A DNA stretch of 32,000 bases from Crocosphaera subtropica ATCC 51142 (GTDB lineage: Bacteria; Cyanobacteriota; Cyanobacteriia; Cyanobacteriales; Microcystaceae). The translations under genes and the position numbers were made by a program. Shown here piece by piece: positions 1 through 32,000 of this stretch (its first letter is position 1; every line of letters begins with the position of its first letter). The notes under the pieces were generated by a model. It made no database searches. It worked only from the letters and a program-made list of their open reading frames with translations, and was not told the DNA's origin. The DNA is taken from positions 3,120,001-3,152,000 of the forward strand of contig NC_010546.1 of NCBI RefSeq assembly GCF_000017845.1, given 5' to 3'.

Positions 1-1265
1 CTTAACCCAGGGATAGCCAGTTCAGGAGAAAGAGCATTTTGTAGTTGATAGGCTTCATTTTGTACTTGAAACATTACCTGAAATAGAGGATTATGACTTT
101 CATCCCGTTCAGGTTGCAGGGTGTCTACTAACTTGGCAAAGGGTAAATCTTGATGTTGGTACGCTTGGGAAGTTGTCTGTTTAACTTGCTTCAATAAAGC
201 TACAAAAGAAGGATTACCAGATAAATCACTGCGTAAAACCAACGTATTAACAAAAAAACCAATTAATGGCTCCGTTTCCGCCCAATTTCGATTAGCAATA
301 GGCGAACCGACTACAATATCATTCTGACCACTATAACGATGGAGTAAAATTTTAAAGGCAGTCAACAGGGTCATAAATAAAGTGACTCCCTGCTGACGAC
401 TCAGGGTTTTTAGCGCATTAGTTAACGCTTTATCCAGAGTAAAAGATTGAATGCCACCTCGCAACGTCGGTACATGAGGACGAGGGTAGTCTGTGGGAAG
501 ATTAAGCACAGAAACATTAGCTAATTGTTTCTTCCAATAGTCTAAGTGTGCTTGTAACTCTTCTCCTGCTAACCATTGTCTTTGCCAGGCTGCAAAATCA
601 CTGTATTGAATAGATAACTCAGGTAAAGAAACGGACTCACCCGAAGAAAATGCTTTGTAAACAGTCGCTAACTCTTTTAACAAAATACCCCTTGACCAAC
701 CATCGGCAATAATATGGTGAAGAACAACCAATACAGTCGATTTTTGGGGACTTAATTGAAGCAACCACACCCGTAATAATAAATCTTCTGCTAAGTTAAA
801 AGGTTGTTTTGCTGCTTTGTTTTCCAAATACTTTACTTCTTTTTCTCGTTTCTTTTCTGGTAATTGTTGTAAATCAATTTTTGGAACTGTTAACGTTAAA
901 TTAGGGATTATTTCGACAATAGGGTTCCCCTCAACGGCCATAAACCTTGTTTTTAAAGACTCATGACGCTTAATAATTGTATTAAAACTTTTTTCTAAAA
1001 TAGTATGATCAAGACTTCCCGTAAACTGCCAGGCGATCGCAATATTATAGGCAGGACTTTCAGGATCTAGTTGATGTAGAAACCATAATCTTTCTTGGGC
1101 TAAAGACAGCGGTATATTCTCATAATTTTGCCGTTTAGGAATAGTTTGCTGGGGAATTTGTAGATTTTTTTCTTTTAATTGTTGCTCAAAAATTGCCCGT
1201 TTTTCAGGAGGTAAAGCAGCAATTCGTTGTTTTAAAGCTTCTAAATTTGTTTTTTTTCCAGACAT
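1..1265 (-). CDS. Non-ribosomal peptide synthetase, N-terminal part (leader/docking segment plus condensation domain). The 3' end lies beyond the window start.
   Basis: Absent from the ORF track because no stop lies in the window. My own minus-strand translation from the ATG (complement of 1263-1265) stays open to position 1: MSGKKTNLEALKQRIAALPPEKRAIFEQQL...IPLSLAQERLWFLHQLDPESPAYNI (C1-type motif)...VLHHIIADGWS (HHxxxDG catalytic motif)...LIGFFVNTLVLR. Confidence 0.9.
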   Translation of the reverse strand, partial: MSGKKTNLEALKQRIAALPPEKRAIFEQQLKEKNLQIPQQTIPKRQNYENIPLSLAQERLWFLHQLDPESPAYNIAIAWQFTGSLDHTILEKSFNTIIKRHESLKTRFMAVEGNPIVEIIPNLTLTVPKIDLQQLPEKKREKEVKYLENKAAKQPFNLAEDLLLRVWLLQLSPQKSTVLVVLHHIIADGWSRGILLKELATVYKAFSSGESVSLPELSIQYSDFAAWQRQWLAGEELQAHLDYWKKQLANVSVLNLPTDYPRPHVPTLRGGIQSFTLDKALTNALKTLSRQQGVTLFMTLLTAFKILLHRYSGQNDIVVGSPIANRNWAETEPLIGFFVNTLVLRSDLSGNPSFVALLKQVKQTTSQAYQHQDLPFAKLVDTLQPERDESHNPLFQVMFQVQNEAYQLQNALSPELAIPGL

Positions 1266-1363
1266 TTAATTTCAATAAAATTATTGTTACTAATTGTTTG
1301 AGGAAACAAGCTAAACTCGATCTGACTTTTAACCTGAGTTCGACGGAAGAGAATCTATGGAGA

Positions 1364-1466
1364 ACTGATATTAAATCTCTTTGAATACTATACTTGATAG
1401 TAGGGTAAGCAGGGGGAGCAGAGGAGGAAGGGTTTGCAGTCATGATTTTAATGATGAGTCATTAAG
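1364..1466 (+). repeat. Dispersed ~100-bp intergenic repeat, copy A (purine-rich core GGGTAAGCAGGGGGAGCAGAGGAGG).
   Basis: Aligns by eye, with a few indels, to the reverse complement of 17078..17190. Shared segments are actgatat, aaatctctttgaatactat, tagggtaagcaggggga, ggtttgc and gtcat.attttraTGATGAGTCATTAAG. It is partially shared with 30506..30575. The track ORFs here (1193..1384, 1204..1443) are not conserved in frame between copies. Confidence 0.8.
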
Positions 1467-1493
1467 CGTATTTCATATCAGGTAATGAAAGGA

Positions 1494-2669
1494 TTAATCC
1501 TCTGTCTTGAAAAGGAAAAGTAAACTAGCAGTCAACGCCAACCCACTCCCCACCAAAAAAGGAGCTTGAGGATTCACCTGTTGCCACAAGAAACCGGCTA
1601 AGAGACTTGCAGGTAACAAAACGATACCAATGACTAAATTAATAACACCAAAGGCAGTCCCACGCAACTCTCCAGGGGCAAGGTCAGCCACCAACGCCAA
1701 CAAAATACCTTGACTCATGCCCAAATATATACCATAAAGCGCAAACAGCCCCCAAATTTGTCCAGGTCGATCAGCTAAAGCAAAACCGAGATAAACCAAA
1801 GAAAATAACCAGAATGCCCCAATAAGTAACCCTTTTCTACCGATACGATCAGACAGTAACCCCAAGGGATAGGCACTCAACAGATAGGAAAAATTCATAA
1901 TAATCATGGATAAAGGAACCCAGGAAGCAGCAATACCTACCTGTTGGGCTTTTAACAGTAAAAACGCATCGCTGAAGTTTCCTAAATTAAAGACAACCGC
2001 CACCCCCACCAAAACCCAGTAACCCTGACCTAATTGTTTAATTCCATGCCATTGAATTTTATGACCCTGTTTTCTCTCTGGGGAATGAGGTTCTCGAATG
2101 CCTTTAACCAGTAAACTAACTGATAAAATCCCTGGTATCAGGGCAACCCAAAACACCAAACGAAAATTTTGCTCCCAGATTAATAAAATGAGGGTTGCTG
2201 CAATCGGACCAGAAAAGGCCCCAAAGGTATCGAGGGTTTGACGTAAGCCATAGGCAGCCCCCCGTTGATTGATTGGGGTCACATCCGCCACCAGAGCGTT
2301 TCGGGGAGCCACCCGAATCCCTTTCCCCAGGCGATCGCCAAACCGAGCGATTAACACCCAAAAGGGGCTATTAGCCAGGGCAAATAGGGGAATAATAGCT
2401 GCTGAGAGTCCATATCCGAGCATAGTCAGTTCTTTGCGTCGTCCCCAATAATCACTCAAAGCCCCTGAAAATAGTTTTAAAACCGAGGCGGTGGATTCGG
2501 CGATCCCTTCAATTAATCCCACGGTACTTAAGTTAGCCCCTAAAACAGACACCAAAAATAGGGGTAGAACGGATTGAATGGCTTTGCTGCCAAAATCGGT
2601 AAATAGGCTAACTAAACCTAAGATCCAGACGTTAGGATGGATGTTTTGAGACGACTTGATTAATCTCAT
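1494..2669 (-). CDS. MFS transporter (12-TM type).
   Basis: 391-aa ORF, hydrophobic throughout. It has an MFS loop 2-3 type motif (LSDYWGRRKEL) and a second basic loop (LSDRIGRKG). It lies 11 nt downstream of tonB on the same strand. Confidence 0.85.
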   Translation of the reverse strand: MRLIKSSQNIHPNVWILGLVSLFTDFGSKAIQSVLPLFLVSVLGANLSTVGLIEGIAESTASVLKLFSGALSDYWGRRKELTMLGYGLSAAIIPLFALANSPFWVLIARFGDRLGKGIRVAPRNALVADVTPINQRGAAYGLRQTLDTFGAFSGPIAATLILLIWEQNFRLVFWVALIPGILSVSLLVKGIREPHSPERKQGHKIQWHGIKQLGQGYWVLVGVAVVFNLGNFSDAFLLLKAQQVGIAASWVPLSMIIMNFSYLLSAYPLGLLSDRIGRKGLLIGAFWLFSLVYLGFALADRPGQIWGLFALYGIYLGMSQGILLALVADLAPGELRGTAFGVINLVIGIVLLPASLLAGFLWQQVNPQAPFLVGSGLALTASLLFLFKTED

Positions 2670-2680
2670 CTGAAAGTTTG

Positions 2681-3523
2681 TTAATTAGGAACAGTATAGT
2701 TAATCGGAAGTTTTGCTCTACGAGAACGTCCGTCTTCAGGAGGACTAAATTTCATTTGGCCAACAGCTGAGACTGCAGCTTTGTCCAGTTCGCTGTTGCC
2801 ACTGGTCTCGAGGACTTGTGGACTGCTCACACTGCCATCTGTTTCGACCCTAAATTGTACAATTACCTTACCAGGCACTTTCTTGGCTATGGTACTGGGG
2901 TATTGAGGTTGACAGTTACTGATACACTTCAAGGATATCCAGGATGCGCCTTCTCCGTTACCATTGCCTGTTCCCTGAGAACTCCCTGTTCCCGTTCCTA
3001 AAGGAGAACCGGCTTGTTGTCCTTGGGAACTTCCCTGATCTCCCATCCCTAAACTAGAGCCTTGAGTCCCTGTTAAAGTGCCTTCTAAAGATTGACCTCC
3101 CAATGAACCTAGCGGAATTGTTTGAGGGGTTGATTGAGAAGGACTAGGGGCGATCGCTTTGGGTTGAGGAGAAGCCGATTCAGGAATCGGATCGGGTAAC
3201 AATTGTTTGGCAGAGATACGGGCTTCTTGAACGGTTTCTGATGGGGTTTCAGGTTCGGGTTGGGGTTCGGGTTCAACCACTGGTTCAGGTTCGACTTTAG
3301 CCACTTCAGGTTCTGGCGGTTCGATAACTTGAAATTCAATGGGGTTCGGTGGCGGTTGAGAGGCATTATCAAGATTATTCTGATTTAACCAAACAAATGC
3401 CATGACTCCTGCGACGTGCAATAAGCCAGACACGATGAAGCCAGAGATGGTTAATTTTCTGAGAACTTTTTCACTTTTGCTACGATATTTATTGCAAAAC
3501 GTTAATAGACTCATGGGTAGCAA
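2681..3523 (-). CDS. tonB: TonB-family energy transducer.
   Basis: N-terminal single TM (ISGFIVSGLLHVAGVMAFVWL), a Pro/Glu-rich spacer (EPPEPEVAKVEPEPVVEPEPQPEPETP), and a C-terminal TonB_C-like segment (PQYPSTIAKKVPGKVIVQFRVETDGSV...SGNSELDKAAVSAV). Sits directly after exbB-exbD. Confidence 0.85.
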   Translation of the reverse strand: MLPMSLLTFCNKYRSKSEKVLRKLTISGFIVSGLLHVAGVMAFVWLNQNNLDNASQPPPNPIEFQVIEPPEPEVAKVEPEPVVEPEPQPEPETPSETVQEARISAKQLLPDPIPESASPQPKAIAPSPSQSTPQTIPLGSLGGQSLEGTLTGTQGSSLGMGDQGSSQGQQAGSPLGTGTGSSQGTGNGNGEGASWISLKCISNCQPQYPSTIAKKVPGKVIVQFRVETDGSVSSPQVLETSGNSELDKAAVSAVGQMKFSPPEDGRSRRAKLPINYTVPN

Positions 3524-3543
3524 GAGAAACGTAAAAATGATGA

Positions 3544-3948
3544 TTAATCTGATTTAGTCGCAGCGATCGCTAACTTAGCCCCTTGAACTTGACGCACTTT
3601 ATCCATAACGGCAACCACACGACCGTGTTCAACCGCTTTATCCGCATTGATAATCACTAAACTTTCTTGAGCTTGTCCCATTAAACCACTAATCGCATTT
3701 TTGAGATCATTGACTTCTGTGGGTTGACGATCTACAAAAATGTCTCCGTCTGCTTCAACTGTTACATTAATTTGTTGGGTTTTCTGTGGTTCAGTGCTTT
3801 GTGCAGAAGGCAAGTTCACGGGTAATCCTTCAGAACGGGTCAAAAATAGGGTAGAAATGATCACAAAGGCCAAAATTGAGAAAATAATGTCAATCATCGG
3901 CACAATATTAATTTCTGCTGGAGTATCCATTTCATCGGGTAACTGCAT
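3544..3948 (-). CDS. exbD: ExbD/TolR biopolymer transport protein.
   Basis: 134 aa with the INIVPMIDIIFSILAFVIIS N-terminal TM signature typical of ExbD/TolR. It overlaps the exbB stop by 17 nt. An alternative start MDTPAE at 3930 would leave a 1-nt gap. Confidence 0.85.
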   Translation of the reverse strand: MQLPDEMDTPAEINIVPMIDIIFSILAFVIISTLFLTRSEGLPVNLPSAQSTEPQKTQQINVTVEADGDIFVDRQPTEVNDLKNAISGLMGQAQESLVIINADKAVEHGRVVAVMDKVRQVQGAKLAIAATKSD

Positions 3949-4585
3949 AGGGTTTATCTCCTCTCTCGTAGAAACGACGATACAATAGTTCTAATTGACC
4001 TGCATATTCTTGAACTAGGGCAAATTGTTGTAGGTATAAAGAACGAAACGAGTTAGCAAATAATAGGGTCATAATCGCTACCACTAACCCCATCACCGTC
4101 GAGGTTAACGCTTCTGAGATCCCTCCAGTGACATTAGTAGCGTTGGTTCCACTAACATTACCAATGTCAAGAGACGCAAAAGAGCGCATGAGTCCCAAAA
4201 TGGTTCCTAATAGTCCCAACAACGGTGAAACTGCAATAATGGTCTGAAAAATAGTATTAAAGCGTTTAAAAAGAGGGAGTTCTGCTTGAGTTGCCGTCTC
4301 TAAGGCTAAACGAAACTCTGTCGGTGTGGCATCCTGAAGGACTAAAGCTTCTAAAAAAATGCGACACATCGGTAAATCCGCATTTTGCTTCAATTTTGCG
4401 ATCGCTGCTATGGGTTCATTCCCTTGATAAAGTTTCAAGACAGTGGTGATGATCTTTCGTTCACGAGACTTAATCCGATACCAAAAGATGATACGTTCAA
4501 TAATTAAAGCCACGCCTAATAGGGAAAACACAAGCAATGGCCAGGCAACGATGCCACCAGCTACTAAAAAGTTTTTGATCGACAT
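3932..4585 (-). CDS. exbB: ExbB (MotA/TolQ/ExbB proton-channel family).
   Basis: 217 aa with three predicted TMs. The C-terminal half LLGLLGTILGLMRSF...GGISEALTSTVMGLVVAI matches the MotA/TolQ/ExbB channel signature. Confidence 0.85.
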   Translation of the reverse strand: MSIKNFLVAGGIVAWPLLVFSLLGVALIIERIIFWYRIKSRERKIITTVLKLYQGNEPIAAIAKLKQNADLPMCRIFLEALVLQDATPTEFRLALETATQAELPLFKRFNTIFQTIIAVSPLLGLLGTILGLMRSFASLDIGNVSGTNATNVTGGISEALTSTVMGLVVAIMTLLFANSFRSLYLQQFALVQEYAGQLELLYRRFYERGDKPYAVTR

Positions 4586-4693
4586 GGTGATGGATAGCTG
4601 TGACTAAATGAGAATAGATGTCAATTTATCTTATACTATATCTCTAATTTTTTCATGGCGACTCTCAAAATTTTTCATCAGCTACTGTTAAAA

Positions 4694-7600
4694 TTATCCT
4701 TCAAAATCAACCATTCCTAAAACTTGCTTCAAAGTATCTTGATCTAAGTCAGTTAAAGAGATATCAGATAAGGGTTCGTCTTGGCAGTCATTAATTAGTC
4801 GTTCTAAGATATTGATAAACCCTTGGGCGATCGCTTCAATCGTTGAGGATTTATGCAACTGATTACTATAACTCCAAGTAAACTGTAATTGTCCTCTCAT
4901 CACTAAACCATTAATTTCCAAAAGATGGGGTCGTGGTTGGTTAGGATGATGGTGTAATCCTGCATCATAGGGAGATAAGCAAAATTGGGAATTATCAGAT
5001 AATAAAGCGTCAAATTGTCCCAAATAGTTGAAACTAATTTCCGCTAAACTCTGAATCTCTTGGTGATTATAAAGATAGCGCATGACTCCGTAGCCAATAC
5101 CTTGATGGGGAATAGAACCTAATTGTCCTTTGACAGCTTTTAAGGCATCCAAAAGAGAGTCAGACCCTTCTACATCAAGAAAGACAGGGAAAAGACTGGT
5201 AAACCAGCCTACAGTACGAGAAAGGTTAATATTCTCCCAAATATCTTCCCGTCCATGACTTTCTAAATTAATTAACAAAGATCGCTGTCCTGTCCACTGT
5301 ACCAAGGTTTCTACTAAAGCGGTTAGTAAAACCTCATTAATTTGAGTATCGTAAGCTTTGGGGACTGTTTTAAGCAATGTTTGGGTGTTTTCTTCGTCTA
5401 AGGTGACGGTGATTTGTTCCGTCGTGGCAACCGTATTTTTGCCCCCTGGATAGTCCACAGGAAGCGCAACAGGGGTTTTTGAGACGACTTGCTGCCAATA
5501 ATAGTCCTTTTCTCCTTCTATGAGATAGGTTTGAACTTGTTTTGCCCAAGTTTTAACAGAGGTAGTTTTTAAAGGTAGTTCAATGGGCTGATTTTGGGCT
5601 AATTGTTGGTAAGCAGTTTGCAAATCTTCCAGTAAAATGCGCCAGGAAACTCCATCAACGGCTAAGTGATGAATAATGATTAGTAATTGGTTGGATCGAG
5701 AATTTCCCAGGTCAAAGACGGCTATTCGTAACAAGGGGCCAGAAGATAGATTGAGACTACCTTGTAACTGATTGGCTGTTGCTGCGATCGCCTTTTCTTG
5801 TACTTCATCTGATAACCCAGACAGATCAATATGAGTCAAGGGTACTTGATCCTCAGCATCCCTGATCATTGCTTCCCACCCTGTTTCTGTGGGGTTGAAG
5901 CGCAACCGTAAGGCATCATGATGTCTGATCAGATGAGCAAATACAGTCTGTAGTTGGGCAATATTAAGCGTTTGAGAAACTTCTAGAAAGGCAGACTGAT
6001 TAAAATGAGCCATTTCGGCTAAATTTTGCCCAAAAAACCAGTGTTGGATGGGATTGAGGGGAAGAGAACCTGTTACTAACCCTTGTTCTCCTACAGACGA
6101 GTCTATAGAAGTAACAACTGCTGCTAACTGGGCAATGGTTTGATGCTGAAATAGCTGCTTTGGTGATAATTTCAGCCCTTGACGACTGGCACGACTAACA
6201 ATTTGAATGGCTAAGATAGAATCTCCCCCTAACCCAAAAAAATTGTCCTCAATGCCCACTTTTTCCAGATTAAGCACATCCTGCCAAATCTTCACTAACT
6301 GGGTTTCAATGGCGTTACGGGGTGCTTCCGTTGTCGATGTAGAAAGAATCGGTTGAGGAAGTGATCGCCGATCCACTTTCCCGTTAGGTGTGAGAGGAAA
6401 CGCCTCTAAAATCATGTAATGATTCGGATGGAGGTAATCGGGTAATTTTTGCGTTAAAAACGTCTTTAATTCCTGAATTATAAGGATTTCTCCCATTTTA
6501 GGAACCACATAAGCAATCAATTGTTTATTCCCTTGAGGCGTTGCTTTAACGACAGCGATCGCACTTTGGACTTTAGGATATTGAGATAAAATTGCTTCAA
6601 TTTCTCCCAATTCTATGCGGAACCCCCGAATTTTAACCTGATTATCTTTTCTGCCTAAAAATTCTATATTTCCCTTCCTATCATACCTTCCCAAATCTCC
6701 CGTTTTATACAATCTTTCTCCCTGCTTCCCACCTCCCTTAGTAATGGGGGTTGGGGGGATCGGAATAAACCTTTCTGCGGTCAACTCAGGACGGTTGAGA
6801 TAACCCCTAGCTAACCCACCACCGCCAATATATAGTTCTCCAGGTACCCCAAAAGGAACAGGGTGCAGATAAGGATCTAGAATATAAACTTGAGTCTGAG
6901 AAATTGGCCGACCAATGGGGACAGAATGCCCAATTTGCTCAACGTCTGTGAGAACAGCACAACAAGTAAAGGTCGTATTTTCAGTGGGGCCATAACCATT
7001 AATGACGCAACAATGAGGATAAGTTCGTAAAACGGTTTTAACATGATCAGGAAATAAAACATCGCCCCCTGCAAGCAAATAACGCACATTTTTAAACGAT
7101 TCTAGCTTTTCTTCCACCATTAAATGAAATAATCCTGCCGTTAACCACAGAGTCGTCACCCCATAGTTTTCTATCGCTTCTCCCAGTTCTTCTAAAGAAG
7201 GGGTTGGACTGGGTAAAATAACTAAGCGTCCCCCATTGAGTAACGCTCCCCAAATCTCGAAAGTTGACGCATCAAAGGTGTAAGGGGCTGCTTGTAGGAA
7301 AACATCATCTTCTCTGATATCAACATAATTGCTATTTTTAACCAGACGAATAACTCCACGATGAGGGATACATACCCCTTTGGGAATGCCCGTTGAACCC
7401 GACGTATACATGACGTAGGCGAGATGTTCAGATGTGGTATCAGTTACGGGAAGAGTCGGACTTTCTTGGGCGATCGCCTTTTCATCGAGATCAATCACTG
7501 TTACAGTATTTGGCCACTGATGATCAATGTTTCTCTGAGTTAGTAAAAGATTGATTTGAGTATCTTCTAGCAGAAAATCAATGCGTTCTGACGGCGCATT

Positions 7601-10600
7601 AGGATCAATGGGAACATAAGCCCCCCCTGCCTTAAGAATGGCTAAAATAGCGATAATCATGGACAAAGAACGCTCAACACAAAGCCCGATCAACGTATCA
7701 GGTTTCACCCCAAACCGTTGTAAATAGTGAGCTAATTGATTCGCTTTAATATCCAGTTCTTGATAAGTTAATTGTTGCGTTTCATAGATAAGAGCGATCG
7801 CATTTGGGTTGTTTTTAACTTGCACTTCAAAGAGTTCATGTATAGACCCTTCAACACTTCCCCCACTTTCCACTCTCCCCAAAGAAAGCTGCCGTTCCGC
7901 TTCATTGAGTAAAGATAACTCCGAAATGGGTTGTTCTGCGTCCGCAACAATAGAATCTAACAACGTCTCAAAGCATTTGCCTAAGCGAATAATGGTTTCT
8001 TGCTCAAATAAATCCGTATTATATTCCCAACGACCCCTTAACCCCTCTTCTGTCTCCCTCATAGTCAGAGTCAGATCGAATTTTGCAGTGTGATTATCCA
8101 TTTCCAGAGGTTCCCATTGTAACCCTGGCAGTTCAATGGGGTCTAACGGCGTATTTTCTAGGACAAACATCACTTGAAACAGAGGGGTATGGCTGAGCGA
8201 TCGAGGAACTTCTAACGCTTCTAAAAGCCTCTCAAACGGTAAGTCTTGATGACTGTAGGCCCCTAACGCTACCTGTCGCACCTGTTGTAATAAGTCAAGA
8301 AACGTGGGATTACCTGATAAATTAATTCTTAGGGCTAAAGTATTGACAAAAAAGCCGATCAATCCTTCAATTTCACGATAATTACGGTTCGCAATAGGAG
8401 AACCAATAATAATATCCTCACTGTTACTATAACGATGCAGTAACACCGAAAATGCGCTCAACAACAACATAAATAAGGTGGTTCCTGCTTGATGACAAAG
8501 ACGTTGCAAATGTTGGGCTAGGGGTTGGGATAGGGTAAAAGAAGAAGTTGATCCGTGAAAATTTTGCACAGGTGGACGAGGATAATCACAGGGTAATTCT
8601 AGTAAGGTTGGCGCATCTTTTAACTGCTGTTGCCAGTAAGCGAGTTGAGTATCTAATATTTCCCCTTGTAACCATTTTCGTTGCCAGGCTGCAAACTCTA
8701 CATATTGAAAGGGTAATGCTTCGAGGGGTGACGGTTGTTCTTCACAGAAAGCTCGATACAATGTAGCAATTTCTTGCACCAAAATGCCCATTGACCAACC
8801 ATCAGAGACAATATGGTGCATGGTTAATAATAAAATATGCTCTTGTTCTGCTAGACGCAATAATTTCACTCGCAACAGAGGACAATATTCTAAGTTAAAG
8901 GGTTGTTGTGCTTCTTTTTGGGTTAGTTGTGTAACAATTTTTTCTTGTTTTTCAAGAGGAATGAGACTTAAATCAATCAACGGAATAGATAAATCAGTGG
9001 TTTCCGCAATAGTTAGATAAGGTTTGCCTTCTTGAGTCAGAAAACGAGTGCGTAACACTTCATGACGATCAATAACTTTCTGGAAACTACGGGTTAAGGC
9101 AACAATATTGAAACAACCATGTAAACGCAGTGCGATCGCAATATTATAAAAAGGACTATTCGGTTCTAACTGTGATAAAAACCATTGTCGCTGTTGAGCA
9201 AAAGATAAAGGTAACTCGCCATGACGATCTATTTTTTGAAATGATAAAATCTCTTGCTTTCCTTCCCCATCAATAGCATTAGATAAACTTCTAATGGTTG
9301 GTTTTTCAAATAATACCCGTAACGGTAACTCTCTTTCAAACACTTGCCGAACTTGAGACATCACCCGTGTCGCTAACAGAGAATGTCCCCCTAACTCAAA
9401 AAAGTTATCTTCCACACTCACTTGATTCAAATTGAGAATATTAGCCCAAATACCTGCTAAAATTTCCTCTGTTGCTGTTTTTGGTGCGATATAATCTTTA
9501 TGATTTAATTCAATCTCTGGTAAAGCGTTACGATCAATTTTGCCATTAGGGGTTAACGGTAAACTGTCTAACTCTATAAACCTTGACGGAATCATGTAAC
9601 TGGGTAATTTTTCCGCTAAAAAGTCTTTTAGTGGGGGAGTATGGGTAGAGACAATATAAGCAATAAGACTTTCTTCTTTAACAATAACTACTGCTTCTTT
9701 TACTTGAGGATGAGTCAATAATATTGTTTCTATTTCTCCCAATTCTAGGCGAAATCCTCTTAATTTTAGCTGATAATCTGTTCTTCCTAAATATTCTATC
9801 TCTCCATCTTCCCCATACTTAACTAAGTCTCCTGTTTTATATAAACGACTCCCTGCTTTTCCCCCCCTCTCAAGGGGGGTTGAGGGGATCGCCATAAATC
9901 TTTCTGCTGTTAATTTTGGTCTGTTTAAATAGCCTCTAGCTACTCCCATTCCTCCGATATATAATTCTCCTGGTACTCCTATAGGCACTTGATTATAGTC
10001 TTTATCTAACACATAAAATTGTGTGTTATTAATGGGTTTTCCTAACCTAACTTTATCTGAAGTGACTTGATAAACTGATGACCAAATAGTGGTTTCAGTT
10101 GGGCCATATAAGTTCCAAACTGCTCTAGATTTTTGTTGCAGATGTTGCCCTAAACTGGGATCTAATGCTTCTCCCCCACAGAAAATCGTTAAATCTTTTT
10201 TTCCTTCCCACCCTGATGCGAGTAATAGTTTCCAAGTAGCAGGGGTTCCCTGCATGACGGTTACTTGATGGCTTTCTAACTGTTGCCCTAGGGTAACACC
10301 GTCTTGAGCAACAGTACGGGGAACTAAGACTAATTTTGCCCCAACAATAAGGGGTAAATAGAGTTCTAAGGCAGCAATATCAAAGGATAGGGTTGTTACT
10401 GATAATAAAGTATCATCATCAGTTAATCCAGGTTTTTCACTCATCGAAACAAGAAAGTTACTTAACGCACGATGAGGTATTTGTACCCCTTTGGGAATAC
10501 CTGTAGACCCTGATGTATAAATGATATACGCAAGATTGTCTAAGTTGATGTCTACATCGAGATTTGTCTTTTTTTCTTGATTAATTTCTCCTTGTACTTT

Positions 10601-12370
10601 ATTAATATCAATCAAATATTTCACACTTTCCGAATTCCGAACTCCGCTGCGAAGCAGGACGAAGTCGCCCTCTGAACCCTTGATTAAATAATCAATTCCT
10701 GAATCTTTGATCATAAAATCGAGACGTTGTTCAGGATAGTTGGGGTCTAGGGGTAAATAGGCTCCTCCTGCTTTTAGAATGGCGAGTAAACTAATCACCA
10801 TGTCTAAAGAAGGGTCTAAACATATCCCTACTAAGGTTTCTGGTTTGACTCCTAAACGTTGTAAATAATGAGCCAGTTGATTGGCTTTTTGATTTAATTG
10901 TTGATAGGTTAATGATTCATTGTTAAAAATAACAGCAATTTTATTCGGACTCTTCTTGACTTGTGTTTCAAATAGTTGATGTATGTAAATCTCCCTGCTC
11001 CCTGCTCCCTGCTCCCTTCTGCCTTGTATAAATAACTCTTTTTGTTCAGAATTTGTTAATAAAGAAACTTGCCACGACTGTTGCTCAGGGTTTTGAGCAA
11101 TACTGGTTAATACAGTTTCAAAATGCTTAATTAAACGCTCAATACTACTGCAAGAAAAACGATATTTATCATAACTAATTCGGAAAGCTAGAGGCGATCC
11201 TGGAAGTACAGAAAGGGTTACGGGATAATTAGTTTTTTCAACGCCATAGCCGTCACTAATAGTTAACTGATCACTCCACCCCTGCAACGCTTTATCAAGG
11301 GAAATTGGATAATTTTCAAAGATAACTAAACTCTCAAATAAGGGGGTTCCTCTGGGAACGTCACTCCACCCCTGAATCTCAATTAAGGAACTATAACTAT
11401 ATTGTTCTTTTTCAATTTGTTGTGCTTGTAAATCTTGTAACCAAGACAGTAAAACTGCGTCAGGTTTAACTTCAACTCTGACAGGAAGGGTATTAATAAA
11501 TAACCCTACCATTGACTCAACATCGGTCAAGGAAGGGGGACGACCCGAAACCGTTGCCCCAAAAATAATATCAGACTCTCCACTATAACGACTTAATAAT
11601 AAAGCCCAGGCCCCTTGAAATAGGGTATTAAGGGTTAAACGATGTTTTTGAATGATGCTTTGTAGCGATGCCGTTAAAGAGGCTGATAGTTGATAGTGTT
11701 GTTCGTCCCGTTCTTCTGAAAAAGAATTATTACCAATTCCTAAAACTGTGGGTGAAATTAATCCTTTGAGGGTATTGCGCCAAAATGCTGCTGCTTGCTC
11801 TCGATCTTGTTGTTGTAACCAAGCAATATAATCTCGATAAGGACGAGACGGCTTTAAAAATAAATTTTGTCCTTGACGAAAGGCTTCATAAAAAGCAAAT
11901 ACTTCTTTCAATAAAATGCCATTACACCAACCATCTAACAGTAAATGATGATAGTTCCAGACAAAATAATAAGCATCTTCTTCTACCCGCATTAACCCGC
12001 AACGCATCAGAGGCGAATGGTTGAGGTCAAACCCCTGTTGTTGTTCTGCTACTAAAAAAGTGGCTAATTTTTGTTGTTGTTCGGCCTTAGTTAACCCACG
12101 CCAATCATCCTCTATCCAAGGCAATTCTACCCTTTGATAAACCACTTGTAAGGGTTTTTCTAATTCTTCCCAATAAAATGCTGTTCTAAGAATAGTATGG
12201 CGATCAATGACTGCTTGCCACGCTTGTTTAAAAGCGGATACCGCAAGATTCCCACTGAGTAAACAACTTCGTTGCTCACAATACATTCCTGATGTGGAAT
12301 TATACAATGAGTGAAACAACATTCCCTGTTGCATGGGAGAAAGTTCGTAAATATCAGTAATTGTTTCCAT
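4694..12370 (-). CDS. Bimodular NRPS, C-A-T-C-A-T-E (2558 aa).
   Basis: C1 HHLLLDGW (~11929-11956). A1 core AYIIYTSGSTGIPKG (~10487-10525), YGPTETT, YKTGDL, LPLTPNGKIDR. T1 FFELGGHSLL (~9381-9406). C2 LSFAQQRQWFL and HHIVSDGWS (~8790-8830). A2 AYVMYTSGSTGIPKG (~7376-7410), YGPTENT, PLTPNGKVDR. T2 FFGLGGDSIL (~6221-6245, the GGDS form usual before E domains). E domain HHLAVDGVSWRIL (~5652-5678). The N-terminus METITDIYELSPMQQGMLFH resembles C domains that accept from an E-terminated partner in trans. Confidence 0.95.
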   Translation of the reverse strand: METITDIYELSPMQQGMLFHSLYNSTSGMYCEQRSCLLSGNLAVSAFKQAWQAVIDRHTILRTAFYWEELEKPLQVVYQRVELPWIEDDWRGLTKAEQQQKLATFLVAEQQQGFDLNHSPLMRCGLMRVEEDAYYFVWNYHHLLLDGWCNGILLKEVFAFYEAFRQGQNLFLKPSRPYRDYIAWLQQQDREQAAAFWRNTLKGLISPTVLGIGNNSFSEERDEQHYQLSASLTASLQSIIQKHRLTLNTLFQGAWALLLSRYSGESDIIFGATVSGRPPSLTDVESMVGLFINTLPVRVEVKPDAVLLSWLQDLQAQQIEKEQYSYSSLIEIQGWSDVPRGTPLFESLVIFENYPISLDKALQGWSDQLTISDGYGVEKTNYPVTLSVLPGSPLAFRISYDKYRFSCSSIERLIKHFETVLTSIAQNPEQQSWQVSLLTNSEQKELFIQGRREQGAGSREIYIHQLFETQVKKSPNKIAVIFNNESLTYQQLNQKANQLAHYLQRLGVKPETLVGICLDPSLDMVISLLAILKAGGAYLPLDPNYPEQRLDFMIKDSGIDYLIKGSEGDFVLLRSGVRNSESVKYLIDINKVQGEINQEKKTNLDVDINLDNLAYIIYTSGSTGIPKGVQIPHRALSNFLVSMSEKPGLTDDDTLLSVTTLSFDIAALELYLPLIVGAKLVLVPRTVAQDGVTLGQQLESHQVTVMQGTPATWKLLLASGWEGKKDLTIFCGGEALDPSLGQHLQQKSRAVWNLYGPTETTIWSSVYQVTSDKVRLGKPINNTQFYVLDKDYNQVPIGVPGELYIGGMGVARGYLNRPKLTAERFMAIPSTPLERGGKAGSRLYKTGDLVKYGEDGEIEYLGRTDYQLKLRGFRLELGEIETILLTHPQVKEAVVIVKEESLIAYIVSTHTPPLKDFLAEKLPSYMIPSRFIELDSLPLTPNGKIDRNALPEIELNHKDYIAPKTATEEILAGIWANILNLNQVSVEDNFFELGGHSLLATRVMSQVRQVFERELPLRVLFEKPTIRSLSNAIDGEGKQEILSFQKIDRHGELPLSFAQQRQWFLSQLEPNSPFYNIAIALRLHGCFNIVALTRSFQKVIDRHEVLRTRFLTQEGKPYLTIAETTDLSIPLIDLSLIPLEKQEKIVTQLTQKEAQQPFNLEYCPLLRVKLLRLAEQEHILLLTMHHIVSDGWSMGILVQEIATLYRAFCEEQPSPLEALPFQYVEFAAWQRKWLQGEILDTQLAYWQQQLKDAPTLLELPCDYPRPPVQNFHGSTSSFTLSQPLAQHLQRLCHQAGTTLFMLLLSAFSVLLHRYSNSEDIIIGSPIANRNYREIEGLIGFFVNTLALRINLSGNPTFLDLLQQVRQVALGAYSHQDLPFERLLEALEVPRSLSHTPLFQVMFVLENTPLDPIELPGLQWEPLEMDNHTAKFDLTLTMRETEEGLRGRWEYNTDLFEQETIIRLGKCFETLLDSIVADAEQPISELSLLNEAERQLSLGRVESGGSVEGSIHELFEVQVKNNPNAIALIYETQQLTYQELDIKANQLAHYLQRFGVKPDTLIGLCVERSLSMIIAILAILKAGGAYVPIDPNAPSERIDFLLEDTQINLLLTQRNIDHQWPNTVTVIDLDEKAIAQESPTLPVTDTTSEHLAYVMYTSGSTGIPKGVCIPHRGVIRLVKNSNYVDIREDDVFLQAAPYTFDASTFEIWGALLNGGRLVILPSPTPSLEELGEAIENYGVTTLWLTAGLFHLMVEEKLESFKNVRYLLAGGDVLFPDHVKTVLRTYPHCCVINGYGPTENTTFTCCAVLTDVEQIGHSVPIGRPISQTQVYILDPYLHPVPFGVPGELYIGGGGLARGYLNRPELTAERFIPIPPTPITKGGGKQGERLYKTGDLGRYDRKGNIEFLGRKDNQVKIRGFRIELGEIEAILSQYPKVQSAIAVVKATPQGNKQLIAYVVPKMGEILIIQELKTFLTQKLPDYLHPNHYMILEAFPLTPNGKVDRRSLPQPILSTSTTEAPRNAIETQLVKIWQDVLNLEKVGIEDNFFGLGGDSILAIQIVSRASRQGLKLSPKQLFQHQTIAQLAAVVTSIDSSVGEQGLVTGSLPLNPIQHWFFGQNLAEMAHFNQSAFLEVSQTLNIAQLQTVFAHLIRHHDALRLRFNPTETGWEAMIRDAEDQVPLTHIDLSGLSDEVQEKAIAATANQLQGSLNLSSGPLLRIAVFDLGNSRSNQLLIIIHHLAVDGVSWRILLEDLQTAYQQLAQNQPIELPLKTTSVKTWAKQVQTYLIEGEKDYYWQQVVSKTPVALPVDYPGGKNTVATTEQITVTLDEENTQTLLKTVPKAYDTQINEVLLTALVETLVQWTGQRSLLINLESHGREDIWENINLSRTVGWFTSLFPVFLDVEGSDSLLDALKAVKGQLGSIPHQGIGYGVMRYLYNHQEIQSLAEISFNYLGQFDALLSDNSQFCLSPYDAGLHHHPNQPRPHLLEINGLVMRGQLQFTWSYSNQLHKSSTIEAIAQGFINILERLINDCQDEPLSDISLTDLDQDTLKQVLGMVDFEG
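10627..10647. repeat. Heptamer tandem repeat (TTCCGAA TTCCGAA CTCCGCT) inside the NRPS coding sequence.
   Basis: The 7-nt periodicity can be read directly. The coding-strand form ..GGAGTTCGGAATTCGGAA.. encodes SGVRNSE. The same NNTCGGA heptad family occurs in intergenic DNA at 23595..23631. Confidence 0.7.
10993..11020. repeat. Heptamer tandem repeat (CTCCCTG x3 plus a degenerate 4th unit; GGGAGCA on the coding strand) inside the NRPS C1-A1 linker.
   Basis: Three perfect units at 10993..11013, then CTCCCTT. Encodes ..QGRREQGAGSREIY... The sequence matches the purine-rich core of the dispersed intergenic repeat. Confidence 0.85.
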
Positions 12371-12473
12371 CTTTAAAATTAACTATTGTCAGAAATGTCA
12401 ATAAGCCGTAAGCCCTACCCTCTCTGCCCCCTCTGCCTAACCTAAAAAGTAACATTTATTTTTATTCAGGCAC

Positions 12474-13370
12474 TTAAACTGCCCCAACCGTCTCCAAACT
12501 GGTTGGTTTCGATGCCAAGGCTGAAAAGTAAACATCATTTAACTCTGGTTCAACCCCTTGAAACCCATTATTAGGAGATGAGTCGCTGAGCATACGGACA
12601 TATCTTTGTCCCTGTAACATTCGAGAGGTGATCACCGTCCAATTTTTATCGGCTTCTGCTGCTTCAGCTTGACTCATAACTTTCATCCATACTTTGCCCT
12701 GAAGTTGCTGTGTTAACCCCAGAGGACTTCCCTGAGTAATAATTTTTCCTCGGTTTAGAATCGCCATTTGTGGACAAAGCCCGGCCACATCTTCCACAAT
12801 ATGAGTCGATAGAATTAACACCCGATCTTGACTAATTTCTGCTAATAAGTTCTGAAAACGAATCCGTTCAGTGGGGTCAAGGCCAGCCATTGGTTCATCC
12901 ACAATCACCAGTTTTGGCTTTCCCAGTAAAGCCTGAGCAATACCAAACCGTTGACGCATTCCCCCTGAAAATGTCCCTAATTTCTGTTTTCGTTGTTCAT
13001 ACAGATTCACCAGTTGCAACTGATGAGCGACCATTTCTCGCCGTTGACGGGACTGGACAAAGCCTTTAAATACGGCCAGTAAATCTAGCAACTCTTCAGC
13101 AGAAACATTAGGGTAAACTCCAAAGTCTTGAGGGAGATAACCTAACCAACGGCGTGCGGTCTGGGGATTTTGAAAAATATCAACCCCGTCTAATTCAACT
13201 GACCCAGAATCTGCATCTTGTAAGGTTGCCAGGGTACGCATTAAAGTGGATTTTCCGGCTCCATTGGGTCCTAATAACCCAAAAATCCCACAATCAATGG
13301 TTAACGAGATCTCGTGTAAGGCTTGAATGCCATTTTGATAGGTTTTATTTAATTCTTTAATCGTTAACAT
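12474..13370 (-). CDS. ABC transporter ATP-binding protein (ABC-2/DrrA-CcmA-like, with a C-terminal extension).
   Basis: Walker A GPNGAGKST, Q-loop LPQD, signature FSGGMRQR, Walker B LVIVDEPMAGLD, H-loop STHIVED. About 80 aa of extra C-terminal sequence. Confidence 0.9.
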   Translation of the reverse strand: MLTIKELNKTYQNGIQALHEISLTIDCGIFGLLGPNGAGKSTLMRTLATLQDADSGSVELDGVDIFQNPQTARRWLGYLPQDFGVYPNVSAEELLDLLAVFKGFVQSRQRREMVAHQLQLVNLYEQRKQKLGTFSGGMRQRFGIAQALLGKPKLVIVDEPMAGLDPTERIRFQNLLAEISQDRVLILSTHIVEDVAGLCPQMAILNRGKIITQGSPLGLTQQLQGKVWMKVMSQAEAAEADKNWTVITSRMLQGQRYVRMLSDSSPNNGFQGVEPELNDVYFSALASKPTSLETVGAV

Positions 13371-13389
13371 AGACCATACTTAAATTAGG

Positions 13390-14607
13390 TTAATTTCGTT
13401 TCAAGGCAACAATTGGCTCTAAGGCTGCCGCTTGTTTGGCAGGAAACACCCCAAAAAATAGCCCAATGCCACTAGATGTTCCCACAGCGATAATAATGGC
13501 TAAAGGCGATAAATTAGGGGATAAGGGAGAAGCGATGCCAATCAAAGTAATCACACCGCCACCGAGGAAAATTCCGAAGCAACCGCCGACAATCGAGAGA
13601 ATTAACGCTTCAATCAAAAATTGTTGCAAAATATCTCGCTCACTCGCTCCGATCGCTTTACGCAGTCCGATTTCTTGGGTTCGTTCTGTAATGGAGACTA
13701 ACATAATATTCATAATCCCAATACCACCAACCAGCAAAGAAATACCAGCAATCAGAGACAGCATTAAAATAAGTCCTGTGGTAATTTGATCGACGATTTG
13801 TAAAATATCCTTTTGGGTTTCGACATTAAAATCATCTTCCCCCGTAATATTATGCCGTAGTCTGAGCAGATTTTCGATCTGAAATTGGGCTGCCTTAATA
13901 CTATTAGGATCTCTAGCTGAGACAGCAATAAAGGTTACTTGAGTCCCGTAGGGAGAGGTTCGACCGACCAGTTGATTAGCCATGGTGGTTAAGGGAACAT
14001 AAGCAACAAGGTCTTGATTGGTATTGAGAAAAGACCCTTTTGGTTTCATAATGCCAATGACTTCAAAACTCTCTTGTTTAATACGAATTTGTTTTCCGAT
14101 GGCATTTTCTTCTTTAAACAGTCGTTCTTTCAAATCAGGGCCTAAAACGACCACACGGCTATTGCGTTGTAGATCAGGTTCAGAAAAAAATCGTCCTTGA
14201 GCAATTTCATAGTTTCTAACGGTCAAAAAGTCGGGGGTTACGCCAAACACTAACTCCACAGCATTACGACCACGATAGCTAATTAAATCTCGTAGATTAA
14301 GCTGAGGAGCAACCTTAGCCACCGCCGGCACTTGAGAGGCGATCGCTTGAGCATCGGATAAAACTAGGGTTTTGGGTGGTTCTATACTCATATTCCGAGT
14401 GTCTTTAGCACCAGGATTAACAAACAGTACATTGGGGCCTAAGGAATTTAACTGTTCTAAAGCCAATTTTTGACCTGCCTGACCCACTCCTACAATAGAA
14501 ATCACTGAAGCACTACCAATAATAATCCCTAACATGGTTAGTCCACTGCGTTGTTTATTGAGTAGCAAGGTAGCTACAGCCATATTTAATGTTTCTAAGA
14601 TATTCAT
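13390..14607 (-). CDS. MacB/DevC-type ABC permease (MacB periplasmic core domain plus FtsX domain).
   Basis: 405 aa. N-terminal TM (LTMLGIIIGSASVISIV), a large extracytoplasmic domain, and a C-terminal FtsX-type 3-TM bundle with ITERTQEIGLRKAIGA and LEPIVALKRN. The start overlaps the upstream stop as ATGA (14604-14607). Confidence 0.9.
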   Translation of the reverse strand: MNILETLNMAVATLLLNKQRSGLTMLGIIIGSASVISIVGVGQAGQKLALEQLNSLGPNVLFVNPGAKDTRNMSIEPPKTLVLSDAQAIASQVPAVAKVAPQLNLRDLISYRGRNAVELVFGVTPDFLTVRNYEIAQGRFFSEPDLQRNSRVVVLGPDLKERLFKEENAIGKQIRIKQESFEVIGIMKPKGSFLNTNQDLVAYVPLTTMANQLVGRTSPYGTQVTFIAVSARDPNSIKAAQFQIENLLRLRHNITGEDDFNVETQKDILQIVDQITTGLILMLSLIAGISLLVGGIGIMNIMLVSITERTQEIGLRKAIGASERDILQQFLIEALILSIVGGCFGIFLGGGVITLIGIASPLSPNLSPLAIIIAVGTSSGIGLFFGVFPAKQAAALEPIVALKRN

Positions 14608-17048
14608 ACTACAAAATCGATGTCAACAATCATGTCATTGAAATCGTGATCCCCTGCGTTAAAAAATTCTTCAAACCCAAGGGTATTACTATCAATACCA
14701 ATAATATGATCAACTTGATCGGGGTTAGCTTGTCGATAATCGAAGTAAGCAATAGGTCCTAAAATGGGATTGTTATTGATATTGTCAGTGAGAAACTCAT
14801 CGACGGTTCCATCGGCAATCATGAAGGGAGCTAAAATTTTTCGACGATTAGCTGATAAGGTTACTGAATCACTACCACTCCCTTGGACTCCTGCCACTCT
14901 TCGCCGAATGGCGGCCGCTGCATAACCGGGCTCTCCTGGCTGTATGCCGTCAACTTGACCAGTTTCATCGTCTACTTCATAAAAGCCCACAAAGTTATCA
15001 TAAACTGCATCAGCGTTCACGGTAAATTGAACCACGATGTCCTCATCAACTATCCCATCTCCATTAACATCAGCATTACGCAAATCCAAAATCTCTCGCT
15101 GGACACTATCATTTAAGGCGGAGTTTCGAGGAGATGGCTCCTCTGTTATTTCAATACCTAAGATGATATCATCAAAATTTTCTCCATTCTCCCCAGAAAG
15201 CTCAAAATTCAGTTGCAACGGCTCATTAATGTTTCCTGAAGAGGTTCGCACTGGATTGAATCCATTATTAGCCAAGGGTGACGCAAACACAACTTGACTG
15301 TCTGGAGCTTTTTGACTGTTGAGAGTAATTCCACTGAGAATCCCTTCTGTGGTGTTATTTAAAACTGCGTAAAAAGAAATCCTCTGACTACCTGAGAAGT
15401 CTGATAAAATTTGACTGGGATTGGGAAAAACATTGTTAGGTAACTGAGCAAACAGTGGTCTTCCTCGGTTTAAAGCTTCTGTTTGATAATTTTCATCCCC
15501 TGGTTTAACATCAATGATCCCATCCCCATCGGTATCCAACCCTCCCTGATCGTCGTCAACCTCAAATATACCGACTTCAACGGCTCTGGCTAAACTTCCC
15601 CCTAAAAGACGAAACTTAGCATTACTGTTTTGTAAGGGAGAGCCAAGAAACTGCACAATATTGGTTTGCTGATCAAAGCTGAGGGGCAATGTGGAAGCAT
15701 CGGCAAGGGAAAATGTGGCTTGGTTAGTGGCTAAATCAGTAGTATAACCGTCTCCTGGTTCCACCCTAAAACTGACCGTTTCTAAACCTTCTGGGACTCC
15801 ATCGTCAAGAATGGGCAAATCAAGGGTTGCTGTTGTTTCAGTTACGGTGAAAGTAAATCCACTGAGATCCTCATCAACAATGAGAGAATGACCCCCTCTA
15901 ATGCTGGTCTGCTCAAGGTTAAAGTCTGCCAGGCCATTAACCCTATCAGTTCTGACAAACACCGTTAATCCTTCCTTTGGAGGATCTTCAGTCAGGGTTA
16001 AGGTTAGGCTGGCACGGGTTTGCTCGGTTTCAATCAGTAATTCTGGACTACCACTCAATTGAACAATTTGTCCATCGATTTCTCCAGAAGGTGGGGGTGT
16101 TCCAGGGTCCGTTGGAGGTGTTCCAGGGTCCGATTCAGAGATATCGTTAGGGGTATCAGCAAAAGTAACTGTAACAGAACCCCCATTGGGAGCTATGGTA
16201 TAGCCAGACCCCGGTACTAGAGAATAGGTCACATCAAAGGCCCCTTCCCTAATGCCATCAGCAAAAATCGGAGAACTGACACTGGCTACCTGTTCACGAA
16301 TGGTAAAATCAAATCCCGTATTGTCGAAATCAGGAACTGGAAAATCGCCCCCAGATACAGTTACGTTAAAAACATCGATTTGATTTAGGCTTTGAGCCAC
16401 ATTCCCTCTCAGGGTGACTGTTACGCCATTAGCCGGGGGAGGTTCACTGAGTCTAAACCGAAAGACTAGCTGCGTTCCTTGAGATTCAATGAGGGTAGTA
16501 GTCGGAATTTCCAAGCGAACGGTTGGGTCGAAGATTCCGTTATAGGAGTGTTGAACCACTGGAGACAGGACTAACTCATCGACAATTTCTCCAAGGTGAT
16601 AGTTTAAAGACCAATCTCCTCCTTTTTGGGGGTTGCCCACAGGGTTCACTGACGCTGTTAAGGATGTTCTCGTTAGTTGGTGCCAACGGCTCAAAAATTG
16701 TTTTCCGATGGTTCCTGCTGCTACCCGACAGCCATAGAGCGCGACGGAGGTGATCGTTTTTCCCCATTGTTTGAGAGAGAGCGCATGGTCTTCTAAAGAG
16801 GCTAAATTTAGTTGCTGACGGCCAAGATACAAACAGCCAGGAATACCGTGACAGATCAGGTGTAGACTGGTAATACTGGGTTGCTCATTTAACCGTTGGG
16901 TAATCTGTTCAATACTGTCTTGTTGGGGATCAATGACCAGTACCGATGTTGCCTCGGTTACGCCTCTTATGAGTTGTTGGGGGGAGTCCACACCGGGATC
17001 AATAACCGCTAACTTTGTTGGCTCTCCTTTTGAATGATAGTGATTCAT
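14604..17048 (-). CDS. Large DUF4347 / 2x Calx-beta-like / 2x DUF4114 protein with no signal peptide.
   Basis: N-terminal domain: LAVIDPGVDS...SLHLICHGIPGCLYLG...ALYGCRVAAGTIGKQFL...GGDWSLNYHLG (DUF4347 pattern). Two ~110-aa beta-sandwich-like repeats ending in DDGVPEG/ADGIREG (Calx-beta-like). DxDxDG-type loops (DTDGDGIIDV, DVNGDGIVDED). C-terminal FNAGDHDFNDMIVDIDF (DUF4114 pattern). I prefer the MNHYHSKG start at 17048, which has GAGGA about 14 nt upstream. The track start at 17078 would run into the repeat. Confidence 0.8.
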   Translation of the reverse strand: MNHYHSKGEPTKLAVIDPGVDSPQQLIRGVTEATSVLVIDPQQDSIEQITQRLNEQPSITSLHLICHGIPGCLYLGRQQLNLASLEDHALSLKQWGKTITSVALYGCRVAAGTIGKQFLSRWHQLTRTSLTASVNPVGNPQKGGDWSLNYHLGEIVDELVLSPVVQHSYNGIFDPTVRLEIPTTTLIESQGTQLVFRFRLSEPPPANGVTVTLRGNVAQSLNQIDVFNVTVSGGDFPVPDFDNTGFDFTIREQVASVSSPIFADGIREGAFDVTYSLVPGSGYTIAPNGGSVTVTFADTPNDISESDPGTPPTDPGTPPPSGEIDGQIVQLSGSPELLIETEQTRASLTLTLTEDPPKEGLTVFVRTDRVNGLADFNLEQTSIRGGHSLIVDEDLSGFTFTVTETTATLDLPILDDGVPEGLETVSFRVEPGDGYTTDLATNQATFSLADASTLPLSFDQQTNIVQFLGSPLQNSNAKFRLLGGSLARAVEVGIFEVDDDQGGLDTDGDGIIDVKPGDENYQTEALNRGRPLFAQLPNNVFPNPSQILSDFSGSQRISFYAVLNNTTEGILSGITLNSQKAPDSQVVFASPLANNGFNPVRTSSGNINEPLQLNFELSGENGENFDDIILGIEITEEPSPRNSALNDSVQREILDLRNADVNGDGIVDEDIVVQFTVNADAVYDNFVGFYEVDDETGQVDGIQPGEPGYAAAAIRRRVAGVQGSGSDSVTLSANRRKILAPFMIADGTVDEFLTDNINNNPILGPIAYFDYRQANPDQVDHIIGIDSNTLGFEEFFNAGDHDFNDMIVDIDFVV
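16096..16137. repeat. 21-bp tandem duplication (x2) in the linker of the DUF4347 protein.
   Basis: ggtgttccagggtccgttgga / ggtgttccagggtccgattca, encoding DPGTPPT-DPGTPPP. Confidence 0.85.
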
Positions 17049-17077
17049 AGATAATTTTGTTTCCTCACATAAATCCA

Positions 17078-17190
17078 CTTAATGACTCATCATCAAAATT
17101 ATGACGGCAAACCCCTGCTTCCTCTGTTCCCCCTGCTTACCCTACAAGTCATAGTATTCAAAGAGATTTCATATCATATCCCATATCAGT
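17078..17190 (-). repeat. Dispersed ~100-bp intergenic repeat, copy B (inverted relative to copy A).
   Basis: The reverse complement aligns with 1364..1466 (see copy A). It lies 30 nt upstream of the preferred start of the DUF4347 gene. The 17-codon ORF MTANPCFLCSPCLPYKS here and the MTANPSSS... ORF in copy A diverge by frame-breaking indels, so the element is non-coding. Confidence 0.8.
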
Positions 17191-17271
17191 TATTCACCCT
17201 GTTTCAATGTAGGGAATTGGATTATTCATTAATTGATAATTTTTAGCAATTGAGGTTTGCTTCCCCTAATC

Positions 17272-18990
17272 TTAACGCACTTGTTTGAGACTTTCGACCT
17301 TGTCAGTAAATAATTCAGTTAACAAACTGATGACGGTGCGTTCTTCTCGTACTTTAATATTAACGCTCACTGACATTCCTGATTGCAAAGGAATCTCTCT
17401 GCCATTGGTTTCGAGTAACTGACTATCTAATTGAACTGTAACGGGAAATCGGTAATAACGATCAATGTCGTCAGGGGGCAGAGCATCAGAGCCAATGGAG
17501 AGGACTTCTCCTTTAATATCCCCAAATTCACTAAAGGGAAAAGAATCAATTCTGACATCGCTTTTCATGCCTTGACGCACAAAGCCAATGTCTTGGTTCG
17601 TGACATTGACCTCTGCGACAAGATGGTCATCAGGAACAATTTTGAGTAGGGGTTCTGTTTGCGATGGAGGGGGGACAAAACCAGGAGAAGCTTGCAGGTC
17701 AAACACCGTTCCAGCAACCGGCGATCGCAATTCTTGATACTTTAAGGTGACTTGGGTGCTACTAATTTGACTATCGAGTTCGGCGATCCGTTTTTCATTA
17801 TCTACCACAATTTTCGTTAGCTGACTGTCAATATCAGCTATCTTTTGTTGATTATCGGCAATTTTATCCCTAATCTCCCTCTCTGCCAACGCAGTGGTAT
17901 TGGTCAGTTGAGCTTGGGCTTGGTTAATCGCCAGTTGCAATCGTTGTTGTTCTTCAAGCAGTTGCTCAATGGCAGCTAAACGATTTTGCACTTGCTGTTG
18001 TTGTTGTTCATATTCGATCGCTCCATTCCCTCGCTGTTCCACTAACGCAGCATAGCGATCATTAACTTGTTGTTGCTGTTCTTTAATCTGAAGTTTAGCG
18101 ATCGCTCCTTCTTCGAGTAACGGGCTAACATCGGCTAAAATTTCTTGTTCAATGCGTAAACTTTCTCTGGCTTGGGCTTGAGCCAATTGATTGCGAACAT
18201 TAATGTCTTCTAGCACTTGTTTATCTTTAGCCAATTGTACCCTTGCGTCTGCTAGTTGCACTTGATTTTGATTCAGTTGCTTCTGCAATTTTTGCACTTC
18301 TAACTGAGCAGTCGTAGCTCTAGAAACCACCTCGGTTCTTGTGGCTTGCAGTCTAGCCAATTGTTCTGGGGATAGGCTTAAGGCTTGGGTTCCCTCATTA
18401 ACCAGTCCTTCAAACAGACGAGTTTCCCCCACCAGGGAGGTACGGTTTCGAGCCAAATCAGCCACTTCTTTCGGTAATTTAAGTCTTGCGATCGCCTGTT
18501 CAACTTTAGCAGCGTCTAAGGACTGCTCCATCAGGGTTTGATAAAATTTATTTTCCTGTTGCAAAGTCTGGCGAATTTTTTTAAAGGAGGCTAATTGAGC
18601 AGTGGATGCAGTGGAGTCGAGTTTCAGTAACAATTGATTCTTCTTAACCCGTTCTCCATCTTCAACATAAACTTCTTGCACCACGCCATTGACAGGGGAC
18701 TGAATTTCTTTGACGCTTCCTTGGGGCTTTAATTGTCCTTGGGCCGGGATCACTTGCTCAATCTTCGCCACATTGGCCCAAACCAAACCGATAGTTGTCA
18801 CCCCTAAAATCGCACCAACCACAGCCCTTGACCAATGAGGGGTTTGTCTCAACATCACAGACCGATCAAAGCTGCGTTTAGGAGAAAACCGTCTGAGGGG
18901 CCAAGTAGATGACGGCGGAGAATCCAAAGAAGGGCTTATTGGTTCTTCAGATTGGGGACTATTACTAAGGTCATTTTGATAGCGATTCAT
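17272..18990 (-). CDS. HlyD-family type I secretion periplasmic adaptor.
   Basis: 572 aa. A single N-terminal TM (AVVGAILGVTTIGLVWA), a lipoyl-like motif (VKEIQSPVNGVVQEVYVEDGERVKKNQLLLKLD), a very long Q/L/A-rich coiled coil, and a C-terminal beta-barrel segment (GMSVSVNIK). Confidence 0.9.
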   Translation of the reverse strand: MNRYQNDLSNSPQSEEPISPSLDSPPSSTWPLRRFSPKRSFDRSVMLRQTPHWSRAVVGAILGVTTIGLVWANVAKIEQVIPAQGQLKPQGSVKEIQSPVNGVVQEVYVEDGERVKKNQLLLKLDSTASTAQLASFKKIRQTLQQENKFYQTLMEQSLDAAKVEQAIARLKLPKEVADLARNRTSLVGETRLFEGLVNEGTQALSLSPEQLARLQATRTEVVSRATTAQLEVQKLQKQLNQNQVQLADARVQLAKDKQVLEDINVRNQLAQAQARESLRIEQEILADVSPLLEEGAIAKLQIKEQQQQVNDRYAALVEQRGNGAIEYEQQQQQVQNRLAAIEQLLEEQQRLQLAINQAQAQLTNTTALAEREIRDKIADNQQKIADIDSQLTKIVVDNEKRIAELDSQISSTQVTLKYQELRSPVAGTVFDLQASPGFVPPPSQTEPLLKIVPDDHLVAEVNVTNQDIGFVRQGMKSDVRIDSFPFSEFGDIKGEVLSIGSDALPPDDIDRYYRFPVTVQLDSQLLETNGREIPLQSGMSVSVNIKVREERTVISLLTELFTDKVESLKQVR

Positions 18991-19032
18991 CGTAGGTTGT
19001 CTTTCCTTTCAATCTAGATACGTTTAATTTTG

Positions 19033-22000
19033 TTATTGTGAGACACGCTTCATCGATTTCTGTTTATTGTATAAAGCGTAGTAATGTTTTTTTCGCCTCA
19101 TTAAGTCTCCATGAGTCCCCTGCTCGACAATTTGGCCTGCTTCGAGCATGACAATCACATCTGCTGATTGCACTGAATTGAGACGGTGAGTGACAAAGAA
19201 AACCGTACAGTCTCGAAAGGCTTGGCTTAGATTCTTAAATACTTTTTGTTCTGTTTCATAGTCCAAGGCACTGGTGGCTTCATCCAAAACCAACAGCCGT
19301 GGCTTTTGCAATACAGTGCGAGCAATGGCAATGCGCTGTCGCTGTCCTCCTGAAAGAGTTGCTCCTCGTTCTCCCACCTTTGTGTCATAACCGTTGGGTA
19401 AGTTCATAATAAATTCGTGGGCTTCTGCAACTTGGGCTGCTTCAATAATTTCCTCTGACGAGGCTTCTGGATTCGCTAAAGCAATATTATCCCAAATGGT
19501 TCCCTCAAACAATAGGGAGTTTTGCAGTACCACCCCAATTTGACGACGCAGGGAATAAATTTCGACTTTGCCGATGTCATAGCCATCGATAAAAATCGCC
19601 CCTGAGTCGGGTTCGTACAGTCGAGATAATAACTTGGTGAGGGTACTTTTGCCGGCTCCGCTCGAACCAATAATGGCTGTAAAGGTGCCTGGGGCTAATT
19701 CGAGGTTAATGTCTTGTAATTGCCAAGGACCGTAAGATTGGAAGCGAAAGGAAACCCCTTGGTATTTCACTGCACCTTGGATTAAGGGCATGGGGATATT
19801 TCGGCGATCGCGTTCTGATTCTTGGGGGGTATCGGCAATATCGGCTAATCTTTCCAGGGAGAGGGCGGTTTCTTGGAAGTTTTGCCACAGTTGGCTTAAC
19901 CGTAGAATAGGAGAGGTCACATAACCGGCAATAATCCGAAAGGCGATCAATGCGCCTAGGGTTAATTCTCCTTCAAGAACTAAATAAGCCCCCACCCAAA
20001 TCACCAGTAAGCCTGAGACTTTATTCAAAAACTGCGTCCCCGCATTGGCCAAATTGGAGGTAATTACGGTTCTAAAACCAGTGGTCACATAACGAGCATA
20101 GCGTTCTTGCCATTCTTCACGCAGTTGATTTTCAATATTTTGGGCTTTGACGGTTTGTACCCCAGAGAGAACTTCTACTAAATGGGATTGGGTTTCGGCG
20201 TGACGTTGGGCTTTGAGTCGTAACTGTCGGCGAATGATGGGAGACACCAGTAAGGTTAGTCCCATAAATAGGGGAATGATACTCAAAGAAACCAGGGTTA
20301 ATAAGGGGCTATAAACGATCATCACCCCTAGATAAATAATAGAAAAAACCGCATCTAAGACCACGGTTAAGGCGGTTCCTGTCAAAAAGCGACGCACCCG
20401 TTCTAATTCATTAATACGAGTGGCAATTTCTCCGACGGGTTGTTTTTCAAAATAACTCAAGGGTAGCCGTAGCAAATGGTCAATCATTTCTGACCCAAGG
20501 CTCATATCAATGCGATTGCTGGTATCGGTAAATAAATAGGTTCTTAATGCAGATAGTAAAGCTTCAAAGATAGCCACGATGAGGAGAAAAACCCCCAATA
20601 CTTGTAGAGTGGCTGCGCTATTTTGGATAATGACTTTATCAATGATGACCTGAATCATCAAGGGATTGGCCAAGGCGAACAATTGCACAAAAAATGAGGC
20701 AATCAAGACTTCGATTAACACTCGACGATAACGGACAACGGAGGGCAAAAACCAACGGAGATCAAAGTGTTCACGGGGAGTATGACGAGGAGGAGATAAT
20801 AGCAACACCTCTTGTTCCGACTCTTGCCAATCTTCGGGTAAGTCTGCCAATGGCCAATGGAGAATCCCCTGTTGAGGAACCCCAAGAATTAGGTTGTGAC
20901 GGGTGATCTCATAAACGATCGCCAGGCTTCCTTGCCAATGAATTAAAAAAGGGGTGTGCAAGCGAGGGAACACATAGCCAGGAACCGTCATTTGTTGGGG
21001 ATTAAGTTCCATCAATTCCGCAATTATTCCACATCCCATCAAAGAAAGATGACTATGACGTTTCAACTGCTCGACTAAGATGCGTTGAATCACTTCCCGA
21101 CGAAAGGGGATATGGAAATAGAGACTGAGCATTTGAAAACAGGCAATCCCTATCTGTAAGGGGTTATTTCCTTGGACATAGGGGTAATTTCTCGGTAAAT
21201 TAGTCCTTCGTAACTCCCTAGGAATTTCTTGATAGTTGGCAATAAATTCCACTTCAGGGATGAGATAGGATTGTTTTGAGGGTACCATTGTTCCTGGGGC
21301 TGTTCCTTCCCCCATAGCCACCTCTGCTAACTGTCTCTCTTCTACGGCTAGTTGCACCGCAGGAACCCCCACTAACCGAACGGGTTCTGTGCCTTCTACC
21401 TCAATATGTTGCCAGGGTTGAAACCTGAGACAGCTACCCACAGGACAATTAGGGATTTTTCCTCCACTACTAATTAACCAACTTTGTTGAGGGTTATGTA
21501 AGTGAGGATGTTCGGCATAGAGTGATTCTCCTGGGGGTAAGTAGTAAATTTGAGTTTCTTCAAGGGCTAGGGCTGCTAAGGCTTTGAGATCGGTTTCTCC
21601 TTGAGCTTGTTGGGTTAGTTGATAACCCATTAATTCAAACAGTTCCACCAAGGCACAGCGATCGCATAGTTCTGCTTGTAAACTTGGATATTGTTCTAAA
21701 TATTCCTGAAAATCCCCCTCATCTACCATTAAACCAATGATTTCCGTTGAGGCAATGGCTGTCTCACAGCCGATCCCCCTGGCCAAATTCACCCAACCCA
21801 AAATTGACCCTGGCCCCACGATTTCTAAGGTAACAAACTGTTGGTTACAAGGATTAAACCCCAGAGTTCGTGCTTGTCCTTGGTATAGGATGACAATATA
21901 GGGAAGTTCCTCGTCTTTTCTAAAGATGACTTCTCCCATCGGATAACGAACAGGACGGACTCTTTGGGCTAACGCTGCGATCGCCGTTGGGGGAAGTTCT

Positions 22001-22056
22001 CCAAAAATGGGGTGTTTACTAAGAAATAATGTTATTTGTGGGATCAGGGAATTCAT
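19033..22056 (-). CDS. ABC exporter with an N-terminal cNMP-binding-like domain and a C39-like domain (HetC/bacteriocin-exporter architecture).
   Basis: 1007 aa. Residues ~15-125 have a CAP-effector-like fold pattern. Residues ~290-410 are C39-like (..LQIGIACFQMLSLYFHIPF...PFLIHWQGSLAIVYEI..). Six-TM ABC_membrane region. NBD with Walker A GSSGAGKST, signature LSGGQRQRIAIAR, Walker B LLVLDEATSALD, H-loop VTHRL. Confidence 0.9.
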   Translation of the reverse strand: MNSLIPQITLFLSKHPIFGELPPTAIAALAQRVRPVRYPMGEVIFRKDEELPYIVILYQGQARTLGFNPCNQQFVTLEIVGPGSILGWVNLARGIGCETAIASTEIIGLMVDEGDFQEYLEQYPSLQAELCDRCALVELFELMGYQLTQQAQGETDLKALAALALEETQIYYLPPGESLYAEHPHLHNPQQSWLISSGGKIPNCPVGSCLRFQPWQHIEVEGTEPVRLVGVPAVQLAVEERQLAEVAMGEGTAPGTMVPSKQSYLIPEVEFIANYQEIPRELRRTNLPRNYPYVQGNNPLQIGIACFQMLSLYFHIPFRREVIQRILVEQLKRHSHLSLMGCGIIAELMELNPQQMTVPGYVFPRLHTPFLIHWQGSLAIVYEITRHNLILGVPQQGILHWPLADLPEDWQESEQEVLLLSPPRHTPREHFDLRWFLPSVVRYRRVLIEVLIASFFVQLFALANPLMIQVIIDKVIIQNSAATLQVLGVFLLIVAIFEALLSALRTYLFTDTSNRIDMSLGSEMIDHLLRLPLSYFEKQPVGEIATRINELERVRRFLTGTALTVVLDAVFSIIYLGVMIVYSPLLTLVSLSIIPLFMGLTLLVSPIIRRQLRLKAQRHAETQSHLVEVLSGVQTVKAQNIENQLREEWQERYARYVTTGFRTVITSNLANAGTQFLNKVSGLLVIWVGAYLVLEGELTLGALIAFRIIAGYVTSPILRLSQLWQNFQETALSLERLADIADTPQESERDRRNIPMPLIQGAVKYQGVSFRFQSYGPWQLQDINLELAPGTFTAIIGSSGAGKSTLTKLLSRLYEPDSGAIFIDGYDIGKVEIYSLRRQIGVVLQNSLLFEGTIWDNIALANPEASSEEIIEAAQVAEAHEFIMNLPNGYDTKVGERGATLSGGQRQRIAIARTVLQKPRLLVLDEATSALDYETEQKVFKNLSQAFRDCTVFFVTHRLNSVQSADVIVMLEAGQIVEQGTHGDLMRRKKHYYALYNKQKSMKRVSQ

Positions 22057-22077
22057 TCTTAATAAGAATTATTCTTA
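22055..22077. promoter_or_regulatory. Array of three alternating ATTCTTA / TAAGAAT half-sites abutting the ABC exporter start codon (candidate operator).
   Basis: ATTCTTA (22055-61), TAAGAAT (22063-69), ATTCTTA (22071-77), forming two overlapping perfect palindromes. The same half-site recurs at 29453-29458, 29474-29484 and 29496-29502. Confidence 0.3.
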
Positions 22078-22233
22078 ATTTTTTCGTAAAACTAACGGAC
22101 ATTTGGGTTATGAGGACTGGGTTTGATTGATCTGTTAGTGAGTACAGATACTATGGTTCCTCAATGATTTTAAATGATTCAAGAATTAGGGTATGATAAC
22201 AAACTTTTGCAGTAAGTGTCACAAGAACTGCTA

Positions 22234-23520
22234 TCAGGACTGATCATAGTCAGGTAAACGAACTTCGACTTCTCGTAATGTCCGAAAAGCGTACCCTCCT
22301 AACCCCACTAAAAACATCCAGATAGCCGTCAGGGTATAAAGTAACGCAATACCTGAACCTGCTCCAGAACCGAATAACCCCCCGAACACACCAGCTAGTT
22401 TGCCTCCTGTTTCCATAGCCGGTTCAAACACATTATCTGCTAAAGGTCCAGCCATTAATGTAGCACCAGAGGCAATGATTAAACCAATGGTTTGATCCGC
22501 CCCTAAAACCCGTCCTTGCAGTTCTGGGGGAACCTTAGAATACCAAATAGCATTACTCGAACTATAAAACAAAGGAATATTGAGAGAGGCAAAAAAATGC
22601 GCCCCCATCCAGATCAAAGCACTTTGACCAACACCCATCGCTGTTTTAAACAAACCCGTTCCCATGAAACCCAGTAACATCCCATGAATGCGACGGGGAA
22701 ACCCACCCCAAATACTTAATAAAATGCCTCCTAAAACCCCTCCGATACCGGCGGCTGCGGTGACATTCCCTAAGACCTCCGCATTGCCCCCAGAACGGGC
22801 TAAAATCATGGGACTGTATAAGGCTTTGCCGATATCATTAGCCATGGCAAACAGAGAAAAAGCAATAACCATGGCCACTAAATTGGGTTTCGCTACAATA
22901 TAGCGCAAGCCAAAGGTTAATTTTTGCACAACTGTTTCTGACGATTCAGCCATAGTAAAGGTTGGTTGAGGGATCTTGGCTAACAATAATGTAGATAAAG
23001 CCACTATAAAGGTGATCAAATCAATGGAAATAATTCCCTGTAACCCAATCACAGGATAAAGACGACCGGCCAACGCAGGAGAAATAATGGCTGAACCATA
23101 ATTGACCGCAGCCACCATACTTTCTGCCCTTGTATAATTGCGTTTGGGAACCATTAGGGCAATAGACGTGGAATAAGCTAAGGTTTGAAGCTGCCCAAAC
23201 ACACTATAGATCGCCACTGCCACATATAAATGCCAAATTTGTAAACTTCCCTGAAGATGAAGGAGTGCGATCGCAATAGTGCAGACACCTGCCATTACGT
23301 CCCCTAAAATCATCAAATATTTACGGTTAACTCGGTCTACAATAATCCCGGCTACTGGTGTGACAAAAATTCGAGGGAGTTGAGAAAAGAAACCTACCAA
23401 AGTCAAGGCCGTTGCTGAATTGGTTAATTGCCAAATCCAGATTGTTAAGGCAAAAACCGTCATATAACTGCCGATGGTTGACACCATCTGACCAAACCAA
23501 ATTAAAAAAAAAGTAGGCAT
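22234..23520 (-). CDS. MFS transporter, EntS/MFS_3-like (putative metabolite or siderophore exporter).
   Basis: 428 aa with 12 predicted TMs. The N-terminus FFLIWFGQMVSTIGSYMTVFALTIWIW and the loop IIVDRVNRKYLM resemble the EntS/YbdA-type 'transmembrane secretion effector' family. Confidence 0.75.
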   Translation of the reverse strand: MPTFFLIWFGQMVSTIGSYMTVFALTIWIWQLTNSATALTLVGFFSQLPRIFVTPVAGIIVDRVNRKYLMILGDVMAGVCTIAIALLHLQGSLQIWHLYVAVAIYSVFGQLQTLAYSTSIALMVPKRNYTRAESMVAAVNYGSAIISPALAGRLYPVIGLQGIISIDLITFIVALSTLLLAKIPQPTFTMAESSETVVQKLTFGLRYIVAKPNLVAMVIAFSLFAMANDIGKALYSPMILARSGGNAEVLGNVTAAAGIGGVLGGILLSIWGGFPRRIHGMLLGFMGTGLFKTAMGVGQSALIWMGAHFFASLNIPLFYSSSNAIWYSKVPPELQGRVLGADQTIGLIIASGATLMAGPLADNVFEPAMETGGKLAGVFGGLFGSGAGSGIALLYTLTAIWMFLVGLGGYAFRTLREVEVRLPDYDQS

Positions 23521-23594
23521 GGAATTTATGTTCTAGGGTTGTTTTTTAGTCAAGATTCCGGTGAGGGGAAGTATGGGAAAAAATAACTCAACCT

Positions 23595-23631
23595 GAGTTC
23601 GGAGTCAGGAGGTCGGAAGTCGGAGTTAGAG
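23595..23631. repeat. Heptad-periodic intergenic repeat (GTTCGGA GTCAGGA GGTCGGA AGTCGGA GTTAGAG).
   Basis: The 7-nt periodicity can be read directly. The flanking 12-mer aacctgagttcg is also found at 1331-1342. Confidence 0.7.
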
Positions 23632-23706
23632 CATATGCAAGGAAACAATGGGGGTTTTAGGCAACGATTTGCTTAATCTTTGGGCTTATCCTGAATTAAC
23701 ATTAAC

Positions 23707-24798
23707 TCAAGGTTTAGAGATATCTTTTAAATCAGTCACGCAATACTGATCCACTTGACGGAGAGTGATATCTTTCCCTGAATACAGTGCAGTGTTAACT
23801 TGTCCACTGATTTCGATTTTGGCTTCATAGGTTTTGATAACATTATCTTTGACAAATTCTAAACGTACCCAGACCCCTGTGGCTTTTTGTACCCAGCGAT
23901 CGAGCAATAGGTGAAGCTGTTTAGAAGGAATAACTTGTAAAATTTGGTACACATAGGGAATTACTCCCTTTCCTTCGAGTTTAACCACTTTTCCCAGTTT
24001 AGGATAGGCAAACCAAGACCAACCTTCTTGTTGCCACAGTTCTCTTTCAACAATTTGAGCAAATTTGCCCATCCCTGCCCATCCCCGATAAAGTAGTCGT
24101 AAATTTTCAACCCTATCGGTCTGATCAATCAAGGCATCTAAAGAGTCTAAGGTTAAATGTCCCCAATAATGACCCTGAGGTAAATCAATTAATGTGGGCG
24201 CAAACTGATGACCCCCAAAATGACTAGACCGCCACACTCTTAAGGGTTTTTCAGGGTTTCCTGTATAGTTTGAGCGCAATTTTTTGTAAAGGGGATAGCC
24301 AAAACGACCACAAGCAAGATCCACATTAGCATGGGTACAAACTAATATTTCACGAATTTGACTGGTTTCTTGTCGATAAGAGTTCCAATTTTCTAATAGG
24401 TTTGATTGGCTAATTAATGATTTGACTAACGCCACTGCTAAAGGAATGAGTTGATCTTGAGGAACCATAAATTCCTGCTTTTCGTAGGTCGTAAATAATC
24501 TTGAGGGACGACGATAATAAAAGAGTCTAGCATAACCTGGTTGGGAATAATCTCGGTCAGGGGCGATCGCAATGGGTCGAATTTTAATGCCTTTTTTTAA
24601 TATTAGCTGTTTGAGTGTTTTAACCAAAGGTTGAAGTGTTTCGTCTTCTACCCACATAGCCGGTGACCAGGGCTGTTTAAGTTCTAAAATTAGCCAATGA
24701 TCATAAGTTCCTGCGGTTCCGATAGGATCTTGTTGGTTAGCTTGAGAAATGACTGAACAGTATTGACATTCTGTTTTGCTTTGTTTTGTTGATATCAT
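23707..24798 (-). CDS. Sucrase/ferredoxin-like family protein (thioredoxin-like [2Fe-2S], Apd1/Aim32-type ligand pattern).
   Basis: ILVCTHANVDLACGRFG gives C-x8-C and SSHFGGHQFAP gives H-x3-H. This is the ligand spacing described for bis-His [2Fe-2S] Apd1/Aim32 proteins and the core of the Suc_Fer-like family. Confidence 0.65.
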   Translation of the reverse strand: MISTKQSKTECQYCSVISQANQQDPIGTAGTYDHWLILELKQPWSPAMWVEDETLQPLVKTLKQLILKKGIKIRPIAIAPDRDYSQPGYARLFYYRRPSRLFTTYEKQEFMVPQDQLIPLAVALVKSLISQSNLLENWNSYRQETSQIREILVCTHANVDLACGRFGYPLYKKLRSNYTGNPEKPLRVWRSSHFGGHQFAPTLIDLPQGHYWGHLTLDSLDALIDQTDRVENLRLLYRGWAGMGKFAQIVERELWQQEGWSWFAYPKLGKVVKLEGKGVIPYVYQILQVIPSKQLHLLLDRWVQKATGVWVRLEFVKDNVIKTYEAKIEISGQVNTALYSGKDITLRQVDQYCVTDLKDISKP

Positions 24799-25199
24799 TA
24801 TTCTAAGTCCCTGGACAAAGATAAAGGCTACAGTTGAGAAGAGGCAGGGGGCAGGAGGTCATTTAAAATGTGTAAATAATTCTGTTTAGGTACTTAAGAG
24901 TGTCTCTCATAACACTAAACAATATTAGAAGACTTTTGAGGTAATAGACGAGAATGAATCATCGATAAATCGGGTTGAACATAGGATAAATGTTCCTTGA
25001 CCGATGTTGCTGATTGTTCACGTTTTTGTAGATGAGTTTTTAATTGCTTATTTCTAAAACTTCTTATTTATAACACAAGCTTCCAGCTTATATCAATCCA
25101 ACAATCATGATAATTGTGTTACTTGTTTGCGTCATTTATTATCATACAATGATAAGTCCTGTCAATTTAATGAGGTGGTACAAATTTCTAAGTTACGCT

Positions 25200-25333
25200 T
25201 TTTTATCTCTTCAAAATCCTAAAGCAGATACCACAAAATTAGCAAGAGAAATTGATGAGTATTGTATGAATGGTATGAGTTTAATGAGAAGGAGATTGCT
25301 ATAATTGAACAAGCTACTCATAGGAAAAACTAA
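25200..25333 (+). pseudogene. Frameshifted C-terminal remnant of a restriction-modification-type (type IIG/Eco57I/BREX-like) methyltransferase.
   Basis: One frame reads ..LSLQNPKADTTKLAREIDE up to 25259. After 2 nt, a second frame reads LYEWYEFNEKEIAIIEQATHRKN* (25262-25333). Joined, this reproduces the conserved tail pattern aDt..le.eID.lvY.LY.lt.eEI.iiE. The TAA overlaps the hicB ATG (TAATG). The 5' limit is uncertain. Confidence 0.45.
25300..25305 (+). promoter_or_regulatory. Possible -10 box (TATAAT) for hicBA.
   Basis: A perfect TATAAT lies 28 nt upstream of the hicB ATG. The only -35 candidate is weak (GAGTTT at 17-nt spacing). Confidence 0.3.
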
Positions 25334-25548
25334 TGACTCAATCCTTTAATGTCATTATCGAAAAAGATTCGGACGGTTACTTAGTCGCATCTGTTCCCAG
25401 TTTAAAAGGATGTCATACACAAGCTAAAAGTTATGACGAGTTAATAGAACGTATTCAAGAAGCCATTGAACTTTGCTTAGAAATGGAAAACGAAGAATTT
25501 GAACCTTTAGAATTTATTGGGGTACAACGAGTAACTATTAAACAATGA
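25333..25548 (+). CDS. hicB: HicB-family antitoxin (UPF0150).
   Basis: 71 aa. FNVIIEKDSDGYLVASVPSLKGCHTQAKSYDELIERIQEAIELCLE is the HicB N-terminal fold signature. It overlaps hicA by 4 nt (ATGA). Confidence 0.85.
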   Translation: MTQSFNVIIEKDSDGYLVASVPSLKGCHTQAKSYDELIERIQEAIELCLEMENEEFEPLEFIGVQRVTIKQ

Positions 25549-25769
25549 GTAATATTCCAGCAGTTACAGGCAAGAAAATGATTTCAGCCTTAAAAAAAGC
25601 AGGTTTTATTGTGGCTAGAGTTAAGGGAAGTCATCATTTTCTAATCCATTCCGATGGGAGAAGAACGGTTATTCCAGTTCATGGTAAAGAAACGATAGGG
25701 AAAGGCTTATTTGCTCAAATTTTACGAGATTGTGAGTTAACTGTTAATGAGTTTATCGATTTACTGTAG
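25545..25769 (+). CDS. hicA: HicA-family mRNA interferase toxin.
   Basis: 74 aa. GKKMISALKKAGFIVARVKGSHHFLIHSDGRRTVIPVHGKETIGKGLFAQILRD matches the YcfA/HicA pattern, including the GSHH catalytic His region. Confidence 0.85.
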   Translation: MSNIPAVTGKKMISALKKAGFIVARVKGSHHFLIHSDGRRTVIPVHGKETIGKGLFAQILRDCELTVNEFIDLL

Positions 25770-25831
25770 CAAGATAAATTATAAAATAGAAGTCAGAAAT
25801 CAGCATTCAAATCACATTTTTTCCCTGCTTG

Positions 25832-27541
25832 TCAGGAGAGGGGATCACGTGATCCGAAAAACTCCCATGTGCCTTTTTTCTCTAGTTTCAAAACCTGTTG
25901 ATGGTATTTTAATAGACTCGAACGATGACCGACACTAATAAAAGTAATTGAGGTATTTTGTAGCTGTTGATAAAGCTGTTCTTCATTGTTACTATCTAAG
26001 GCACTGGTGGCTTCATCTAAAATGGCATAATCGGGTTCAATGACAAATAAACGGGCAAAGGCTAAACGTTGTTGTTCTCCGAGAGATAACACTTTTGTCC
26101 AATCTTCTACTGCATCTAACCCCCCAAATTTATGGTGAAGATCGGGTAAGTTTACCCGTTGTAAAAGGTTGAGAAGTTTCTCATCTTTTACCTGGCTATC
26201 AATGTTAGGATAAAGCAATTGAGTTCGCAACGATCCCATTGGCATATAGGGACGTTGAGGTAAAAATAATAATTGTTGCCGTTGAGGGCGTTTGATCGTT
26301 CCCTTTCCTGATCGCCAAAGTCCTCCTAATGCTCTTAATAAGGAACTTTTTCCTACCCCACTGTCCCCCATAATTAATAAACTTTGAACAGACTGCAAAC
26401 TGAGGGACAAGTTTTTAATTAATGTCTTTTGATAGTCAGGGGTATTTAACGTTAATTTCTCGATGCTTAGATCCGATGATTCCAGGGTTTTAATGGTACT
26501 ATTTTCATTAACAGATGTGTCAGGAGATTTTTTAAAAAACCAGAATAAACTATCTATCCGTTGGATACCTGAGCCTAAAGCACTTAATTGTTCAAACTGA
26601 GTCACAATTAAGGTTAAAGCGATTAAAATACTTCTAAATGCTGTTGCTGCTTTACTAAATTCCCCAATTTCTAAGTCTCCTGATAAAATTCGTGGTGCAA
26701 GAAGCAACCCAGGTAATAAAAAAGTAATATATTGATAACCATTTTGAAATAAGTTTAAATTCAACTGCCAACGAATTAAATGATTAAAGTTATTAAAAAC
26801 AGCTAAAAATCGTTGTTGGATTTGCTGTAACTCTTGGTCTTGTCCTTGATAAAAAGCAATGGCTTCGGCGTTTTCTCTCACTCGCACTAAGCTAAACCGA
26901 AAGTTTGCTTCTCGTTTGAGTTGTTCAAAATTAATCCCTACTAAAATGCGCCCAAAAACAACCACGGTAACAAGGGTTCCTCCAATGGCATAAATTAGCA
27001 AAAAACTCGTCAAAACCTGAGAAATAGCCCACAAAACTCCAATAAACCCCAATAATTGAAGAATTGAATCAAACATGATTACTAAAAAATTCAGAGACTG
27101 TTGGGTAAACGTTTTAATATCCTCAGCAATGCGTTGATCGGGATTATCTAATTCGGGATAAAAAGTCATTTGATAATAATCTTGATCCTTTAAATAACGA
27201 TCTAAAACATTAAAGGTTAACCAACGTCGCCAGTATAAACTCAGTTTCCCTTGGATAAAACTTTTGGCAGACAAAAGAGGAACACCGATAACAATAATAC
27301 CGATAAAGATAATAATGGATTGAGTAAATCTTCCCGACTCACCACTGGCTAAAGAAGACGTTACTTCTCCCAAAAAAATACTAAAAAGAATTAATAACAC
27401 TGCTCCTAAAAATGATAGTAACAACAACAAAAATAATAAAGTAATTGCCCCCCATTTTTCCTCAGAAAACCAATAAGGTTTAGCAATTTCCCAAAATTGT
27501 CGCCACCATCGCAAATTCCATCGTCTCACAGTAGTTTTCAT
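25832..27541 (-). CDS. ABC half transporter, ABCD/SbmA-BacA (ABC_membrane_2) family, copy 1.
   Basis: 569 aa. PYWFSEEKWGA, YYQM...LDNPDQRIAEDIKTFTQQ and ENAEAIAFYQGQ are hallmarks of the ABCD/YddA/SbmA-type TMD. NBD motifs: GDSGVGKSS, LSLGEQQRLAFARL, AILDEATSALD, SVGHR. Confidence 0.85.
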   Translation of the reverse strand: MKTTVRRWNLRWWRQFWEIAKPYWFSEEKWGAITLLFLLLLLSFLGAVLLILFSIFLGEVTSSLASGESGRFTQSIIIFIGIIVIGVPLLSAKSFIQGKLSLYWRRWLTFNVLDRYLKDQDYYQMTFYPELDNPDQRIAEDIKTFTQQSLNFLVIMFDSILQLLGFIGVLWAISQVLTSFLLIYAIGGTLVTVVVFGRILVGINFEQLKREANFRFSLVRVRENAEAIAFYQGQDQELQQIQQRFLAVFNNFNHLIRWQLNLNLFQNGYQYITFLLPGLLLAPRILSGDLEIGEFSKAATAFRSILIALTLIVTQFEQLSALGSGIQRIDSLFWFFKKSPDTSVNENSTIKTLESSDLSIEKLTLNTPDYQKTLIKNLSLSLQSVQSLLIMGDSGVGKSSLLRALGGLWRSGKGTIKRPQRQQLLFLPQRPYMPMGSLRTQLLYPNIDSQVKDEKLLNLLQRVNLPDLHHKFGGLDAVEDWTKVLSLGEQQRLAFARLFVIEPDYAILDEATSALDSNNEEQLYQQLQNTSITFISVGHRSSLLKYHQQVLKLEKKGTWEFFGSRDPLS

Positions 27542-27574
27542 AATAATAAACTAAAGATACCGTAAACCCTGTCA

Positions 27575-29284
27575 CTATCTAGAGGGACTTAACCGCCACC
27601 CCTTTTCTCCTTTTAGTTCTAAAACTTGGTGATGATACTTAAATAAAGTTGCACGATGACCGACACTAACAAAGGTTATGGATAACCCTGTCAGTTGTTC
27701 ATACAAAAAAGCTTCATTGGCTTCATCAAGCGCACTGGTTGCCTCATCTAAGATTACATATTTTGGTTTAATTAGCCATAAACGAGCAAAGGCCAAGCGT
27801 TGTTGTTCTCCTGGGGAAAGAATTTGGGTCCAGTTCATAACTTCCTCAAAAGACGTAACTCGATTGATTAAGCCTTCTAAATTAACAAAGTTAAGAATCT
27901 TTAGCAACTGTTGATCGCTTATTTCCTTAGCCGAATTCGGATAAAATAGTTGATGACGCAAGGAACCCACTGGTAAATAGGGACGTTGGGGCAAAAATAG
28001 CATTTCTTCCCGTCTCGGTAGAGCGATCGCTCCGGTTCCACAATGCCATAACCCTGCCATTGAGCGCAATAAAGAGCTTTTTCCGACCCCACTATCACCA
28101 ATAATTAATAAAGATTGACCCAAGGAAATGTTTAGAGAAATATCTTTGATCAGGGTTCTTTGATAATTAGGGGTAAATAGGGTAATATTTTTTAGAGTTA
28201 AGTTCTCACTTTCTTGGATATTAATACTAGGATAATCCCTATTTTGACCAGAAATTGACCATTTTTCTAAGGTCGCTAAGCGATTAACACTCGCTGCAAA
28301 AACACTTAATTTATCAAACTGATTAATCACTAGACTTAAGGAAAAGCCAATACGTTCAAAAGCTGCTTGAGATTGGGTTACAGCCCCGATTTCTAGTTCT
28401 CCTGAAAAGAGACGGGGAGCCAAAACTATAAAGGGAAGAATAAATGTCAAATATTGATAGCCATTTTGAAAAAGATTAAGATTAAATTGCCAACGCAATA
28501 AACGATTAAAATTTTGAAAGGCTTCTATAAATTGCTGTTTAATGTGTTTCTTCTCAGGATTTTGTCCTTGATAAAAGGCAATAGCTTCAGCATTTTCTCG
28601 AATCCTAACCAACCCAAATCGAAAATCTGCTTCTCGTTTTAATTGTTCAATATTAATCCGAGTTAAAACACGACCAAAAGCAATGATAACAAATCCCGTT
28701 CCTAAAACGGCATAAGCTAACAAAAAAAACATTAATGCTTTAGAAACTGACCAGAGAAGAATAGTAAATCCAATAAGTTGTACAATAGAATCTAAAAAAG
28801 TGGTAAAAAAATAGATAGATTGTTGTGTAAAAACTTTAATATCTTCACTAATACGCTGATCGGGATTATCTAGTCTCTCATCTAAACTTAAATGATAGAA
28901 TTTATTCTCAGTAAAATATTCAGATAAAAAATAATGGGTTAGCCATCGTCGCCAATAAAGACTTAACTGATTTTGAACATATTGGTTAAATGCCAAGGAG
29001 GGAACTCCCAAGATAATTAAGCCTAAAAATATCAAAACAGCTTGAAAAAAACGTTGATAACTTCCCGATACAAGGGCAGAAATAAACTCGCCCCGTTGTA
29101 AACTTTCTAACACTAAAAAGATACTACTACTGAATGATAGCAATAAGACTAAACAGAATAGTCCCCTAGCTCCCCATTTTTCCTCAGAAAACCAGTAAGG
29201 GAAAGCCACTAAGTAACTTTGCTGAATTATTTGACGAGCTAATTTTTGTATTCGTTTTCGCCAAGATTGCTGATGGTTAAGCAT
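27575..29284 (-). CDS. ABC half transporter, ABCD/SbmA-BacA (ABC_membrane_2) family, copy 2.
   Basis: 569 aa, a paralogue of the neighbouring gene (roughly half of residues identical by eye). Motifs: PYWFSEEKWGA, LDNPDQRISEDIKVFTQQ, ENAEAIAFYQGQ, GDSGVGKSS, LSPGEQQRLAFARL, VILDEATSALD, SVGHR. Confidence 0.85.
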   Translation of the reverse strand: MLNHQQSWRKRIQKLARQIIQQSYLVAFPYWFSEEKWGARGLFCLVLLLSFSSSIFLVLESLQRGEFISALVSGSYQRFFQAVLIFLGLIILGVPSLAFNQYVQNQLSLYWRRWLTHYFLSEYFTENKFYHLSLDERLDNPDQRISEDIKVFTQQSIYFFTTFLDSIVQLIGFTILLWSVSKALMFFLLAYAVLGTGFVIIAFGRVLTRINIEQLKREADFRFGLVRIRENAEAIAFYQGQNPEKKHIKQQFIEAFQNFNRLLRWQFNLNLFQNGYQYLTFILPFIVLAPRLFSGELEIGAVTQSQAAFERIGFSLSLVINQFDKLSVFAASVNRLATLEKWSISGQNRDYPSINIQESENLTLKNITLFTPNYQRTLIKDISLNISLGQSLLIIGDSGVGKSSLLRSMAGLWHCGTGAIALPRREEMLFLPQRPYLPVGSLRHQLFYPNSAKEISDQQLLKILNFVNLEGLINRVTSFEEVMNWTQILSPGEQQRLAFARLWLIKPKYVILDEATSALDEANEAFLYEQLTGLSITFVSVGHRATLFKYHHQVLELKGEKGWRLSPSR

Positions 29285-29527
29285 AATAGAGAGTTATCCT
29301 GAATCAAAATTTCTTTGAAAAAAAAAGAGAAGGAAAAAAAAGATATTTTTAACAACAATGTTTGAAATTAATATCAGTTCATCTATTTTGATTAGAAGTT
29401 GACAATAGTTTGCAATTACAAAAAAAGATGGACGTTTGGTTGATTTTTAGCTATTCTTGAAGTAGAAAGAAATATTCTAAGAATAAAGTATAGCTTAAGA
29501 ATTTTATTGGGTTAGGTAAACTGAGAT

Positions 29528-30505
29528 ATGAATGAATCAAAAAGTTTTCTCGAACCAATAACAAGCTTTGATTATGAAGCTTTAGAGAGAGAACAAGGAC
29601 AAACAATTCAACAGTTGACGCAAGAAATCAGAGATTGTTTGCGCCGTTCAGCCCAAGACATTTGGGAAATTGGACAAAAACTCGCTGATGTTCGCGATCG
29701 CCTCAAATACGGTCAATTTGACACCTGGTTAAAAGTTGAATTTGGTTGGAGCCGTCGCACCGCCTATAATTTTATCAGTGTTTATCAAACTTTTGGTGAA
29801 CGTGCAAATCTTGCACAGGTAGATATTGCCACCTCGGCCCTCTATTTGTTGGCCGCCCCTTCTACACCGCAAAAAGTACGGGAAGAATTTTTACAAAAAG
29901 CCCAAGCAGGGCAAACCATTACCCACAAACAACTGTCTGAGGTAATTCAAAAAGAAAAATCCCAATCCAAGGCAGAGTCTTCCCCTGACAATAAGGAAGA
30001 AAAAGCAGTCTCTATTAAGCCTGAGATTGTGAACATTATCCCAAAAGCCAACCCCCCAGTTGTATCTACCAGCGAAAGCGAAACCGTTTCTTCTGAGTCA
30101 CAGGCTTCTTCTTCAACCGTAAAAACCATCGAGACGATTCAAGGGGGATGGCATCGTCTAGGAGAACAGCATTTTCTCTTTTGTGGCGATACAGCCTCTT
30201 CGGCCTTTGCTACTCGTATTCCCTATGCTTCGTTGGCGATCGCCATTACTGCCGAAGACTGGGATCATGATTGGTTGGTAGAAAAAGCAAAATCTGTGAT
30301 GATTTTCCCGGAATCTGACTACAAACCCGGTTTAATTGAACAATTAATCACTTTATTTACCCAACCAGGGGAAACCGTTATTTTTCCCTGGTTACCCAAC
30401 CCCGACATGATCACCATTGCCCATCAATTAAACCGTAAAATTTTTGCAGGAGATCCCAACCGTCAACGGTGTCAGTTAGCCATAGAACAGAGTAACCACT
30501 TCTAA
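29528..30505 (+). CDS. DUF3102-domain protein with a C-terminal degenerate methyltransferase-like region.
   Basis: The N-terminal WEIGQKLADVRDRLKYGQFDTWLKVEFGWSRRTAYNFISVYQTFG matches the DUF3102 pattern (phage/plasmid associated). A Ser/Glu-rich linker follows. The C-terminal WHRLGEQHFLFCGDTASSAF resembles the W.LG.HRLLCGDS entry motif of ParB-linked N4/N6 DNA methylases, but no (D/N)PPY follows. Confidence 0.7.
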   Translation: MNESKSFLEPITSFDYEALEREQGQTIQQLTQEIRDCLRRSAQDIWEIGQKLADVRDRLKYGQFDTWLKVEFGWSRRTAYNFISVYQTFGERANLAQVDIATSALYLLAAPSTPQKVREEFLQKAQAGQTITHKQLSEVIQKEKSQSKAESSPDNKEEKAVSIKPEIVNIIPKANPPVVSTSESETVSSESQASSSTVKTIETIQGGWHRLGEQHFLFCGDTASSAFATRIPYASLAIAITAEDWDHDWLVEKAKSVMIFPESDYKPGLIEQLITLFTQPGETVIFPWLPNPDMITIAHQLNRKIFAGDPNRQRCQLAIEQSNHF

Positions 30506-30575
30506 TATGAAATCCTCTTGAATACCATACGTTAAAATAGGGTAAGCAAGGGAAGCGGAGGAGGCAGAGGGAGTA
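30506..30575 (+). repeat. Dispersed intergenic repeat, copy C (partial, same orientation as copy A).
   Basis: atatgaaatcctcttgaataccatacgttaaaatagggtaagcaagggaagcggaggaggcagaggg aligns by eye with 1368..1425 of copy A. Confidence 0.65.
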
Positions 30576-30636
30576 GGGAGAATAGTTTAAGCCTTTGTAT
30601 TAAAAAAGCAAATACCCTGTTTAAATGCACAATAGC

Positions 30637-32000
30637 TTACTCCAAATCTGATAAAAAGTCCTCAAGTTCTTCTTGGGTAAAATCCATTTTGGGAAAATCA
30701 AGGGGGGTATAATTTCTGTCTTCGGAAAATAAACAATAATCGATCATTTGTCGTAATATTTGACTGAAGTTTTGCATTAAATTATCAATGGTTGTTTGAC
30801 GATACATTGAACGACTATATGTCCAATCAACTCGTAATTGATGATTAATAATTAGGCTGTTTATTTCAATTAAAGAACTTCTGCGATCGTGTGGACTTCT
30901 TGCGGTTCCACTGGATTCTGGGGCGGGTTTAAAGGGTGATTCTGAGGGAAATAGGCGATCAAATTGTCCAAAATAATTAAAGCGAATGTCTGCCTGGGGG
31001 AGACTTTTTAGTTGTTTTTGAATTGCTTCATTACCTAAGTAACGTAAGATTCCGTAACCGATGCCGTGATCAGGAATATTGTTTAGTTGTTCTTTTATTT
31101 GGATAATAGATTCTAGAAAGGTTTCTGCTTGACTTAAATCGAATACGACAGGGAATAGGGTGGTAAACCAGCCAATAGTACGGGATAAGTTGATATCTTC
31201 AAATAAGTCTTCCCTCCCGTGTCCTTCTAATTCTATGAGTAATTTGTGTTGTCCTGTTAAGGCTTCAAAGGTTTGGACTAAAGCAGCAATTAAAACTTCA
31301 TTAATTTGGGTTTGATAACGACTAGGAATTTCTTGAAGTAATCTTTGTGTGTCTTCTTGACTAAGAGTTATAGAAAGGGTTTTAGCCTCAGCCATTGTAT
31401 TTTTTCCTGTGGGAAAATCAACGGGTAAACTAGGAATTGGATCTTGAAAAAGTTTTATCCAATTGGATAATTTTCCTTGCAGTAATTCAGAATTAGCATA
31501 GGTTTGTAATCGTTCTACCCAATATTTGAAAGAGGTGGTTTTTGGTGGCAATAATATTGTTTTATTCTGATTCAATTGCCGATAAGCCGTTTGTAAATCT
31601 TCTAAGAAAATGCGCCAAGAAATTCCATCAATTACCAGATGGTGCATAATTAATAATAAGCGACTACTGCGATGATTTCCTAAATTAAACCAAGCTACTC
31701 TTATTAAGGGATCTGAATTTAAAGAAAAGCTAGATTGGAGTTGAGTTGCTGCTCTAGAAATCGCTAATTCTAAACCTTGATCGGGTAAGGTTGAAAAATC
31801 AATTTCGATAAAGGGAATAACCTCATTAAAACTGTTATTGATTTGTTGCCAACCCAACTCTGTTGGTTCAAAACGTAAACGCAAAGCATCATGATGTTCT
31901 AATAATTTGGCGATCGCCTGTTGTAAATTCTGAGGATCAACCCTCTGCTGAATTTCTAATAAAATGGCTTGATTCCAATGATGAGGATCGCTTAAATTTT
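30637..32000 (-). CDS. NRPS C-terminal part (epimerization domain plus a COM-donor-like tail). The 5' end lies beyond the window end.
   Basis: The track ORF begins at an internal TTG. My translation of 31885-32000 stays open (..NLSDPHHWNQAILLEIQQRVDPQNLQQAIAKLLEHHDALRLRFEP..). E-domain motif HHLVIDGISWRIFLEDL. About 50% identical by eye to the E domain at 4694-6080. Ends ..YTPLDFPKMDFTQEELEDFLSDLE*. Confidence 0.9.
   Translation of the reverse strand, partial: NLSDPHHWNQAILLEIQQRVDPQNLQQAIAKLLEHHDALRLRFEPTELGWQQINNSFNEVIPFIEIDFSTLPDQGLELAISRAATQLQSSFSLNSDPLIRVAWFNLGNHRSSRLLLIMHHLVIDGISWRIFLEDLQTAYRQLNQNKTILLPPKTTSFKYWVERLQTYANSELLQGKLSNWIKLFQDPIPSLPVDFPTGKNTMAEAKTLSITLSQEDTQRLLQEIPSRYQTQINEVLIAALVQTFEALTGQHKLLIELEGHGREDLFEDINLSRTIGWFTTLFPVVFDLSQAETFLESIIQIKEQLNNIPDHGIGYGILRYLGNEAIQKQLKSLPQADIRFNYFGQFDRLFPSESPFKPAPESSGTARSPHDRRSSLIEINSLIINHQLRVDWTYSRSMYRQTTIDNLMQNFSQILRQMIDYCLFSEDRNYTPLDFPKMDFTQEELEDFLSDLE

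Follow-up and report, generated by a model that had tools for sequence, protein, structure and literature searches.

We interpret the region as a composite export segment within an NRPS siderophore-type iron-acquisition island, in which a passenger protein, an accessory permease and a juxtaposed ATPase are encoded side by side, and we consider the chances of this reading to be about even. The gene layout in this 32,000-nucleotide stretch of Crocosphaera subtropica ATCC 51142 DNA (hereafter the window) is real, and it resembles a gene-order mosaic of recent origin more than it does a novel type of pump. In the mechanism that we propose, a HlyB-type ABC exporter, a HlyD adaptor and an unlinked TolC-like duct would export the 814-aa passenger by type I secretion, and the permease would most likely assist in efflux of the NRPS product as an accessory component of the MacB/DevBCA type, by analogy with known siderophore and lipopeptide clusters. 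The ATPase is the local orthologue of a pan-cyanobacterial ATPase normally partnered with a 1200-aa ABC-2/M1-like protein. Insertion or recombination of a HlyB-HlyD-DUF4347-FtsX block beside an MFS_3/ATPase locus would have placed this ATPase after FtsX as a secondary juxtaposition. A MacB-type ATPase encoded elsewhere may energise the permease, and for this reason physical FtsX/ABC-2 pairing is unproven.

All features described here lie on the minus strand. The upstream iron-transport context (22234–29284), assigned by Pfam, comprises two ABC_membrane_2/SbmA_BacA half-transporters (27575–29284 and 25832–27541), a Suc_Fer-like thioredoxin-like ferredoxin (23707–24798) and an MFS_3 exporter (22234–23520). 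It is followed by the HlyB-type ABC exporter (19033–22056; 1007 aa; Pfam, NCBIfam and PDB sequence match) and by a 572-aa HlyD-family membrane-fusion adaptor of the type I secretion type (17272–18990; Pfam HlyD_3 and HlyD_D23), which places a HlyD/ABC pair immediately upstream of the large gene, as the sequence-only reading had reported. The large protein (14604–17048; 814 aa), the MacB/DevC-type permease (13390–14607; 405 aa; Pfam and NCBIfam) and the ABC-2/DrrA-GldA-type ATPase (12474–13370; 298 aa; NCBIfam) come next, with a two-module NRPS of 2558 aa (4694–12370) directly downstream of the ATPase and genes for ExbB, ExbD, TonB and an MFS transporter (1494–4585; Pfam) downstream of the NRPS. 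The tight three-gene unit described earlier is confirmed at both junctions: the large ORF runs from 17078 to 14604, the permease ATG at 14607 shares an ATGA with its TGA, and the permease stop at 13390 is separated from the ATPase ATG at 13370 by a spacer of exactly 19 nt. The likely start of the large protein is the ATG at 17048 and not the GTG at 17078, because orthologues start there and GAGGAA lies upstream. The permease gene is predicted to share a transcript with the large gene, and the two are translationally coupled.

Six clade loci were compared, namely the window, L081, L082, L083, L091 and L092. The order HlyD-DUF4347-FtsX-ATPase is found in all four that are long enough (window, L081, L082 and L091), with HlyB directly before HlyD in the window, L081 and L082; L083 and L092 are cut off upstream and retain DUF4347-FtsX-ATPase-NRPS. 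The NRPS follows the ATPase wherever the contig extends that far (L081, L083, L091 and L092). Spacers between the large gene and the permease range from −4 to 13 nt, the two genes overlapping by ATGA in three loci (window, L083, L091) and standing 3–13 nt apart in L081 and L082, and the permease and ATPase are adjacent in 6/6 loci with spacers of 5–24 nt. The arrangement recurs with tight spacers in independent loci. All genes are under purifying selection (omega 0.04–0.17, dS mostly >1); orthologues of the large protein are 54–67% identical (omega 0.13–0.17), those of HlyD in L081, L082 and L091 are 78–89% identical, those of the permease within the clade are 82–91% identical, and the ATPase shows an omega of 0.10–0.13.

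The large protein, whose 100% match P0001 bears the name 43989.cce_3058, has a pI of 4.17, a net charge of about −70 and 3 Cys. No hydrophobic or transmembrane segment and no signal peptide is present in cce_3058 (maximum Kyte-Doolittle score 1.1), in agreement with the sequence-only reading, which had described a protein without an N-terminal hydrophobic signal that carries DxDxDG loops and ends in an acidic C-terminus. Two such loops precede the DUF4114 domain, at aa 505 and aa 660, and the C-terminal 60 residues (pI 4.05) are acidic-plus-hydrophobic and end in DIDFVV. Profile searches recovered DUF4347 at aa 13–172 (16533–17012; Pfam E 1.3e-47) and DUF4114 at aa 738–812 (14613–14837; Pfam E 1e-11), where the protein ends in DHDFNDMIVDIDFVV and the AF2 model is of low confidence, together with MacB_PCD, FtsX and ABC_tran in the neighbouring products. 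The Calx-beta assignment made at the same time holds at the level of fold but not of profile, with Pfam PF03160 giving no match at E ≤ 10 against the whole protein or its sub-segments. Two modelled Calx-beta-like beta-sandwiches at about aa 183–302 and 327–452 (15693–16502), joined by a Pro/Thr-rich linker, reach AF2 pLDDT values of 80–90, and their best Foldseek matches are NCX1 CBD12 (E 6.9e-9) and CALX CBD12, which suggests a tandem Calx-beta arrangement. Neither RTX nonapeptides (GGxGxDxUx) nor the HemolysinCabind Pfam domain was found in cce_3058; its Gloeocapsa homologue P0006 carries RTX repeats in place of the DUF4114 tail. PMC12058595, citing Xue 2022, gives the DUF4114 of M. xanthus PilY1.1 as Ca-binding and adhesion-related. 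The combination of a caspase/CPD-like head, Calx-beta-like sandwiches, Ca-loops and DUF4114 indicates that cce_3058 probably acts at the cell surface or outside the cell, as a Ca-binding protein whose head serves in proteolysis or autoprocessing.

The assignment of that head comes from the model of the DUF4347 domain (pLDDT 91.6), in which strands at 59–65 and 101–105 precede His67 (16848–16850) and Cys107 (16728–16730). Across 173 DUF4347 domains His67-Gly68 is conserved at 97–98% and Cys107 at 98%, which supports these two residues as a putative catalytic dyad. Foldseek ranks Tce1 (9qpe_G), a T6SS effector that contains DUF4347, ahead of legumain and of caspase-3 and -7, with probabilities of 0.9–1.0 and TM-scores of only 0.3–0.55. 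We confidently assign the modelled domain to a caspase/CPD-like (clan CD-like) alpha/beta fold with a conserved His/Cys dyad, and regard peptidase activity as putative. Such a fold and dyad can now be assigned to an N-terminal head whose family is very large, DUF4347 comprising 12,774 representative clusters. Tce1 (PA0256) of Pseudomonas aeruginosa carries DUF4347 (PMC8262886), Tce1 and Tce2 have been described as putative Cys proteases, and Tce2 toxicity depends on its predicted active site (PMC13323088). The His/Cys dyad is common to Tce1 (PDB 9qpe) and the window domain, but the effectors are small (190–310 aa) Hcp-loaded T6SS cargo, whereas here DUF4347 heads an 814-aa multidomain protein encoded beside type I genes.

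One explanation of the coupling between this domain and the permease is an FtsEX-like device, in which the periplasmic domain of the permease would bind and mechanically control the DUF4347 Cys-peptidase domain with no transport of the large protein; DUF4347 might, for example, act as a plug that retains an adhesin secreted by the type I route until self-cleavage releases it. FtsEX systems control Cys-peptidase-type hydrolases and LapA/LapG represents retention-module release, and both would be precedents by analogy. The conserved overlap or near-overlap of the two genes is in keeping with such a device, as is a folded domain with a protease-like dyad that stands at the N-terminus in 125 of 172 domain copies in an alignment built from the best matches. 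However, the permease resembles efflux-type MacB/DevC and not FtsX, and the DUF4347-FtsX link is confined to one narrow clade. Eight more distantly related DUF4347 genes lack it (the 44% orthologue of Gloeocapsa PCC 73106, L105, L106 and five distinct long metagenome loci), so that a gene-neighbourhood survey does not bear out a recurrent placement of DUF4347 genes before FtsX permeases. We therefore judge the FtsEX-like device to be highly improbable.

Type I secretion, which the sequence-only reading had also suggested, is a simpler route for the large protein. The HlyB-type ABC exporter contains an N-terminal cNMP_binding domain followed by Peptidase_C39, ABC_membrane and ABC_tran (Pfam), scores 731.3 against a cut-off of 725.55 for TIGR01846 (type_I_sec_HlyB), and finds its best PDB sequence match in E. 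coli HlyB (E 1.7e-169). By eye, the catalytic Cys/His positions of its C39-like domain seem to be Ile/Leu, and the exporter of the proposed route would combine a cNMP-binding domain with a degenerate C39-like domain. The best match of HlyD, whose sole hydrophobic segment lies near residue 56, is TIGR01843 (type_I_hlyD), at 186.9 bits, a little short of the 208.65 cut-off. No TolC-like outer-membrane factor gene lies within the 32 kb, which is compatible with a type I system because such a factor is usually unlinked. With its signal-less, acidic and Cys-poor sequence, and with a HlyB-type ABC and HlyD encoded upstream, cce_3058 looks like a type I secretion passenger, its secretion signal itself being a prediction. 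The arrangement recalls HlyBD-TolC/RTX systems in its C39-like ABC, HlyD adaptor and adjacent passenger, and MARTX toxins in the clan-CD-like Cys protease domain of the passenger. It differs from them in the extra cNMP-binding domain and in a passenger lacking RTX nonapeptides, and the protease-like domain, internal and of the C80 type in MARTX, is here DUF4347 and extreme N-terminal. The missing nonapeptides, the sub-threshold HlyD score and the position of HlyB in Crocosphaera sp. Alani8, where it is not directly upstream of HlyD, all count against the composite export segment that we favour.

The permease belongs to the MacB/FtsX type, as had been proposed, with Pfam matches to MacB_PCD (E 1e-51) and FtsX (E 9e-21) and MacB as the best NCBIfam model (269 bits). 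Its layout is TM1, a periplasmic MacB_PCD and three further TM, with the canonical coupling helix ITERTQEIGLRKAIGA. The nearest other permease family, at most 68% identical, consists of housekeeping MFP-permease(-MacB-type ATPase) loci, and this shows the permease to be a lineage-specific paralogue of the MacB/DevC-like housekeeping permease of cyanobacteria. Many of the paralogous permeases have no adjacent ATPase. No MacA/DevB-type adaptor is encoded in the operon, where the sole adaptor is the type I-like HlyD with the large gene in between, and tblastn (E < 1e-8) gave no match between this HlyD and the MFP genes that precede the paralogous permeases. MacB draws its substrates from the periplasm, and a signal-less 88-kDa protein is therefore an unlikely cargo of a MacB pump, although partner or cargo had been suggested as the role of the DUF4347 protein. 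The permease shares four TM, the MacB periplasmic core domain, the coupling helix and a location beside an NRPS with MacAB-TolC, PvdRT-OpmQ and the Pseudomonas lipopeptide exporters (PMC5985334; PMC8788793); unlike these, it has no fused or adjacent MacB-clade NBD and no MacA-type adaptor, and any outer-membrane factor is unlinked.

The adjacent ATPase is of a different type from MacB/LolD ATPases, as its motifs (GPNGAGKST and FSGGMRQRF) and a C-terminal extension of about 70 residues beyond the ABC_tran match had indicated. The best NCBIfam models are GldA (189 bits; cut-off 402.6) and DrrA (184 bits; cut-off 312.45), FtsE/MacB-like models reach about 107 bits, and orthologues are annotated at source as 'ABC-2 type transport system ATP-binding protein'. 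The protein does not cluster with MacB/LolD ATPases, with identities of 27% to the MacB-type ATPases that adjoin paralogous permeases and of 70–75% to orthologues spread across cyanobacteria. A 1200-aa ABC-2/M1-like membrane protein with 10–12 TM follows those orthologues in 3/3 contexts (L084, L086 and L088). This uncharacterised pair has the same MFS_3/Suc_Fer neighbours as the window ATPase, but in the window the gene downstream is an NRPS instead of the 1200-aa protein, and a MacB-type permease precedes the ATPase. Synteny elsewhere joins MFS_3 to the ATPase in L088 and Suc_Fer to the ATPase in L084, while L089 (Gloeocapsa) has Suc_Fer-MFS_3-DUF4347.

These features bear on the possibility of a hybrid tripartite pump, in which the MacB-type permease would work with the ABC-2-type ATPase and the HlyD-type adaptor, all encoded in DevB-C-A order with an interposed DUF4347 gene. 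Such a pump would join a type VII permease to a non-MacB-clade NBD and would export the NRPS product and/or aid release of the DUF4347 protein. The window offers neither partner an alternative: it encodes no ABC-2-type membrane protein for the ATPase and no MacB-type ATPase, so that the only cis ATPase for the permease is the mismatched one, and no second Crocosphaera copy of the ATPase was found among the best 120 matches. The unbroken permease-ATPase adjacency in 6/6 loci and an ATPase omega of about 0.1 argue in the same direction, for the pump and against the composite export segment, and the gene order in Alani8, without an adjacent HlyB, leaves a DevBCA-like MFP-X-permease-ATPase. Most clade ATPases are also altered at two otherwise invariant positions, Q97L, located in the helical subdomain that follows the Q-loop, and T161M. 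However, both changes are absent from the L082 ATPase, which moreover has an in-frame stop beside an intact permease. In its coupling helix the permease hardly differs from paralogues whose partner ATPases carry GPSGSGKST/LSGGQQQRV, and the ATPase is not accelerated relative to the orthologues that pair with ABC-2/M1-like proteins (identity is 70% between the clade and other members of the family and 73% among the latter, with no long branch). To our knowledge, all characterised MacB-fold transporters use MacB/LolD/FtsE-clade NBDs. Taking these points together with the retained MFS_3/Suc_Fer synteny and the dS break described below, we regard the hybrid pump as possible but doubtful. A step further, and rather unlikely, is the proposal that a MacB-fold permease recruited the ABC-2/DrrA-clade ATPase and the HlyD-type adaptor as working partners, its tight coupling to the DUF4347 caspase-like protein reflecting a joint part in the release or processing of a type I secreted surface protein during iron scavenging; if true, a non-MacB-clade NBD would here drive a type VII ABC system for the first time.

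Between the window and L081, dS falls from 0.46–1.83 in FtsX to 0.15–0.39 in the ATPase and 0.05–0.19 in the NRPS, a break at the FtsX|ATPase boundary that is clear only in this pair, which tempers its support for the composite export segment. The mosaic dS pattern and the narrow taxonomic range of the arrangement would also suit three genes with no functional relation, neighbours by descent in one young lineage whose spacing reflects compact island operons. A split DUF4347 gene in L083 and the ATPase stop in L082 suggest that individual parts are dispensable. Retention of order and tight spacing at dS >1 under purifying selection, with conserved start/stop overlaps, speaks against such indifference, and we consider it quite improbable. 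With respect to the transporter mismatch, the layout and the ABC-2 type of the ATPase stand, but the ATPase family, its MFS_3/Suc_Fer position, the unchanged coupling helix and the dS break make the mismatch look like a secondary juxtaposition. Should the pairing be real, the MacB-fold coupling interface would accept an NBD of another ABC clade, with consequences for ABC transporter modularity; should it not be, the locus would be a clear case against reading adjacency in biosynthetic islands as subunit pairing.

A described parallel to the island is the cyanochelin cassette (bioRxiv 10.64898/2026.07.30.741596), in which an MFS exporter and the thioredoxin-like ferredoxin CctD are accompanied by optional DevBCA homologues and by an ATPase encoded in trans. 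Like the window, the cyanochelin B locus CctA-J of Leptolyngbya sp. NIES-3755 places a siderophore NRPS beside an MFS exporter, the Suc_Fer-like CctD and TonB-dependent uptake genes, with an optional second efflux system built on a MacB/DevC-type permease. One of its ABC ATPases is supplied in trans, as may also be so for the window permease. Its efflux system is a canonical DevB-DevC-DevA, whereas the window has a HlyD type I adaptor, an ABC-2 ATPase, a DUF4347 gene between adaptor and permease, and a HlyB exporter. DUF4347 proteins repeatedly adjoin cyanobacterial iron-uptake genes, which points to a possible part for adhesion or extracellular proteolysis when marine diazotrophs acquire iron. 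The upstream iron-transport genes of the window also flank the Gloeocapsa DUF4347 homologue (L089) and, in L088 and L084, the orthologues of the ATPase.

The genes that concern us lie on the minus strand in the order HlyB-type ABC (22056..19033), HlyD (18990..17272), large protein cce_3058 (17078/17048..14604), MacB-type permease (14607..13390) and ATPase (13370..12474), and they are followed on the same strand by an NRPS gene of 2558 aa (12370..4694) and then by ExbB, ExbD, TonB and an MFS transporter. The sequence-only reading had described a tight unit, and the ATGA stop/start overlap between the large gene and the permease, as well as the 19-nt spacer between permease and ATPase, are both exact; the HlyD and HlyB-type ABC genes are indeed directly upstream of the large gene. 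Two of the products have 100% matches: metaclust 43989.cce_3058 for the large protein, and an NCBI entry from C. subtropica ATCC 51142 for the ATPase. The start of the large gene is likely the ATG at 17048, because orthologues begin there and GAGGAA lies upstream. A promoter/terminator scan, whose counts did not usefully exceed those of shuffles, found no terminators between the genes, and nothing above chance was found for a Fur box in the window with an E. coli-type consensus. An AT-rich motif, AATTATCAATTAAT, occurs in the HlyD-DUF4347 spacer (17215-17235, minus strand) and is semi-conserved in its L081 and L091 equivalents. A literature search on cce_3055-3060 found nothing. Upstream of the HlyB-type ABC gene lie an MFS_3 exporter and a Suc_Fer-like gene (within 22234-24798) and two ABC_membrane_2/SbmA_BacA half-transporters (25832-29284). 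The sole non-overlapping plus-strand gene of at least 100 aa in the window belongs to the DUF3102/UPF0137 family (29528-30505) and has the ABC_membrane_2 pair on one side and a stand-alone condensation-domain gene (30637-31884) on the other.

The permease matches MacB_PCD and FtsX in Pfam and the third protein matches ABC_tran, for which the best NCBIfam models are GldA (189 bits) and DrrA (184 bits), with FtsE and MacB-like models reaching only ~107 bits. Its motifs are GPNGAGKST and FSGGMRQRF, whereas the MacB-type ATPases beside paralogous permeases carry GPSGSGKST and LSGGQQQRV and are 27% identical to it. The mismatch asserted from sequence is real, and the clustering with MacB-type ATPases that would have spoken against it was not seen. 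The major coupling helix of the permease, VSITERTQEIGLRKAIGA, shows one conservative change relative to that of the paralogues, many of which lack any ATPase gene beside them.

The evidence points to juxtaposition of permease and ATPase rather than to a designed pair. Orthologues of the ATPase are numerous across cyanobacteria at 70-75% identity, and in three of three contexts (Calothrix, Capilliphycus and Trichormus) a ~1200-aa protein is encoded 3-500 nt after the orthologue (L084:8001-13003, L086:8001-12499 and L088:8001-12500). In this protein there are 10-12 hydrophobic segments; it matches ABC2_membrane weakly, and its C-terminal half is M1-aminopeptidase-like without HExxH. The two genes, the ATPase being ~295 aa, form a widespread cyanobacterial pair that is often found near Fur, TonB-dependent receptor or Suc_Fer-like genes. 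In Trichormus the ATPase follows an MFS_3 gene 62% identical to that of the window, and in Calothrix it follows a Suc_Fer-like gene 44% identical to that of the window; the flanks thus match, and in the window MFS_3 and the ATPase are separated by the HlyB-HlyD-DUF4347-FtsX block. There the NRPS takes the place of the 1200-aa gene.

Comparison of the window with L081, a locus with a large-protein homologue, shows a boundary between FtsX and the ATPase. Values of dS, taken per 100 codons, are ~0.5-1.8 in HlyB, HlyD, DUF4347 and FtsX (a few chunks are higher or saturated); the ATPase is down at 0.15-0.39 and the NRPS at 0.05-0.19 (window 12474-22056 vs L081:5090-16255). The drop at the FtsX/ATPase boundary means that the ATPase shares its history with the NRPS block and not with the FtsX block, and indicates recombination or replacement of one block between otherwise collinear loci. 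The ATPases of this clade are not on a long branch: they share 70% identity with the other family members, which share 73% among themselves, and they carry only seven clade-typical substitutions at conserved sites. The most striking of these, Q97L and T161M, are absent from the ATPase of the clade locus L082 (L082:9282-10136), which is interrupted by an in-frame stop near codon 237 beside an intact permease. It stands against juxtaposition that the window holds no alternative partner for either the permease or the ATPase, and that the ATPase is clearly kept by selection. Both points bear on a rival explanation, a real hybrid pump built from HlyD, FtsX and the ABC-2 ATPase, which must also be set beside the interrupted L082 ATPase and the nearly unchanged coupling helix; we consider such a pump rather unlikely.

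Homologues of the large protein with 54-67% identity are present at L081, L082, L083 and L091/L092 (Crocosphaera sp. Alani8), and wherever the contig is long enough the order is HlyB-HlyD-DUF4347-FtsX-ATPase(-NRPS), except that HlyB is not directly upstream of HlyD in L091. There a 371-aa ORF precedes HlyD in the place of HlyB (L091:265-3414), so the order is adaptor, DUF4347, permease, ATPase, NRPS. Transporter proteins of these loci share 78-94% identity with their window counterparts, and spacers are -4 to 13 nt between large gene and permease and 5-24 nt between permease and ATPase. The DUF4347 gene of L083 (544-2986) is in two ORFs of 511 and 215 aa; this split and the L082 stop may be MAG assembly errors, or individual parts may be dispensable. 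DUF4347 genes recurrently precede FtsX permeases inside this one clade, and do not at the Gloeocapsa PCC 73106 locus, at L106 or at ten metagenome loci. The Gloeocapsa homologue (44% identity, with RTX repeats) comes after Suc_Fer-like and MFS_3 genes, and its surroundings contain neither type I secretion genes nor FtsX nor the ATPase. In L106 a DUF4347/FG-GAP protein occurs with TonB and two ABC_membrane_2 genes but without FtsX, and L105, where the DUF4347 gene reaches the locus end, has no transporter on its upstream side. Scanning metagenomes with a DUF4347 alignment gave the ten loci, five distinct long ones among them, with domains 34-40% identical and no FtsX, HlyB or HlyD within 10 kb. 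Few permeases belong to the window-type clade, with members at 74% identity or more; housekeeping cyanobacterial permeases come next at no more than 68%. Permease matches from a scan of a genome collection (best 60% identity) proved to be a housekeeping paralogue without DUF4347 or this ATPase, so that scan gave no further copy of the cassette. Conservation of the gene order is limited to a narrow clade related to Crocosphaera. Within it, omega is 0.04-0.17 in all five genes with dS mostly >1, which indicates purifying selection; co-inheritance only, which the narrow range of the order favors and this selection speaks against, seems improbable to us.

DUF4347-headed proteins stand beside common iron-uptake genes in three cyanobacterial loci (window 22234-24798 and 25832-29284, L089:1156-9407 and L106:753-9053), the shared neighbors being an ABC_membrane_2/SbmA_BacA pair, a Suc_Fer-like gene, MFS_3 and TonB. 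The tails of the three proteins differ: the window protein has DUF4114, that of Gloeocapsa PCC 73106 has RTX repeats and that of MAG P01_A01_bin.84 has FG-GAP. The DUF4347-iron-uptake link recurs more widely than the DUF4347-FtsX link.

What kind of protein is cce_3058? It is acidic (pI 4.17, net charge ~-70, 3 Cys, 11 Lys), has no hydrophobic segment, N-terminal or otherwise, and contains two DxDxDG loops; it ends in ...DHDFNDMIVDIDFVV and has no RTX nonapeptide. HMM searches confirmed DUF4347 (Pfam E 1e-47) and DUF4114 (E 1e-11) and gave no Calx-beta match even at permissive thresholds, and a PDB sequence search with the protein found no match. AF2 models were made of residues 1-182 and 183-814. 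The latter is confident for two beta-sandwiches only, for which the Calx-beta tandems of NCX1 and CALX are the best matches, ahead of Ig-like adhesin domains, so the Calx-beta call is valid at the level of fold only. In the passage of PMC12058595 that cites Xue 2022, DUF4114 is tied to Ca-dependent adhesion in M. xanthus PilY1.1. The model of residues 1-182, which include the DUF4347 domain, is confident (pLDDT 91.6). Among PDB structures it is closest to Tce1 as seen in the Hcp3-Tce1 complex (9qpe_G; E 4e-5, TM 0.55), followed by legumain and caspase-3/-7 (probability 0.9-0.99, TM only 0.3-0.4). His67-Gly68 and Gly106-Cys107 come after core strands in the model and are 95-98% conserved among 173 DUF4347 domains, the family as a whole comprising 12,774 representative clusters; in 125 of 172 cases the domain stands at the N-terminus. 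Tce1 is PA0256, a DUF4347 protein (PMC8262886), and a 2026 description presents Tce1 and Tce2 as putative cysteine proteases, with a His/Cys dyad that can be aligned to the TcdB/MARTX CPD, the His/Cys site being required for Tce2 toxicity in yeast (PMC13323088). Apart from the Tce1 work, the literature found on DUF4347 consists of passing mentions. A further rival, in which the permease controls the DUF4347 protease head in the manner of FtsEX, would join this conserved His/Cys head to the gene that overlaps it, and is to be read beside the DUF4347 genes that have no FtsX near them; we think it very unlikely.

The reading we favor, at about even chances, is type I secretion of the DUF4347 protein alongside an accessory permease and an ABC-2 ATPase of an older locus. 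The acidic DUF4347 protein would be secreted by the HlyB-type ABC and HlyD, the MacB/DevC-like permease would be an accessory efflux component of the island, co-expressed with this protein, and the ABC-2 ATPase would be a resident of the older MFS_3/Suc_Fer locus that now lies beside the permease. MacB-type pumps beside NRPS genes are familiar from pyoverdine and Pseudomonas lipopeptides. Siderophore clusters of cyanobacteria, such as the cyanochelin cassette (bioRxiv 10.64898/2026.07.30.741596) and the anachelin cluster, are known to include genes for an MFS exporter, for a thioredoxin-like ferredoxin and for TonB-dependent uptake, in some cases also an efflux trio of DevBCA type, and their ABC subunits are sometimes encoded elsewhere. 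Each component is of a known kind, MacB-type permeases in siderophore islands included, and what is unusual is that a T1SS pair, a passenger with a protease head and a MacB-type permease are combined with a non-cognate ATPase.

The HlyB-type ABC scores above the HlyB subfamily cut-off of NCBIfam (731 vs 725.55), and its closest PDB relative is E. coli HlyB. It carries a C39-like domain (20797-21204) behind a fused cNMP-binding domain, and no alignment of use came from a PDB sequence search with this domain by itself. Judged by eye against the C39 consensus, the residues that we take to be the catalytic Cys and His positions appear to be Ile (QIGIAC) and Leu (GSLAIVY), and if this holds the domain would be non-proteolytic.

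Follow-up and report, generated by a model that had tools for sequence, protein, structure and literature searches.

We asked what kind of exporter is encoded by cce_3060 of Crocosphaera subtropica ATCC 51142, an ABC transporter whose sensor and peptidase domains both appear to have lost their key residues, and what it carries. The gene is an intact open reading frame of 1007 aa with an ATG start on the minus strand (19033..22056, read 22056→19033) of the window, i.e. the whole 32-kb stretch of DNA that was analysed, and its product is identical to ACB52408.1. The cNMP/C39/ABC order of the original prediction was recovered with Pfam, all matches lying above gathering scores: cNMP_binding (PF00027) at residues 36-123 (34.1 bits, cut-off 27.5), Peptidase_C39 (PF03412) at 291-412 (30.2 bits, cut-off 22), ABC_membrane (PF00664) at 447-716 (197 bits) and ABC_tran (PF00005) at 780-929 (121 bits). 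A literature search for cce_3058, cce_3059 and cce_3060 returned nothing. The public label of the gene, 'peptidase domain-containing ABC transporter', wrongly suggests a processing bacteriocin exporter. Our reading, to which we assign a probability of roughly 0.7, is that cce_3060 acts as the ABC component, in the inner membrane, of a protein secretion system of the hemolysin type (type I). It would be a lineage-restricted paralogue in a widespread cyanobacterial family, with cce_3058 as its likeliest cargo and an N-terminal module that is probably regulatory.

The C39-like domain (residues 289-421; 20794..21192, minus strand) had been described as carrying Ile at the nucleophile Cys position, with the His and Asp substituted as well, in what was taken to be a non-processing exporter. 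We aligned it in three independent ways: by MAFFT with two canonical DCGAAC…H…DP members, by the family profile against PCAT1 (4RY2/7N87), and by hhalign against the verified N-terminus of E. coli HlyB. The alignments concurred with each other and with the earlier one made by eye. The oxyanion Gln is replaced by Gly296, the Cys by Ile302, the His by Leu378 (Ser377 in the HMMER alignment) and the Asp by Val393 (in LGVPQQG), and no Cys/His pair stands at the catalytic positions in the MAFFT, profile or hhalign alignment. The same holds across the family: the catalytic Cys was absent from all 53 representatives surveyed, and a His occurred in 0/53 at the Leu378 column and in 3/53 at the adjoining Ser377 column. 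Because all four catalytic positions are substituted, cce_3060 is predicted to be unable to cleave a leader peptide or otherwise process its cargo proteolytically, as had been proposed. The fold itself is kept according to modelling: AF2 predicted the isolated domain with a pLDDT of 90.9, and Foldseek matched this papain-like model to the peptidase domains of PCAT1, LahT and ComA (TM about 0.7) and to HlyB (CLD 3ZUA, TM 0.62-0.64; 7SGR, 0.65).

In sequence, the family C39-like profile resembled the peptidase domain of PCAT1 (E 8e-8) more than the HlyB CLD, for which there was no hmmsearch match and an hhalign probability of 41%. This speaks for an exporter of bacteriocins or signal peptides, of the PCAT/HetC kind, and so does the three-part architecture, which is the same as that of HetC (PMC10986499); the double-glycine precursor would then be encoded elsewhere in the genome and be cleaved by another protease or exported uncleaved. 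We consider such an exporter very improbable, since all catalytic positions are lost in cce_3060 (and the Cys in the whole set of representatives) and since the rest of the protein points to HlyB. NCBIfam TIGR01846 (HlyB type I secretion) was passed, albeit by a small margin (731.3 bits, cut-off 725.55), with residues 303-1000 covering model positions 1-693 of 694. In contrast, the model for peptide-cleavage exporters, TIGR01193 (386.9, cut-off 523.85), and TIGR03796 (425.3, cut-off 853.3) were far from being passed. In phmmer, cce_3060 matched HlyB (7SGR/8DCK) with an E-value of 5e-170 over residues 429-997, and its membrane and ATPase parts scored 570 bits with HlyB compared to 330 bits with PCAT1 and 294 bits with ComA. 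These parts comprise a six-helix transmembrane domain (residues 447-716; 19909..20718, minus strand), aligned to HlyB over its whole length, and an ATPase domain (residues 780-1000; 19057..19719, minus strand) in which Walker A (GSSGAGKS), the signature (LSGGQ), Walker B (LLVLDE) and the H-loop (FFVTHR) are all present. The TIGR01846 and TIGR01193 results, together with the absence of the Cys from all 53 representatives, do not support an aberrant exporter of the HetC-like or bacteriocin type, whose architecture was originally invoked.

The absence of a nearby small gene with a double-glycine leader, noted before, was borne out: no such motif was found at any of 558 candidate starts for ORFs of 25-150 aa, counted over all six frames of the 32-kb window. 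This had been seen as a missing substrate gene and also counts against a PCAT/HetC-kind pump. A C39-like domain without Cys is the rule in HlyB-type pumps, a class described in PMC10986499, and as this feature defines the class, the absence of a double-glycine precursor is what one would expect. The pump belongs to an ordinary, already known hemolysin-type family that is common in cyanobacteria, and by analogy with HlyB the 'dead' peptidase would be that family's normal cargo-docking domain.

The exporter family comprises at least 584 cyanobacterial species-level loci, and its motifs (G-W…R…P-C-E-T-A-I-A-S, A-C-F-Q-M and W-Q-D-S-[LF]-A) and domain order are present in cce_3060. One representative (P0019) clusters with BAA18265.1 of Synechocystis PCC 6803 ('HlyB family', 1011 aa), which from its name, its length and the known Synechocystis annotation we take to be Sll1180. 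The family of cce_3060 therefore appears to include Sll1180. In the literature, export of the S-layer protein Sll1951 is assigned to Sll1180/Sll1181 as its type I system, and Sll1180 is reported to export an S-layer protein of the 1,700-aa class (PMC11171426, PMC11594277), cargo that again argues against a PCAT/HetC-kind exporter. Within the family, the group with >70% identity is small, consisting only of L001, L002, P0001 and the window gene.

Could the altered motifs reflect decay, cce_3060 being a functionless paralogue under relaxed selection? The rarity of its group is compatible with this, as is the fact that the Crocosphaera watsonii gene retains nothing beyond residue 284 and forms a fusion with hlyD, and that the adaptor is no longer adjacent in Crocosphaera sp. 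Alani8. However, the reading frame of 1007 codons is unbroken and encodes every ATPase motif, the AF2 models of the CNB-like and C39-like domains are confident, and the substitutions recur throughout the family at 25-40% identity, also in the Synechocystis member that has been studied experimentally. Because the whole family has them, the substitutions are ancestral and not a recent loss, and we regard decay as having only a very slim chance of being correct.

The first part of the sensor module, a domain with the cyclic-nucleotide-binding (CNB) fold (residues 1-150; 21607..22056, minus strand), is modelled by AF2 with pLDDT 76-91. The family profile of the N-terminal domain matches the CNB domains of PKG, PKA and CRP (E 1e-20 to 1e-15), and Foldseek retrieves CNB structures for the N-terminal model, e.g. 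4qx5 with a TMt of 0.88. The phosphate-binding cassette (residues 87-103; 21748..21798, minus strand) reads LGW88VNLAR93GIGC97E98TAIAS, and AF2 models it as a short helix (88-93) and a strand (99-102), like a canonical cassette. In agreement with the claim that both the Glu and the Arg are replaced, Trp88 stands for the canonical Glu, and the Arg is replaced by Cys97 in some alignments and deleted in others. The cassette Glu was found in only 2/53 relatives, and an Arg at columns 97/98 in none of them. On the evidence of these alignments, cce_3060 has a cNMP-type domain without the two residues that hold the cyclic nucleotide phosphate.

Among the 53 family representatives, G87 was found in 52, A102 in 50, E98 in 46, R93 in 43, C97 in 39 and W88 in 33, and Gly87, Arg93, Cys97, Glu98, Ala102 and Ser103 are retained among sequences just 25-40% identical overall, which argues for selection on the pocket. 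Judged by this strong conservation, the altered motif G-W…R…C-E-T-A-x-A-S is neither decayed nor the relic of an orphan regulatory domain, and in this respect the original prediction does not hold. A second small beta domain follows (residues 157-236; 21349..21588, minus strand; AF2 strands with pLDDT 81-89), with a conserved W-L-x-S-G-G…P-V-G-S motif and nearly invariant W193, S196, G207 and R227. About 260 columns of the N-terminal model align with tandem CNB-A/B proteins in Foldseek, though with a high rmsd, and the second domain is possibly a truncated second CNB-like domain. A disordered acidic linker (residues 239-288; 21193..21342, minus strand; AF2 pLDDT <50), which differs in sequence and length between homologues, leads to the C39-like domain.

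What might such a module do? Rather than being idle, the CNB-fold domain and the small beta domain probably serve to regulate the pump, and the remodelled pocket (Trp88, Arg93, Cys97, Glu98) probably binds something other than cAMP or cGMP; alternatively, it could make a fixed contact with another domain. The equivalent cNMP-type domain of HetC binds ppGpp (Kd 59 μM) and GTP in vitro, binds neither cAMP nor 2-oxoglutarate, and is essential in vivo (PMC10986499). By analogy, a guanine nucleotide or (p)ppGpp is a candidate ligand for the pocket. A bolder and rather tentative idea, which we consider less likely than not, is that of a ligand-gated type I system with a new cargo tag. Here the Trp88/Arg93/Cys97/Glu98 pocket of a tandem CNB-like module would sense a non-cyclic signal and switch the pump on or off, candidate signals being (p)ppGpp or GTP, by analogy with HetC, or a change of redox state acting through Cys97. 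A C-terminal DUF4114 (…FGFED…GGDxDFND…[DEN]-F-hydrophobic) would take on the secretion and calcium-folding of cargo that lacks RTX repeats.

As had been noted, an HlyD-family gene lies immediately downstream: cce_3059 (17272..18990, minus strand) begins 42 nt after cce_3060 and encodes a periplasmic adaptor of 572 aa (PF13437, 75.5 bits), whose best NCBIfam match, TIGR01843 type_I_hlyD, scores 186.9 bits and is under its cut-off of 208.65. A homologue is likewise encoded directly behind the exporter in 39 of 80 related loci. None of the 17 window ORFs of 100 aa or more has a TolC-type or outer-membrane efflux domain; in the HlyB-type class this partner is often encoded elsewhere, as it would be here. 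If cce_3060 works as HlyB does, its C39-like domain would dock the unfolded cargo in the cytoplasm, and ATP hydrolysis would drive the cargo, C-terminus first, through an ABC–HlyD–TolC channel.

The cargo had been left unnamed, but a plausible candidate is encoded two genes downstream of the exporter. cce_3058 (14604..17078, minus strand) is an acidic protein of 824 aa (pI 4.16) with an N-terminal DUF4347 (162 bits) and, at the extreme C-terminus, a DUF4114 (46 bits) that ends at residue 822. It contains two DxDxDG loops, of a calcium-binding type, and terminates in …DMIVDIDFVV, i.e. acidic and then hydrophobic residues. Its sequence contains no hydrophobic N-terminal segment or signal peptide, and no canonical RTX nonapeptide repeat (GGxGxDxUx), a feature by which the cargo of C39-like-domain pumps is usually recognized. 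Secretion has been reported for the DUF4114 protein Slr0168 (PMC4675711), and Ca2+ binding for DUF4114 (PMC12058595). The order exporter–adaptor–DUF4347…DUF4114 recurs in L001 and in the distant locus L010; this makes 2 of the 80 related loci with the same trio, and any candidate exoprotein is nearby in ∼10/80. Judged by its properties and this gene order, cce_3058 is the probable cargo, a link that draws on few, partly related, genomes. Related candidates for cargo occur in other loci of the family, where RTX/cadherin proteins ending in DUF4114 adjoin the exporter (L019), and DUF4114-ending proteins lie beside it (L048 and L072).

Downstream of cce_3058 are genes for a DevC-like MacB-type permease (13390-14607, minus strand; Pfam MacB_PCD and FtsX) and a DevA-like ATPase (12474-13370, minus strand; ABC_tran). 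The end of cce_3058 and the start of devC share 4 nt, the devC/devA pair has no adaptor gene of its own, and the same arrangement is found in L001. The pair may belong to the exporter operon or to the NRPS cluster whose genes (4694-12370 and 30637-31884) lie on either side of the exporter system. This setting raises the question whether the pump carries not a protein but a peptide siderophore or lipopeptide made by the surrounding NRPS cluster, working together with the DevC/DevA-like transporter and sharing the single HlyD adaptor. The position between NRPS genes, the translational coupling of the adaptor-less devC/devA to cce_3058, and the TonB/ExbB/ExbD, two MFS exporter and two SbmA/BacA-type ABC genes nearby would all fit, and a cyanobacterial siderophore has been stated to exit via HlyB-HlyD-TolC (PMC11171426). 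Against this, handling of proteins is what both the C39-like domain and the membrane domain of HlyB type are known for, an NRPS gene neighbours the exporter in only 1/80 related loci, and the close orthologue in Crocosphaera sp. Alani8 (L002) has other neighbours. There is also no convincing Fur box upstream, the best candidate matching 12 of 19 positions in an AT-rich stretch. In L010, the trio of exporter, adaptor and DUF4347 protein is flanked by genes for a mandelate racemase-type (enolase superfamily) enzyme, a GDSL lipase and RecJ, and NRPS genes are absent within 10 kb. Because the trio recurs there among unrelated housekeeping genes, the NRPS setting is probably incidental, and export of the NRPS product seems unlikely to us. 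The exporter and its HlyD do lie among NRPS genes, as the original prediction stated.

The gene is better read as an HlyB/Sll1180-type protein secretion pump, and a candidate for its cargo is now at hand. Little is understood of how type I secretion is regulated at the pump itself, and in hundreds of cyanobacterial species this pump bears a CNB-fold module that is conserved but non-canonical; so far, only for HetC, a relative with an active peptidase, has a link to ppGpp been reported. In the model diazotroph Crocosphaera/Cyanothece 51142, knowledge of an exporter and its dedicated cargo could also aid protein-secretion engineering.

Among the closest known systems, cce_3060 resembles E. coli HlyB (7SGR, 8DCK, 3ZUA) in membrane and ATPase domains that align end to end, in a papain-fold domain without the catalytic Cys (Ile302 stands opposite HlyB Tyr9) and in an HlyD-family adaptor as partner. 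It differs from HlyB in ∼285 additional N-terminal residues (the CNB-fold domain, the small beta domain and the disordered linker), in the marginal sequence similarity of the C39-like domain, in the lack of RTX nonapeptides in its candidate cargo, and in having Leu378 and Val393 where HlyB retains His83 and Asp100 at the old catalytic positions. By structure and by profile, the C39-like domain is best matched by PCAT1, ComA and LahT, but these carry the Gln/Cys/His/Asp set and process double-glycine leaders, whereas all four positions are substituted in cce_3060. HetC of Nostoc sp. PCC 7120 has the three modules in the same order (cNMP domain, C39 peptidase, ABC exporter); in contrast to cce_3060, its peptidase is active (Cys347/His420), this activity is required for function, and no adaptor gene is adjacent. 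Synechocystis Sll1180/Sll1181 has the same architecture, a similar length (1011 aa) and an HlyD partner; the N-terminal 445 residues are 37% identical, and the PCETAIAST cassette, the ACFQM motif and the WQDSLA strand are common to both. Yet cce_3060 is a separate paralogue: a PpiC-type isomerase gene, the neighbour typical of the main orthologue group, lies just upstream of the exporter in 61/80 loci, whereas at cce_3060 the upstream gene encodes an MFS transporter and a candidate cargo gene adjoins the system.

The exporter gene cce_3060 is a single intact reading frame (19033-22056, minus strand, with its ATG at 22056), and its 1007-aa product is identical to ACB52408.1, a record named "toxin secretion ABC transporter ATP-binding protein" (C. 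subtropica ATCC 51142 was formerly Cyanothece). The proposed order of a cyclic-nucleotide sensor, a C39 domain and an ABC transporter was borne out by Pfam, where all four domains exceeded their gathering scores: cNMP_binding (residues 36-123), Peptidase_C39 (291-412), ABC_membrane (447-716) and ABC_tran (780-929). When the N-terminal 440 aa were searched against the PDB as a single sequence, cyclic-nucleotide-binding (CNB) domains were the sole matches; finding matches to the C39-like domain took a family profile. The protein scored 731.3 bits against the NCBIfam model of the type I secretion HlyB subfamily (TIGR01846, cut-off 725.55) and fell well under the cut-offs of the NCBIfam models for peptide-cleaving exporters. 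Its membrane and ATPase parts matched E. coli HlyB structures at E 5e-170, compared with ∼1e-97 for PCAT1 and ∼1e-86 for ComA, and the Walker A, signature, Walker B and H-loop motifs of the ATPase are all intact.

Does the C39 domain retain its catalytic residues? We mapped them in three independent alignments, all with the same outcome: a MAFFT alignment that included two relatives carrying the canonical C39 motif (DCGAAC … H … DP), an alignment of the family profile with PCAT1 structures (E 8e-8), and a weak but complete hhalign comparison with the E. coli HlyB N-terminus, whose sequence we had checked beforehand (100% identity to an E. coli plasmid gene). For the family, we used 53 representatives with both N-terminal domains, one per 50%-identity cluster. 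The oxyanion Gln is replaced by Gly296 (mostly Gly in the family, 41/53), the nucleophilic Cys by Ile302 in a variable column, the catalytic His by Leu378 (Ser377 in the HMMER alignment; Phe, Leu, Pro, Tyr, Ile or Val in the family) and the catalytic Asp by Val393, within LGVPQQG, again at a variable position. Across the 53 representatives, Cys never occurs at the nucleophile column and His never at column 378; three carry His at column 377. Thus the predicted loss of Cys, His and Asp holds in all three alignments. An hmmsearch of the C39-like family profile against the HlyB C39-like domain gave no match even at E ≤ 10. AlphaFold modelled residues 286-432 with confidence (pLDDT 90.9), and Foldseek aligned the model with the PCAT1, LahT and ComA peptidase domains (TM about 0.7) and with the C39-like domain of HlyB (3ZUA and 7SGR, TM 0.62-0.65), confirming a shared fold. 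The domain has kept the fold and lost the catalytic chemistry. The lost catalytic set, together with the family-model scores, conflicts with the idea that cce_3060 is a PCAT-like exporter whose precursor is encoded at a distance.

Residues 1-150 of cce_3060 are a bona fide CNB fold: the family profile matches the domains of PKG, PKA and CRP at E 1e-20 to 1e-15, and Foldseek agrees. Its phosphate-binding cassette reads L-G-W88-V-N-L-A-R93-G-I-G-C97-E98-T-A-I-A-S, with Trp88 in place of the Glu of F-G-E, and with the Arg of R-[ST]-A replaced by Cys97 in some alignments and deleted in others. The Glu and Arg that contact the nucleotide are thus lost, as had been suggested. The cassette is nevertheless among the best-conserved stretches of the entire N-terminus (G87 in 52/53 representatives, W88 in 33/53, R93 in 43/53, C97 in 39/53, E98 in 46/53, A102 in 50/53 and S103 in 41/53), and E98 is invariant in a 31-sequence alignment. 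This conservation indicates a remodelled, selected site and not a relic, so the view of the module as an orphan regulatory domain did not hold. The only experimental precedent for a ligand of such a CNB-like domain is HetC, whose equivalent domain does not bind cAMP or 2-oxoglutarate but does bind ppGpp (Kd 59 μM) and GTP, and is needed for function in vivo (PMC10986499). A protein search with the CNB profile returned 10 fragments, HetC not among them. The conserved, non-canonical sensor pocket of this family is a point worth pursuing.

The model also contains a second small beta domain (residues 157-236; 21349-21588, minus strand), which carries a nearly invariant W-L-x-S-G-G…P-V-G-S…R-L-V-G motif, matches no Pfam family and is followed by a disordered linker (239-288). 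Foldseek aligned ∼260 columns of the N-terminal model with tandem CNB-A/B proteins, though at high rmsd, and this domain may be a truncated second CNB-like domain. A metagenomic protein of 1137 aa (P0037) shares the CNB-like module and the beginning of the C39-like domain and then, right after LACFQM, turns into an unrelated P-loop protein, through either a gene fusion or a chimeric assembly.

Could cce_3060 be a pseudogene? The paralogue is undergoing loss in relatives, as this reading would lead one to expect: in Crocosphaera sp. Alani8 the adaptor no longer adjoins the exporter. In C. watsonii (P0002-P0005, 750 aa; compare 17272-22056 here) exporter residues 1-284, the CNB-like module, form an in-frame fusion with the HlyD adaptor, and the C39-like, membrane and ATPase parts are deleted, indicating that this paralogous secretion system is decaying there. 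In cce_3060 itself both the frame and the motifs are intact and the substitutions are ancestral, in conflict with pseudogenisation.

We scanned one genome per species with a pattern built from a 12-sequence subset of a 49-sequence alignment and found C39-like domains of this kind at no fewer than 584 loci, the best 80 of which are all in cyanobacteria or cyanobacteria-like MAGs. One representative, P0019, is 37% identical to cce_3060 across the N-terminal 445 aa and clusters with BAA18265.1 of Synechocystis PCC 6803 ("HlyB family", 1011 aa), which we take to be Sll1180. Citing Agarwal et al. 2018, PMC11171426 and PMC11594277 describe Sll1180 and Sll1181 as the HlyB and HlyD analogues through which the S-layer protein Sll1951 is exported. 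Such exporters have been divided into peptidase-active and C39-like classes, in both of which the domain binds substrate (PMC10986499), and under this scheme cce_3060 is an ordinary member of the C39-like class. The original prediction was accurate as an observation and well read from raw sequence, and the features it describes are what is normal in a large family of cyanobacterial type I secretion exporters that is already annotated and partly characterised. Likewise, a double-glycine precursor gene is indeed absent from the window, and this is no puzzle because none is expected for a member of the C39-like class.

In 61 of the best 80 related loci, a gene for a ∼257-aa PpiC-type peptidyl-prolyl isomerase directly precedes the exporter in the same orientation, ∼1 kb upstream (for example L031:8307-9077; L003-L080). 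For the main Sll1180-like orthologue group, this isomerase may be a conserved partner; the window has no such gene, and an MFS gene stands in its place.

The cargo had been described as unknown, and a candidate adjoins the adaptor. The HlyD-family adaptor gene cce_3059 follows cce_3060 after 42 nt, and cce_3058 follows after a further 193 nt, all on the same strand. The product of cce_3058 (824 aa, pI 4.16) has no hydrophobic segment at its N-terminus; it begins with DUF4347 and ends with DUF4114 (to residue 822 of 824; C-terminal sequence …GDHDFNDMIVDIDFVV), and it carries two DxDxDG loops. No Pfam family matches its middle (residues 201-741, 540 aa; 14856-16478, minus strand) at E ≤ 1; on visual inspection this part gives the impression of two ∼110-aa Calx-beta-like beta-sandwich repeats. 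RTX repeats were found in none of the ORFs of the window, and cce_3058 is without canonical ones. A protein search with its DUF4347 domain gave three matches. Among the best 80 related loci the adaptor comes next after the exporter in 39; the gene after the adaptor encodes a DUF4347…DUF4114 protein in both a close relative (L001) and a distant one (L010). In three loci of the Prochloron type (L019, L048 and L072), proteins ending in DUF4114 precede the exporter; the one in L019 has cadherin repeats and a sub-threshold RTX match, and in L072 an RTX/cadherin ORF lies directly upstream of the DUF4114 ORF. An RTX nuclease/5'-nucleotidase follows the adaptor in L061. DUF4114 is the extreme C-terminus in every case, with a common …FGFED…GGDxDFND… core and an acidic-then-hydrophobic end. 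A DUF4114 protein of Synechocystis, Slr0168, is described as secreted (PMC4675711) and DUF4114 as calcium-binding (PMC12058595). We therefore propose cce_3058 as the cargo of cce_3060, with two caveats: it lacks canonical RTX repeats, and the supporting synteny is seen in few genomes. This candidate DUF4114-tagged cargo is the second point worth pursuing.

The main alternative is that cce_3060 exports the product of the adjoining NRPS cluster. After cce_3058 come a DevC-like MacB-type permease and a DevA-like ATPase (12474-14607, minus strand), the devC start overlapping the cce_3058 stop by 4 nt (the order is the same in L001), and then, on the same strand, a 2558-aa NRPS, ExbB, ExbD, TonB and an MFS gene. 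This setting favours the alternative, as does the devC/devA pair, which has no DevB/MacA adaptor gene of its own in the window and may either use the HlyD adaptor too or work for the NRPS. Against it stand the protein-handling domains of cce_3060, the lack of an NRPS neighbour in 79 of the best 80 related loci, and the L010 trio, which lies without an NRPS beside a mandelate racemase-type (enolase superfamily) enzyme, a GDSL lipase and RecJ.

On the opposite strand to the exporter, a HicB-like antitoxin (71 aa) and HicA toxin (74 aa) pair (25333-25769, plus strand) separates the Suc_Fer-like/MFS/exporter block from two tandem SbmA/BacA-type ABC genes (25832-29284). An AT-rich near-palindrome, TTAAGAATAATTCTTATTAAGA, adjoins the cce_3060 start codon (22057-22090, minus strand). 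The near-palindrome agrees with the E. coli Fur consensus at only 12/19 positions. The best Fur-box score upstream of the exporter, 12/19 in an AT-rich stretch, is equalled or exceeded at many sites in the window, and we discounted it as evidence of iron control. A promoter-like site upstream of cce_3060 (22222→22193) from a promoter/terminator scan was likewise dropped because the window-wide counts were close to those of shuffled sequence. Literature searches for cce_3058, cce_3059 and cce_3060, and for a CNB domain, HlyB, cyanobacteria and type I secretion combined, found no paper.

Taken together, cce_3060 is an HlyB-type pump whose docking domain is non-catalytic and whose ATPase is competent, cce_3059 is its dedicated adaptor, and the N-terminal CNB-fold module has exchanged its nucleotide-phosphate contacts for a different conserved set. 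With cce_3058 as the proposed cargo, the C39-like domain would hold the unfolded protein in the cytoplasm, and cce_3060 and cce_3059, with a TolC-type protein encoded elsewhere, would thread it out C-terminus first, to be folded by extracellular calcium. The CNB-like module probably regulates export through a ligand other than cAMP or cGMP. Compared with textbook HlyB, which retains His83 and Asp100, the cce_3060 family is therefore more thoroughly stripped of its catalytic set.
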